Notes: generated by a model from the letters alone, not told the origin. A DNA stretch of 64,000 nt from a virus (IMGVR_UViG_3300030451_004287:64001-128000); one strand, 5' to 3'; positions 1-64,000 are shown, counted from the first letter of the stretch. Program-made: numbers and translations.

Positions 1-1
1 T

Positions 2-208
2 ACAATTACCAATCGTACCACGCGACTTCGAGAAGGAGCTTGGAATCCCTTTAGTGGTGTCTTTGGTGCTACAGCAGCGAACGAAGGTACACTAAGCAAT
101 GTTACAATGGCATTTGGTGCTGATAGTGGTGTTCTTACAAGTGGTCCGACCTATCAATTCGGTAGTAACGTTCCAAAGCAAGATGACTATGAAGCTCCAA
201 CTACATAG
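2..208 (+). CDS. 3' part of a hypothetical phage protein (runs off the window start)
   Basis: Open frame from nt 2 (TITNRTTRLREGAWNPFSG...DDYEAPTT) to TAG at 206-208; not in the ORF track; followed by a terminator. Confidence 0.7.
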   Translation, partial: TITNRTTRLREGAWNPFSGVFGATAANEGTLSNVTMAFGADSGVLTSGPTYQFGSNVPKQDDYEAPTT

Positions 209-253
209 TAGTAATATAATTAAGTTATTTGATTGTGCGATTTAAGTACTTAT

Positions 254-286
254 AATAAGCCAATGTCTATCATTGGCTTATTTTTT
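254..286 (+). terminator. Rho-independent terminator
   Basis: Perfect 12-bp stem AATAAGCCAATG / CATTGGCTTATT, loop TCTAT, followed by a T-run; lies 45 nt after the stop at 208. Confidence 0.85.
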
Positions 287-301
287 ATCACAGAAAGCAA
301 C

Positions 302-610
302 ATGATGGACACATTACTGCAACACTTATTACCAGAATGGATAAGCCTCGCTGTAGTTTTAATAGGTCTTTGGGTTAGTATTGGAAGAAATCTAGTAACT
401 AAAGCTGAGGTAGAAAAAATGATAGCATCTTTATCTCCATATAATGTAGACAAACAATTTATATATGAAAGGTTGGATATGAATAAAGAAATGCAAGAAC
501 AATTTGCTGATGCTCTACAAAGAAATACAGAAGTTATGAATGATTTAAAAGTACAAATAGCTACATTGAGCAAGACTTTAGAAACTATAGAACATCATAT
601 TCAAAAGTAG
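302..610 (+). CDS. membrane-anchored coiled-coil protein (holin/spanin-like architecture)
   Basis: One N-terminal TM helix (WISLAVVLIGLWVSI) plus a heptad-rich C-terminus; start moved from 233 to ATG 302 because the upstream part overlaps the terminator. Confidence 0.6.
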   Translation: MMDTLLQHLLPEWISLAVVLIGLWVSIGRNLVTKAEVEKMIASLSPYNVDKQFIYERLDMNKEMQEQFADALQRNTEVMNDLKVQIATLSKTLETIEHHIQK

Positions 611-617
611 GACTATT

Positions 618-845
618 ATGAGTTATTTCGATGATATGTATAAAAAGTTTAAGACTAATTCAGAGTATAATCCTGAAGTAGAAGGTGAAGACATTTTTAA
701 TATAGCTGGTTATGATCCAACGGATTCTGGTGGAACAGGATATTTTGCTGATGTTAGAGGAACTGGTACTGGTGCTGGTACAGTAGGTCACGTTTATCGC
801 AATAGTGATGGTGATTTTTTCCTTAGAATTAGAGCTACGGGCTAA
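618..845 (+). CDS. hypothetical protein
   Basis: 75-aa ORF with AGGA RBS; Gly/Thr-rich. Confidence 0.6.
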   Translation: MSYFDDMYKKFKTNSEYNPEVEGEDIFNIAGYDPTDSGGTGYFADVRGTGTGAGTVGHVYRNSDGDFFLRIRATG

Positions 846-861
846 AAGGTGTATATAAATA
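845..861 (+). promoter_or_regulatory. candidate phage promoter motif AAAGGTGTATA (overlaps TATAAATA)
   Basis: Intergenic 11-mer repeated identically at 28106-28116; ~35 nt upstream of an ATG with AGGAG RBS. Confidence 0.45.
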
Positions 862-890
862 TAGTATTGTACAATAACTAGGAGTAAATT

Positions 891-1121
891 ATGGCGATTT
901 CAACTACAGATGTTTTGACCTCAGCAATTACTACGAGCGATGCTGTTAAGAATGGCACTATCGTTTTAGCTGTGTCACCAGTATTGGGAACTACTCAAGA
1001 TATTAATACTTATGTTGTAAGCACTCCCGGTCACACAGGAGTACAGACAACACTGACAAATAGACTTGATGAAGTAGCATACTATAACACAGCAAGCGGT
1101 ATTTCTGGTGGCGGTGCATAA
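891..1121 (+). CDS. small Ser/Thr-rich hypothetical protein (possible virion protein)
   Basis: 76 aa, 22 Ser+Thr, strong AGGAG RBS. Confidence 0.65.
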   Translation: MAISTTDVLTSAITTSDAVKNGTIVLAVSPVLGTTQDINTYVVSTPGHTGVQTTLTNRLDEVAYYNTASGISGGGA

Positions 1122-1462
1122 TGAAACCGGGTTACAAAACAACAGAGTTTTGGTTTACCCTAGCAACTTTTATCGTTAGTGGATTATTTTTGTTGGGGCT
1201 TTTTAGAGATGAGTCTCAAAAAGATGAATTAATTATTGTAATCAGTCACGCTATTGAGAGTATATTCTTAATAGGCGGACAGGTTATGATATTTTTAAGG
1301 TATATGCAAGGACGCAGAGAAGAAAAATTAATTAGAGTTTATAACGAGGTGGAACACGATGACAGCAGCATTTATTCAACAGAACGACCCGAACCAGACA
1401 ACAAAAGAATTGATCCGGCAAGAAGTTCTAAAACTAATTACCGAAGTAAAAATCTCTCTTAA
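1121..1462 (+). CDS. holin-like two-TM membrane protein
   Basis: MKPGYKTTEFW start, two hydrophobic helices, charged C-terminal tail. Confidence 0.5.
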   Translation: MKPGYKTTEFWFTLATFIVSGLFLLGLFRDESQKDELIIVISHAIESIFLIGGQVMIFLRYMQGRREEKLIRVYNEVEHDDSSIYSTERPEPDNKRIDPARSSKTNYRSKNLS

Positions 1463-1850
1463 AGATGTAAAACGCTTTGCTATTTCTGAAGCATGGAAAG
1501 TTTTACAGTTAGTAGTAGCGGTTGTAATCCAAATCATTGAAAAGTTAGGCGAAAATTTAAGTGGGCCTGAGAAGAAAAAAGTCGCACTAGAAGTTATAGA
1601 AAACTTTTATGACACAGTATTAGGCTCGATTGATATTCCGGGCATTCCAAGTTTTCTCGAACCTATGTTTCATAATAGCGTAAAAAGTCTTATGATGATA
1701 TTTGTAGGAGCTAGTATAGATGCTATGGTAGCTACATTTAGAAATGTTGGAGTATTTAAATCAAAATACATAGAAGGTCAATCAACAGACAGCACTTTAG
1801 TTGATCAATTATTAAATGATATATCACAAATAGTAAAGGTGGAGACATGA
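1359..1850 (+). CDS. hypothetical helical protein
   Basis: 163 aa, GAGGTGG RBS, LSGPEKKKVAL segment. Confidence 0.65.
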   Translation: MTAAFIQQNDPNQTTKELIRQEVLKLITEVKISLKDVKRFAISEAWKVLQLVVAVVIQIIEKLGENLSGPEKKKVALEVIENFYDTVLGSIDIPGIPSFLEPMFHNSVKSLMMIFVGASIDAMVATFRNVGVFKSKYIEGQSTDSTLVDQLLNDISQIVKVET

Positions 1851-2197
1851 ATTATTTAGAACAGTTTGCTAAAGAAAGTACAGCTTTCGATCTTGCTTTA
1901 TATGCTGGCGTAATAGGAATTTGTTTTGTATTATTTAAAGATAAACTTGCTCCGGTCACAAAATGGATAGGTGATGTAATAGCAAAATTAAAACCTAATT
2001 TAAAAACTCCTGATTTAGATTTTATTACTGTGGTAGAATCTAGAGATGAAGACACAGAATTATTTTTTGAACTTGTTAAAAGCTGGAAAAAGACTAGAGA
2101 TTTAGCAGAAGATTATGGTGCAACTAAAGCTGTTGATATAGCAGATCAAATGTTTCCTTACTTAGTTCCAAATGAAGAAGAGATAACTGATGAGTAG
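1847..2197 (+). CDS. hypothetical membrane protein
   Basis: N-terminal TM helix; ATGA overlap with the upstream gene. Confidence 0.65.
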   Translation: MNYLEQFAKESTAFDLALYAGVIGICFVLFKDKLAPVTKWIGDVIAKLKPNLKTPDLDFITVVESRDEDTELFFELVKSWKKTRDLAEDYGATKAVDIADQMFPYLVPNEEEITDE

Positions 2198-2693
2198 AGA
2201 TAAAATTATACTGTGCGTAGCTGGATTACTTTTATTTATTGGAGTATTTAAACCTAACTTAAATTGGTTACGGCCTTCTATACCAACACCAACTGTAGTC
2301 GATGTTGTAGAAATAGAAGCTCCAGAAGATAAAGAATTAAAAGCATTAGCAGAGAATGTTAGAGACTGTTTCTTAAATAGTTCTTCATCAACACGACAAA
2401 ATGATTCTAGACTGCTAGCTAACCTGTATAAAGATATTGCTATATTAATTAGTTTAAATAGTACTAATGAAGTTATAACTACAACAGAAGCTATTAGACA
2501 AGCAAATGTTTTGTGTGGTGCTATGTTGAACTTAGATATAAAAGGTAAGTATGAAGGATTATCTGAAGCAGCAGAGAAATTATTATCAGAAACTATAGGG
2601 GTTGATAATGTAAAGATGACAAAAGAATTAAGAGAAAAAAGTGTTAATTGTTTTAACGCTTTATCATGGGCTTGTCAAGAAGGAAGTAAATAA
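2190..2693 (+). CDS. hypothetical exported or membrane-anchored protein
   Basis: N-terminal hydrophobic helix, Pro/Thr linker, helical domain. Confidence 0.65.
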   Translation: MSRDKIILCVAGLLLFIGVFKPNLNWLRPSIPTPTVVDVVEIEAPEDKELKALAENVRDCFLNSSSSTRQNDSRLLANLYKDIAILISLNSTNEVITTTEAIRQANVLCGAMLNLDIKGKYEGLSEAAEKLLSETIGVDNVKMTKELREKSVNCFNALSWACQEGSK

Positions 2694-3619
2694 TGCCACG
2701 ATATACCCCACAAACATTAAATAGATTATATAATGATGGTCTTAATGGGGCTATTTGGGAGCAAGAACATTTTGATACTTTTATGTCTACATTGAAATAT
2801 CCTTTATTTCATGATGCTGATATTAGAATTAGAAATAGCGGTAAAGGCAAACTAAGCACACCTTTTAAAAGTGTTTTAAAGTTTGACCCAAACGCTTACG
2901 AAGAACGACAAACTACAGGTGATTGTGTGTCTCACTCTACTCGAAACGGATGTGATCTAAGTAGAGCAGTAGAGATAGATGTTAAAGGAGAAAATGAAGG
3001 CTGGGTTACTAGAGGTGCTACTGAGGCTATCTACGGATGTAGAGGTCATGGCGGTCAGGGTATGAGTTGTAGTAGAGCAACACAATTTGTTAGTAAAATG
3101 GGAGGAATTGTTTTAAGGAAAAATTATCCGGGTATTGTTGATTTAAGTAAATATAAAAGTTCTATTGGTACTAAATGGGGAACTAGAGGAGTTCCTGAAG
3201 CACTAAAAAAAATTGCTGATGATAACCAAGTTAAAACTACTTCATTAATTAAAACTGTAGACGAAGCAAGAGATGCATTAGCGAATGGGTATGGTATAAG
3301 TGTGTGTAGTGGTTATGGATTTTCTAACCGTAGAGACTCTAAGGGATTTGCGCGAAAAAGTGGGTCATGGGCACATGCGATGTGCTGGACAGCTTGCGAC
3401 GATACGGGTAGTGAACCTGCATTTTTAGTTCAAAATAGCTGGGGTAAATGGAACTCTGGAGGACATCCAGAATGGGGTCCTATCCCAGATGGTTCTTTTT
3501 TAATACACGCTGATATTGCGGCTGGTATGCTTAGAGGTAATGGAGCATATGCTTACAGTAATGTAGATGGGTTTCCTCCACAAAAACTTCCTAATTACGG
3601 ATTTGAAAGTTATTTATGA
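2693..3619 (+). CDS. papain-like (C1 family) cysteine peptidase
   Basis: Q-x4-C (QTTGDCVSH), WAHAM His and QNSWG Asn: a complete C1 catalytic set. Confidence 0.85.
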   Translation: MPRYTPQTLNRLYNDGLNGAIWEQEHFDTFMSTLKYPLFHDADIRIRNSGKGKLSTPFKSVLKFDPNAYEERQTTGDCVSHSTRNGCDLSRAVEIDVKGENEGWVTRGATEAIYGCRGHGGQGMSCSRATQFVSKMGGIVLRKNYPGIVDLSKYKSSIGTKWGTRGVPEALKKIADDNQVKTTSLIKTVDEARDALANGYGISVCSGYGFSNRRDSKGFARKSGSWAHAMCWTACDDTGSEPAFLVQNSWGKWNSGGHPEWGPIPDGSFLIHADIAAGMLRGNGAYAYSNVDGFPPQKLPNYGFESYL

Positions 3620-3801
3620 CAGACGATAAAAAAGAAGAAAAAGAAACAGGAGGTTGGATAGATCAGCTTCTTATGAATCAATTAATTAGAATATTAAGTG
3701 ATTTTATTTTAGGTGTGCTAAAACTATTTAGTACCGATAAAAATATAACAAAACCCAAAAGACCATTAAAAGATCTACTCGATAGGTGGTTTAAGAAATG
3801 A
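3616..3801 (+). CDS. small hypothetical amphipathic protein
   Basis: 61 aa, ATGA-coupled at both ends. Confidence 0.55.
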   Translation: MTDDKKEEKETGGWIDQLLMNQLIRILSDFILGVLKLFSTDKNITKPKRPLKDLLDRWFKK

Positions 3802-4052
3802 TTAGATTAACATTATGTAGTTTTTTAGTATTATTTTTTATGTCTAATACAATAAGCGATACTACACCTATCGTAGTTATTGCTGGAGCGTCAATCAAAG
3901 CTCAGTCAGTCCCAGTAAAAGAAAAATATAAAAGAGAAGACTGTCCAATTTGTAAAGGTAAAGGTTGGTACATTAGTGGTGATGGTATCAAAAAGGTTGA
4001 GTGCGGTTACTGTGAACCGTCAAAACCTAAGACTGAATTCTATAAATATTGA
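3798..4052 (+). CDS. signal-peptide protein with CxxCxGxG...CxxC zinc finger
   Basis: Hydrophobic N-terminus; CPICKGKG and CGYC motifs. Confidence 0.6.
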   Translation: MIRLTLCSFLVLFFMSNTISDTTPIVVIAGASIKAQSVPVKEKYKREDCPICKGKGWYISGDGIKKVECGYCEPSKPKTEFYKY

Positions 4053-4060
4053 GGAAAATC

Positions 4061-4426
4061 ATGTCTGATTCACAAGTAGAAAACTTTGCAAGAAAAGTAT
4101 TAGCAGAAACTTCTATACCAGAAGAAGAAGAATTTGGTAGCATTATAGCTTTACTTATGATCATCAGTTTATGCTTTACTGCCATAAGAATTGTACAAGA
4201 ATGCAAAAAGAATAACTCTTCTATAGAAGATATTCAAAGTGATATTATTAAATTTTCTCAAGAGAGAATATTAGCCAAATGGAGACTACGCAGAGAAATG
4301 CGTAAGGCTATGAGTAAACAACAATATAAAAAATATAGGTCTGAATTGGAGTCAGCACTAGTTAATGTAGGGAGTAATATTTCGTATTCAGAAACAGAAG
4401 CTTTACTGGAGGCTATAAATGATTAG
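4061..4426 (+). CDS. hypothetical membrane protein
   Basis: ATG 4061 after GAGGA RBS; one TM helix. Confidence 0.6.
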   Translation: MSDSQVENFARKVLAETSIPEEEEFGSIIALLMIISLCFTAIRIVQECKKNNSSIEDIQSDIIKFSQERILAKWRLRREMRKAMSKQQYKKYRSELESALVNVGSNISYSETEALLEAIND

Positions 4427-4664
4427 TATATTAGCATGGTGTGTATATGGTGTTATTGTAGGTTCAGTTGCTAAAACAATAGTACCGGGTGAAGAAAAAA
4501 TGGGTTTCTTTCAAACAGTTGCCCTCGGTGTTGTTGGTTCTTATATGGGTGGTGCAGCAAATTACTTATTAGGATTCGATGATGCTTTTGGTCCAACAGG
4601 AATTTTTATGGGAATCGCTGGTGGCGTGCTGGCACTAATAACTTATAATAAATTAAAATCATAG
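4419..4664 (+). CDS. GlsB/YeaQ/YmgE (transglycosylase-associated) family membrane protein
   Basis: Three Gly-rich TM helices; W..G.I.G..AK.I.PG and LGVVGSYMGG motifs. Confidence 0.8.
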   Translation: MISILAWCVYGVIVGSVAKTIVPGEEKMGFFQTVALGVVGSYMGGAANYLLGFDDAFGPTGIFMGIAGGVLALITYNKLKS

Positions 4665-4671
4665 GACTTAA

Positions 4672-5514
4672 ATGTTTATATTCGTAGCTGATTTGTTTGC
4701 TGAAGATTTCTTGGGTGGTGCTGAATTAACTAGTGAAGCTATCTTAAATAAAGCTACAGATAAAGTAATTAAAGTTAGGTCTAGTGATCTTACATTAGAT
4801 TTCGTTAAGTCTCATGAAGACGCTAAATGGATATTTGGTAATTTCTTGGGGATTAATCGTATCATACCAGAATATTTCCTACATAAGAATCTTAACTATT
4901 CTATTATTGAATATGATTATAAATATTGTGATATTAGAATGCCTGAAGCTTGTAAACAACATAGAGGTGAATGTTGTGAAAATAAACCTATTGGTCAATT
5001 AATTAAGAGATTTTTTTTAGGCGCTAAAGATATTTGGTATATGTCTAAGCAGCAAAAAGACTGGTACGAGTCAGTTTTTCCAGAATTAGCAAAAGATAAT
5101 TCTTATGTTTTAAGTTCTATATTTGACGATGCGACTTTAGATAAAATTTGTAAATTAGACACCACCAATAAAGATGATGTATTTTTAATACAAGATCATC
5201 AGCATCCATTAAAAGGAACATCTGTAGCTATCTCTGTAGCAAAAGACAATAATTTAAAGTATCGTAAATTTTCAAATTTATCACATGATCAGTTGCTTGA
5301 ATTATTTGCAAAATCTAAAGGTTTAATTTTTGTTCCAACGCAATTTGATACCTGCCCTAGAGTTACAATAGAAGCTAAAATGCTTGACTGTGCATTAATA
5401 TTAAGTAACAAAGTTCAACACGCTAATGAGGATTGGTTTAACGGATCTAAAGAAGATATAATTAATTACATGAAAGAACGACTAGATTTTTTCTGGACAA
5501 CCGTAAGTAAGTAA
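4672..5514 (+). CDS. GT-B fold (GT4-like) glycosyltransferase
   Basis: GGAELT N-terminal motif, KG motif, DTCPRVTIEAKMLDC C-terminal motif. Confidence 0.75.
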   Translation: MFIFVADLFAEDFLGGAELTSEAILNKATDKVIKVRSSDLTLDFVKSHEDAKWIFGNFLGINRIIPEYFLHKNLNYSIIEYDYKYCDIRMPEACKQHRGECCENKPIGQLIKRFFLGAKDIWYMSKQQKDWYESVFPELAKDNSYVLSSIFDDATLDKICKLDTTNKDDVFLIQDHQHPLKGTSVAISVAKDNNLKYRKFSNLSHDQLLELFAKSKGLIFVPTQFDTCPRVTIEAKMLDCALILSNKVQHANEDWFNGSKEDIINYMKERLDFFWTTVSK

Positions 5515-5515
5515 T

Positions 5516-6337
5516 ATGAATACTTTTAAGGTGATAGTTCCTGTGTATAATGCTCAGGAATGGATTATTAATAATTTAAATATTCTTCATTCACAAACAC
5601 ACAAACATTTTGAGTGTGTAATTATTGATGATATGTCTACAGATAAAACTGTAGAATATATTGAAAAATATTTATCTATAATTAATGACGATAGATTTAA
5701 ATTAGTTGTTAATACAGAAAAGGCATACGCTCTTAAAAACATATATCAAGGGATTCAACATGGTGGTGTTGCTTTTTGTGATATCATTGTTGTTGTAGAT
5801 GGCGATGATTGGTTAGTAAATGATAGGGTATTAGAATATTTAGATAAGTTTTATACCGAAAAAGAATGTTGGTTGACATACGGTAGTTTTGTTGTTTATC
5901 CTCATGCTTACAAAGGTAGAGAGGCTAGTCCGTATCCTAACGAAATTATTGAAAAGAATCTTTATAGAAAAGATGCGTGGAGAGCATCACACTTAAAAAC
6001 ATTTAAATATCATCTTTGGTCTAAGGTTGAAGAAAAAGATTTACAGGATAAAGATGGTAAGTTTTATGAGTGTGCGTATGACCAAGCTATGATGTTACCT
6101 ATGTTAGAAATGGCTGGACATAGGGCTGAATATATTGACGAAATTCTATATGTTTATAATGTAACTAATCCACAAGCTGTCAATCAAACAAGAGTAAATA
6201 AACAAACAGAAATTATGGTTGAAGTTAGACATAAACAACCTTATTCTAGAATAGATATATATTCTGAAGGTCTTTTAAAAACCAGCAGCAAATCATTTGT
6301 TGACATAGAGGATACAAAACAAGGCAACAGTAAATGA
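5516..6337 (+). CDS. GT2 family glycosyltransferase
   Basis: VIVPVYN, IIDDMSTD, VDGDD (DxD) and LYVYN motifs. Confidence 0.9.
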   Translation: MNTFKVIVPVYNAQEWIINNLNILHSQTHKHFECVIIDDMSTDKTVEYIEKYLSIINDDRFKLVVNTEKAYALKNIYQGIQHGGVAFCDIIVVVDGDDWLVNDRVLEYLDKFYTEKECWLTYGSFVVYPHAYKGREASPYPNEIIEKNLYRKDAWRASHLKTFKYHLWSKVEEKDLQDKDGKFYECAYDQAMMLPMLEMAGHRAEYIDEILYVYNVTNPQAVNQTRVNKQTEIMVEVRHKQPYSRIDIYSEGLLKTSSKSFVDIEDTKQGNSK

Positions 6338-7242
6338 AGATAGCATTGGAAAATGTAGATTTAAATAGTAGCAGCGGTCCAAACTCATTCGGGCAAAAAT
6401 TAGTTGCACATTTAAAAGACACTGTTAGTACAGGCGGTACTCATGCTCAATTTACAAACATAAGTGACGCTGATATAGCATTGTGTTTTATTGAATCGAC
6501 GACTCAAATAAACATACCAAGAGTTTTAAGACTAGATGGAATTTATTTTAATTCCGCAATGAATTACGATCAATTAAATTTTAATATAAAACATACATAC
6601 GATCGTTCACAAGGTATTATATTTCAATCTGAATTTAATAAAAAGCTAATAACAAAATACTTTGGAGAGCATAATAATAGTGTTGTGATCCATAATGGTG
6701 CTGACGTAGAAACAATTTCAAAAATACCAGCATATGAACACAACTATAATAATCTTTGGATCTGTGCATCACAATGGAGACCTCATAAAAGACTTGATAA
6801 AAATATAAGATATTTTTTAGAACATAAAGAAGTTGGAGATCATTTAATTGTAGCGGGTAATACTCCTAGTCAAATAGAAGATCCACGAATTACATATGTT
6901 GGTCAATTAAATCAAAATCAATTATATAGTTTGTATAAATCAGCAAAATACTTTTTACATCTAGCTTGGCTAGATCATTGTCCAAATGTTGTTGTAGATG
7001 CTAGAGCTTGTGGTTGTCATATTATATGTACCAATGCTGGTGGTACAGTAGAAATAGCTGGGCCAAATTCTACTATTATAGATGAAGACGAATGGGATTT
7101 TAAACCAGTTGCTTTATACGAACCCCCTAATTTAGACTTTAGTAAAAAAATTGACAATGTCTATAATGTAGATTACAATATGAATATTGTTGCTAGTAAA
7201 TATCTCAATTTTATAAAGGATGTTCATGCCAGTAGTCATTAG
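6334..7242 (+). CDS. GT4 family glycosyltransferase
   Basis: SSGPNSF, IHNG, WRPHKR and DHCPNVVVDARACG..I..NAGG motifs. Confidence 0.85.
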   Translation: MKIALENVDLNSSSGPNSFGQKLVAHLKDTVSTGGTHAQFTNISDADIALCFIESTTQINIPRVLRLDGIYFNSAMNYDQLNFNIKHTYDRSQGIIFQSEFNKKLITKYFGEHNNSVVIHNGADVETISKIPAYEHNYNNLWICASQWRPHKRLDKNIRYFLEHKEVGDHLIVAGNTPSQIEDPRITYVGQLNQNQLYSLYKSAKYFLHLAWLDHCPNVVVDARACGCHIICTNAGGTVEIAGPNSTIIDEDEWDFKPVALYEPPNLDFSKKIDNVYNVDYNMNIVASKYLNFIKDVHASSH

Positions 7243-8044
7243 AAATATCTTTGAAGAATACGTTAAAGACACTTTTAATTTGCAAGATTGCATCGCTGTT
7301 AATAGCGGAACTAGTGCTTTAATAGCAACTTTATGGTCTATGGATTTAAAACCCGACGATGAAGTAATAACAACACCATTTACATTTATTGCTACATCTA
7401 ATGCTATTTTGATAGCTGGTGCTAAACCTGTATTTGTGGATATTGATCCAAATACTTTACTAATTGACGCAAATAAAATTAAGGAAAAAATCAATAGTAA
7501 AACCAAAGCAATTATGCCCGTACATTTATACGGTCGTGTATGTGATATGGACGCTATCAATAGTCTTGCAAAATCAAATAACTTAGCAGTTATTGAAGAT
7601 AGTTCTCAGGCTTTTGGGGCTACATATAAAGACGGATGTAATAATATTAGACAAGCTGGAATGATGAGTGATGCTGGAACTTTTAGTTTTTATAAAACAA
7701 AAAACATATCTACATTTGAAGGAGGTATGATATGTATACCTAAGTATAGTAAGATTGATAGTGTTAAAGTAAGATCTATTTGTGACCAAGGTCAAATTGG
7801 TAGATATAATCATGAGTATATAGGTTTTAATTTTAGATTAGCTGAACCATTATGTCTAATGGCATACGAACAAATGAAATTACATATGACTGGAATAAAA
7901 TCTGAACTAGGTTTAAGAGGACCAAAACAAGGACATTATCCTAAAGTAGTATATGAACAGCCTATTTATAAGAAATTAAATATCACCGGAGACTGCCCAA
8001 TAGCAGAAAATGTTGCCGACAAAATTTCTAAGGGAGAATATTGA
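7220..8044 (+). CDS. DegT/DnrJ/EryC1/StrS PLP-dependent sugar aminotransferase (shortened)
   Basis: VNSGTSAL, TPFTFIAT, PVHLYG, IEDSSQA and SFYKTKNISTFEGG (catalytic Lys). Confidence 0.9.
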   Translation: MFMPVVIRNIFEEYVKDTFNLQDCIAVNSGTSALIATLWSMDLKPDDEVITTPFTFIATSNAILIAGAKPVFVDIDPNTLLIDANKIKEKINSKTKAIMPVHLYGRVCDMDAINSLAKSNNLAVIEDSSQAFGATYKDGCNNIRQAGMMSDAGTFSFYKTKNISTFEGGMICIPKYSKIDSVKVRSICDQGQIGRYNHEYIGFNFRLAEPLCLMAYEQMKLHMTGIKSELGLRGPKQGHYPKVVYEQPIYKKLNITGDCPIAENVADKISKGEY

Positions 8045-8871
8045 TGCGGTGTGCTGTGATTGGTTTGGGTGTGATGGGTAAAAATCATTATAAGATTTTA
8101 CAAGACATGCCTGCTATAAGTTCTGTTGTTACAGTAGATAGCCAAGAACCAGCAACATACAATAGTGTATCAGATATGCTCGTAGCGGAAGATGATATTG
8201 ATTTTGCTGTTGTGGCAACACCTACAATATCACACAAAGACGTTGCTATAGAATTAATTAAAAATAAAATACATGTATTAATAGAAAAACCAATATCTAA
8301 TGATATAGAAAATTCTAAAAAAATATTATATTTATCAACTCTAAACAATGTTAAAGTTGCAGTAGGCCATATTGAAAGATTTAATCCTGCGATTCAAAAT
8401 CTTCTAAAGCAAATAGAAGGTCAACAGGTAATTAATTGCAACATTATTAGGATTGGTCCGTATCCATCTAGAATTAAAGATGTAGGTGTTAAATTAGATT
8501 TGTCTGTTCATGATATGGATTTGTTGTCTTTTTTAACAAAAGAAAAAATAATAGACTCTTATTGTATATCTTCTAATATTAAAGGAGTCAATGAAGATAC
8601 GGTTAATTTTTTGTGTAAAATGTCTAATGGTTGTACCGGAACTATTTTTAATAGTTGGTTATCGCCACATAAAAAAAGAAACATTGAAATCTTAACAACA
8701 GAACAGTATTATAATGTTGATCTGATGTCGCATAATCTTAAAGGTAATGCTTTACAGTTAGAGTTAGAAGAATTTATTAAATATATTCAAACTGGAAACA
8801 TAGGATTTTTGTGCTCCCCCTCAGAAGCTATCAACACTCTAATTAATATATTATGGACGCAAATAACATAA
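8044..8871 (+). CDS. Gfo/Idh/MocA family NAD-dependent oxidoreductase (WbpB-like)
   Basis: IGLGVMG, ATPT..H, EKP, VGHIERFNP and DLSVHD motifs. Confidence 0.9.
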   Translation: MRCAVIGLGVMGKNHYKILQDMPAISSVVTVDSQEPATYNSVSDMLVAEDDIDFAVVATPTISHKDVAIELIKNKIHVLIEKPISNDIENSKKILYLSTLNNVKVAVGHIERFNPAIQNLLKQIEGQQVINCNIIRIGPYPSRIKDVGVKLDLSVHDMDLLSFLTKEKIIDSYCISSNIKGVNEDTVNFLCKMSNGCTGTIFNSWLSPHKKRNIEILTTEQYYNVDLMSHNLKGNALQLELEEFIKYIQTGNIGFLCSPSEAINTLINILWTQIT

Positions 8872-9740
8872 ACGCTTGTATTGTTTACATATCATCTAGA
8901 CACAAGTGTATAGACCAATCTTTACAGTCTCTATGGGAAAATTATAATTGTAAATATAATTATCCTGTTTATGTACATTACTTTGATGACATATATGATA
9001 ATAAAGTATCAAATACAGAACAGAATGTAAAATTTATTAGTGTTCCGTATAAAACACCAAGCTTTATACCAGAGAACGAACTGTTTTATAATCGTATGAA
9101 TTTGTGGTATGTAAGATCTAGTTTTAATATACAAAGAAAAGGTTATTTACATATGTGCAATTTTACTAGCAATATGTTTAAATATCCTAATACAGAAATA
9201 CATAATCACGATTTTGTGATGACTGTAGATGATGAGTCAATGTTTGTTAAAGAAATGCCTTACGACCCATTTGCTAAACTAATAGAAAACGATAAAGTTT
9301 TTGCGGCTATGAAGGTTGTAGATCAAACGGTTAAGAAACCACATCAAGGTAATTTTGACACAAGAATTAATCTATGGAATTTTGTCAAAGAATATATATC
9401 GCAAAATAACATAGAGCCTGCATCATCATTTATCTTAAAATTATTATCAGATCCTCAGAGTGATTACAATTTTAATTTTTATCCAGTTGCAGATTCTTAT
9501 GTTATAAACACTAAGCTGTTTGAAAGCCCAGAATGGAAACAGTGGATCAATGCAGTAAATGAGTCTGGTGGAATTTATAAATATCGTTGGGGTGATAATG
9601 ATGTGTATAGTTTATTTTGGTTAATATACAAGGGTGATTGTATCCATGATTTAAAAACAGTAGACGAAGGATATCATTCACAAGGAGCTTTAAGGCATTT
9701 ACAAGACTATGCTCCGGGTGTTAAAAATTTAGGACTATAA
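8853..9740 (+). CDS. GT15 (Kre2/Mnt1-like) glycosyltransferase
   Basis: GYLHMCNF resembles Kre2 YRHMCRF; VDDES; SGGIYKYRWGD resembles GGFFYERWGD. Confidence 0.7.
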   Translation: MDANNINACIVYISSRHKCIDQSLQSLWENYNCKYNYPVYVHYFDDIYDNKVSNTEQNVKFISVPYKTPSFIPENELFYNRMNLWYVRSSFNIQRKGYLHMCNFTSNMFKYPNTEIHNHDFVMTVDDESMFVKEMPYDPFAKLIENDKVFAAMKVVDQTVKKPHQGNFDTRINLWNFVKEYISQNNIEPASSFILKLLSDPQSDYNFNFYPVADSYVINTKLFESPEWKQWINAVNESGGIYKYRWGDNDVYSLFWLIYKGDCIHDLKTVDEGYHSQGALRHLQDYAPGVKNLGL

Positions 9741-9746
9741 ATTATA

Positions 9747-10670
9747 ATGAAAATTCTTTACATAGATCGTGGAAGTGTCACTAATAGTAATTATACATAT
9801 CAATACTATGGTGATTTTTATAGAGAATTACAAAAGAAAGCTGATGTAACATTATACCAAAGTTATATCGAGAGTGTAAACTTACAAAATTATGATTGTG
9901 TAATTTTTGGTCTAGGATTTTTTGCCCAAACTCACAAAGACGCATATACATATTTTGAAAATATTGCTAACGCAAATATTCCTGTAGTTTGTATGATACA
10001 TAAGTTAATGACTTTAGTACCAGAAAAGCTAAATTTTTGTAAGATAAATAATATAGATTTACTATTACATCCACACATAACTTATAAAGATGATGCTAAA
10101 AGTATTGATGGTGAGACTATTAGATTTTGGTTTGGTGCTGATCCGGAAATTTATTATCCAAGAGATATTGCTAAAATATATGACATAGGTTTTAGTGGAA
10201 CTGCTCATGGTGGAGATAAGATACCGGGACCAACCAATGATCTTAGAAATAGAGTACATGGTAAGTTACTAAAAAATAATTACAGTCTATTCTGGAACAT
10301 TGAAAATAGAATACCCGTTGAAGAATACGCTACAAAAATGTGTTCATGTAAAATGTGGGTTTCTACAACAGGCCCGGTATTAGATGTAAGTCCCAGATAT
10401 TTCGAAGTTATGTTATCAAAGACGCTACTTCTGTGTAATAATATGCCATATGAATACGAAGGCGTTTTTAAAGATGGTATTAACTGTGTAACTTTTGCAA
10501 ATGATTTAAGCGATTTAGAAGAAAAGGTTGAGTATTATTTGAACAATGACGAAGAAAGAAAAAAAATTATTGATAATGCTTACGATATGGCTATAAGTAA
10601 TTACACATGGTCTGCAATTACAGATAATGTTTTAAACAAGATAAGAGAAATCAAACATGACAGAGTATAA
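9747..10670 (+). CDS. GT-B glycosyltransferase, CgeB/Glyco_trans_1_2-like
   Basis: YDIGFSG, SPRYFEVM, F.DG.NC..F, DL.EK..YYL.N.EER..I and YTW motifs. Confidence 0.8.
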   Translation: MKILYIDRGSVTNSNYTYQYYGDFYRELQKKADVTLYQSYIESVNLQNYDCVIFGLGFFAQTHKDAYTYFENIANANIPVVCMIHKLMTLVPEKLNFCKINNIDLLLHPHITYKDDAKSIDGETIRFWFGADPEIYYPRDIAKIYDIGFSGTAHGGDKIPGPTNDLRNRVHGKLLKNNYSLFWNIENRIPVEEYATKMCSCKMWVSTTGPVLDVSPRYFEVMLSKTLLLCNNMPYEYEGVFKDGINCVTFANDLSDLEEKVEYYLNNDEERKKIIDNAYDMAISNYTWSAITDNVLNKIREIKHDRV

Positions 10671-11367
10671 TCCTTGGCCTTTAGGTAGTTTACCTGAAAA
10701 TTTTAGAAGACCTGAAATAGATCAGCTAAAATCAGCTGGATATGATATTGATGATGCTAGAGATGCTGTTACTATTTTTGAAAATAAAATAGCTGAATAT
10801 GCTGGTAGTAAATATGCTGTGGCTGTTGATAGCTGTACTGATGCTTTATTTTTGTCTTTAAAATATATTAACGCAAATGACACTATTACATTCCCATCAA
10901 GAACATATGTTTCTGCACCTATGGCTGCCGTTTTAGCAGGATGCAATATTAAATTTAAAGATTACGCATGGAGTGGACTATACCGATTAGACCCATATCC
11001 TGTCGTAGATAGTGCAGTAAGATTTACAAAAGATATGTATGTTAAAGATACTTTACAGTGTTTATCTTTTCAAATCAAAAAACGACTACCAATCGGTAAG
11101 GGTGGTATGATTTTAACTGACAGTAAAGAAGCAGAGCGATGGTTGAGACTAGCTTCATTTGAGGGTAGAGATTTATCTGTTCCATATGATCAAGATGAAT
11201 TTGCTATGATAGGATGGAATATGTACATGACACCAGAAGATGCTGCTAGAGGAATACTATTATTCGATCAATTATCCACACACAATCCCGACAGTTGCAC
11301 ACATGAAGATTATCATGATTTAACTACAAAGGAAATATTTAAAGATGGCGAATATAAGATACGTTAG
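10657..11367 (+). CDS. second, short DegT-family sugar aminotransferase
   Basis: FE..IAEYAGSKYAVAVDSCTDAL, VDSA, SFQIKKRLPIGKGG and GWNMYM motifs. Confidence 0.85.
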   Translation: MTEYNPWPLGSLPENFRRPEIDQLKSAGYDIDDARDAVTIFENKIAEYAGSKYAVAVDSCTDALFLSLKYINANDTITFPSRTYVSAPMAAVLAGCNIKFKDYAWSGLYRLDPYPVVDSAVRFTKDMYVKDTLQCLSFQIKKRLPIGKGGMILTDSKEAERWLRLASFEGRDLSVPYDQDEFAMIGWNMYMTPEDAARGILLFDQLSTHNPDSCTHEDYHDLTTKEIFKDGEYKIR

Positions 11368-12679
11368 TCACGCTTCTGTATTAATTGAATCTAACAATCA
11401 AACAATTCTTACAGATCCTTGGTATGACAAACCTGCTTTTGGTAGTTGGTTACCAACACCTCCAATGAGTATACATCCCGTTTATATATTAACGTTAGCA
11501 AAAGATAATCCTAATTTTAGTTTAGCTATATCTCATGGTCATGATGATCATATTGATGATCACTTTTTATCTTTGTTTGATAAAAATACTAGAGTGCTAA
11601 TTCCAGAATATAGCTCAAAAGGTTTTTTGTTTAGAATTAAAAATAAAGGTTTTACTAACATTATAGAAGTTCCAACTTCAGGATATTCTTTTAACAATGT
11701 TACTGTCAAGTCTTATATTAATACAGAAATTTCAAGAGATGATGGTATTTTAACATTTGAATTTCCTCATCATTTCATAGTTCATGCTAACGACAACTGG
11801 CAAGAAATCACAGGGTCAAATTTTGAGCAAATGAAAGCAGATGCAGATAGGTTTGCTCCTGATAGAAAACTATTTATGTCTCAATGTAATTTAGCTGATG
11901 GATGGCCAAATATATACAGAGACTATTCAGAAGAAGAAAAGAATGACATTCATGAAAAAAGAGTTAATAATATTATTAAAAATAGCCTAGGTAATGCTAA
12001 TAGTCTTCGAATTAGAAATTTTCTGAACTATGCTGGTCATGCGTCTGCTTTTGTAAAGAATAGACCAGATCTAAAAAGTAAAGTATCGTTTAAGTCCAAC
12101 GAATACATACAAGATATAGTTAGAAAATCAAAGTTTGATGTTAATGTTTTAAATATGATTCCGGGAGATACTTTTAATTTTGAAGGAGTACGCAAATTAT
12201 TCCAGCAAAATTTAGATGAAGAAGAATTAAAACAGCAATCTTTTGCATTTTATGAAGCAACAAATAAACTTGATGAGTGTGATTCTTATAAGAATTATGA
12301 ATCTCTACCTTACGATGAAATGAAAAATCTATTAGATGAATTTGTAAAAGGTTTTGCAGAATTTGTTACTCCTAGAATAGATAGAACACAATTTAATACA
12401 GATATTTTAGGATATAAAGTAGTGTTCAGTTCTACAGGAAATGATACTATATCTAGTAGTGTTGTAGTTGGTGATGAATTTAAAGATAAAACAGTACACT
12501 TTTATGTTCTTAATAGCGTGCTGTCTGCTTTATTAAGAGGAGAAATTAATTGGGAAAATTTATATATTGGATATGGCGCTGAGATAGAAACGACCCCTAA
12601 AGATACGAATGCTCGTGCAGTTATACGATGGATGGCTATGTATGGCTATGTTTATCAAAGGAATATAAATGCAAGATAA
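11345..12679 (+). CDS. metallo-beta-lactamase-fold protein (UlaG/CMAH-hydrolase-domain-like)
   Basis: SHAS, TDPW, SHGHDDH (HxHxDH), DG.L and HAND motifs. Confidence 0.75.
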   Translation: MANIRYVSHASVLIESNNQTILTDPWYDKPAFGSWLPTPPMSIHPVYILTLAKDNPNFSLAISHGHDDHIDDHFLSLFDKNTRVLIPEYSSKGFLFRIKNKGFTNIIEVPTSGYSFNNVTVKSYINTEISRDDGILTFEFPHHFIVHANDNWQEITGSNFEQMKADADRFAPDRKLFMSQCNLADGWPNIYRDYSEEEKNDIHEKRVNNIIKNSLGNANSLRIRNFLNYAGHASAFVKNRPDLKSKVSFKSNEYIQDIVRKSKFDVNVLNMIPGDTFNFEGVRKLFQQNLDEEELKQQSFAFYEATNKLDECDSYKNYESLPYDEMKNLLDEFVKGFAEFVTPRIDRTQFNTDILGYKVVFSSTGNDTISSSVVVGDEFKDKTVHFYVLNSVLSALLRGEINWENLYIGYGAEIETTPKDTNARAVIRWMAMYGYVYQRNINAR

Positions 12680-13217
12680 TATTTTTTTCGATGTAAGTAA
12701 ATTAAAACACGTTGGCAAAAATGTGGTTATAGGTAAGACTGTTAGAATTAGACAGCCAGAAAATGTAACCATAGGTGATAATACTATTATTGATGACTTT
12801 GCTTATATTTCAGCTAAAATAGATATCGGTAAAAACTGCCATATTGCTTCACACTCATCTATTAGTGGCAGTAAAGGTAAATTCACTATGGGCGATTATT
12901 CTACTTTGGCTCATGGGTGTTCTATTCATTGTGCATCTAGTGATTACAGAGAATGCTCGCTAGACCTACCATCTGTTCCAAAAGAACAACAGTTTGGTGG
13001 ATGTGTTGAAGACATTGTTATTGGTGATTTTGTAACATTAGGCACATATTGTTGTGTGTTACCGGGATCTAATATTCCTGATGGTACAGCTTTTGGTGCA
13101 TATACGTTAATTAAAAAAGAAAGTAAACTATTACCATTTCATTTATACGCAGGACATAAATGTAAAGACCTAGGAGAAAGAACAAAACAGGAGTTATTAA
13201 AAAACATAAAACCATGA
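12669..13217 (+). CDS. hexapeptide-repeat (left-handed beta-helix) acyltransferase
   Basis: Repeated [IV]G[DK]N hexads (VGKNVVIGK, IGDNTIID, IGKNCHI, IGDFVTLG). Confidence 0.85.
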   Translation: MQDNIFFDVSKLKHVGKNVVIGKTVRIRQPENVTIGDNTIIDDFAYISAKIDIGKNCHIASHSSISGSKGKFTMGDYSTLAHGCSIHCASSDYRECSLDLPSVPKEQQFGGCVEDIVIGDFVTLGTYCCVLPGSNIPDGTAFGAYTLIKKESKLLPFHLYAGHKCKDLGERTKQELLKNIKP

Positions 13218-14149
13218 GAATATTAGTATTAGGTCATACGGGTTTTGTAGGAACAAACCTTATAAATAGATTAATTATTGATAATAAACATCATATTATG
13301 GGGGCTTCAAGATCAGATGGTATTTATAATCATCGTATTAATTTGTTAGATTATGATCATACAAAAAGCTATCTACTACGATATAAGCCAGATGTTATCT
13401 ACAACTTAGCATGTCATGGTGGCAGCATGAAGTATGTAAGAGATTTTGCTGCTGATGTGATTTTTGATAATACTCAAATGGCTTTAAATTTATACAAAGC
13501 TGTTAATAGCATAGATCCTAAAATTAAAATTATACAACCATTTTCTAATTGTTCTTATCCCGGTGATAGCAGTGTACAGCATGAGGACGAATGGTTATCT
13601 GGAGAAGTTCATCCGTCAGTATTTTCTTATGGGAATGCTAAGAGAAGTATATATTATATATCTAAATGTTATAATGATCAATATAATATTAATAGCGTTA
13701 ATTTATTGTTGCCAAATACATATGGTCCGGGAGATTCTATAGACCCAAATCATACACACGCTTTAAATGGTATGATTATTAGAATGATACAAGCAAAGCG
13801 TTCTGGACAAGAAAGGTTTGAAGTCTGGGGTACTGGCAAACCAATTCGAGAATGGGCTTATATAGATGATTTTATAGAGGCTTTAGTACGAGCTATAGAT
13901 TTAAATAACATGGTTTATCCAGTAAATGTGGGGCAAGAAAGGGGATATTCTATTGCTGAATCAGCTCAAATTATTAAAGAACAACTTGGCTATGAAGGTG
14001 AGATATTTTTTGATACTAGTCACCAAGACGGTGATCCCTGTAAAATTTTAAGTAAAGGTAATTTTAATAATCTATTTACAAATTTTAAATGGTATGATCA
14101 TACTCAAGGAATAGCAAATACTATTAGGTATTATGAAAGTAAACTATGA
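13214..14149 (+). CDS. GDP-L-fucose synthase (Fcl/WcaG)-like epimerase/reductase
   Basis: GHTGFVG, CSYP, YGNAK (YxxxK), YGPGD, HAL..MI, VWGTGKPIREW.YIDD and DG motifs. Confidence 0.75.
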   Translation: MRILVLGHTGFVGTNLINRLIIDNKHHIMGASRSDGIYNHRINLLDYDHTKSYLLRYKPDVIYNLACHGGSMKYVRDFAADVIFDNTQMALNLYKAVNSIDPKIKIIQPFSNCSYPGDSSVQHEDEWLSGEVHPSVFSYGNAKRSIYYISKCYNDQYNINSVNLLLPNTYGPGDSIDPNHTHALNGMIIRMIQAKRSGQERFEVWGTGKPIREWAYIDDFIEALVRAIDLNNMVYPVNVGQERGYSIAESAQIIKEQLGYEGEIFFDTSHQDGDPCKILSKGNFNNLFTNFKWYDHTQGIANTIRYYESKL

Positions 14150-14439
14150 CAATTAATGAATATTATAAGAATTATTTATGGTTACATAAAAATCCTAAGT
14201 GTCGTTTGTTACATTTCTTAGGACAATTAGCCACTATTATTTTTATTGCATATACAGTAATGAATTTTTACTGGTTTTTATTTCCTTTAATACCATTTAT
14301 AGTTTATCCCTTTGCATGGTCTGGTCACTATATATTTGAGCAAAATGAACCAGCAGCGTTTAAAAATCCTCTTTACGCTAAAATATCTGACATTATTATG
14401 TTTAAAGATATACTATTAGGGAGACTTTCTATATGGTAA
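14146..14439 (+). CDS. DUF962/Mpo1-like small membrane protein
   Basis: Y...H..P..R.LHF.G, AW.GH..FE.N.PA.F..P and D..M motifs. Confidence 0.8.
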   Translation: MTINEYYKNYLWLHKNPKCRLLHFLGQLATIIFIAYTVMNFYWFLFPLIPFIVYPFAWSGHYIFEQNEPAAFKNPLYAKISDIIMFKDILLGRLSIW

Positions 14440-15359
14440 AAAATATTTTTATTACTGGTGGTGCTGGATATATTGGATGTGTTCTTGTGCCTAAATTATT
14501 AGAGTCTGGATATAATGTCACTGTATACGATAACTTGATGTATGGTGGTGAAGGATTGATTACAAACTTTGCTAATCCGTCATTTACTTTTATAAAAGGT
14601 GATATTAGAGATAAAGATCTTTTAAAAGAATCTATAAAAGGTCATGACATAGTAATACATTTAGCTGCTATAGTAGGCTATACAGCATGTAGAAAAGATG
14701 AACGGCTAACTCATGAGATAAACCATCAAGGCACTAAAAATGTAATTGAATGTTTAGATGGTCAGTTTTTATTATACGGATCAACTGGATCTAACTATGG
14801 TTCAATAGAAGGTGTCTGCACAGAAGAAAGCCCTTTAAATCCTTTAAGTCTATATGGCGTGACTAAAACAGCAGGAGAACAGGAAGTAGTTAAATATCCG
14901 AATAGTACAGCATTTAGATTTGCTACTGCATTTGGATCTAGTCCAAGATTACGTTTAGATTTACTTGTTAATGATTTAGCGTACTCAGCTTTTATACAAA
15001 ACTACATAGCTGTATATGAATCGCATTTTATGAGAACTTTTATTCATGTAACAGATATTGCTGAAGTATTTAAATTTGCTATTGAAAATCAAGATAAGAT
15101 GAAAGGTCAAGTATATAATGTTGGATCTAATAGTATGAATTATTCTAAAAAAGATATTTGCGAAAAAATAAAAGACAAGTCTGGTTGTTATGTTCACTAT
15201 GCTGATTTTGATAATGATGCAGATAAAAGGGATTATGTCGTTTCGTATGATAAAATAAATAGTCTAGGTTACGATACTAAAATAGGAATTGATAAGGGTA
15301 TAGATGAACTTTTTAAGGTATTTAAAATAATATCGACACAGAACAAGTATAGAAATTAA
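14433..15359 (+). CDS. NAD-dependent nucleotide-sugar epimerase/dehydratase
   Basis: TGGAGYIG, HLAAIVG, YGVTK and RFATAFG.SPR.R.DL motifs. Confidence 0.9.
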   Translation: MVKNIFITGGAGYIGCVLVPKLLESGYNVTVYDNLMYGGEGLITNFANPSFTFIKGDIRDKDLLKESIKGHDIVIHLAAIVGYTACRKDERLTHEINHQGTKNVIECLDGQFLLYGSTGSNYGSIEGVCTEESPLNPLSLYGVTKTAGEQEVVKYPNSTAFRFATAFGSSPRLRLDLLVNDLAYSAFIQNYIAVYESHFMRTFIHVTDIAEVFKFAIENQDKMKGQVYNVGSNSMNYSKKDICEKIKDKSGCYVHYADFDNDADKRDYVVSYDKINSLGYDTKIGIDKGIDELFKVFKIISTQNKYRN

Positions 15360-16220
15360 ATGAATAATAAAGACTATTTTCGTGAGAATCTTAAACTAAT
15401 AGAAATAGAGACCTTCTCTTACTGCAACAGGAAGTGTTGGTTTTGTCCTAATTCTGTAGTAGATAGGTTGTCAGAAAATCATATAATGCCTGAAGAAGTA
15501 TATTTAGATTTAATACAACAATTACAAGAGATAGATTTTGCTGGAGAGTTAACATATAGTCGTTATAATGAACCTTTATCTCAACGAGAACTAATAGTAA
15601 AAAGAATTAAACAGGCTAGAACTTTATTACCAAATGCTATTTTAAGAACAAACACAAATGGAGATTATATTACTAGAGATTATATTGAAGAGTTATGTGA
15701 CGCAGGCTTAAACCAATTATGGATACAGCAATACTTAGGTAATAATGAACAGTATGATCATGAAAAAATGCGTGAAAGAGCAGAGCGTAAAATTGATAAG
15801 TTAGGATTACCTGCTAAAATTATTACAGATATTACAGACTGTAAATTAGAATATGACTTGTCATGGAATAATATGACAATTCACATTCGATCAAGAAATT
15901 TTGCAAAAGATGGTTCTAGTAGAGGAGAGGTAGTAGAGATAGCTTCAGACTATACTAGAACACAAAGATGTTTACAAGTCTCTAATAATATGTATATAGA
16001 TTATAACGGCAGTGTTATGGTTTGCTGTGCTTTAAGATCAGATGTTGTTGGACAAGAAGACGGAATAATGGGACATATAAAAGATGGTAAGCTATGGGAT
16101 ATTTGGATGAACGATAAATATAAACCTTGGAGAGATCACCATAAAACTGATGGACCCAAAAAAGGTTTTTGTAAATCGTGCCGTGACAGCATAGAACCAG
16201 AATACATGAAAGAGAATTGA
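15360..16220 (+). CDS. radical SAM protein with SPASM/twitch domain
   Basis: CNRKCWFC (CxxxCxxC), YNEP, TNG; C-terminal C...VCC...CKSC. Confidence 0.9.
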   Translation: MNNKDYFRENLKLIEIETFSYCNRKCWFCPNSVVDRLSENHIMPEEVYLDLIQQLQEIDFAGELTYSRYNEPLSQRELIVKRIKQARTLLPNAILRTNTNGDYITRDYIEELCDAGLNQLWIQQYLGNNEQYDHEKMRERAERKIDKLGLPAKIITDITDCKLEYDLSWNNMTIHIRSRNFAKDGSSRGEVVEIASDYTRTQRCLQVSNNMYIDYNGSVMVCCALRSDVVGQEDGIMGHIKDGKLWDIWMNDKYKPWRDHHKTDGPKKGFCKSCRDSIEPEYMKEN

Positions 16221-17023
16221 TGAAAGTAGCAGTAGTAATAACAGGGCAACTAAGAGACTATAAAATTAATTGCCAAAATCATATTGAGCATCTTATAAAA
16301 CCAAACAACGCAGATGTTTTTGTGTATGCTTCTACAAAAAATACTATCCATACCACTAGCTCTGGTAATCAATTAACTCAAAAATATATATTAACTAATG
16401 AGTATTCTAGTGAAGAAATAGTAGATGGCATTAACCAAACTTACGGTTCATATGTAAAAAATATAGTTATAGATACTGAAGAAAAATTACCTGATAATAA
16501 CTTTGGAACTATTGCATATTTTAGACAAAGAATGCAAAATCAAATAGATAATGTAGGCAAGGGTTTCAATATAGCTAAAAAATATTCACTAGACAATAAT
16601 TTTAAATACGATGTTATTGTTAGGTGTCGTCCAGATAATTCTATGTTTCCAAAAGCAGTATCCTTAGATAAGTTTGATTTTCCAGATAATAGGATATATA
16701 GTACTGTATTTATGCCATCTGGACATAGAGATTTATGTTTTTTCGCTGCGGGTAATCCTGTAGCATTTGAAAAATATTGTTCTTTTAAGTATTTGGAAAA
16801 TGTGGATGGTAATAGCACAGATGGTAGTTTAGCTGGTAGCACTGAATATATGTGGGCAGACTATTTACATAGTATAGGTGTTGATACCTTTTTCATAGAA
16901 AACGTATGTAGACCATTTACTGGGTTTGATAAAACTTTACCCGTTACAGATTTCCCTTTTAGAAATAAAAATGAATTATTAATAGATTCAAATGGTAATT
17001 TTGTAAAGCAGGTTGAACCGTGA
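16220..17023 (+). CDS. putative glycosyltransferase-like protein
   Basis: KVAVVITGQLR N-terminus and YD..VR.RPD motif, typical of GT-like proteins in phage glycan islands. Confidence 0.55.
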   Translation: MKVAVVITGQLRDYKINCQNHIEHLIKPNNADVFVYASTKNTIHTTSSGNQLTQKYILTNEYSSEEIVDGINQTYGSYVKNIVIDTEEKLPDNNFGTIAYFRQRMQNQIDNVGKGFNIAKKYSLDNNFKYDVIVRCRPDNSMFPKAVSLDKFDFPDNRIYSTVFMPSGHRDLCFFAAGNPVAFEKYCSFKYLENVDGNSTDGSLAGSTEYMWADYLHSIGVDTFFIENVCRPFTGFDKTLPVTDFPFRNKNELLIDSNGNFVKQVEP

Positions 17024-17751
17024 ATGTTAAGGCAGTTTATATACACATTCCCAAAACTGGGGGTACAAGTTTTAAAAAAGTTTTTGAACCTTTTATAAAC
17101 GATCATATTGTAACTGAACAAAGCAAGATTATAAAATATCAAAAAAATTACTATAGAAATGAGTTGTCAGTTATAAATTTTGAGATATCTAATGCTTTAA
17201 GAAATAAAGAAGCATTAGGAGATGAAGTTTGGAAAAATGCTTTTAAGTTTACTCTTGTTAGAAATCCATGGGATAGATATGTGTCAAATTGGAAATGGTT
17301 AACCAGAAAAGAGCGTTTATTTCCCAAGAAAGGATGGCACGCAAGAGGATGGCAAGGCATGGACGGACAAATAACATTTGAAAATTTTGTTAAACAAATA
17401 CAAGCTTGTTATTATGAGTTAACACCTTGGCACTTGTATTGGCATGATAAGTGGCACATAAGAAATCAAATCGAACATATTGTAGATAATAACGACAATA
17501 TTATCGTTGATTATATAGGAAGATTTGAAAATATAGAAAATGAATACAGTTTTATTCGTAAAAAAATTGGATTAGATAATTTAGAACTGCCGCACTTAAA
17601 TCATGATGGTCATTATTCTGGTGAGGAAAAAACACACGATGTTAAGAAAATACATTACTCAAATTATTACAACGATGAATTAATAGATATTGTTTACGAA
17701 AGATGCAAACAAGACATATTAACATTTAACTATGATTTTGAAAGGCAATAG
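17020..17751 (+). CDS. sulfotransferase family 2 protein
   Basis: HIPKTGGTS (5'-PSB), VRNPWDRYVS (3'-PB), GRFE, Y..D...FNY. Confidence 0.85.
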   Translation: MNVKAVYIHIPKTGGTSFKKVFEPFINDHIVTEQSKIIKYQKNYYRNELSVINFEISNALRNKEALGDEVWKNAFKFTLVRNPWDRYVSNWKWLTRKERLFPKKGWHARGWQGMDGQITFENFVKQIQACYYELTPWHLYWHDKWHIRNQIEHIVDNNDNIIVDYIGRFENIENEYSFIRKKIGLDNLELPHLNHDGHYSGEEKTHDVKKIHYSNYYNDELIDIVYERCKQDILTFNYDFERQ

Positions 17752-17754
17752 AAT

Positions 17755-18351
17755 ATGCACGTTACAGAAAAGAAAGTTGCTATACTAAAGAGTTTTTTAG
17801 ATAGTAATGTTACGCTAATAGAAACAGGCACGCATTTAGGTTACACAAGCTCTAATTGTAGTCCATTTTGTAAAGCAGTCCACACTTGCGAAATTAATAT
17901 GGGGTTCGCTAGGCAAGCCGAAAATACTTTCAAGAATTGCCCAAATGTTACTCTACACAAAGAATCGTCGTATGATACTTTACAAAAGATAGCCTCTGGT
18001 GAAATAGCAACGTCTGCTCCATATGTTTTTTGGTTAGATGCGCACATGGGTAATAATGCTGAAGAAGAAAAACAAAAAATACTAGTTAAAGAATTAAATA
18101 TCATAAAAGATCAATTTAAAAAAGAAAATATTAGAGCCTTACTAATTGATGATTCCTGTGGACTTAAACTAGCATCAGAACTTTTGACAGTTCAAGAGTG
18201 CTATGATTTATTATTAGAAATTAATCCAAACTTTAGAATTAGCTCTATATTAAGAGGCGGTCACTATAACGGTCCTACAATCTACGATGCTGATGTTCTT
18301 ATGGCTTATGATGCTGATTTATTTGATATGACTATTAAATTTAGAGAATAA
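17755..18351 (+). CDS. class I SAM methyltransferase-like protein
   Basis: IETGTHLG, CE, FWLDAH and IDD motifs. Confidence 0.65.
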   Translation: MHVTEKKVAILKSFLDSNVTLIETGTHLGYTSSNCSPFCKAVHTCEINMGFARQAENTFKNCPNVTLHKESSYDTLQKIASGEIATSAPYVFWLDAHMGNNAEEEKQKILVKELNIIKDQFKKENIRALLIDDSCGLKLASELLTVQECYDLLLEINPNFRISSILRGGHYNGPTIYDADVLMAYDADLFDMTIKFRE

Positions 18352-18352
18352 T

Positions 18353-19180
18353 ATGATATACGTTAAATTTACAAATGGTTTTGGAAATAATCTTTTCCAA
18401 TATAATGCAGCTAAAGTTCTAGCTGAAAAGAAAAATACTGAAGTATTAGCGATAGCTCCTACACCAGATTACTATGCTAAAAATTGTTTAGAAAATATAG
18501 GCGTTAAATTTACAGAAAATTTTAACCCAAATAATGCTAGGCAAGTAAATGATGATAATTATTTACAAACATTAAACGGATTATCTTTTGGTGATGATTT
18601 TGTATTAAACGGATATTTCGAAGATTATAACTTTTATTATGATAAAATAGACTATCTTAAAAGTATTTATCCTAAAGTAAAAAATACTAATCATAATGAT
18701 TTAGTATTACATTTTCGAACTGGCGATAGATTATTTATGAAAAATGAATTTTACACTAAACCCAAAGTGCAAAATTATCTTAATGCTATGAGTCAATTTA
18801 ATTTCAATCGTTTATATATAGTCACAGATATGCCTAAATGGGGTCATGTCACTGCTGAAGAACTATCTAACATGAAATTCCATTTACATGTACCTGAAAA
18901 CGATAGGGTTGATATTAATGAATCTGTTGACTACTTTAATAGTTTTATAGATGGTTTTTCTCAATTCGAGCCTATAATAGAGAATAGGTCTATCTATGAA
19001 GATTTCAACTTTATACGATCTTTCAAAAATATACTATTTGAACATGGCACATTAGGTTGGTGGGCATCAGTATTAAGTGAAGCCACAAGAGTTGGTGTGT
19101 ATGGTCCGTGGAGATCATGGAAAAAGAATAACAAAAATTTATCTAGTATACCATTAAAAGGATGGTTTAAGTGGGGTTAA
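18353..19180 (+). CDS. GT11 (alpha-1,2-fucosyltransferase)-like glycosyltransferase
   Basis: GFGNNLFQY, GYFED, HFRTGD and TLGWWAS.L motifs. Confidence 0.8.
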   Translation: MIYVKFTNGFGNNLFQYNAAKVLAEKKNTEVLAIAPTPDYYAKNCLENIGVKFTENFNPNNARQVNDDNYLQTLNGLSFGDDFVLNGYFEDYNFYYDKIDYLKSIYPKVKNTNHNDLVLHFRTGDRLFMKNEFYTKPKVQNYLNAMSQFNFNRLYIVTDMPKWGHVTAEELSNMKFHLHVPENDRVDINESVDYFNSFIDGFSQFEPIIENRSIYEDFNFIRSFKNILFEHGTLGWWASVLSEATRVGVYGPWRSWKKNNKNLSSIPLKGWFKWG

Positions 19181-19184
19181 TTAT

Positions 19185-20171
19185 ATGAAAACAGCATTAG
19201 TTTGTGGAGCCGGTGGATTTATTGGTTCTCATTTAGTTAAACGATTAAAGTCAGAAGGATTCTGGGTTAGAGGCATTGATTTAAAATATCCAGAATTTTC
19301 TGACAGTCACGCTGATGATTTTATTTTAGGCGACTTAAGAGAATTTGATGTAGTAGAAAATTGTTTAACCGATCCTACTCAAAAAACCGGAGGATTTGAT
19401 GAAGTTTATCAGTTAGCTGCTGATATGGGAGGTGCTGGATATATTTTTACAGGGGAAAATGATGCAAATATAATGCACAACTCTGCTCAAATAAATTTAA
19501 ATGTTTGTAGTTTAGCAGTTCGTAAAAAAGTTAAAAGTATTTTTTATAGCAGTAGTGCGTGTATGTACCCATCGTATAATCAGCAAGATACTGAAAATCC
19601 TAAATGTAGCGAAGATTCTGCTTACCCTGCTGATCCAGATAGTGAATATGGATGGGAAAAACTTTTTAGTGAAAGACTATATTTAGCATTTCACAAAAAC
19701 TATAATTTAAATGTACATATCGCTAGATATCATAATATTTTTGGGCCTGAAGGAACATGGGATGGTGGTAGAGAAAAAGCTCCCGCAGCGTTATGTAGAA
19801 AAGTAATTAGAGCAAAAGAAGGTGATACAATCGAAATTTGGGGAACAGGTAAGCAGACTAGATCATTTTTATATATTGATGAATGCGTTGAAGGTACGAC
19901 CAGATTAATGAGATCAAACTTTTCTGGACCGGTAAATATAGGTTCTGAAGAAATGGTTAGTATAAATGGTTTTGCAGAAAGTATAATTAAACTGTCTGGT
20001 AAAAATGTAGATTATAAAAACGTAGATGGACCTGTAGGTGTTAATGGTAGAAATTCTGATAATGCTTTAATTCAAGAAAAACTACATTGGCAACCGTCCA
20101 TGAAACTGTATGATGGTTTAGAAAAAACTTACGCATGGATTCAACAGCAAGTGGAGAAAGAAAATGGCTAG
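19185..20171 (+). CDS. GDP-mannose 3,5-epimerase (GME)-like extended SDR
   Basis: GAGGFIG, LAADMGGAGYI, SSACMYP, YGWEKL and GGREKAPAA motifs. Confidence 0.85.
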   Translation: MKTALVCGAGGFIGSHLVKRLKSEGFWVRGIDLKYPEFSDSHADDFILGDLREFDVVENCLTDPTQKTGGFDEVYQLAADMGGAGYIFTGENDANIMHNSAQINLNVCSLAVRKKVKSIFYSSSACMYPSYNQQDTENPKCSEDSAYPADPDSEYGWEKLFSERLYLAFHKNYNLNVHIARYHNIFGPEGTWDGGREKAPAALCRKVIRAKEGDTIEIWGTGKQTRSFLYIDECVEGTTRLMRSNFSGPVNIGSEEMVSINGFAESIIKLSGKNVDYKNVDGPVGVNGRNSDNALIQEKLHWQPSMKLYDGLEKTYAWIQQQVEKENG

Positions 20172-21012
20172 ATGTATTGTAACAGGTCACAAAGGTTATA
20201 TTGGTTCACATCTGTATAATAAACTTCAAAGTTTAGCTCATGATGTTATTGGTATAGATTATACTGGTAAGAATGGCATAAACCTACTTTCAAACCCAAC
20301 TTATACACACACTCTTGCAAATCAAAAAATAGACTATATTTTCCATCTTGCTTGTATACCTCGTGTTGGTTATAGTGTTGAAAACCCAGTACAAACTATG
20401 TATAACAATGTAATAAGCACTTCTAAACTGTTAAATTTTGCTCGTCAAGCTGATTGTAAAAGATTAATATATGCTGGATCATCATCTGTAGTTGGTAATG
20501 GAGATGGTCCTTCTAGTCCTTACGGTCTGCAAAAACTAGTTTCAGAAATGGAATGTAAACTGTATTCAGATTTATATGGTCTAGATACTGTTACTCTAAG
20601 ATACTTCAATGTATACTCAAAAGACCAAGTTCCAACAAGCCCATACGCTACAGCAATTTGTAATTGGATGGAGTGCATTAGAGAAGGAACTAAACCATAT
20701 ATTACTGGTAGTGGTGAACAAAGACGAGATATGGCATATGTAGATGATATTGTAGATGCTAACATAGCAGCTATGGAATATGATGGTAAATTTAATGGTC
20801 AACATTTTGATATTGGTACAGGTTCTAATATTTCTCTAAATGAAATTAAAGACATTGTTTTACAGTATCATGATATTGAATTTGATTATGTTGAAGAAAG
20901 AAAAGGTGATGTGTTTATGACAAAAGCAAATATAGAACCTTTTAAACAATACGGATGGTCACCTAAAGTAGATTTACAAGAGGGCATGCGTAGATGCTTC
21001 CAGAAGAAGTAA
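20164..21012 (+). CDS. NAD-dependent nucleotide-sugar epimerase/dehydratase
   Basis: TGHKGYIG, SPYGLQK, LRYFNVY and G.Q.RD..YV.D motifs. Confidence 0.9.
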   Translation: MARCIVTGHKGYIGSHLYNKLQSLAHDVIGIDYTGKNGINLLSNPTYTHTLANQKIDYIFHLACIPRVGYSVENPVQTMYNNVISTSKLLNFARQADCKRLIYAGSSSVVGNGDGPSSPYGLQKLVSEMECKLYSDLYGLDTVTLRYFNVYSKDQVPTSPYATAICNWMECIREGTKPYITGSGEQRRDMAYVDDIVDANIAAMEYDGKFNGQHFDIGTGSNISLNEIKDIVLQYHDIEFDYVEERKGDVFMTKANIEPFKQYGWSPKVDLQEGMRRCFQKK

Positions 21013-22193
21013 TTGATAAATACATAAACAATAAGTGTGACATAAAAACTTTAAGATATTATTTTTTAGAATTTGACTATCATAAAAATATTCTAGATCG
21101 AATTACAGTACAAAAGCTGTTAATGATACTGGCTGCCAATAATTCAAATATTGTATATAACTTTATATTACAAATATATTCTGATATATATGATTTATCA
21201 AACTTTGAACAATTAAATATTTTCAAATACGAACCACCTAATCATTTACAAAATTTGATTAATTGTTATGGGAAAAATTTTAGTGGAGGTATTGGTGACT
21301 TTTTAAAAGGTTCAACATACCTATATGAAAAATTAAAAAACACAAACATTAAATTTAGTATTGATTTTTCTAAACATCCTTTAGGTAAATTTATTAAAGG
21401 TAATTGTAACATAGATTATGATGAAGATAAAATTATAGATATAGAAAAAGAGTGTAACGCTAATGATGATGGTAGTCCGTGGTCTATAAGATTAAATAAA
21501 ATAATTGCTAATACTATAAATGACACGCAAGAGAATAATCTATATATTAGTTCCTTCTTTTCTGAAGCATTTTTGGTTCCTAACTATCAAAAAAATGCAA
21601 CCCTATATCTAGATCATTATACCATTTCTGAGTCGTGTAGTAGTTTTTTTAGAAATAATATTAAATTTGATGAGTCTGTAGAAGACCTATTTAAATCTAT
21701 AGACATACAAGATTATGAAGTATTGCATTTTCGTCTTGGTGATAGAAAGATTTTAAGTAATCTTGACGAAGAGATAAAAAACTTCCCTACTAACATACAA
21801 CAAAGTAAAAACTATAAAGTTTTCGATCATGACTACAACTATTATTATATGCTTACCTTGCAACACTTAAAAAATAGCAAGTGTAAAAATTTAATTATTA
21901 TGTCAGATTGTAATGATTTTAAGTCGTATATTACAAAAATAAACCATCACAAAAATATACATATGCTACATACTCAAAGTTGTCATACGTCTTACAACCC
22001 ATCTACATTATATTTAGCTGGTTTCAAAAATGTAGATATAGAGAATCACAAATTAATGTATACAGCTTTAGATACTAAGATATTATCACAAAGTAAAGCT
22101 AATACATCTTATAGTGTTTATGATTGGGGGTCTGGTTTTGTTTACTGGATTAGTAAAATTTTTAATGTGCCCTGTAGGATTAATGCATTATGA
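20994..22193 (+). CDS. fucosyltransferase-superfamily (GT11/GT23/NodZ-like) protein
   Basis: GGIGDFLKG, HFRLGD, MSD and SGF motifs after an unassigned N-terminal region. Confidence 0.6.
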   Translation: MLPEEVIDKYINNKCDIKTLRYYFLEFDYHKNILDRITVQKLLMILAANNSNIVYNFILQIYSDIYDLSNFEQLNIFKYEPPNHLQNLINCYGKNFSGGIGDFLKGSTYLYEKLKNTNIKFSIDFSKHPLGKFIKGNCNIDYDEDKIIDIEKECNANDDGSPWSIRLNKIIANTINDTQENNLYISSFFSEAFLVPNYQKNATLYLDHYTISESCSSFFRNNIKFDESVEDLFKSIDIQDYEVLHFRLGDRKILSNLDEEIKNFPTNIQQSKNYKVFDHDYNYYYMLTLQHLKNSKCKNLIIMSDCNDFKSYITKINHHKNIHMLHTQSCHTSYNPSTLYLAGFKNVDIENHKLMYTALDTKILSQSKANTSYSVYDWGSGFVYWISKIFNVPCRINAL

Positions 22194-23872
22194 GTTTCGA
22201 TATATATGAATTTATAAAAAAAGATTTGAATGACATATCTATAGATGATTTTTATTCAAAGTATGATGTTCCAAAAGAATTTGATCATGAGTTTTACAAT
22301 GATAACTATGAAGGTCTTCAAGATTTTTATCAACCATACTGCAAAGTAAAGGGTTTTTCTGAGAGACAAAGATTATTTTTCCATTGGTGTTTGTATGGTT
22401 CTAAGTTTGGATGGCGAGCATGTCCTAACGTAGAGTTAAAAAAAGATTTTGATCCTGAAATTATTAATGAAAATATATCTGTCGTAGTAGGATGCAAGAA
22501 CAGAGAAGATATGTTAAGTATTAGCGTTATGTCTTGGATTCTAAAACCGCAAATTAAAGAAATCATAATTGTAGACTGGTCTTCATCAAAAAATTTAAAA
22601 TACTTTGAAGATATTGATCCAAAAATTAGAGTTATAAGAGTAGAAGGAGAGCAATTTTATAATGCAAGCAAGCCTATTAATATGGCAATTAAAGAAGCTA
22701 AGTATGAAAAAATATTAAAGATGGATGTTGATTATATCATAAACCCTTACTGTCCATTAGAAAGTCTAGTTGATATACGAGAAGGTGAGTTTGTTGCTGG
22801 AAACTACCGTCAATTTTACATAGATAATGATTTAGGGTTCTTGCGTAACCTTAATGGGGTTATATGTTGTCACAGAAAATTTTTCCTTAAAGCTGGATTG
22901 TATAATGAAGACATTGATAATTATGGTAGAGAAGACTGCGAGATGTTTGAAAAACTAGAAGGCATTGGTGTTAAAAGAAAAGATATTGAGTTTTATCATA
23001 ATCAAGTTCCAATATATCATAACCCTCACAACCATAAAGTTAGAGGTATGAACAGACAAGATAAGGATACTAATAAGACTCTTTTGTACTTTAATAAAAA
23101 ATTCGGTCTGTCTAAATTTGAATTAGTTATTAATCTACATAGAGATCCAGTTCAGGCTAGAACTGAAGAATTAATTGAATGTTTAAGATTAAACTTACAA
23201 AATAAATATATAGATCGTATACATGTATTTCTAGAAAACTACGATAATTTTCCAGAATTCTATAAAATTAAAGAACAAAATGAAGATAAAATAAAAGTTA
23301 TAAACACTGATAATAGAATGTCTTTTAAAAAGATTTTTGCATACACTAACAAAAACATTTTGAATACACAGTGTATCGTAGCAAATAGTGACATTCTTTT
23401 TAACGATGACTTAGCAAAAATAAGAGGACTCAGACCTAGAGACATGATTGCTCTTACAAGACATGAAGGTAAAAATTTACTAAAAAATAGACATAGAAAT
23501 GCTTATTGTTCTCAAGACGCTTGGATATTTAGATCTCCTATGTTAGATGATTTTCCAGAATTAGATGACGATATAATTATAGGAACTTTTTATTCTGATG
23601 TTGTTTTAAACTATTTAATTTCTAAATCTGAACAGTACACAGCTTGGAATATATGTCACGATATAATAATACAACACTGTCATAAAACTACCAAGCACGA
23701 CCATAACACTAAGAGCAGAGAAGAAAATATTAGAAAATATAGATATTTTTGCTGTAAATTTAAAGACGACAATTTTGATAAACACTTAGCCGCTACAACT
23801 TTAGAAGATTATTATTTACACAGACATCCAAATAAATTTTTAAGTAGTTCTGAATATGATAATATGTACTAA
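22190..23872 (+). CDS. multidomain glycosyltransferase (GT2/GT7-like plus a second GT-A-like domain)
   Basis: IIVDWSS, KMDVD, G.YNE....YGRED; second domain with ANSDI and SQDAWIF. Confidence 0.75.
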   Translation: MSFDIYEFIKKDLNDISIDDFYSKYDVPKEFDHEFYNDNYEGLQDFYQPYCKVKGFSERQRLFFHWCLYGSKFGWRACPNVELKKDFDPEIINENISVVVGCKNREDMLSISVMSWILKPQIKEIIIVDWSSSKNLKYFEDIDPKIRVIRVEGEQFYNASKPINMAIKEAKYEKILKMDVDYIINPYCPLESLVDIREGEFVAGNYRQFYIDNDLGFLRNLNGVICCHRKFFLKAGLYNEDIDNYGREDCEMFEKLEGIGVKRKDIEFYHNQVPIYHNPHNHKVRGMNRQDKDTNKTLLYFNKKFGLSKFELVINLHRDPVQARTEELIECLRLNLQNKYIDRIHVFLENYDNFPEFYKIKEQNEDKIKVINTDNRMSFKKIFAYTNKNILNTQCIVANSDILFNDDLAKIRGLRPRDMIALTRHEGKNLLKNRHRNAYCSQDAWIFRSPMLDDFPELDDDIIIGTFYSDVVLNYLISKSEQYTAWNICHDIIIQHCHKTTKHDHNTKSREENIRKYRYFCCKFKDDNFDKHLAATTLEDYYLHRHPNKFLSSSEYDNMY

Positions 23873-24542
23873 GCATAAAATTATTTATCTTTCTAATTGT
23901 AAATGCGCTAGTAGCACAATCAGAAAATATTTTTGGGAAATAAGAGACCATGAAATTGTAGATGCAATAGAGAAACAAGGTAATGGAAATCCACATATGC
24001 CATACGATAAAGTTGCAAAGTTTCTTACAAAAAATTACGATATAGATATTGATACATTTTTTTTATTTTCTACAATTAGAAATCCTTGGGAAAGGATAGT
24101 AAGTCTTTATAATTATTCTAAACCAGACAAAAACGGAGTGCCTTTTTGGAGTCCAAGATTTGGAATCAAACGCGAAGAAGGTACTAGTTGTAGCTTTGAA
24201 AAGTTTATTTTAAGTGGTTTAGATTACAAACGTAACACCTCTGGATCGTTTGTACATGCGTGTAAAAATGTACGAGATATGTTTGGAAAAGATTATCATA
24301 AATTTAAACTATATAAAAGTGAAGAGTTAGACATAGACAAAATAATGGATGATATAAATGACCCTAGTCTTGAAGCTAAGTTGGGCAGATCAGAATTAAA
24401 AATTGTAGACTCTACGCACTGGCACATGGAAAAAGAAAAAAGAGATAGCGAAAATTACAGAGAATACTATACCGACGAAGTGCGAGATATAATATCAGAT
24501 CATTATAAATTAGATATACAAATAGGAGGATACGAGTTTTGA
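23856..24542 (+). CDS. sulfotransferase family 2 protein
   Basis: KCASST, IRNPWERIVS, YREYY and Y..DI..GGYEF motifs. Confidence 0.75.
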   Translation: MIICTKHKIIYLSNCKCASSTIRKYFWEIRDHEIVDAIEKQGNGNPHMPYDKVAKFLTKNYDIDIDTFFLFSTIRNPWERIVSLYNYSKPDKNGVPFWSPRFGIKREEGTSCSFEKFILSGLDYKRNTSGSFVHACKNVRDMFGKDYHKFKLYKSEELDIDKIMDDINDPSLEAKLGRSELKIVDSTHWHMEKEKRDSENYREYYTDEVRDIISDHYKLDIQIGGYEF

Positions 24543-25102
24543 TAGTATCACACTCTAATAAATTTATTTATCTAAAAAGTTATAAAACAGCCTCTACATC
24601 AGTAGAAATGTTTTTTGAAAGATTCTGTAAAGATTCAGATATTGTAGGGTATAGAGGACCAAATCCTATACCAAAAGATCAAGTTTGGTACAACCATATG
24701 ACTCCATCACAAATAAAAACAAAACTTAATAATAACAATATATGGAATAATTATTTCAAATTTGGTTGTGTAAGAAATCCTTGGGACAGAAAACTGTCTA
24801 GTTATTTCTTTGAAAAAGCTACAGAAACGTTTGAAGAATACTGCATGAATAAAAAATTTAATAATCTTTGTTCTTTTTATAATTTAGATATGGATTATTA
24901 TATACGGTTTGAAAAGTTGCATGAAGATCTACAGGCCGTTTGTGACTTACTCGGTTTACCTTGCGATCTTTCACAGCTGCCTCATGAAAAGAAAACAAAA
25001 CACAAACATTACACAGAATACTACACAGATAAAATGCGTGACAAGATAGCTGAAGACTGCAAGGCTGACATAGACTTTTTTAATTATACGTTTGGTGACT
25101 AA
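24539..25102 (+). CDS. sulfotransferase family 2 protein
   Basis: TTG start; KTASTS, VRNPWDRKLS, RFE and HYTEYY motifs. Confidence 0.8.
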   Translation: MIVSHSNKFIYLKSYKTASTSVEMFFERFCKDSDIVGYRGPNPIPKDQVWYNHMTPSQIKTKLNNNNIWNNYFKFGCVRNPWDRKLSSYFFEKATETFEEYCMNKKFNNLCSFYNLDMDYYIRFEKLHEDLQAVCDLLGLPCDLSQLPHEKKTKHKHYTEYYTDKMRDKIAEDCKADIDFFNYTFGD

Positions 25103-25716
25103 TGTTAATATCATTTTCTCATAAATTTATTACGATTGCCATACCCAAAACAGGCACTAGATCATTAAGAGGTTGCTTAACTATGAACAATCAATTTCAT
25201 GATGGTCAGTCTGATAATAGGTTAGTAGATGTAATAGCAACTCAATATTCAAGAGTATTTAAAAGACATGGCACTCTAACAGAGCATATGAAAGATGCTG
25301 AAAATGTAGGTCTTGATATAAGCTTATACTTTACTTTTGCGTTTGTTAGAAACCCTTGGAGCAGATATGTTTCATACATACTTTGGGCTAAAGACAAACC
25401 AGAATTTATAAAAAAAGGTCGTCGGACCATGTCTCTGGAATTAGCTATAGACAGGCAAAGAATTCAGTACGACTATATTTATGATAAGGAAAGTGGAAAA
25501 ACAGTAGATTATATTGCGAGATTTGAAAACTACCAAGAAGAACTAATGAAAATTTCTGATAAACTTAATTTGAATTTAGACGCAAAGAATATACCACATT
25601 TAAACAAGAACAAAAAATACGACTACAAAGATTTTTACACTAAAGAGTTGATAGACAAGGTTTACGAGAAAGAACATAAAATTATAGATCTTATGGGTTA
25701 CAGCTATGATGAATAA
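25102..25716 (+). CDS. sulfotransferase family 2 protein
   Basis: IPKTGTRS, VRNPWSRYVS and RFEN motifs. Confidence 0.8.
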   Translation: MLISFSHKFITIAIPKTGTRSLRGCLTMNNQFHDGQSDNRLVDVIATQYSRVFKRHGTLTEHMKDAENVGLDISLYFTFAFVRNPWSRYVSYILWAKDKPEFIKKGRRTMSLELAIDRQRIQYDYIYDKESGKTVDYIARFENYQEELMKISDKLNLNLDAKNIPHLNKNKKYDYKDFYTKELIDKVYEKEHKIIDLMGYSYDE

Positions 25717-26389
25717 AGGTTATATAATTATACAAAACTTCCTGTCTACGGAAGAACATCAAAAATTATTGCATACATGCAAGACTTTGTATGATGAAGC
25801 TACTAACAATAAAAATAATGAACACTACGAATGGGATGAGCAAGGACAGTTAAACAAGATTAATTATGCCTGTGCTAATAATAAGGCTTTTAAAGATTTG
25901 GCTAACAATGATATATTGGTCTATATAGCAAAAAATATTATTCAAACTCAAGATACTTTAGATTGTTATATTAGTAAATTTTTCCCGATGCAACCTAAAA
26001 CTGGAACTTCGACATTTATGCATCAAGATAATTATTATTTTCAAGGTGATAATAAAAAAATATTAAGCTGCGCAGTATATTTAACAGATACACGCAAAGA
26101 AAATGGTTGCTTGAGATTAGCTGAAGACTCTCATAAAAATGGTATTATACCCCACGAAATTACTAGTAATATAAATAAATATGTTAAATGGATTGACAAC
26201 TCTCGTCTTACTGAGTATGATATAGTAGATTTAGAATTAAAGGCTCCTTATGCTGTAATGTTTGATATAAATTTAGTACATGGTTGTTACCAAAACACTT
26301 CTAATGATTTTCGGTATAGTTTAGCATGGGAATATATTGAATCATCAAATGATACCGTTAGAAAATGCGACAGGATAAAATTACACTAA
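25706..26389 (+). CDS. phytanoyl-CoA dioxygenase (PhyH)-family 2OG-Fe(II) oxygenase
   Basis: HQD, ENGCL...DSH and H...N.S...R motifs. Confidence 0.85.
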   Translation: MMNKGYIIIQNFLSTEEHQKLLHTCKTLYDEATNNKNNEHYEWDEQGQLNKINYACANNKAFKDLANNDILVYIAKNIIQTQDTLDCYISKFFPMQPKTGTSTFMHQDNYYFQGDNKKILSCAVYLTDTRKENGCLRLAEDSHKNGIIPHEITSNINKYVKWIDNSRLTEYDIVDLELKAPYAVMFDINLVHGCYQNTSNDFRYSLAWEYIESSNDTVRKCDRIKLH

Positions 26390-26958
26390 TGACTGATACA
26401 ACAAAAATAAAAAGCATGAGATTTTTCCCGGATTGGGAAAGGACCAACGGAAGTCAAATTCGTGGTTTGATAGAGATGATGTATGATATTAATAAGTTGA
26501 GAAATGGTAAACATTTAGAGTGTGTAGAAATTGGATCTCATACAGGAGAATCAGCTTTAATTATGTCATCATTTCCATTTATTAAACGTTTTCATTGTGT
26601 AGATATACATGAAAATGAAGATATTAAGAAACGACTAAAACAACTGGTAATGTTGGATAGAGTTAAAATAATATTTCAAGACTCTGAAGAATACGCACCT
26701 ACTATACCAGACAACAGTATTGATATGGTATACATAGACGCTAATCATGATTATGATTCTGTTAAAAGAGATTTAAATACTTGGTCAAGTAAAGTAAAAA
26801 AATCAGGATTCATTTGCGGTCATGATTACTCAAAAACTTTTTGGGGTGTAATTCAATCTGTTAACGAGTTGTCAGACCTAAAACAAGCATTAGTTAAAAA
26901 TTATGTAGACGGTAGCTATATGATACAAAAAACATGGGATGTCAAACCTCTATGCTAA
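26389..26958 (+). CDS. class I SAM methyltransferase (Methyltransf_24-like)
   Basis: VEIGSHTGES, YIDANHDY..V..D and GFICGHDY motifs; TAATG coupling favours start 26389 over 26365. Confidence 0.85.
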   Translation: MTDTTKIKSMRFFPDWERTNGSQIRGLIEMMYDINKLRNGKHLECVEIGSHTGESALIMSSFPFIKRFHCVDIHENEDIKKRLKQLVMLDRVKIIFQDSEEYAPTIPDNSIDMVYIDANHDYDSVKRDLNTWSSKVKKSGFICGHDYSKTFWGVIQSVNELSDLKQALVKNYVDGSYMIQKTWDVKPLC

Positions 26959-27638
26959 TATCCAAAGAATATGGTGTTATTTTTATACACATTCCTAAAA
27001 CTGGTGGAACTACTTTACATCGTGCTTTTCGTGAAGTGTTAAAAGACGACACTAATATCCTGTCAACAGGATCACAAGCTATGCGAAGAATAACGATAAA
27101 TCAACCATCAAAATTTTTAGATTTTTACAATAAGGTACATTTAAAATATAAATATCTTGAAGACAGACAAAACTCACCGATGGAAACTGGTGTATGGTTA
27201 AAGTATTTTGATAGCTATAGAATTTTTACAGCTATGAGAAATCCTTGGAGTTGGTATGTTTCTAATTATTTATTTGATCAAAAACTTCATGCAGCAGATC
27301 CGACATATATAACCCGCCCTTCAACAGTTTTGCCTTTTGACGAGTGGCTTAAAACTAGAGATACAAATCAATTTGATTGGGTAATAGATAGTTATGGAAA
27401 AAATTGCGCAACCATGATAGGTCAAACTGAAACATTACAAGATTCATTTAATCAAATGTGTGATGAAATTGGTGTTCCTAGTATACAATTAGAAAACGTA
27501 AATGTTAGTGAAGAATCTCTTCAAGAAGATGGAACTATAGATCATTCATATTATAGAGATTTTTATACAGATGAAACCAAAGCTATAGTTGCTGAAAAAT
27601 CTAAAAGGGTAATAGAACAGTTTAATTATGAATTTTAA
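26952..27638 (+). CDS. sulfotransferase family 2 protein
   Basis: MLIS start as in the paralogs; HIPKTGGTT, RNPWSWYVS, YRDFY and FNYEF motifs. Confidence 0.85.
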   Translation: MLISKEYGVIFIHIPKTGGTTLHRAFREVLKDDTNILSTGSQAMRRITINQPSKFLDFYNKVHLKYKYLEDRQNSPMETGVWLKYFDSYRIFTAMRNPWSWYVSNYLFDQKLHAADPTYITRPSTVLPFDEWLKTRDTNQFDWVIDSYGKNCATMIGQTETLQDSFNQMCDEIGVPSIQLENVNVSEESLQEDGTIDHSYYRDFYTDETKAIVAEKSKRVIEQFNYEF

Positions 27639-28095
27639 AACAAGACCAGATTGGACAGACTATTTTTTAGGATTGGCTAAAGTAGTTGCTCAAAGAAGTC
27701 ATGATATACATACACAGCATGGGTGTGTGATTACAGATCGTCAACATAGAATTTTGGGAGTTGGATACAATGGATTCCCTAAAGGTATGGATGATACTAA
27801 ATTACCAACGAGTCGTCCTGAAAAATATGAATGGATGATTCATGCCGAAAGAAATGCACTATCTAATTGTGTTATACGTCCAGATGATGGGATAGCATAT
27901 GTTACAGGTCAATGTTGTAATGATTGCATTAAAGCTTTGTGGCAAGAGGGAATAACTGAAGTGCATATGATTGATGGACACGGTACACAATTATTTGATA
28001 ATAATCAGAAAAAACATTTTGACTTGTTTGTAAAGTCTACTAATATAGGTATATTCTACGAAACCCCTAATTTATCTTGGATAGCTAACATTTAG
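27628..28095 (+). CDS. dCMP deaminase (ComEB-like)
   Basis: RPDW..YF, GYNG, HAERNA and CCNDC zinc motifs. Confidence 0.9.
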   Translation: MNFKTRPDWTDYFLGLAKVVAQRSHDIHTQHGCVITDRQHRILGVGYNGFPKGMDDTKLPTSRPEKYEWMIHAERNALSNCVIRPDDGIAYVTGQCCNDCIKALWQEGITEVHMIDGHGTQLFDNNQKKHFDLFVKSTNIGIFYETPNLSWIANI

Positions 28096-28105
28096 CAATA
28101 CTGAT

Positions 28106-28116
28106 AAAGGTGTATA
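28106..28116 (+). promoter_or_regulatory. candidate phage promoter motif AAAGGTGTATA upstream of nrdJ
   Basis: Identical to 845-855; lies in the 151-nt intergenic gap. Confidence 0.4.
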
Positions 28117-28246
28117 GTATATTACAAAAACACAACGTAAGATTTAAATAGTCATAACTATGGCAAAAAAATTCAAAAATAAACTCTTATTAATTGATCA
28201 ACTCTCTGGTCAATTTTTCTTTTTTATGTAAGTCAAAGGAAGATTT

Positions 28247-30445
28247 ATGTCTGCTCTTAATGAATTAAAAAATTATACATTTGTTAGTAAATATGCCCGA
28301 TGGATTGAAAGTGAGAATCGTAGAGAAACTTGGAGAGAAGCGGTTGATAGAGTTAAGAACATGATGCATACTTATTATGATGACAAAGATATATCTGATC
28401 AAATAGATTGGGCATATGAACTTATGTTTCATAAAAAAGTTTTAGGTAGTCAAAGAGCATTGCAATTTGGTGGAGAACCTATTTTAAAAAGACATGCTAA
28501 AATTTATAATTGCACAAGCTCGTACTGCGATAGACTTAGGTTTTTTCAAGAGTGTTTTTGGTTGCTTCTGTGTGGTAGCGGCACAGGATTTAGTGTGCAA
28601 AAACATCATGTAGCAAAACTACCTAATTTAATTTCACAACCTAAAAATACAGACGATGGTGTTAAGTATGTTATTGAAGATAGTATTGAAGGTTGGGCTG
28701 ACGCATTAGGTGTTCTATTAAGTTCTTATTTTAATAAGCCTTCAGAATCTAGATTTGCTGAATACAAAGGCCAATATATTGTTTTTGATTATAGCAATAT
28801 TCGTGAGAAGGGAGCTACTCTTTCATCTGGTGTAGGCAAGGCTCCCGGTTTTGAACCTTTACAAAATGGTCTAGAAAAAATACGATTACTTTTACAGAAA
28901 TGTGTTGAAAATGGACAGAAAAAACTCCGACCTATTGATGCTTATGATATTATTATGCACTCAAGCGATGCTGTACTATCTGGTGGTGTTCGCAGAAGTG
29001 CGTCGTTAGCACTTTTTAGTGGTGACGATGATGAAATGGCAAAAGCTAAAACGGGTAACTGGTACATTGATAATCCTCAAAGAGCAAGAAGTAATAATTC
29101 TGCTTTGTTGCTGAAGGATGATACTACATACGAAGAATTTAAAACTCTTATGGAGTCCGTTAAAGAGTTTGGTGAACCCGGTTTTATTTGGAGTGACTCA
29201 ACAGAAATGACTTTTAATCCATGTGTTGAGGTTGGCATGTGGCCTGTAGATGAAGAAACTGGCAAGTCTGGATGGCAGGGCTGTAATTTGTCTACTGTGA
29301 ATTGTTCATCAGTAACAGATGAAGAAGATTTTTATGAAAGATGTAAAGCCGCTGCAATCATAGGTACGCTACAAGCAGGGTTTACTGGATTAGATTATCT
29401 AGGAGATATTAGTAAAAAGATTTTTGCTAGAGAAGCACTTCTAGGTGTTTCTTTAACAGGCATCATGGAAAAGCACGATCTAGTATTAACTGAAAAAGTT
29501 TTAAAACAAGGAGCTAAAATTGCAGTTGATACTAATAAAAAACTTTCTAAAAAAATCAAGATTAATCAAGCTGCTAGAGTAACGTGTTTAAAACCAGAAG
29601 GAACTTCTAGTTCAATGCTAGGAACTTCATCTGGTATTCACCCACATCATGCTAAAAGATATATTAGACATGTACAAGCTAATATTTTAGAGCCTCCATA
29701 TCAATATTTTAAAAGCTATAATCCTCATGCTTGCGAAAAATCAGCATGGTCTGCTAATGATACTGATGAAGTTGTAAAATTCCCTATTGAAGTGCCTGAT
29801 GGTTCTAAATTAAAAAACCAATTACCAGCAGTTGATATGCTTTCTATAGTTAAAGATACTCAAAAAAATTGGGTGCAATCAGGTAAAAACAGATCATTGT
29901 GTACGCAAGAATATCTCAGTCATAATGTTAGTAATACTGTGACAGTACGCCCAGATGAGTGGGAAGATGTAACAAAATATATTTATAATAATCGTAAGTT
30001 TTTTGCTGGTATTAGTTTAATACCACAAAGCGGAGACAAAGATTACCCTCAAGCGCCATTTACCACAGTATACACAAGCAGAGAAATTGCTAAAGAATAT
30101 GGTGAAGCATCTCTGTGGTGTTCTGGATTAATCGAACTAGGATTAAATGCTTTCGATAATAATCTATGGGCAGCTTGTGACTATATGACGATGCAACAAG
30201 AATCAGATAAAGATACTGATGATAAAAAACTATTTTCAATTAAAATGAAAAGATTTGCAAAGAAGTATTTTGATAGTGATATTAAAAGACTTACTTATTG
30301 TATGAAAGATGTTTATAATTGGAAAATCTACACAGATTTATTTGATAGCTATACAAAGGTGGATTATACACAATTATTAGAAACAGAGGACAATACTGTA
30401 GGAATAGAGGAAATTAGCTGTGCTGGTGGAGCATGTTTAATTTAA
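28247..30445 (+). CDS. nrdJ: class II adenosylcobalamin-dependent ribonucleotide reductase (RTPR-like)
   Basis: YNC, GGVRRSA, NPCVE (thiyl Cys), CNL, KPEGT and C-terminal CAGGAC. Confidence 0.92.
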   Translation: MSALNELKNYTFVSKYARWIESENRRETWREAVDRVKNMMHTYYDDKDISDQIDWAYELMFHKKVLGSQRALQFGGEPILKRHAKIYNCTSSYCDRLRFFQECFWLLLCGSGTGFSVQKHHVAKLPNLISQPKNTDDGVKYVIEDSIEGWADALGVLLSSYFNKPSESRFAEYKGQYIVFDYSNIREKGATLSSGVGKAPGFEPLQNGLEKIRLLLQKCVENGQKKLRPIDAYDIIMHSSDAVLSGGVRRSASLALFSGDDDEMAKAKTGNWYIDNPQRARSNNSALLLKDDTTYEEFKTLMESVKEFGEPGFIWSDSTEMTFNPCVEVGMWPVDEETGKSGWQGCNLSTVNCSSVTDEEDFYERCKAAAIIGTLQAGFTGLDYLGDISKKIFAREALLGVSLTGIMEKHDLVLTEKVLKQGAKIAVDTNKKLSKKIKINQAARVTCLKPEGTSSSMLGTSSGIHPHHAKRYIRHVQANILEPPYQYFKSYNPHACEKSAWSANDTDEVVKFPIEVPDGSKLKNQLPAVDMLSIVKDTQKNWVQSGKNRSLCTQEYLSHNVSNTVTVRPDEWEDVTKYIYNNRKFFAGISLIPQSGDKDYPQAPFTTVYTSREIAKEYGEASLWCSGLIELGLNAFDNNLWAACDYMTMQQESDKDTDDKKLFSIKMKRFAKKYFDSDIKRLTYCMKDVYNWKIYTDLFDSYTKVDYTQLLETEDNTVGIEEISCAGGACLI

Positions 30446-30468
30446 CTTTACTTCTATGAGGTATTACA

Positions 30469-31182
30469 TTGAGAAAAAATAAAGCTAAAAAAGCTGGTAA
30501 TGTAACTAAACCAGAATCAAGAACAGTTGTATATAGAAATAGGTTAAAACCTAAAACTATACATCAAAATGATTATATACATTCTATAGCAGAAAATACT
30601 ATTACATTTTGTCATGGTCCTGCTGGTAGCGGTAAAACACATATTGCTATTGGTCTAGCTTTAGAATATCTACTAGAAAATAAAGTAGAAAAAATTGTTA
30701 TAACAAGACCTGTGGTAGAAGCTGGAGAAAAATTAGGGTTTTTACCGGGTAAGGCAGAAGATAAATTAAGTCCATATCTATTGCCTTTATTTGATGAATT
30801 AAATCATTTTATTAGTCCATTTGATCTGTCATATCTTAAAAATGAAAAGAAAATTGTTGTAGTGCCATTAGCTTTAATGAGAGGCCGCAGTTTTCATAAT
30901 AGTTTTATAGTGGCAGATGAATGCCAAAACGCGTCATATGAACAGCTAAAAATGCTGTTAACTAGAATTGGACATAATAGCAAGATGGTATTAACTGGTG
31001 ATGTCACACAATCTGATCTACAAACCCATAGACAGGGAGGTTTTAATCATTTGATTGATATACTAGATGGTATTAATCAAGTATCTATGGTTCATTTAGA
31101 CGGTGCTGACATATTAAGAAATCCTATAATATCATCAATTATTAATAGAATTGAAAGCGTAGAACAAAGAGAACAGCAATAA
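30469..31182 (+). CDS. phoH: PhoH-like ATPase
   Basis: GPAGSGKT, RP.VEAGE.LGFLPG, MRGRSF, DECQN, TRIG and GD..QSD motifs; TTG start after GAGG. Confidence 0.93.
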   Translation: MRKNKAKKAGNVTKPESRTVVYRNRLKPKTIHQNDYIHSIAENTITFCHGPAGSGKTHIAIGLALEYLLENKVEKIVITRPVVEAGEKLGFLPGKAEDKLSPYLLPLFDELNHFISPFDLSYLKNEKKIVVVPLALMRGRSFHNSFIVADECQNASYEQLKMLLTRIGHNSKMVLTGDVTQSDLQTHRQGGFNHLIDILDGINQVSMVHLDGADILRNPIISSIINRIESVEQREQQ

Positions 31183-31189
31183 TTTATAC

Positions 31190-31219
31190 TTGCCAAAGTC
31201 ACAGTGTAGACTACTATAG
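31190..31219 (+). promoter_or_regulatory. sigma70-type promoter TTGCCA-N16-TACTAT(AG)
   Basis: Intergenic; same architecture as 43456-43485; the -10 lies inside the palindrome CTACTATAGTAG (31211-31222). Confidence 0.55.
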
Positions 31220-31255
31220 TAGACATAACAGATATACTTTGTAAGATTAAAAATT

Positions 31256-31597
31256 ATGCCAATCTATACATACGTCTGCACAGACTGTCAATTAAAAATA
31301 GAAATTCTTGGTAGCCCTTCTAACTACCAAGAAACTATTGAATGTGAGAAATGTGGAAAACAATGTTACAGATCTTTACAAGACGATTTAACATTTGGTT
31401 TTGTAAAATTAGCAGATTCAGAAATTAAAACTTTAGGACATCTGGCAAAAAGAAATGCTGAAAAATTTAGCGATGATTATAAAGCAGAGTTAAAGCGTAA
31501 GCATTACGATTATCAAGAACAAGTTTCTCCAAAAGAATTACCTAAAGGTATGACAAGAATACCTAAACAACCAAAGATTAAATGGACAAAGGATTAA
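31256..31597 (+). CDS. FmdB-family zinc-ribbon protein
   Basis: MPIYTYVCTDC...CEKCG. Confidence 0.75.
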   Translation: MPIYTYVCTDCQLKIEILGSPSNYQETIECEKCGKQCYRSLQDDLTFGFVKLADSEIKTLGHLAKRNAEKFSDDYKAELKRKHYDYQEQVSPKELPKGMTRIPKQPKIKWTKD

Positions 31598-31600
31598 AAA

Positions 31601-31975
31601 ATGGATAGCTTTAGAGTTACAAAAGATGTGCCTAATTACGAAAGCGAATACTATACTATTATTGGTGATCATGATTACTTAGATGATGATAGTAATCCAA
31701 AACTTAATGATCCAGATGATACGAAACTTATGGCAGAAAAAATTATTTACAGTGATGGTAGAGAAGCTTTTTATGTTAAGGTCGGAACATACGGTAAATT
31801 GTTTAATCCTATAGGTATGTTTTCAGAAGGTCGTATTAAAAAGTACATGGCTAAGTTTGGTAAAAAAGAATGGACACTTAAAAAAGTAAACCCAAAAGTA
31901 TTCTCGTATTATGTATCATTTTTAAGAACAAAAAATTTAGCGTGGTTTAATAACGCAGAAAGGGAAATGGAATGA
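31601..31975 (+). CDS. hypothetical protein
   Basis: 124-aa ORF within the operon. Confidence 0.7.
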   Translation: MDSFRVTKDVPNYESEYYTIIGDHDYLDDDSNPKLNDPDDTKLMAEKIIYSDGREAFYVKVGTYGKLFNPIGMFSEGRIKKYMAKFGKKEWTLKKVNPKVFSYYVSFLRTKNLAWFNNAEREME

Positions 31976-32298
31976 AAAAGCTATCTCGTGTCAAAGAATA
32001 TGCAGCTAGATATTTATTTAGTGAAGTAAAGATGGATTGTAAAGCTATAGCTAAAGAGCTGGGTGTAACCGAAGAAACCATAAGAAATACTTTAGAATTA
32101 CCTAAAGAAGAGTCTCCATTAAAAACAGTGACATCTAAGACCTCAGATTTTATTAACGAAACGTCTATGAAGGGTACTCAAAATGTTATGATTATGACAG
32201 AAGGAGCATCTCAAAGATTAGACGGTATTGCAGAACAACAACGATCACAAGGGCCAAACCCTAAATATACCAATGTCATCAGAAAAGCCCGCGAATAA
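31972..32298 (+). CDS. N-terminal helix-turn-helix protein
   Basis: CKAIAKELGVTEETIRNTL HTH pattern. Confidence 0.55.
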   Translation: MKKLSRVKEYAARYLFSEVKMDCKAIAKELGVTEETIRNTLELPKEESPLKTVTSKTSDFINETSMKGTQNVMIMTEGASQRLDGIAEQQRSQGPNPKYTNVIRKARE

Positions 32299-32707
32299 AT
32301 ATCTCTCTAAATACTCGAACGGCAAAGAGGTGTCTGCTGCTCAATATATTACAGAGATAATATGTGAAAATAAAGCTCGTATTGAAAAAAAAGATTTACA
32401 CTATAGGTTTTGGCAAAGTAAAGAATGGGCACAGTTTTATAGAAATCAAATATCATCTTCACATAAATTACTAAAGAAGCATAGTGATAAGGCTATTATA
32501 GCAGCATTAAAAGATAATAAAGCTAGGCGAATATTTTCGTTAAGAGCGCCTTCATTAGTAGCCTTAATTAAAAAACATGAAGCTATTATAGAATCGCAAA
32601 ACACAGAATTAAAAATAAAAATAGACAGAAAGCAAGATTCAACTTATCAGAAGAATAACAAGAAAGGTATACTCTCTAAATTAGAGGAATTAGATAATGA
32701 GCATTAA
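32273..32707 (+). CDS. hypothetical basic protein
   Basis: ATG 32273 preferred over TTG 32228; within the replication operon. Confidence 0.65.
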   Translation: MSSEKPANKYLSKYSNGKEVSAAQYITEIICENKARIEKKDLHYRFWQSKEWAQFYRNQISSSHKLLKKHSDKAIIAALKDNKARRIFSLRAPSLVALIKKHEAIIESQNTELKIKIDRKQDSTYQKNNKKGILSKLEELDNEH

Positions 32708-33710
32708 GGAAGAAGTTAATAAAAGTTTTGGTGATGATATTGTATTGTCAGCAAATTCGGTTCTAGATACAAAAGTAATAAACATTCCTATTAGTCCTTC
32801 TTTGGATATTATCTTAAACGGCGGAGTACCAGAAGGTAGTTTTGTTATCTTCACTGGACAACCTAAGTGTGGTAAGACAACAACATCATTATATCTTGCT
32901 GGTAATGCTCAACAACCAGAGTATGGATACGGATCGTTTAAAGATGGTAGAGAGGTTTACTATTTAAACATTGAAGGACGCTTAAAGAAAAGAGATTTAG
33001 AAGGTATCCCCCACATTAATAAAGATAAGTTTCACATCATTGGTTCTCAACAGGGTAAAATTTTACATGCTGAAGAGTACTTACAAATTGCTGAAAAAAT
33101 TATTAATCAAGTTCCCGGATCTGTTGTTATTATTGATTCGTATTCAGCACTTTGCACAGAAGCAGAAATTACATCAGATATGGGTAAAATGCAAAGAGCA
33201 GACGGTGCAAAACTACTAGCTAAATTTTGCAGAAAAGTTGCTAATGTTATTCCTGTTAATAAGAATATAGTGATTGGTATTACTCATCTTATGGGTAATC
33301 CTACAGGGTACGGTGCTGAATTTAAAGAAAAGTCTGGACAGGCGGTAGCTTATCAAACAGATATTAAATTACGAGCAAAAAGATTTAGTCCTTGGAAGGT
33401 AGGTAAGGAAGATACTCAAATAGGACAAGAAGTAGAATGGCAAGTAGTAACATCGGCACTTGGTTCTCCCGGTGGAAACATTGTTAGCCATCTAAGATAT
33501 GGCGAAGGTATTGACAAGCATATGGAGTTATTTAGTCTTGCTGTAGATATTGGTTTAATTAATAAAGGTGGAGCATGGTATACCTTTTCTTCTTTGCCAG
33601 ATAGTCCAAAATTTCAAGGAGCAGAAAAAGCTAGAGACTTTTTAGTATCTAAGCCTGAAGTATATAAAGATTTATGGCATCAAATTAAAGATACAATGGG
33701 TCTTAAATGA
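32697..33710 (+). CDS. recA: RecA/UvsX-like recombinase
   Basis: SLD..LNGG.P, Walker A GQPKCGKTT, Walker B VIIDS and K.GAWY motifs. Confidence 0.9.
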   Translation: MSIKEEVNKSFGDDIVLSANSVLDTKVINIPISPSLDIILNGGVPEGSFVIFTGQPKCGKTTTSLYLAGNAQQPEYGYGSFKDGREVYYLNIEGRLKKRDLEGIPHINKDKFHIIGSQQGKILHAEEYLQIAEKIINQVPGSVVIIDSYSALCTEAEITSDMGKMQRADGAKLLAKFCRKVANVIPVNKNIVIGITHLMGNPTGYGAEFKEKSGQAVAYQTDIKLRAKRFSPWKVGKEDTQIGQEVEWQVVTSALGSPGGNIVSHLRYGEGIDKHMELFSLAVDIGLINKGGAWYTFSSLPDSPKFQGAEKARDFLVSKPEVYKDLWHQIKDTMGLK

Positions 33711-34114
33711 ATGTTAAGGACTTAGATGGAAACATTAGTAAGTGGCATTTAACAGGCTATATAGCTAAAGGTGCTGTAACAAAAAAATCTAGCTTGCATC
33801 TTAAGGCTAGACAGCTTATTAAAGAATGTAATCCAACATTACAGATTTTAGAAGAAGTTCCAATTAATCCTAGAAGATCCGAAACATTATATTTAGACTT
33901 TTATTTACCTCTTACTAAAACTTGTATAGAAGTACACGGTGAACAACACTATAAATTTGTTCCTTTTTATCATACAACAAAATTAGGATTTTTTAAACAT
34001 AAAAAAAGAGATCAGGATAAAAAAGATTGGTGTGAAACAAACGGAATAAAGATTGTAGAATTGTCATATGCTGAATCACAAGAAGAATGGTTAAAGAAAA
34101 TTAAAGATGAATAA
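33707..34114 (+). CDS. PD-(D/E)XK/Vsr-like (DUF559-type) endonuclease
   Basis: LDFYLP, IEVHGEQH and RD..K..WC..NGI motifs. Confidence 0.75.
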   Translation: MNVKDLDGNISKWHLTGYIAKGAVTKKSSLHLKARQLIKECNPTLQILEEVPINPRRSETLYLDFYLPLTKTCIEVHGEQHYKFVPFYHTTKLGFFKHKKRDQDKKDWCETNGIKIVELSYAESQEEWLKKIKDE

Positions 34115-34601
34115 TCAAACTGCTAAAGAAGAACTTGCACATTGGGATAAATTATTAGACGAATATGAGTCTAGTATTGGCCTGCCTGTATATCAAGCAG
34201 ATGGTTTACAAGAATCACAATTACAAAGCTATTTGCAAATGAGCAGAGATAAGCTAGAAAAGCTTGGACCTCAAGAGTGTGCTGAAGTAGCATACATTCT
34301 TGGTCAATTTTCATTTCACACACAAAGAACAGCTAACAGAGAAACAGCTAGACTTAATTGGGCAGATGAAACTATTAAGGAAGTTATTGCTGATGAAATC
34401 AATAATTATAAAGGATATGGATATATAGAAAAATCTATGCAGGCAATCAAGCATAATGAAAAAGCTAGTAAACTTAATAGAATTAAAAGATACGCTAAAC
34501 AAAGAGTAGATAGACTTTGCTATCTGTCTAACAGTATCAAAAATTTATCAGATATTTTACTTTCAATTCAAAGGGCGAAAATGGTGAAGCAAAATGGATG
34601 A
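34107..34601 (+). CDS. helical protein, possibly a UvsY-like recombination mediator
   Basis: All-helical 164 aa between recA and the helicase; function inferred from context only. Confidence 0.4.
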   Translation: MNNQTAKEELAHWDKLLDEYESSIGLPVYQADGLQESQLQSYLQMSRDKLEKLGPQECAEVAYILGQFSFHTQRTANRETARLNWADETIKEVIADEINNYKGYGYIEKSMQAIKHNEKASKLNRIKRYAKQRVDRLCYLSNSIKNLSDILLSIQRAKMVKQNG

Positions 34602-34923
34602 TCTAAATAATCTGTCTAATGAGCAGTTGAGTTTAATGATTCAAATGCTGCAAAAAACTTTAGAAGATAGACAACCTAAAGAAACAGACAAAGACACTCG
34701 ACCAAACAAATTTTTAGATATGCCAGAGTTTTCTATGCACAAGCAAGACTCTATTATAGATAAACAACTTAATGTAAGACCACCAACACCTAGAACGAGA
34801 CAGTTTAAACCTATAGCCGTTCAGTGTAGAGTCTGTGGCAAAAAAGAAACAATAAATCCAGCACTACTTTCGACAGAACCTAATAGATATAAGTGTAATT
34901 CGTGTTCATCAATTCCGGGATAA
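34594..34923 (+). CDS. zinc-finger protein
   Basis: CRVCG...CNSC at the C-terminus. Confidence 0.65.
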   Translation: MDDLNNLSNEQLSLMIQMLQKTLEDRQPKETDKDTRPNKFLDMPEFSMHKQDSIIDKQLNVRPPTPRTRQFKPIAVQCRVCGKKETINPALLSTEPNRYKCNSCSSIPG

Positions 34924-34924
34924 T

Positions 34925-36385
34925 ATGAAACTTTCAGACAGTGCTGCCGAACGAGCAATCTTGTCAGGTATCTTTAATTATGGTGAAGATGCGTACTTTG
35001 ACATTTGTGATCTCATACAAGAACAATCTTTTACTATAGATAGTAATATCTATATTTACAAATGTTTTAAGCACATTTTTACCAATCATCAAAATCCTAA
35101 AATAGATTTAGCCTTAATATTTTCAGCGGCAGAAGAACTTTCTCTTTCTAAAATACTAACTAAGAAAGATGAAGTACAACACATTAATGCGATAATTAAC
35201 TTTCCTGTAGATAAAGATAATCTACGAAAGTTTGCTGCAAAGATAAAGAAATTAGAAATAGCTAGACTGTTGCAACAGCAGTTGGAAGAAGCTAAAAACA
35301 AAGTTGTTAAAATTAGTGGTAATGAATCTGTTGGTAATATTGTAGGTATTGCTGAAGATATTATATTTAATTTTACATCAATGTTGAATGATGGTGAGGA
35401 TGCGCCTGCTACGCTAGGTTCAGAAATTGATTCTTATCTAGAAGATATTATTAATAATCCTATAGATCAAATTGGAATACCAACAGGGTTTCCAGTGTAT
35501 GATAAAGCTATCGGTGGAGGATTAAGAAAGAATACCGTAAACGTAATTGCCGCTAGACCTAAAACTGGAAAAACTCTTTTATCTGATAACATGAGTTTTA
35601 ATATTGCTAACAACTGTGAAGTTCCTGTATTAAATATGGATACAGAAATGACAAGAGAAGACCATATACACAGAACCTTGGCTATGATGACAGATGTAGA
35701 GATCAATGAAATCGAAACTGGTCAATTCGCTAAGTCTCCATCTAAAAAAGAAAAGGTTACAAAAGCAGCTAATAAACTAAAAAGCCTTAAAATTTTCCAT
35801 AAATCTATAGCGGGTAAACCATTTGAAGATCAATTATCATTAATTCGTAGATGGTTAATAAAAGATGTTGGATTAAATGAAGACGGAACAGCTAAAGATT
35901 GCGTGATATTTTATGACTACCTAAAACTTATGGATAGTCAAGGTGTAAGTCAAGACATGAAAGAATATCAAGTTCTTGGTTTTATGATGACCCAATTACA
36001 CAACTTTGCTACAAAATATAAAGTACCAATCGTAGCTTTTGTTCAGTTGAACAGAGATGGTATTACTAAAGAAAGCACAGATACCGCTAGTGGTTCTGAT
36101 AGAATTATTTGGTTATGTAGTAATTTTACTATATTTAAAAGAAAGTCTGATGAAGAAATTGCTGAAGACGGACCAAATGCTGGTAACAGAAAACTCTTAC
36201 CTGTAATTAGTAGACATGGTGGAGGTTTAGATGATAATGATTACATTAACTGTCACATGGAAGGACAGTTTGCAAAAATTAAAGAAGGTAAAACTAGATT
36301 AGAACTAATGAATAATATTAACTCAGACTCTGACATACAGGAGTATATTGGTGAAAACGATGACCAAGAAATCCCATTCAACTGA
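34925..36385 (+). CDS. dnaB: replicative DNA helicase (DnaB family)
   Basis: AERAIL, IPTGF..YD...GG, ARPKTGKT, TEM, YDYL and QLNR motifs. Confidence 0.93.
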   Translation: MKLSDSAAERAILSGIFNYGEDAYFDICDLIQEQSFTIDSNIYIYKCFKHIFTNHQNPKIDLALIFSAAEELSLSKILTKKDEVQHINAIINFPVDKDNLRKFAAKIKKLEIARLLQQQLEEAKNKVVKISGNESVGNIVGIAEDIIFNFTSMLNDGEDAPATLGSEIDSYLEDIINNPIDQIGIPTGFPVYDKAIGGGLRKNTVNVIAARPKTGKTLLSDNMSFNIANNCEVPVLNMDTEMTREDHIHRTLAMMTDVEINEIETGQFAKSPSKKEKVTKAANKLKSLKIFHKSIAGKPFEDQLSLIRRWLIKDVGLNEDGTAKDCVIFYDYLKLMDSQGVSQDMKEYQVLGFMMTQLHNFATKYKVPIVAFVQLNRDGITKESTDTASGSDRIIWLCSNFTIFKRKSDEEIAEDGPNAGNRKLLPVISRHGGGLDDNDYINCHMEGQFAKIKEGKTRLELMNNINSDSDIQEYIGENDDQEIPFN

Positions 36386-37508
36386 TCAAAACAAACTTAA
36401 AGTTTTGTGTGATCTAATGTGTGATAATATTTTTGACTTATTAGATTACTTTGATATTGACTATAAAGAAAATGGCAAGATGATTAGCATGCCATGTCCT
36501 ATTCATGATGGAGATAATAAATCTGCACTTAATATATATCATGAGGGTGACAGCTATAGAGGTAATTGGAAATGTAGAACTCATGGTTGCGAAGAATGTT
36601 TTAAAGGATCTATCATAGGTTTTGTTAGAGGTGTTTTATCTAACAGAAAAAAGAACTGGATAAAAAATGGAGATGATGTTGTATCATTTAAAGAAGCTTT
36701 AGATTTTTGCACCAAGTTTGTAAATAAAGATCTTGGTGATATCAAAATTTGTGAAGACACTAAAAATAAAAAGAATTTTACTAATGTTATTAATAATATA
36801 TCATCAGATAAACAAAACAATGTACCCACAATTAGTAGAAATAGTATTAGGTCATTACTAGAAATACCATCACAGTATTATATTAATAGGGGATATTCGA
36901 CAGATATTTTAAATAAATACGATGTAGGTCTATGTAGTAGACCAAATAAAGAAATGTCGGGCAGGGTGGTAGTACCTATATACGATGCTAATTATAAAAG
37001 TATGATTGGATGTTCAGGTAGAAGTATTTATGATAAATGTAATAAATGCGGAGGGTTTCACAATCCAGCAGATGCTTGTCCATCTTCTGAAAATTTGTGG
37101 AAATATTCTAAATGGAAACATAATTCTGGATTTAAAGCACAGGATCACCTGTATAACTTTTGGTTTGCTAAAGAGCATATGGCAAAATCGTCTTTTGCTA
37201 TAATCTTAGAGAGTCCGGGTAATGTATGGAAGTTAGAAGAAAACGGTATACATAATAGTGTTGCTATTTTTGGAACAAATTTAAGCGCAAAACAAAAATT
37301 GTTATTAGATAGTTCTGGAGCTATGAGTCTTATTGTTATGATGGATAATGATGAAGCTGGTCATAAAGCAGCACAGGCTATTATAGAAAAATGTAATAGA
37401 ACATATAATACATATTCTTTAACAGTTGAAAAAAATGATATTGGTGAAATGTCAAAAGATGAAATACAAAATCAAATTGTTAATAAAATTAAGGAATTAC
37501 CATTATGA
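36348..37508 (+). CDS. DNA primase (Zn-binding plus TOPRIM domains)
   Basis: CPIH...C...C zinc domain, R...PI, LYN, TOPRIM E(SPGN) and DNDEAG; start may be GTG 36351 or ATG 36360. Confidence 0.85.
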   Translation: MVKTMTKKSHSTDQNKLKVLCDLMCDNIFDLLDYFDIDYKENGKMISMPCPIHDGDNKSALNIYHEGDSYRGNWKCRTHGCEECFKGSIIGFVRGVLSNRKKNWIKNGDDVVSFKEALDFCTKFVNKDLGDIKICEDTKNKKNFTNVINNISSDKQNNVPTISRNSIRSLLEIPSQYYINRGYSTDILNKYDVGLCSRPNKEMSGRVVVPIYDANYKSMIGCSGRSIYDKCNKCGGFHNPADACPSSENLWKYSKWKHNSGFKAQDHLYNFWFAKEHMAKSSFAIILESPGNVWKLEENGIHNSVAIFGTNLSAKQKLLLDSSGAMSLIVMMDNDEAGHKAAQAIIEKCNRTYNTYSLTVEKNDIGEMSKDEIQNQIVNKIKELPL

Positions 37509-38095
37509 TAATAGCATTTGCAGGAAGAAAGCAGTCTGGTAAAGATACATCAGCAGAGTTTGTGTGCAAATTGTTTGAAACTAGCTTACAAGGCTCGTGT
37601 CGTATTTATCACTTTGCTGATCCTCTCAAAAAAAATATATGCATGGATGTTTTAGGTTTAACATATCATCAATGTTATGGATCTGACGAATCTAAAAATG
37701 AATTAGTAGATTGTTGCTGGCCAGATACAAATGAAAAAATGACAGCAAGAGAAGTTATGCAATATGTTGGGACTGATATTTTCAGAAAAATGCAACACAA
37801 TGTATGGGCTAGTGCTACTATTAATAAAATTAAGAACGATAATTTTGATCTATCACTAATAGCAGATTGTCGTTTTCCAAACGAAGTTGAGGCTGTCAAA
37901 CAAGCTGGAGGCTTAGTAATTAAATTAAATAGAAATAACTATCACTCTACACATTCTAGTGAGACAGCATTGGATTCCGCCAACTACGATCAGTCGTGTT
38001 TTGATTTGGTTGTTGATAATATAGATTTAACATTAACACAAAAAAATCAAGTCATTTACGATTTTTTACAGAATAAGGGAATATTACCATCATAA
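37505..38095 (+). CDS. deoxynucleoside monophosphate kinase (T4 gp1-like)
   Basis: GRKQSGKDT, FADPLK, REVMQYVGTD, DCRFPNE and HSSE motifs. Confidence 0.88.
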   Translation: MIIAFAGRKQSGKDTSAEFVCKLFETSLQGSCRIYHFADPLKKNICMDVLGLTYHQCYGSDESKNELVDCCWPDTNEKMTAREVMQYVGTDIFRKMQHNVWASATINKIKNDNFDLSLIADCRFPNEVEAVKQAGGLVIKLNRNNYHSTHSSETALDSANYDQSCFDLVVDNIDLTLTQKNQVIYDFLQNKGILPS

Positions 38096-39120
38096 TTACA
38101 TACTTTCGTAGCTCATCATATAATACGCATAATATGTGTGAGCAACAATACTTTTTTGATTATGTCTTAGGCTATAAACAGCCATCAAACAAAAAAGCAG
38201 ATAAAGGAACGATTGTTCACAAAGCTTTAGAAATTTTAGCTTTTATTAAGTATACTGAACAACAAGATAAAAAAACGTTTATAGATGATATTATTGGTGA
38301 AGTTAATATCAATAATTATAATTTAGATAATATTATTAAACAGGTTTATGACTTTTATTCAAGTAATTTTACACATCATGAATGGAAACCAATAGATTTT
38401 AAAGATTGTTATAAATGGACATACAAAGCTATTAATTATGCTAATGGTATGTTTGATCCGAGAAATAGAAACATACTATATCCTGAACAAAGATTTGATA
38501 TAACTATAGATAAACCTTGGGCAAAATATGATTATGGAGATTTAAAAGGTGAACTTGCTATTAAAGGCACTATAGATTTAATCACTAGACCTAGCGAAGA
38601 CACATTAGAAATTATTGATTGGAAAACTGGTCGTAGATTAGATTGGGCCACAGGACAAGAGAAAACACAGGAGAAATTAGAAAAAGATCCACAGCTTATG
38701 ATCTATTTCTACGCAGCTAAAAAACTATATCCAGAAATTAAAAATTGTATAGTTACAATATTCTTTATTAATGATGGTGGTCCTTTTAGCGTAAGTTTTC
38801 ATAATAATGATTTATTAGCCACAGAAGATTTATTAAGAGAAAAATTTAATAGAATAAAACAATGTAAGTTACCTAGACTAAGCAAAAGTTGGAAATGCAC
38901 TAAATTGTGTATGTACGGTAAAAAAACTTTTGAAGATACACATATACCAGTAATTACGGAATATAGAGATAATCAAATCTGTAATGTTGGAGAGTCAATG
39001 ACTATGTGCGAACAAGTTAAACACGATATCCAACTAAAAGGCATGAAGGAAGTGGTTGACGAATACACAGTTCCCGGTTATAATGTAGGACATTACAAAG
39101 CACCCGGAAGTACGGAATGA
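38089..39120 (+). CDS. PD-(D/E)XK exonuclease, AddB/Cas4-like (probable Fe-S cluster); apparent non-AUG start
   Basis: SSS...C, GTIVHKALE, E, GTIDL, IIDWKTG, QL..Y and C-terminal Cys cluster; frame is open from 38077, first ATG at 38134. Confidence 0.8.
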   Translation: MIITYFRSSSYNTHNMCEQQYFFDYVLGYKQPSNKKADKGTIVHKALEILAFIKYTEQQDKKTFIDDIIGEVNINNYNLDNIIKQVYDFYSSNFTHHEWKPIDFKDCYKWTYKAINYANGMFDPRNRNILYPEQRFDITIDKPWAKYDYGDLKGELAIKGTIDLITRPSEDTLEIIDWKTGRRLDWATGQEKTQEKLEKDPQLMIYFYAAKKLYPEIKNCIVTIFFINDGGPFSVSFHNNDLLATEDLLREKFNRIKQCKLPRLSKSWKCTKLCMYGKKTFEDTHIPVITEYRDNQICNVGESMTMCEQVKHDIQLKGMKEVVDEYTVPGYNVGHYKAPGSTE

Positions 39121-40973
39121 AGAAATATATACCTTTGCATGTGCATACGCACTACTCTTTGTTAGATGGTCTCAGTAAACCTATAGATATTGCTAATAGA
39201 TGTGAAAAAATAGGCGTTCCTAGTTGCGCTATCACAGATCATGGCAATATATCTGGATGTATTCAGTTCTATTCGACAATGAAAAGTCGTGGAATCAAAC
39301 CGATACTAGGTACAGAATTATATCTATGCGACCAATCACCAGAGGTCAAAGATAATTCTAATAAAAAACTTTCTCATATAGTTCTGCTTGCTAAAAATTT
39401 GCAAGGATGGAAAGATCTAATCAATATAGTCTCTGCTTCAAATAAACCAGAACACTATTATTACAAACCTAGACTTGATCTTAATAGTTTATATGAATTA
39501 GTAAATGGAAATATTATATGTTTGTGTGGACATCCCGGATCTTACTTAGCTAATCAAATTTATTCAGAGGGTAAGTTCGTAGACGATAAAACTATTGAGT
39601 CTAAAATAAAAGAATTACAAGATGTGTTTGGACAAGATAATACTTTTGTAGAAATACAAACAATGGATCAAACAAATGAGTATCAACAAAACATAGGATT
39701 GAAATTAAGAGACTTTTGTAAATCTAGACACATTAAAACCGTAGCTAGTTTAGACGCTCATTACTGCGAATCTGAGGATAGTGCTGATCAAAGAATTTTA
39801 TTATGTAGTAATCTTAAACTAACACTACCCCAAGTAGCATCAAAAATAACTAATGACGAAGAGTTTGGATTAAGTAGTTTTTTTAAGTCTGATCAATATC
39901 ATATTCTATCTCATGAAGAAATCAACGCTGTAAATACAGAGGAAGAAATAGAAAACACTAACGTTATAAACGAAATGTGTGAAGAATATGAAATACTTAA
40001 CAAACCTATTTTACCTAACTTTAATTGTCCAGAAGGATTTGCACCAGATGAATATTTAAGACAATTATGTAGAGATGGCTGGAAAGATAAAATACAAGAT
40101 AGTATACCAAAAGAAAATCATGGCGAATATGTAGATAGAGTAAAGTATGAACTAGATGTTTTACAGTCGGCTAACCTATCTAGTTATTTTTTAATTGTTC
40201 AAGATATTGTGAACTATCTTCATAAGAAAGATTGGTTACCGGGTCCGGGTAGAGGTAGTGCTGCTGGTTGTTTAGTATCATACTTAATCGGCATAACTTC
40301 AATCGACCCTATTAAATACAATCTAATTTTTGAAAGATTCTATAATGCAGGGCGAAATACTAAGGATAGAATTTCTATGCCTGATATTGATGTAGACGTA
40401 CCAATCAATCATAGAGAAGAAATTATTAATTATATTAAAGATACTTACGGATCTAACAAAGTATCTCAAATGATTACATATAATACACTAAAAGGTAGAG
40501 GCGCACTGAAAGAAGTATTGAGAGTATATGGTAATATATCTTTTGAAGAAATGAATCAGATTACTAAATGCTTACCTGATGAAGCTAAGATCGCTGATGA
40601 ACTTCAAGAAATGAAAGATGAAAATGGAGAAGCGTCAATTATCCAATGGGCATTGGAAAATAATTCTAAAAAGTTAAAAGATTGGTGTTATCTTAAAGAT
40701 GATAAATTAGAAGGGCCTCTTGCCAAACGTTTTGAACAAGCTATTAGATTAGAAGGAACTAAATACAATCAATCTAAACATGCTGCTGGAATTGCTATAT
40801 CTAGACATGATCTGTCAACAGTATGTCCTATGATTTATGATACTAAAACAAAACAAAATATTGCTGGATTAGAAATGAATGATTTGGAATCATTAGGCAT
40901 TGTAAAATTTGATATTCTTGGTATTGCTTTACTAGATAAAATGATGCAAATTAAACAATATCTGAAAGGTTAA
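39117..40973 (+). CDS. dnaE: DNA polymerase III alpha, N-terminal half (PHP plus palm/thumb)
   Basis: HVHTHYSLLDG, TDHG, GPGRGSAAG, FERF, MPDIDVD, HAAG and KFDILG; ends right after the third catalytic Asp. Confidence 0.93.
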   Translation: MKKYIPLHVHTHYSLLDGLSKPIDIANRCEKIGVPSCAITDHGNISGCIQFYSTMKSRGIKPILGTELYLCDQSPEVKDNSNKKLSHIVLLAKNLQGWKDLINIVSASNKPEHYYYKPRLDLNSLYELVNGNIICLCGHPGSYLANQIYSEGKFVDDKTIESKIKELQDVFGQDNTFVEIQTMDQTNEYQQNIGLKLRDFCKSRHIKTVASLDAHYCESEDSADQRILLCSNLKLTLPQVASKITNDEEFGLSSFFKSDQYHILSHEEINAVNTEEEIENTNVINEMCEEYEILNKPILPNFNCPEGFAPDEYLRQLCRDGWKDKIQDSIPKENHGEYVDRVKYELDVLQSANLSSYFLIVQDIVNYLHKKDWLPGPGRGSAAGCLVSYLIGITSIDPIKYNLIFERFYNAGRNTKDRISMPDIDVDVPINHREEIINYIKDTYGSNKVSQMITYNTLKGRGALKEVLRVYGNISFEEMNQITKCLPDEAKIADELQEMKDENGEASIIQWALENNSKKLKDWCYLKDDKLEGPLAKRFEQAIRLEGTKYNQSKHAAGIAISRHDLSTVCPMIYDTKTKQNIAGLEMNDLESLGIVKFDILGIALLDKMMQIKQYLKG

Positions 40974-40976
40974 ATT

Positions 40977-41165
40977 ATGGTACAGTTTTATGTTATGCCT
41001 GAAGGCGATCCGTTTACCTTTAATGGTAAAAGATACAAGAAGATAAAAGAGGAAAGAGTTAGTTGTTGTAAAATTAAACATAATGCTTTAGACATTGATA
41101 CTAATGAAAAGATAGCTATACAGCCTAAACAAGAAGTTACACCGGTGAGAAGTCATGACGAATAA
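40977..41165 (+). CDS. small hypothetical protein
   Basis: 62 aa with AAGG RBS, filling the gap between dnaE-N and the exonuclease. Confidence 0.6.
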   Translation: MVQFYVMPEGDPFTFNGKRYKKIKEERVSCCKIKHNALDIDTNEKIAIQPKQEVTPVRSHDE

Positions 41166-41865
41166 TAAAATTTGTGTTTTTGATTTTGAGACTGACGGTT
41201 CTGATCCAACAGAATGCAGTCCTGTTCAATTATCTTCAGTTATAGTAGATCCTATTAAGTTAGAAATAGTAAAAGATTCAGAATTTAATATTTACTTAAA
41301 GCCAGAAAAGCTATGCAAGGCTAAGGCTGTATCTATAAATAATCACCCGTATATGGATTCTGATATATTAGAATGGCACGGTAAGGTAAAAGGTGTAGAT
41401 AAAGCCGAAATATTGGAGAGTTGGCTAACCTACCCGGATGCAAAACATTCTTGGAAACAATTTATGGAGTATCTAGAGTCTTACCATCTGTTTAGAAGCG
41501 GCGGTAAAAAGACAAAGTTTTCTGCGCCTATAGCTTCAGGTTATAATATAATTAGTTTTGATATGAAGATTGTAGATCGCTTTGCCAAAAAATACGGAGG
41601 GTACGATAAAAAAGAAAAAGGTAATTCTATATTTCATCCTAGAGACAAAATTGATATCATGAGTCTTGTATATATTTGGTTTAGATATATACCAGAAATT
41701 AAATCAATATCATTGGATAATATTAGAAACTATTTAGGTATTGACGCAACTAATGCTCACGATGCCGTTAAAGATGTAACTGACTGTGCAGAAATACTTA
41801 TCAGATTTTTGAAACTTCATAAAAATTTTGTTAGTAAGATAAAGTTTAAAGACTCATTTAAATGA
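41155..41865 (+). CDS. DEDDh 3'-5' exonuclease (DnaQ/epsilon-like)
   Basis: ExoI FDFETDG, ExoII GYNIISFD, ExoIII AHDAVKD. Confidence 0.88.
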   Translation: MTNNKICVFDFETDGSDPTECSPVQLSSVIVDPIKLEIVKDSEFNIYLKPEKLCKAKAVSINNHPYMDSDILEWHGKVKGVDKAEILESWLTYPDAKHSWKQFMEYLESYHLFRSGGKKTKFSAPIASGYNIISFDMKIVDRFAKKYGGYDKKEKGNSIFHPRDKIDIMSLVYIWFRYIPEIKSISLDNIRNYLGIDATNAHDAVKDVTDCAEILIRFLKLHKNFVSKIKFKDSFK

Positions 41866-43454
41866 AAAAAATAAAATTTAAATCTTGTGGTTGTGTTTTC
41901 CCATCTCACAACAATCATATAGAATATAACATTGACATATCAAATCTAGATTTAGAATGTAAATCTACATGGGATATCATAGGTAGTGGTAATACTAAAG
42001 GATGTTTCCAGCTAGAGTCTAGATTAGGGCAAATGATGTCCAAAAAACTCAAGCCAGAAAACATAGAACAGTTAGCAGCTTTAATTAGTATTATGCGTCC
42101 CGGCTGTTTGGAGGCGTACAGAGATGGTAAAAGCGTTAGTGATCACTACATAGACAAAAAAAATGGTATTGAATCTATAGATTATTTTCACCCATCTCTA
42201 GAACCTGTATTAAAAACAACCTATGGAGAAATGATTTATCAAGAACAGGCGATGGAAATAGCAAAAGTTATTGCTGGTTTTGGATTAGAAGAAGCGGATG
42301 TTCTTAGAAAAGCTATTGGTAAGAAAAAAGTAGATCTTATGAATAGCGTTAAAAAATCTTTTATACTAGGAGCACAAAAAACTAATGTAGTTTCTAAAGA
42401 AATCGCTGAAGAAATATTTGGATGGATCGAAAAAAGTCAAAGATATAGTTTTAATAAATCTCATGCTATTAGTTATGCCTTGAATGCATACTTATCAGCA
42501 TACTCTAAAGCACATTTTCCTGCTCATTTTTTTGCGTCTTATTTAAAGTTTGCGCAAGACAAGATTGATCCAATGAAAGAGATTTATGAACTTATAAATA
42601 ATTGCAGAGAAATGGATATTGATGTATACAAACCAGATTTTAGAAAGCTCTCAAGATCTTTTACTATAGATGATGATAAGAATATATATTTCGGTTTAAC
42701 AAATATTAAAGGTGTTGGAGAATCAGTATGTAACAAAATAGAAATTTTAGTGAAAGATATGGACTTGGAAAATATGTCATATCTAGAAACACTATTTAAA
42801 ATTTTAGATAAAATCAATCAAACCGCTAGTAAAGCTATGATTAGTGTGGGTTGTTTTGATTATTTAAATGTTGGTAGAAGAGAGATGTTATTTCATTTTA
42901 GTCTTATAAATGATCTGACAAAAAAAGAAAAAGATACTATATCAGCAAATCTTGAGTCATTAGCTTCTTTAGAAGATTGTTTACATTTCCTTGACGATAA
43001 AGTAAACATAAGAAGAAAACAAAAAGTATTAGCTGTATTACATACTCTTAAAAATCCTCCATATAAACTTGAAGACAGTTGTCTGTGGATAGCAGATCAA
43101 GAAAATCAACTACTGGGCATAAGTATTACATGCTCAAAAATAGATGAATACAGTTTAGAAAATGTTAACTCAACATGTAGAGATTTAAATAATGATAAAT
43201 GTATTTATAAGAATATTATTCTAGGAATAGAAATTAAAGAAGTTAATGTAATTAAAACAAAACGCGGAGCAAATCCGGGTCAAGAAATGTGTTTTGCTAA
43301 AGTGTCAGATAATACTGGAGGCGTAGATATTGTTGTATTTCCAGAACAATACGCTAAATATAAAGACGTACTACAAACTGACACAACAGCTATCCTAAGC
43401 CTAGAAAAATCTAAAAATGACAGTCTTATAGTTAAAAAAATTTGGCAGTTATAA
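41862..43454 (+). CDS. dnaE: DNA polymerase III alpha, C-terminal half (fingers, HhH, OB fold)
   Basis: GCFQLES, RPG, TYG..IYQEQ.M, RKAIGKK, YSFNKSHA, GL..IKGVG, E..LLG and OB-fold motif KTKRG..M.F. Confidence 0.92.
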   Translation: MKKIKFKSCGCVFPSHNNHIEYNIDISNLDLECKSTWDIIGSGNTKGCFQLESRLGQMMSKKLKPENIEQLAALISIMRPGCLEAYRDGKSVSDHYIDKKNGIESIDYFHPSLEPVLKTTYGEMIYQEQAMEIAKVIAGFGLEEADVLRKAIGKKKVDLMNSVKKSFILGAQKTNVVSKEIAEEIFGWIEKSQRYSFNKSHAISYALNAYLSAYSKAHFPAHFFASYLKFAQDKIDPMKEIYELINNCREMDIDVYKPDFRKLSRSFTIDDDKNIYFGLTNIKGVGESVCNKIEILVKDMDLENMSYLETLFKILDKINQTASKAMISVGCFDYLNVGRREMLFHFSLINDLTKKEKDTISANLESLASLEDCLHFLDDKVNIRRKQKVLAVLHTLKNPPYKLEDSCLWIADQENQLLGISITCSKIDEYSLENVNSTCRDLNNDKCIYKNIILGIEIKEVNVIKTKRGANPGQEMCFAKVSDNTGGVDIVVFPEQYAKYKDVLQTDTTAILSLEKSKNDSLIVKKIWQL

Positions 43455-43455
43455 C

Positions 43456-43485
43456 TTGACATATTGATAGCTAATTGTACTATAG
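43456..43485 (+). promoter_or_regulatory. sigma70-type promoter TTGACA-N16-TACTAT(AG) upstream of ssb
   Basis: Consensus -35 and near-consensus -10, intergenic, followed by AAGGAG RBS. Confidence 0.65.
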
Positions 43486-43529
43486 AAGGTATTGAAAACT
43501 ATTCGTTTTGAACTTTAAAAGGAGATGAT

Positions 43530-43904
43530 ATGAATCTTATTGTATTAAAGGGTAATCTTGCTCGTGATCCAGACCTGCGATCAATCACCACAGGTAACAG
43601 GGATACTTCTGTTGTAAATTTTACGGTAGCTGTTTCTAGGGAATATAGGAAATCAGACGGTACTACTGATAAGAATACAACATTTGTAAATTGCGAAGCA
43701 TGGGACAGTGGAGCAGAGGCTATTGCATCTACTTTTAAAAAGGGCGATCTAGTTATGCTAGAAGGTTCTTTGCGTAATGATAACTGGGAAAAAGATGGTG
43801 TTAAGCATTCATCTATGAAAGTTCGTGTCAGCAATTTTGGTAAAATTCAAAAAACTAAAAAGTCTTCCGCAAAGACAGAAGATGAAGCTGTAACAGCATT
43901 CTAG
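43530..43904 (+). CDS. ssb: single-stranded DNA-binding protein
   Basis: MN...L.GNL.RDP.LR, F.VAV, F.NCEAW, KG..V..EG.L...W motifs; acidic tail ending in Phe. Confidence 0.93.
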   Translation: MNLIVLKGNLARDPDLRSITTGNRDTSVVNFTVAVSREYRKSDGTTDKNTTFVNCEAWDSGAEAIASTFKKGDLVMLEGSLRNDNWEKDGVKHSSMKVRVSNFGKIQKTKKSSAKTEDEAVTAF

Positions 43905-43912
43905 GATTTTAT

Positions 43913-45538
43913 ATGAAAAAAAGAATTATGATGCTAACCGAATCTGGGCATATTATGTCTGGATTCGGTAATTATACTAGAAATGTTCTTTCTAGATTAC
44001 ACAATACAGGGAAGTATGAAATAGCAGAACTGTCTTGTTATAGAGATAAAAACGTCCCTAAAACAGAGGCATGGAAGGTATACCCTAATGTTCCAACAGG
44101 TGAAGAATCTGAAAAAAAATATAGAGGTATTACATCATCAGTTTTTGGTGCTTGGGGTTTTGAAACCGCCTGTTTAGATTTTAAACCAGATATTGTATTT
44201 GATATTAGAGATTACTGGATGCTAAACTTTCCAGAGTATTCTCCGTTTAGGCCATTTTTCCATTGGGTATTAGCACCAACCATCGACTCTGCACCACAAA
44301 GAAAAGAATGGTTACAAACATATTCTAACGCTGATTTAGTTTCTGGTCATACTCAATGGGGTATTGATTACCTAAAACAATTTTCAAATATAAATACAAC
44401 ATTTCCAGTTAATGATTCTGTAGATGTAAATAATTTTAAGCCTGTGTCTATAGATAAAAAAGCTCACAAAGCTAATCATTTTTTAGATCCTAATGATTTT
44501 ATTGTTGGTAGTGTTATGCGTAATCAAAAACGCAAATTAATTCCTAATCTTATTAAAGTTATTAAACAACTCAATAAGAAATATCCAAGAATTAAATTAC
44601 ATTTACACACTAGTTATCCAGACAACGCTGGATGGCCAATACCTGAACTAATGTTAGAGCATGATGCTGCCGATATAGTTTACTTTACTTACAAGTGTGC
44701 TCACTGTGGAAAATATTCTGTAATGAGTTTCAAGGAAGGACTTGCTATATGTCCACATTGTAAAAATCAATCAGCTAATATATGTAATGTATCTCAAGGT
44801 TTAAATGATAGTGAATTATGTTCAGTATATAATTTATTTGATACATATGTTCAGTATGCTATATGTGAAGGTTTTGGTATACCTCCTGTAGAAGCAGCAG
44901 CGTGTGGCTTGTCTTTGATTACTGTAGATCATGGTGCTATGCGAGAAATTGGAGATAATCTTAACGGAAGAATTGTTAAGTTAGCATCAACATTTAGAGA
45001 ATTAGAAACTAACGCTGAAAGAGTCAGTCCAGACGATGAAGATTTATATAATCAAATAGAACAGGAATATTTAAAACAAGAACAACAAAGTTGGCTACAG
45101 TCTTTAAAGTCTATAGAAGAAAACAGAAACACTCTGTTAGAAAACTACAGCTGGGATAAAACCGCTAAAGATTATGAAAAAATGTTTGATAACATTGAAT
45201 TAACTGGATTGCAAGGCAAATGGGATTCTCCACCTCAACCAATTAGTGAGGATACCAACGTAGACACACAAAATGTTCGAAGTAATAGGGAACTAATTGA
45301 TAAAGTAGTTTGCGAAATTATTAAATCTCCATATTTATTACGAACTGCTATGGTACAAACGGCAATTAGAAATTTAGATGCAGGATTTGTAAACGATGGC
45401 GGAACCATTAAACCTTATACCATGAAAGAAGCTAGTGGGTTTTTGGATCAATTATATAACTCTAAAAAAACATGGGATGCTATTCGTACAGGCTCTATGG
45501 AATTACCTGATCAGTTTAAAGAAATTATAGAATACTAA
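43913..45538 (+). CDS. GT4-like glycosyltransferase with zinc-ribbon insertion
   Basis: SGFG, RNQKRK, YN.FD.YVQ...EGFGIP.VEAAACG; CAHC...CPHC insert. Confidence 0.85.
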   Translation: MKKRIMMLTESGHIMSGFGNYTRNVLSRLHNTGKYEIAELSCYRDKNVPKTEAWKVYPNVPTGEESEKKYRGITSSVFGAWGFETACLDFKPDIVFDIRDYWMLNFPEYSPFRPFFHWVLAPTIDSAPQRKEWLQTYSNADLVSGHTQWGIDYLKQFSNINTTFPVNDSVDVNNFKPVSIDKKAHKANHFLDPNDFIVGSVMRNQKRKLIPNLIKVIKQLNKKYPRIKLHLHTSYPDNAGWPIPELMLEHDAADIVYFTYKCAHCGKYSVMSFKEGLAICPHCKNQSANICNVSQGLNDSELCSVYNLFDTYVQYAICEGFGIPPVEAAACGLSLITVDHGAMREIGDNLNGRIVKLASTFRELETNAERVSPDDEDLYNQIEQEYLKQEQQSWLQSLKSIEENRNTLLENYSWDKTAKDYEKMFDNIELTGLQGKWDSPPQPISEDTNVDTQNVRSNRELIDKVVCEIIKSPYLLRTAMVQTAIRNLDAGFVNDGGTIKPYTMKEASGFLDQLYNSKKTWDAIRTGSMELPDQFKEIIEY

Positions 45539-45543
45539 ACTAA

Positions 45544-46602
45544 ATGAATGCTCTTTATTTGGGTCATTATAGGGAAGACACGGATGCAGGTAGTTCTTCT
45601 CGTAGATTTATACATGGTTTACTAAAAAAGGGCATCAATGTTGCTGTAAGACCATTGTATCATTTTCGCAACAAAACGTTTAGACTAACAGATCAAGAAA
45701 TTCTTAAAGTAGAAAATGCTGAATATAGCAATTATGATTGTGTGTTTCAGCACACGGTTCCTATAAACTTCTGTTATAATAAAAATTTGGGACAAAATAT
45801 AGGAGTATTAGATCTACAAACTTTTAATACTCAATATGGATCTACGATAGATCACATAAGCTTAATGGATAAGATTTACATTAGATCTTCTTATGGTATT
45901 AAAGATTTAAAAAAACATATAAAAAATACATCTATAGATATAGTACCAGAGCCTTTTGATAAAATAGATAATACTTATGTTAAAAATGATGATGAGTATA
46001 GATTTTACGCTAGAGGTAGCACAGATAATCGCTATAACTTATTTAAGATTGTAGTAGCGTTTTTGTCTGAGTTTGCTAACGAAAATATACCTCAATTAAT
46101 TTTATACATGAATGAGGACGAATCTAAAATAACTAGCATGTTAAATAAAGCATATAAAAAATTAAATGTAAAAGCTAACACTTCTGAAAAAATTGTTGTT
46201 GTAAATAACAAATATAATGAAGAAGAAGAAAACAACATTATTAAAAATATACATTGCGCAATTAATATAGATAAAGCAGATAGTTCAGCTGTGTTTACTA
46301 TTAGAAATTTACTTTATAAAAATATTGTTATTACACAAAAAAACTCTGCCTCTTGTTACTATGTCAATGATAATAATGGTATACTTGCAGAAAGTTATCC
46401 AACTAATATAGATGATATGGAAAATTGTTATGATAATAGTATACAGTCTATATATGAAAAATGGTACGACACAGATATCAATTCTCTAAAAGCATGTATG
46501 AGAAACGCTTATTGTTTATCTGAAAATGAAACACAAAGTAAAAAAATTAATATTGATACAAGTCTATTTTCCTATAACAAATTTTGTGAAACTATATTAT
46601 GA
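45544..46602 (+). CDS. divergent GT-B fold glycosyltransferase
   Basis: LY.GHYRE, QH..P, FY..G....RYN....V.AF..EF; C-terminal E-x7-E motif degenerate. Confidence 0.6.
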   Translation: MNALYLGHYREDTDAGSSSRRFIHGLLKKGINVAVRPLYHFRNKTFRLTDQEILKVENAEYSNYDCVFQHTVPINFCYNKNLGQNIGVLDLQTFNTQYGSTIDHISLMDKIYIRSSYGIKDLKKHIKNTSIDIVPEPFDKIDNTYVKNDDEYRFYARGSTDNRYNLFKIVVAFLSEFANENIPQLILYMNEDESKITSMLNKAYKKLNVKANTSEKIVVVNNKYNEEEENNIIKNIHCAINIDKADSSAVFTIRNLLYKNIVITQKNSASCYYVNDNNGILAESYPTNIDDMENCYDNSIQSIYEKWYDTDINSLKACMRNAYCLSENETQSKKINIDTSLFSYNKFCETIL

Positions 46603-47045
46603 TTGATAGCCTAATAAAAAAAGAACTAAATGAAATTAATATTGTATGGATACCATCAAACAATAAAAATTTTGAAAATCTGTTTGATAGTTTAGGTTTT
46701 AATTATTTCCATTTGACAGATTTCTTTTTAGGTCTATGCTCTCCAAATTTAGTTATCACTAATAATAGATTTAGTAAATTTGATACAGCTATTAATTTAT
46801 GCTTAACTCATCATTGTAATTTAATTATAATTGACCACGACGAAAAACCAGATATAATATCTACTGACAAAATCATATCCAAAATGAAGTTAGTTCCTAA
46901 CGTACTTCAAATAGCTGCGACTCCAAATGTATATCACTCTTGGGGTAACATACACGATATTGTGCTAGATACAGGTATTATACAAGAAGATTTTAGTAAA
47001 ATATTAACATCGTTTTATAAGAAAATATTTAAAGTACATGAATAA
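46599..47045 (+). CDS. hypothetical protein (possible degenerate GT N-domain)
   Basis: 148 aa, ATGA-coupled, very AT-rich. Confidence 0.55.
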   Translation: MIDSLIKKELNEINIVWIPSNNKNFENLFDSLGFNYFHLTDFFLGLCSPNLVITNNRFSKFDTAINLCLTHHCNLIIIDHDEKPDIISTDKIISKMKLVPNVLQIAATPNVYHSWGNIHDIVLDTGIIQEDFSKILTSFYKKIFKVHE

Positions 47046-47454
47046 AATACATTTACATAATACAGAAAATCCTATTGATATACCTAAATATCACTCTTTG
47101 AACTTTGATCAAATGATTAAATTAGAAGATAATTCTGTTGAGTCTGTGTTTATGTTAGATATTCTAGATTATCATAATAAAACGCAAGCGTCTACAATAC
47201 TAGAAACTATACACAATAAATTAATTAAAGATGGGGAACTGATCGTTCAATCGCCTGATTTAAAACAATTAATTATTTGTATGAATTTTAATAAAATTGA
47301 TTTTAATCAAGGTAAAGCTGTACTATATGATCAACGGGTTACTATGCACCAAATGGAAGACTTAATAAATAAAGTATGTGAACATAATTTTAAATGTAAA
47401 GTAAAAAAATATATTAACACATTTGAGTGTTTTTTAGAATTTAATAAAATATGA
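47038..47454 (+). CDS. truncated methyltransferase-like protein
   Basis: DNSVE.V...DILDY and L..DGEL.V..PD resemble the C-terminal half of Methyltransf_11. Confidence 0.5.
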   Translation: MNKIHLHNTENPIDIPKYHSLNFDQMIKLEDNSVESVFMLDILDYHNKTQASTILETIHNKLIKDGELIVQSPDLKQLIICMNFNKIDFNQGKAVLYDQRVTMHQMEDLINKVCEHNFKCKVKKYINTFECFLEFNKI

Positions 47455-48137
47455 AAAACTTATCAGTACTTATACTATGCACTAATACAGCTAAAGGAAC
47501 TAAATCCTTGGGTAGTATAGGCTTGTTAAAACTAAACAATAAAAAGAATATAATAGATTATCACATTAATAACATTAAACTTTGCTGGCCTGACTGTAAT
47601 ATTTCTATTATTGCTAGACATGATGACATTAAATTAAACAAATATATTACCAACGAAAAACCAGATATTAATTATATCGATTATGAATTAGATAAAATGT
47701 CAAACGAGTGCGAGAGTTTACTAAGAGGAATTAACTCCGATAATGTTAATGATAATTTTTTAATCATTGATATTAATTGTCTTTTAGATAAAAACATATT
47801 TAAAAAGTTTTCAACATATGACATGTCTAAATCATTTATTATTCACAATAGGGATATTTCGTATGAGTCAAAATTAGGATGTATCCATGATTACAAATCT
47901 GATAAGATACAGAATATCTTTTTCGATTTACCTGTAAAAATTTTAAAATACTATTATATATGTAATGATCAATTACTAGAAATTTTAAAATCTAAGCCTA
48001 CTAGATCTAAATTTTTGTTCGAAATTTTGAATCACACAAATAATGATATAAATATGTATAATATAAAAACAAAAAAATGTATTAATATAAATTCTATTAA
48101 AGATTATAAAATAGCTAAGGAGACTAATTTTGTATAA
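47451..48137 (+). CDS. degenerate nucleotidyltransferase (NTP_transf/MobA-like GT-A fold)
   Basis: SVLIL...GTKSLG..GLLK....IIDYHI and N...SL..G motifs. Confidence 0.5.
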   Translation: MKNLSVLILCTNTAKGTKSLGSIGLLKLNNKKNIIDYHINNIKLCWPDCNISIIARHDDIKLNKYITNEKPDINYIDYELDKMSNECESLLRGINSDNVNDNFLIIDINCLLDKNIFKKFSTYDMSKSFIIHNRDISYESKLGCIHDYKSDKIQNIFFDLPVKILKYYYICNDQLLEILKSKPTRSKFLFEILNHTNNDINMYNIKTKKCININSIKDYKIAKETNFV

Positions 48138-48507
48138 TATAAGTGTATTTTTACAAAGAATAGCTGCAGAAAGCCATGTATTAAAAATAATGTCATTAAC
48201 TAATCCTAAAAAGATCTACATAAAAGAGATGTTTTGTGATACAAACCAGATGGCTAATTATCATAATCCATTTTTCCATTCTTGGATGTTGATGGCAGAA
48301 AATAAATTGTTACTATCTGATGCAAGTTGCTACAATATAGCAGCAATTTTTGATACTAATAAATTTATTGCTATAGATGATCCTAAATTTAAACAAGATA
48401 TGGATAATGTAGAGTTTGTAGATATCAATATATTTAATCAAGGTAACACCGAAGAAAAACTGTTAGAAATCTTAGGACAAGATAAATATGCAAAATATAA
48501 AGTATGA
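48130..48507 (+). CDS. hypothetical protein
   Basis: TTG start after AAGGAG RBS. Confidence 0.6.
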   Translation: MYNISVFLQRIAAESHVLKIMSLTNPKKIYIKEMFCDTNQMANYHNPFFHSWMLMAENKLLLSDASCYNIAAIFDTNKFIAIDDPKFKQDMDNVEFVDINIFNQGNTEEKLLEILGQDKYAKYKV

Positions 48508-49288
48508 TCAACTTTCTGATACTGAAAAATGTAATATTATTAAAAAACTTTATACAAAAGAAAAACTAAGCTTTGCTGGTATAGCAAAACAGCTTGGTAC
48601 ATATTCTAATAAAGTTAGAAGAGATGCTAATAAGTTTAATATTAAAATTAGAGATAGAAGCCAAGCGCAAAAAAATGCTTTACAAACGGGAGCAGTTAAA
48701 CATCCAACACAAGGTAAAAATAGAAGCGAAGAAGAAAAACAAAAAATCAGCATGTCTCAACATGAAAGCTGGAAAAATCAAGACGAGAATACTAAAAAAC
48801 AAAGATCAAAAAAAGCAAAGTTAAGATGGCAGTCTATGTCAGAATCACAAAAAGAAAATTTAAGAGTTGCTGCTCATCAAGCTATTAGAGAAACTAGCAA
48901 AACAGGGTCTAAGCTAGAAAAATTTTTACTAACTAAACTCATAGAAAAAGGCTACAAACCTGAGTTTCACAAAGAACAAATTTTATCGAATACAAAATTA
49001 CATATTGACCTCTTTATTGCAAAACTTAATACAGCTATAGAGATCGACGGTCCATCTCATTACATTTCTGTTTGGGGAGAAGAGTCTTTAGCCAGAAACC
49101 AAAAATATGACCAAAAAAAGAATGGTTTAATTATTGGCAAAGGAATGAGACTAATTAGAATCAAACAGTTAAATGACTATTCAAAAGCTAGGGCAGAAAT
49201 AGTATTTTCTAAACTAGATAATTTATTACAACAAATTAAAACAAATTCGTTAGATTCATCTCAAAAAATTTTATATATAGAGGATTAA
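48488..49288 (+). CDS. probable homing endonuclease (HTH, NUMOD3-like repeats, Vsr/DUF559-like nuclease)
   Basis: IAKQLG HTH, GK.RSEEEKQKIS repeat, SKLE, ID, IEIDGPSH and LIRI motifs. Confidence 0.65.
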   Translation: MQNIKYDQLSDTEKCNIIKKLYTKEKLSFAGIAKQLGTYSNKVRRDANKFNIKIRDRSQAQKNALQTGAVKHPTQGKNRSEEEKQKISMSQHESWKNQDENTKKQRSKKAKLRWQSMSESQKENLRVAAHQAIRETSKTGSKLEKFLLTKLIEKGYKPEFHKEQILSNTKLHIDLFIAKLNTAIEIDGPSHYISVWGEESLARNQKYDQKKNGLIIGKGMRLIRIKQLNDYSKARAEIVFSKLDNLLQQIKTNSLDSSQKILYIED

Positions 49289-49291
49289 ATA

Positions 49292-49984
49292 ATGGCTAAG
49301 GCAAAAACTAAGACAGAAGAAAAAATCAACCCAAATGATATTAATTGGACAGATAATGTATTGAAACTGTTGTCTGATGACGAAAAGATCAAAGGTAATC
49401 CAACTACAGATGGGTTAAGAAGGATTTTTGAAATTGCTTTAGACTGTGTTGTTATTGACTCGTCCTCTTCTGTATTACAAAGTCCTAGCCCAGAAAATGA
49501 AAAGAGGGCTACTGTGGTCCATTCTCTGACGTATGTTTTAAATAATCCTGATCTAGCACCAGAATTTAAAACCAGAACTGTAAATGGAGCAGCGGATGTA
49601 TATTGGGGTAATTGTGATAAGATTTTTAGAAATCATCCAGTAGCAGTTGCAGAAACAAGAGCAGAAGGAAGGGCTTTACGAAGAGGATTAAAATTACGCA
49701 AAGTTGTAGCAGCAGAAGAAATTGCTGATACTATTGAAGATAATCCTGATATGGACTCTGTAACCAAGATTACAAATAATCAAATTGGTTTTATGGATGT
49801 ATTGTGTAAACGTCTAAATGTTAATCCTATTAGTTTGATGGAATATTTAAAGTTTGAAGTTAATGATTTTAGAAACTTGACACATAATGATGCTGTGTCT
49901 ATTATAAGACAACTATCTGGATATCAACAAAATGTAGATAGTATTCCACAAGACGTTATGGGTTACACAGAGGAGTGGCGATGA
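49292..49984 (+). CDS. conserved phage protein, possibly a Rad52/Sak-like single-strand annealing protein
   Basis: AVAETRAEGRALRR.L.L..V.AEEI segment; small C-terminal helical domain (ITNNQI). Confidence 0.4.
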   Translation: MAKAKTKTEEKINPNDINWTDNVLKLLSDDEKIKGNPTTDGLRRIFEIALDCVVIDSSSSVLQSPSPENEKRATVVHSLTYVLNNPDLAPEFKTRTVNGAADVYWGNCDKIFRNHPVAVAETRAEGRALRRGLKLRKVVAAEEIADTIEDNPDMDSVTKITNNQIGFMDVLCKRLNVNPISLMEYLKFEVNDFRNLTHNDAVSIIRQLSGYQQNVDSIPQDVMGYTEEWR

Positions 49985-50304
49985 TTGAAGGCGAAATTAA
50001 AGTTAATGATAAATTAACTCTTAAAATTAGTGCAGAAGGACAGAAAGAATTATTTAAAGATCTGTCTACTGTACAAGAAATTTTTGGAGAAAACAGCTGT
50101 GGTATGTGTGGTAGCACTGATATTAAATATGTTGTTCGCACTGTTGACGGTAATGATTATTTTGAGTTAAGATGCAATAAATGTGGGGCTATACTTTCTT
50201 TTGGTCAACATAAAAAAGGTGGAACAATCTTTCCTAAACGAAAAGACTCTAATGGTAAATGGTTAGAGAATCGTGGTTGGCACAAGTATGTTCCTAAAAA
50301 ATAA
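49981..50304 (+). CDS. zinc-ribbon protein
   Basis: CGMC...CNKC; GAGGAG RBS before ATG 49981. Confidence 0.65.
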   Translation: MIEGEIKVNDKLTLKISAEGQKELFKDLSTVQEIFGENSCGMCGSTDIKYVVRTVDGNDYFELRCNKCGAILSFGQHKKGGTIFPKRKDSNGKWLENRGWHKYVPKK

Positions 50305-50829
50305 TTAACTTTTTTCTTCTAATTGTTTTTTCCATGCTGCTGTTTGTTTAGCTGATATTTCTCTTTCTCTTTCAGCTTCTTCTTTTTGTGCCTTACGAGA
50401 ATTAGCAACAGCTTTCTTAATAAGAATACGACCTGCTGTTTTTAAAAACGGCAAACCTCTTTTATTTGCTTCTTCTTGTAACCAACCTACAACAGTTTCT
50501 ACATTATTTTCTACCCAATCATTACCATTATGATCCATAGCGTGTGCTCTTTTATTACAGCTACAGTTTGCTTTAGAGTGTATACCAAACTTTGCTAGTA
50601 GTTTTTTTAATTGAGTGCCGGGGCCAGAACTCATAGAATCTGGTCTAAATTGATCAGGGTCATCTTTTAAAAGTTTTACTATATCATCTTTTACACTCCA
50701 TATTTCATTAATTTCAGGCTCAGTTAATCCTCCAGTATTAAAACTTATTGTATTTGTTTGTTCATGATACATTACCTGTATATTTTTAGATTGTAATATT
50801 TTTAATATTTTATAAGCCTTAGTTTGCAT
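50305..50829 (-). CDS. hypothetical protein (CSC..RA..MD..G.DW motif family)
   Basis: AGGAG RBS; GPGT.LKKLL, CSCNKRA and WL.EEA..RGLPF segments. Confidence 0.7.
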   Translation of the reverse strand: MQTKAYKILKILQSKNIQVMYHEQTNTISFNTGGLTEPEINEIWSVKDDIVKLLKDDPDQFRPDSMSSGPGTQLKKLLAKFGIHSKANCSCNKRAHAMDHNGNDWVENNVETVVGWLQEEANKRGLPFLKTAGRILIKKAVANSRKAQKEEAEREREISAKQTAAWKKQLEEKS

Positions 50830-50844
50830 TATAGTTTTTCTCCT

Positions 50845-53800
50845 TTAAAATCCACCATCTTTAGTATATGGATCACCATCTGGTCCGTATACACTTGGTC
50901 CAGTATCTTCCTCACATTCGCCACTATCAACATTTTTTAAACAACTTTGCTCAATTCCATCTTTCGCAAGAGGAATCGTTACATTTTTATAATTTCTTCT
51001 ACCATGAGGGTCAAGGAAATCCGCTGTAGTATGAACATAACAATCTCCTTTACAACTTGGTTTAACTTTATATATAAAACCTACATTACTAGCTCCACCT
51101 CTTGGTTGAGCAGGCCAAGTACCATCATACTCTTCTGGAGTATTAGGCCATCTGCCATTCCAACAAATTCGTCTATCAGGAAATTTTGTTCCAAATGTAC
51201 CTTCTTGCCATTTGTAACCAGCATTGTTACCTCCCAGATAGCCGGGCAAATTGGTATTGGTTCCGGGGAAATTTGGTAGTTTACCTTGAAGCCAAGGGAA
51301 GTTTTCTATAGCTTCGCCGCCACCAAATTGACCTTCAAGCATAGCCTGTACTACCGCTTGAACCTCTTCAGCCGTAATAGTTTCTCCCTCATTTTGTGCA
51401 ATTATAAGTATTTGTTGAGTATATAATTGTTGATACAGATAATGATGTATATATTCCTGTTTGGGTTCAAAAAATAATTCTTCTGCATCCCAATTAACAG
51501 TAATTGAACCACCATTAGCTCCCTCTGCGGTAAAACCCCAGCTACCGGGATCTGCACACTCAACAAAACCTGTGCCATAATAACTATTTTCACAACCTTT
51601 ACAACTCGCTAAGTAATCATCTCTAACCTGCCACCACCACTGTTCACAATACGGAGCATAGTTTCTTGGAAAGGTTATGCCTTGATCTGCAAGAGCTGCT
51701 GCTTTTTGTTTTTGAAATTCGTCAAGTGCTGAACCTACATACCACTGTTCTGATTTTAGCACTGTTCCATCGTCCTGAAAACCAAAAGTCCCAGTCATAT
51801 ACGACTCATCAGGAACACTAGTTACTCCAGTTAGTGTCCATTTCCATCGACCTCCACCTCCTGTAGCTTGCATACATTCTAATGTTAATGTAGCTGACGT
51901 ACCACCATCAATGTCGTTATCATTCCAAGTGCTTTGATCTGTTGGGTCTCCATCACCCCAAGGATTTGTCGAACCTAGCAGACAATGAGATCCTCCAAAA
52001 TTTATTGTTACTACAGGACATCCTGAAGATTTAGGTCTGTCACAACAATTCATAACAACTGCGCCAGTATCAGGATCAGTATATCTCCCTCCAAAATCTA
52101 TACTCGTAGTATTCACAGAAAATCTATAATCACCGTGAATCATATTAGAATGAACATATTCTGCTGCAGGACCGGGTTGAACTTCACAATCATCATTAAT
52201 CCCAACAATCATACCAAAGTCTGATTGTGGTCCAGCAGTGTCAAACTGAGCTTCTGCAGTATCTGGATCCCACATGCTTGGAAGACAACCTCCACCACCT
52301 GTTGTTCCTCCGGGACTAATTGACATATATATAGCTGTGCGTCTACTCCATACTTGTTGACCAAAATCTTGATGGTCAAATATGCCTACTTTTTTAAGTA
52401 TATCACGGTCACCTGCCTGAACAACTTGACCAAAAGAACTAGCTACACCAACTGGTACTCCACCGCCCATATTAGCCAATCTACTCGCAGAAAATGGACT
52501 ACAAGCACAATTACTACAACAATAGTAAGGATCGTTATCACCACAAACATCGGCTGTGCTTTGTCTAGCATAATTTAAAGGCATATTTTCATAAGGCTTA
52601 CCACCGCCCTCATTTGTACAATAAGGTCCCGGACCACCCTTGCTTCCTCTAATATCTATAAACTCACCTTCATCATTAAATACCGGATACCTAATTAAAA
52701 AACCGGTAGAGCTGTCATAGTAAGGCTCTTTCCAATCTACATTAAAATCTTCTTGTCTTTTAAAATTAAAATCACCAGCTAATACTGCTCCATAACAAGG
52801 GTTATATCCACCAAAATGATCAAAATCTGGTCTTATTTCTTTCATTTGACTAGTAATAAGCAATCCACTACAACCATATTTTAGAGGTAAATCTAAATCA
52901 TAATACTTATTTCTATCTAAATTATGAACATGAAGACTATCATCGTCACCAGTTTTTTCTTCTCCATCAATAGTTAGCCCTGCTCTCGACCCAATAATAT
53001 TAGCATGTTGATAACAAGTACTAGAAGCACCATTATCTATCATAATAGTACCAGTGCCTAAAGGTTTTATTTTATTAATGTGTCTATTATCCAAGAAAAG
53101 ACTAACTTCAGGAGTAAGTGTTAATGCTCCTTCACCTATCAACTTATCTCCATCAGGGTCTATAATACCTGTTATAACTCCTTCACATGTAACTAATAAC
53201 TGCGCGTATCCTCCTTTACCATAGTAATAACCTTGACAAGCATCATCGAATGGGAAATTATAAGGATAAAAATTAGTTGTATTTGCGTCACCAACAGGAT
53301 TAAATTTTAATGATTGAGGACTATATGGTAACTCTCCACCAGCTCCATCGTCTTTATTTGTTCTTACAAATTGAAAATATCTAGGATCATAAGGATAATC
53401 TTTTAACATTGCAGAATATGGAGTAATAGGCAAATGATCTCTTGACTCTTCTTCACGCATTTGCTTATTACTAACTCCTAAATAAGCTCCGTATAATCTA
53501 CTATATGTATTATCATGACCATGCCTAGTAATATAGTCTGGTCTATGAGTAGGTACTATAGTATGACACTCTCCAAAAACAGCACTTTCACCTCTAAATC
53601 CTTGAACATAAGCATGATAATCATGAGTGCATTGAGTGAAAGGAAATGGCACCAAAGAAGCATTAGGACCTTCTGCTATAGCTTTAGCTTGATCTGCAAG
53701 ATCATTAGTAAACTTTTTATAAAAAGGCAAAGTTTCTGCATGTACAGACGCTGGGACTATATTGTATACTGAACCGTAATTCGGAATATAATACATTTGC

Positions 53801-56271
53801 ATGTACCCTTGACAACCACCGGGTACTGGTAGAAATAAAGGTAGATCAAGCGGCCCAACAGCAGTTTTAGTACTATCTGTTACGTTAGCAGAAAGAGGTA
53901 GTCTTTGCATAGTATTAATATAAAAAGAATTTGTCCAAAGAGGTCTGTTAGATCTTAAAGCACAACTCATATAAACTTCGTTATCAGATACTTTGGTAAC
54001 TCCATCTCCTCCTCGTATATTCTGCATATCACCAAAAAATACCATTTCATAAAAAGGCATATCATTACCCGGCAAACCTCGTGGACTTGGAGGAGCCTGA
54101 TCACCATTAAAATGAGTTGTTAAAGGATTACCATCTCTGTCTTTAACTTGACACACTACAGAACCGGGAACTTTCGTACCGGCATCTCTTTGCGCTTGAT
54201 AATCTCCATTAGCAGGTAAATAATAACCGTCAGTCTCACTAAAAGGCACAACATGTAGTACCTTACTACCTTCTGGAACAAAAGGACCAAATACAGGCAT
54301 ACCAGCATATAAATTTGATACATCATCAATACTACTTAATTCAAATAAACCATTAGCTCTAGCATTAGCTGGACTTCCCATAAACTGCCCACCAGCAAAT
54401 ATAAACTGAGTTAAATAATTAGGATGAACGCACCATTTAGCAAAATCTGTTCTTCCTTTAATAAAGCCAGTAGTCATTTTGGTTTCATCAGCAATTTTTG
54501 AATTAGAACCTGCACTACTATCAATGCCATGAAAAGCTAAATCTGTTAAATTTGTTACATCTATAATTTTATCAGGACCATTTGTTTTAATTCTTAAATT
54601 AAATGTAGCATGACCGGCATTTTCAAGATCACCCAAATTCATAACTTCAACAATATATTGCCTAACATGCATACTATCGTTATGGTTAAATCTCCAATTA
54701 TTAAAATTATTTACATCTTCTAATTTATAACAGTGTGGGTGTTGACGGTCTCCTCTAGCTTCTAAATTGTGTGAAAAATAATTTGGACCACCTGTACTTA
54801 TATATGGTTTAGCTGTTCCATCTACACTTGCTCTAAATCGTCCGGGAGGGGTATCTACTTGTGCCTCTGGTTCTTGGTAAGCAGCAGGCCAGTTCCTTCT
54901 GTGAACATAATAAAGATTTAAATGAATATCTGTATTACTAACATTTTGCCATTCTACTTCTTCACTTGAAGTTAACTGTATACGATTAGTTACATCATTA
55001 AGTGCTTTTTCTTCATCACTTGCATCTTCTGGAAAATCTCTTACTTGTCCGAATTGGTCCACTCGTGGCTTGCTGTATAAATAATGAATACCTCTTTCTG
55101 ATGGTACAAAAAATGGCGTATTGTCAAAATAGTTTAACATTCTAAACTTATATTTACCGGGCCATTTAGTGCTTTTTAGAAAAGGGTTTGCGTCAGCTAT
55201 ACCACTTATAATTATTGACTTTTGTTCATCATCTGTAAATTGTAATGTAGGAACACCAATTTCCATTCTTAAGTCTTGCAGAAATGGTATAAGATTTGCT
55301 GCATCTTCAAGACCCCCATCAATATCACCTTGGCGACGTCTAAGGTAACTATTAAATAAATGAAATTGATCACTATTAAAATCAGTAGCATCTCCCATTT
55401 CACCTAATACAATTTTATCGTAACCAACATCTCCAGCAAGAGCTATATATGGATTATCAATAATATTTCCATTACCCATATCCCATGTTGTGTTCCAAGG
55501 ATTAACTCTAGGATCTCTCATAGCATTCCAAAGATTTCTACCAAATACTTCTTTGCCTAATAATTGAGCATGATCTAAACCTATGTTTTCGACACCGTTA
55601 AACTTAAAACTTCTATCGTAATCAATTCCTTCATCAGTTTCTGCTGGTACAATAATCTCATCGCCATCAAAAGTTACACTAATAGAATCAATAGGCTTTC
55701 TGATAAATTTTTCACCCAAAATAGGATGATCATATTTTGCATGATTTCCTTGAACGTCTTCTATATCAGCAGTAAATAAAGTAGGAACATTAAATAAAGT
55801 TGTAGAAACATTTACATCATTTGGGTTATCTTTATCTTCGGAAAAAACTGGTGTAGAAGTCACAGTACTAATACAAGTACCACGATCTTGGGTGGGTTTT
55901 TCAAATTTTTTATAAAAACCTGATTCTGCATGTTTAGCTAAAGCTAATGGCCCAAATGTAGCATCATCCTTTAATATTGATTTATCTTCGTCAACAAGAC
56001 CTAAAGTTTTTAATAAATGTCCACAATATTTATTAATAATATTAAAAGTTTCTAATTTATCTTGTTGATTTAATTCTTTTAAAGACCCATTAATTTCGTG
56101 AGTATCTAAATTTATAAAAGTTACTTCAAATTGTGGGTCGTAATTTTTTAATATTATACTAGATAATGTCCTAGCACTATCTGAAACTAGTAAATCCTTA
56201 TCATCTCGAATCCTTAAAAGAGTTAATAATAACTTCTCATCTGAAATTTCATCATATTTTATATTATACAT
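50845..56271 (-). CDS. 1808-aa Gly/Cys/Asp-rich protein, putative virion/tail (receptor-binding) protein
   Basis: Very long ORF in the structural block; no enzymatic motif recognised. Confidence 0.55.
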   Translation of the reverse strand: MYNIKYDEISDEKLLLTLLRIRDDKDLLVSDSARTLSSIILKNYDPQFEVTFINLDTHEINGSLKELNQQDKLETFNIINKYCGHLLKTLGLVDEDKSILKDDATFGPLALAKHAESGFYKKFEKPTQDRGTCISTVTSTPVFSEDKDNPNDVNVSTTLFNVPTLFTADIEDVQGNHAKYDHPILGEKFIRKPIDSISVTFDGDEIIVPAETDEGIDYDRSFKFNGVENIGLDHAQLLGKEVFGRNLWNAMRDPRVNPWNTTWDMGNGNIIDNPYIALAGDVGYDKIVLGEMGDATDFNSDQFHLFNSYLRRRQGDIDGGLEDAANLIPFLQDLRMEIGVPTLQFTDDEQKSIIISGIADANPFLKSTKWPGKYKFRMLNYFDNTPFFVPSERGIHYLYSKPRVDQFGQVRDFPEDASDEEKALNDVTNRIQLTSSEEVEWQNVSNTDIHLNLYYVHRRNWPAAYQEPEAQVDTPPGRFRASVDGTAKPYISTGGPNYFSHNLEARGDRQHPHCYKLEDVNNFNNWRFNHNDSMHVRQYIVEVMNLGDLENAGHATFNLRIKTNGPDKIIDVTNLTDLAFHGIDSSAGSNSKIADETKMTTGFIKGRTDFAKWCVHPNYLTQFIFAGGQFMGSPANARANGLFELSSIDDVSNLYAGMPVFGPFVPEGSKVLHVVPFSETDGYYLPANGDYQAQRDAGTKVPGSVVCQVKDRDGNPLTTHFNGDQAPPSPRGLPGNDMPFYEMVFFGDMQNIRGGDGVTKVSDNEVYMSCALRSNRPLWTNSFYINTMQRLPLSANVTDSTKTAVGPLDLPLFLPVPGGCQGYMQMYYIPNYGSVYNIVPASVHAETLPFYKKFTNDLADQAKAIAEGPNASLVPFPFTQCTHDYHAYVQGFRGESAVFGECHTIVPTHRPDYITRHGHDNTYSRLYGAYLGVSNKQMREEESRDHLPITPYSAMLKDYPYDPRYFQFVRTNKDDGAGGELPYSPQSLKFNPVGDANTTNFYPYNFPFDDACQGYYYGKGGYAQLLVTCEGVITGIIDPDGDKLIGEGALTLTPEVSLFLDNRHINKIKPLGTGTIMIDNGASSTCYQHANIIGSRAGLTIDGEEKTGDDDSLHVHNLDRNKYYDLDLPLKYGCSGLLITSQMKEIRPDFDHFGGYNPCYGAVLAGDFNFKRQEDFNVDWKEPYYDSSTGFLIRYPVFNDEGEFIDIRGSKGGPGPYCTNEGGGKPYENMPLNYARQSTADVCGDNDPYYCCSNCACSPFSASRLANMGGGVPVGVASSFGQVVQAGDRDILKKVGIFDHQDFGQQVWSRRTAIYMSISPGGTTGGGGCLPSMWDPDTAEAQFDTAGPQSDFGMIVGINDDCEVQPGPAAEYVHSNMIHGDYRFSVNTTSIDFGGRYTDPDTGAVVMNCCDRPKSSGCPVVTINFGGSHCLLGSTNPWGDGDPTDQSTWNDNDIDGGTSATLTLECMQATGGGGRWKWTLTGVTSVPDESYMTGTFGFQDDGTVLKSEQWYVGSALDEFQKQKAAALADQGITFPRNYAPYCEQWWWQVRDDYLASCKGCENSYYGTGFVECADPGSWGFTAEGANGGSITVNWDAEELFFEPKQEYIHHYLYQQLYTQQILIIAQNEGETITAEEVQAVVQAMLEGQFGGGEAIENFPWLQGKLPNFPGTNTNLPGYLGGNNAGYKWQEGTFGTKFPDRRICWNGRWPNTPEEYDGTWPAQPRGGASNVGFIYKVKPSCKGDCYVHTTADFLDPHGRRNYKNVTIPLAKDGIEQSCLKNVDSGECEEDTGPSVYGPDGDPYTKDGGF

Positions 56272-56278
56272 ATATTTA

Positions 56279-64000: not shown

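Follow-up and report, generated by a model that had tools for sequence, protein, structure and literature searches.

Gene content and layout of the split dnaE locus

Bacteria replicate their DNA mainly with C-family polymerases, which to our knowledge have been regarded as one-chain enzymes, the intein-joined DnaE of cyanobacteria being the exception. The locus analysed here is from an uncultured aquatic phage of ~160 kb (IMGVR_UViG_3300030451_004287) and lies in a 64,000-nt window covering positions 64001–128000, from the first letter of which all coordinates are counted. The chain of a DnaE-type polymerase is interrupted by a stop codon at 40971–40973 and restarts at a new start codon at 41862, with two protein genes in the 888-nt gap and the two halves, dnaE-N and dnaE-C, in different reading frames (Table 1). 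Across the four genes, successive stops and starts show a 3-nt spacing, an 11-nt overlap and an ATGA overlap at 41862–41865, the last being the sharing of the exonuclease TGA with the dnaE-C ATG that had been noticed in the initial annotation. Coupling signals were present in the junction DNA between the genes, no terminator-like site was found on the + strand inside the module, and the four genes can be read from the sequence as one translationally coupled unit.

Table 1. Features of the split dnaE locus and its flanks, in window coordinates.
Feature	Position	Strand	Basis or remark
Upstream replication module: DnaB helicase, Toprim primase, dNMP kinase, PD-(D/E)XK nuclease	34925..39120	+	Pfam; order common to relatives
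dnaE-N, PHP + palm + thumb half of C-family polymerase, 618 aa	39117..40973	+	ORF; Pfam; alignment
Catalytic Asp pair D423/D425, PDIDVD motif	40383..40391	+	Invariant in 30; aligns with Taq MPDIDTD block
Third catalytic Asp D599, KFDILG	40911..40913	+	Invariant; 19 residues ahead of stop codon
N-half tail, 16-aa helix-like peptide IALLDKMMQIKQYLKG and TAA stop; upstream edge of break	40923..40973	+	
Small ORF, 62-aa SH3-like protein	40977..41165	+	ORF; HMM; AF2
DnaQ-superfamily DEDDh 3'-5' exonuclease, 236 aa	41155..41865	+	ORF; Pfam RNase_T; phrog_192
dnaE-C, head + fingers + HhH + OB half, 530 aa	41862..43454	+	ORF; Pfam; alignment; AF2
Split-specific head: M-x(3)-F-x-S-C9-G-C11-x-F beta-hairpin, variable linker, Cys33 at helix N-terminus	41862..41960	+	
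FNKSH, classical cyanobacterial DnaE split-intein site, uninterrupted	42450..42464	+	Translation
SSB directly downstream of dnaE-C	43530..43904	+	Pfam SSB; position kept in relatives

Alignment of both halves placed the break in the palm/fingers loop, at E. coli alpha ~563–581. PHROG 405 was covered at positions 41–615 by dnaE-N and 618–1072 by dnaE-C, and the break is therefore clean; the only residues unaccounted for by DnaE homology at the junction are 16 on one side and ~20 on the other. Palm, fingers and DEDDh exonuclease were each matched once in the genome, and none of the PolA, PolB, beta-clamp and clamp-loader models searched gave a match, which, so far as these models reach, makes the split DnaE the only detectable DNA polymerase of a phage with a genome of 140–160 kb. 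The contig ends are homologous to each other at ~70% identity, an odd divergent overlap, so that the label 'complete genome' fits imperfectly; the dnaE locus lies in the middle of the contig, untouched by this oddity.

The polymerase halves and the proteins encoded between them

The dnaE-N product matched the Pfam PHP domain at residues 7–182 (3.8e-38) and the whole DNA_pol3_alpha palm model (PF07733) at 312–602, with an alignment spanning residues 5–562 of E. coli alpha and 6–631 of Taq alpha. The PHP metal ligands (H8, H10, D17, H42, E67, H87, H139, D213 and H215) were kept in 25–29 of 30 sequences, and the catalytic D423, D425 and D599 were invariant among 30 relatives. The initial annotation of a 618-aa protein with a PHP domain and three catalytic Asp was thus borne out, as was the position of its stop codon, which had been put about 16 aa past KFDILG and follows after exactly 16 residues.

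For dnaE-C, described beforehand as a 530-aa protein resuming at the next conserved block with fingers, HhH and OB domains, Pfam returned DNA_pol3_finger (PF17657) at 20–174 (9e-46) and HHH_6 (PF14579) at 253–342 (9e-10), whereas the OB match fell below the cut-off, the corresponding strands being modelled at 451–529 (AF2, pLDDT 86). DnaE homology restarts at LDLECKSTWDIIGSGNTKGCFQLES, in agreement with that description, and the half aligns with E. coli alpha 582–1056. No conserved QL[SD]LF-like clamp-binding motif was recognised, and the alignment of dnaE-C to E. coli alpha stops at 1056. The cyanobacterial split-intein site was, as annotated, uninterrupted, with YSFNKSH continuous at residues 195–201.

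The extra N-terminal KSCGC peptide pointed out on dnaE-C proved to be the most conserved feature specific to the split form. C9, G10, C11, F13, C33 and W37 were invariant in 29 C-half sequences, including relatives of just 34–37% identity, and 119 of 120 stand-alone C halves had the C-x-C-x-F head, while both the head and the third Cys were missing from the fused relatives P0037, P0038 and P0065. The AF2 model of the head shows strands at 2–5 and 12–16 and a helix at 34–42, forming a hairpin and a helix N-cap.

Both genes reported in the gap were recovered as ORFs. The exonuclease, which gave the single RNase_T match of the genome and also matched phrog_192 ('DNA polymerase exonuclease subunit'), has DEDDh residues D10, E12, D136, H202 and D207 that are invariant in relatives. 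Its best solved-structure matches were the PolC exonuclease domain, Exo I and DnaQ, with the PolC domain and Exo I ahead of epsilon, and its conserved C-terminal tail, [IV]KFK[DG]SF, shows no established likeness to the peptide by which E. coli epsilon binds the PHP domain of alpha. The protein is assigned to the DnaQ superfamily and is not demonstrably an epsilon orthologue.

The 62-aa protein was modelled as an all-beta SH3-like barrel (AF2 pLDDT 91), with fold matches of the KOW/Tudor/EF-P domain I type (Z up to 5.4) and an invariant Ser-Cys-Cys (codons 41061–41069) at an exposed hairpin tip. Its HMM matched at the gap position in all 81 split loci of the sub-clade and in none of six fused or three distant split loci, and in the distant split forms its place is taken by UDG or by small ORFs that are not homologous to it. 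From its sequence and distribution, the protein is probably an accessory subunit in this sub-clade: its position is perfectly kept, it is under purifying selection and translationally coupled with both neighbours, and the exposed Ser-Cys-Cys is invariant. A little short of even odds may be given to an enzyme of three parts (N half, C half and exonuclease), with the 62-aa protein being carried along as something unrelated, for instance a regulator or host-interaction factor, which would fit its restriction to one sub-clade, its replacement by other genes elsewhere, its generic fold and the finding of no fusion to any replicase part.

Conservation of the break and alternatives to a two-piece enzyme

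When the breakpoint and gene order were looked up in related phages, both were the same in 80 of 80 fetched IMG/VR loci, many of them from different samples, with C halves 53–78% identical. The N-half tail after KFDILG measured 16–24 residues across 81 sub-clade loci, and among the best 150 representative clusters ~127 (~85%) were N halves (38–64% identity) ending 12–37 residues past K-x-D-x-LG. At 90% identity clustering, there were 3,453 clusters of stand-alone size (291–928 aa) that matched C-half residues 1–200. All four genes are under purifying selection, with dN/dS values, computed on pairs with unsaturated dS, of 0.008–0.03 for the N half, 0.025–0.033 for the C half, 0.011–0.026 for the exonuclease and 0.05–0.18 for the small ORF. 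In relatives the gap reaches up to several kb and holds unrelated genes (UDG, ThyX or a DUF1559 prepilin-like gene); such tolerance of extra genes indicates that the halves are independent cistrons. Sister phages with a fused DnaE (P0012, P0038 and P0065) share the synteny of the replication module.

These data bear directly on whether the split gene is a pseudogene in decay or a product of faulty assembly, of which the divergent end overlap of the contig might be taken as a sign. Recurrence on 80 contigs, many of them from different samples, shows that it is not an assembly error, and the relaxed selection considered as a refutation in the initial annotation was not seen either: the architecture is repeated in thousands of protein clusters, both halves evolve at dN/dS 0.01–0.03, the catalytic residues are all invariant and the genome gave no match to another polymerase family. 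Conservation and selection effectively rule this explanation out. Only marginally more credible is the rejoining of the halves after transcription or translation into a single-chain DnaE, by a group I/II intron, a trans-splicing intein or translational bypass, even in a lineage rich in such elements. [quoted passage not shown] The same Pfam search that detects intein pieces at other sites in relatives found no Hint or Intein domain in either dnaE half, in line with the annotated absence of intein motifs at the junctions, and no homing endonuclease family was matched in the gap (Pfam, PHROG). Even a mini-intein is roughly 130 residues, so the residues left over at the junction are far too few for a Hint fold. 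Rfam gave no intron across 38800–43800, which takes in the gap and its surroundings, and no frameshift was found; the reading frames differ, and the gap consists of two protein genes under purifying selection and is filled with several kb of unrelated genes in some relatives.

A third explanation, improbable though less so than the preceding two, is that the halves are now independent proteins, the N half, for instance, working with some other partner as a PHP nuclease or gap-filler and the C half serving to bind DNA or as an adaptor. The intact PHP ligands are compatible with this, as are the P0109 representative, in which the N half is fused to an unrelated C-terminal domain, and the description by Iyer et al. 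2021 (PMC7824862) of a minimal Pol III catalytic module split between genes that lie far apart. Against it, all loci examined have the dnaE halves side by side in one orientation, the searches found no other polymerase that could replicate 140–160 kb, and fused relatives join exactly these two pieces. The active site, as known from the Taq alpha ternary complex, moreover needs both the palm carboxylates and the dNTP-contacting residues of the fingers.

Proposed assembly and relation to known polymerases

It is therefore proposed, at a probability of roughly 80%, that the sole replicative polymerase of this phage is a naturally split DnaE-type C-family enzyme whose parts would assemble non-covalently. 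This supports the non-covalent phage replicase of two to four subunits put forward in the initial annotation, each element of which that could be checked was confirmed. The N half would supply PHP, the palm with its three catalytic Asp and the thumb, and the C half the fingers, the HhH DNA-binding module and the OB fold, with the cut predicted to sit in a surface loop leading from the last palm helix to the fingers. The gap-encoded exonuclease would be the proofreading subunit, and translational coupling would favour matched subunit synthesis. The C half seems to have gained a split-specific N-terminal hairpin with a C-x-C and a third Cys at a helix N-cap, and we infer that this head may be a small metal-stabilised knuckle that caps the new N-terminus or docks it onto the N half, thereby standing in for the lost peptide bond. 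More tentatively, and with the odds against it, the split may have made a new joint in which a zinc-type C-x-C/Cys clasp on the C half docks the N half and is lost on re-fusion, the SH3-like Ser-Cys-Cys protein adding a ligand or clamp in the sub-clade. The head has only three conserved ligands, which counts against a metal knuckle, and distant split forms keep the C-x-C head without the Ser-Cys-Cys protein, so the two Cys motifs need not occur together. If the clasp reading were true, it would document a natural route by which an essential enzyme survives fission and fusion.

With single-chain DnaE (E. coli 2HNH/5FKU, T. aquaticus 2HPI/3E0D) the phage enzyme shares the domain order PHP, palm, thumb, fingers, HhH and OB, the catalytic triad and the PHP ligands, but it differs in its two polypeptides, the added C-x-C head, the exonuclease gene inside the cut and a C half that ends at about E. 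coli residue 1056, apparently without the tau-binding C-terminal domain. E. coli Pol III core (alpha-epsilon-theta) and PolC likewise pair a C-family polymerase with a DEDDh proofreader; in PolC the exonuclease domain is inside PHP, whereas in the phage a separate exonuclease gene lies between the polymerase halves. Theta and HOT are small helical proteins that bind epsilon, and the small third gene of the phage invites comparison with theta, but its product is modelled as an all-beta barrel and no theta or HOT structure was among its listed fold matches, which in itself is not proof.

Split polymerases are already known as a kind, and the phage DnaE is a further form among them. Cyanobacterial split DnaE (Ssp/Npu DnaE split intein) also has two dnaE genes, but the phage has no intein, another break site and an intact FNKSH. 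In the fractured genes of aquatic phage-like DNA (Dassa et al. 2009, PMC2677866), both parts lie in one locus and orientation, separated by a free-standing homing endonuclease that is usually accompanied by a split intein; the phage dnaE shares the first feature and not the intein and endonuclease, while its relatives L010 and L085 are genuine fractured-gene examples. Intein-free split phage enzymes include Aeromonas phage gp43A/gp43B (Petrov and Karam) and Aeh1 NrdA, as cited in PMC2677866, and the PhiKZ family B DNAP-N/DNAP-C, which form a stable 1:1 complex (PMC13648687). As replicative phage polymerases in two separately translated, non-covalently assembling pieces, the split family B enzymes are the best functional analogy to the proposed two-piece phage DnaE; the present enzyme, however, belongs to family C, has other break points and embeds a proofreading gene, whereas in family B the exonuclease is part of the chain and no proofreader gene lies within the split. 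Group 2.2 jumbo phages encode a C-family catalytic module as two proteins from distant genes, cut inside the nucleotidyltransferase core, without PHP and other domains and beside a family B polymerase (Iyer et al. 2021, PMC7824862), unlike the present full-length enzyme with PHP, fingers, HhH and OB, adjacent genes and no PolB match. No paper describing an intein-free two-piece DnaE with an exonuclease gene in the gap was found in the literature. Newly noted here are the C-x-C-x-F head with its third Cys, the SH3-like Ser-Cys-Cys protein and the split inteins in some fused relatives.

In a very large clade of uncultured aquatic phages, the one replicase that could be detected may thus long have functioned in two non-covalently associated pieces, with a proofreader gene in the break. 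Such a history would be a natural test of the positions at which Pol III alpha withstands cutting without loss of function, and would offer a candidate docking motif with natural fused controls without the motif in sister phages, as well as a ready-made two-piece DnaE scaffold for mechanism work and protein engineering. There is also an annotation matter, in that where sources name the genes, both halves carry the same plain label, 'DNA polymerase III subunit alpha'.

Architecture of the split polymerase

The four open reading frames (ORFs) that the initial annotation had placed at 39117-43454 were all recovered at exactly those positions (see table). The N half showed a PHP domain (residues 7-182) and a complete DNA_pol3_alpha palm (residues 312-602, model positions 1-260 of 260) in Pfam, and its catalytic residues D423, D425 and D599 were invariant in 30 sequences, in agreement with the PHP domain and three catalytic Asp first ascribed to it; the nine PHP metal ligands were retained in 25-29 of the 30. 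The C half matched DNA_pol3_finger (20-174) and HHH_6 (253-342), together with a sub-threshold OB match, and the phage DnaE profile phrog_405 was matched by the N half over positions 41-615 and by the C half over 618-1072. In comparisons with solved structures, as had been proposed for E. coli DnaE, the N half aligned with E. coli alpha 5-562 and Taq alpha 6-631 and the C half with E. coli alpha 582-1056, which places the break at a domain boundary (palm/fingers), in the loop following the last palm helix and 19 residues past the third catalytic Asp. The C half ends within or shortly past the OB fold and probably lacks the tau-binding domain, its alignment to E. coli alpha ending at 1056.

Genes of the split polymerase module (window coordinates); dN/dS was computed only on pairs with unsaturated dS
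Gene	Position	Strand	ORF length (aa)	dN/dS
dnaE-N (N half)	39117-40973	+	618	0.008-0.03
small ORF	40977-41165	+	62	0.05-0.18
exonuclease	41155-41865	+	236	0.011-0.026
dnaE-C (C half)	41862-43454	+	530	0.025-0.033

The gene between the halves was confirmed as a DEDDh exonuclease, with D10, E12, D136, H202 and D207 all invariant and a conserved [IV]KFK[DG]SF tail at the C-terminus. Its closest solved structures were the PolC exonuclease domain, Exo I and DnaQ, so that the protein belongs to the DnaQ superfamily and is not demonstrably an epsilon orthologue. Palm, fingers and DEDDh exonuclease each gave a single match genome-wide, and none of the PolA, PolB, beta-clamp and clamp-loader models searched had a match in the genome; since no other polymerase model matched, the split enzyme is the sole recognisable replicase.

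Rejoining of the halves by an intein or an intron was weighed against their use as separate chains. No intein domain was found by Pfam in either half, as the earlier description of an intein-free junction implied, and intein pieces detected by Pfam at other sites in relatives provided a positive control for this search. A DnaE counterpart is lacking for only 16 residues past KFDILG and about 20 at the C-half N-terminus, far below what the Hint fold requires. Intron families gave no Rfam match at permissive thresholds within 38800-43800, nor in four relatives. The two halves do not share a reading frame, and two genes, both under purifying selection, fill the 888 nt between them. The small-ORF ATG lies 3 nt past the N-half TAA and is preceded by a GAAAGG site, the start of the exonuclease gene overlaps the small ORF by 11 nt, and the end of the exonuclease gene shares ATGA with the start of dnaE-C, where a stop/start overlap had been noted. 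No terminator-like site was found on the + strand within the module, and the junction DNA looks, by its sequence, like that of a coupled operon. Non-covalent assembly of a two-piece replicase is the reading we favour, with a probability of about 0.8.

Conservation and history of the split

The window makes up the middle part of an IMG/VR virus record of 159,659 bp, and 245 IMG/VR relatives of the C half were found, 80 of which (53-78% identity) were fetched for gene-order comparison. In all of these with sufficient upstream sequence the breakpoint was identical and the order dNMP kinase, PD-(D/E)XK nuclease, dnaE-N, small ORF, exonuclease, dnaE-C, SSB, glycosyltransferase was kept, so that both features singled out in the initial annotation for comparison among related phages were the same throughout. 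In an exhaustive HMMER search with the N half against 1.84 billion representatives, the 150 best clusters (38-64% identity) included about 127 whose proteins were 540-690 aa long and ended 12-37 residues past the K-x-D-x-LG motif. A search with C-half residues 1-200 retrieved 3,453 clusters (clustered at 90% identity) in the stand-alone size range; wherever the source gives a name, it is simply ‘DNA polymerase III subunit alpha’. Among distant split forms (38-44% identity) the N half ... exonuclease, C half and SSB were retained, with uracil-DNA glycosylase (UDG) or other small ORFs of 87-142 aa in the gap. Locus L080 had two additional ORFs between exonuclease and C half. This variable gap cargo argues that the halves are independent cistrons. 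The gaps with UDG are at L088:7926-9708 and L091:2767-3571, and another relative (L072:3356-5986) carries a DUF1559 prepilin-like gene and thyX between exonuclease and C half. No cultured relative was apparent, as megablast against GenBank phages gave no match and the best tblastn identities were only 32% for the C half and 25% for the terminase.

Six of the 150 best representatives were continuous across the window's junction. P0012, P0038 and P0065 are full-length fused DnaE proteins, as is P0003, whose fingers contain an intein; P0004 and P0037 are fused at the window's break but broken at the classical cyanobacterial FNK|C site, with a Hint-like tail at the end. At the P0037 locus (L085:682-5381) the N part with this tail is followed by a free-standing 315-aa ORF and then the C part. 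Genomes with fused forms have the same replication module as those with split forms, their exonuclease gene being located downstream of the glycosyltransferase or directly upstream of dnaE. In trees rooted on E. coli DnaE and Moorella/Gordonia phage DnaE, all 139 in-group proteins formed one clade, and in the best trees the fused forms made up two supported sub-clades nested among split forms, which suggests that they may be secondary re-fusions. This is kept only as a suggestion since a single clade of split forms was not rejected by the AU test (lnL difference 53.6, p = 0.138). Either topology supports a single ancient split.

Further interruptions were seen in the same neighbourhood of some relatives. 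In L010:2044-5120 (also L041 and L043) a split intein interrupts dnaE-N at GRG|SAAG (aa 380) and makes the N-half gene a ‘fractured gene’ in its own right, with Intein_splicing matches on both pieces and a free-standing 264-aa endonuclease-like ORF between them. In L016:2116-5109 (also L033-L035, L040, L062, L063 and L065) a second dnaE-N break lies just upstream of the catalytic PDIDVD; the first piece closes with a degenerate junction copy, the gap contains a LAGLIDADG ORF and the following piece opens with a non-homologous leader of about 88 aa. Neither an intein nor an Rfam intron was detected at this break or, for Rfam, in the L016 insertion, so that either DnaE is made in three pieces there or an intron escaped detection. 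The PD-(D/E)XK nuclease upstream of dnaE (L016:14-2002, also L033, L049 and others) has an in-frame LAGLIDADG insertion of about 315 aa, most simply an intein. In L081:3205-4933 dnaE-N is apparently frameshifted near aa 420-456, for which either a sequencing error or a programmed event may be responsible. P0109 (762 aa) carries, after the N half, an extra C-terminal domain of about 160 aa with a GGQTGAD motif that by eye looks SLOG/MoCo-carrier-type.

Candidate assembly elements and known split polymerases

Split C halves begin M-x(2-4)-[FY]-x-C-x-C-x-F, and C9, G10, C11, F13, C33 and W37 were invariant in 29 sequences, including relatives of just 34-37% identity. The extra N-terminal KSCGC peptide pointed out on dnaE-C is part of this head, and C-x-C-x-F was present in 119 of 120 stand-alone C halves examined; the single exception looks N-terminally truncated. 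In fused P0037, P0038 and P0065 a short loop takes the place of the head, and both C-x-C and the third Cys are missing. AlphaFold modelled the C half with a pLDDT of 86 (76-79 for the head) and predicts a head folded into a beta-hairpin of strands 2-5 and 12-16 whose turn carries C-x-C. Cys33 is at the N-terminus of helix 34-42, and the predicted arrangement is reminiscent of a zinc knuckle combined with a helix cap. We infer that the head might bind metal and dock on the N half; a docking role is tentative, with the odds somewhat against it.

The 62-aa protein was modelled (pLDDT 91) as an all-beta, SH3-like barrel with an invariant Ser-Cys-Cys at a hairpin tip, whereas theta/HOT proteins are helical. 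Fold searches returned nothing beyond generic matches to SH3, KOW, Tudor and EF-P domain I folds (Z up to 5.4), giving no functional assignment, and its ESM Atlas look-alikes were confined to its own family of hypothetical viral proteins. A Rosetta-stone search, which is weak evidence, found no longer protein with this domain. The corresponding HMM matched at the same position in 81/81 split loci of the window's sub-clade, in 0/6 fused-form loci and in 0/3 distant split loci, indicating a sub-clade-restricted accessory and no universal partner of the C-x-C head. The idea that head and Ser-Cys-Cys form one shared metal site is weakened, since distant split forms retain the head without a detectable Ser-Cys-Cys protein. 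Complex prediction with the small protein as scored partner of N half 300-618, C half 1-345 and the exonuclease gave a score of 0.00, which speaks neither for nor against binding; the chances that the small protein belongs to the polymerase assembly are roughly even.

Both cyanobacterial split DnaE and the ‘fractured genes’ described by Dassa et al. 2009 need split inteins, and the latter additionally carry a homing endonuclease in the gap (PMC2677866), whereas the window's DnaE has neither. The minimal Pol III catalytic module of Iyer et al. 2021 is a different entity, devoid of PHP, cut within the nucleotidyltransferase core and encoded by distant genes accompanied by a family B polymerase (PMC7824862). 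The best functional analogies are two intein-free split family B polymerases, Aeromonas phage gp43, as cited in PMC2677866, and PhiKZ DNAP-N/DNAP-C, which form a 1:1 complex (PMC13648687). In the literature searched, no account was found of a full-length DnaE divided between palm and fingers with its proofreader gene inside the break, and nothing on this split appeared in the papers on PaBG (PMC7412058) and Bacillus V4 phages (PMC10674732) or in a 2026 bacterial polymerase survey (PMC12926913). The two-piece, intein-free C-family replicase with its embedded proofreader gene is real, ancient and strongly selected.

Organisation of the source record

Positions 1-18247 of the full record (G000:C1) are collinear with 141600-159659, outside the window (loci L096 and L097), at only ~69-74% nucleotide identity, and two copies of the terminase large subunit, 72% identical, lie 141.6 kb apart. 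The record is probably a unit of ~141.6 kb plus a divergent overlap, which makes the ‘CheckV 100%’ label imprecise; the overlap arose either through a chimeric wrap-around between two strains or as a genuine divergent duplication. Phage contigs of the clade, one of 141 kb, are placed in bacterial MAGs in GenBank (L098-L101), likely by mis-binning, and a host assignment from these bins was rejected, the four close relatives carrying inconsistent taxonomy (Chitinophagia, Flavobacteriales, Alphaproteobacteria and unclassified ‘bacterium’). Within the window, two giant ORFs of 1,808 and 1,960 aa on the minus strand (50845-62161) matched no PHROG family at E <= 1e-5, and the point at ~50.3 kb where the genes change strand is also where GC skew reverses.
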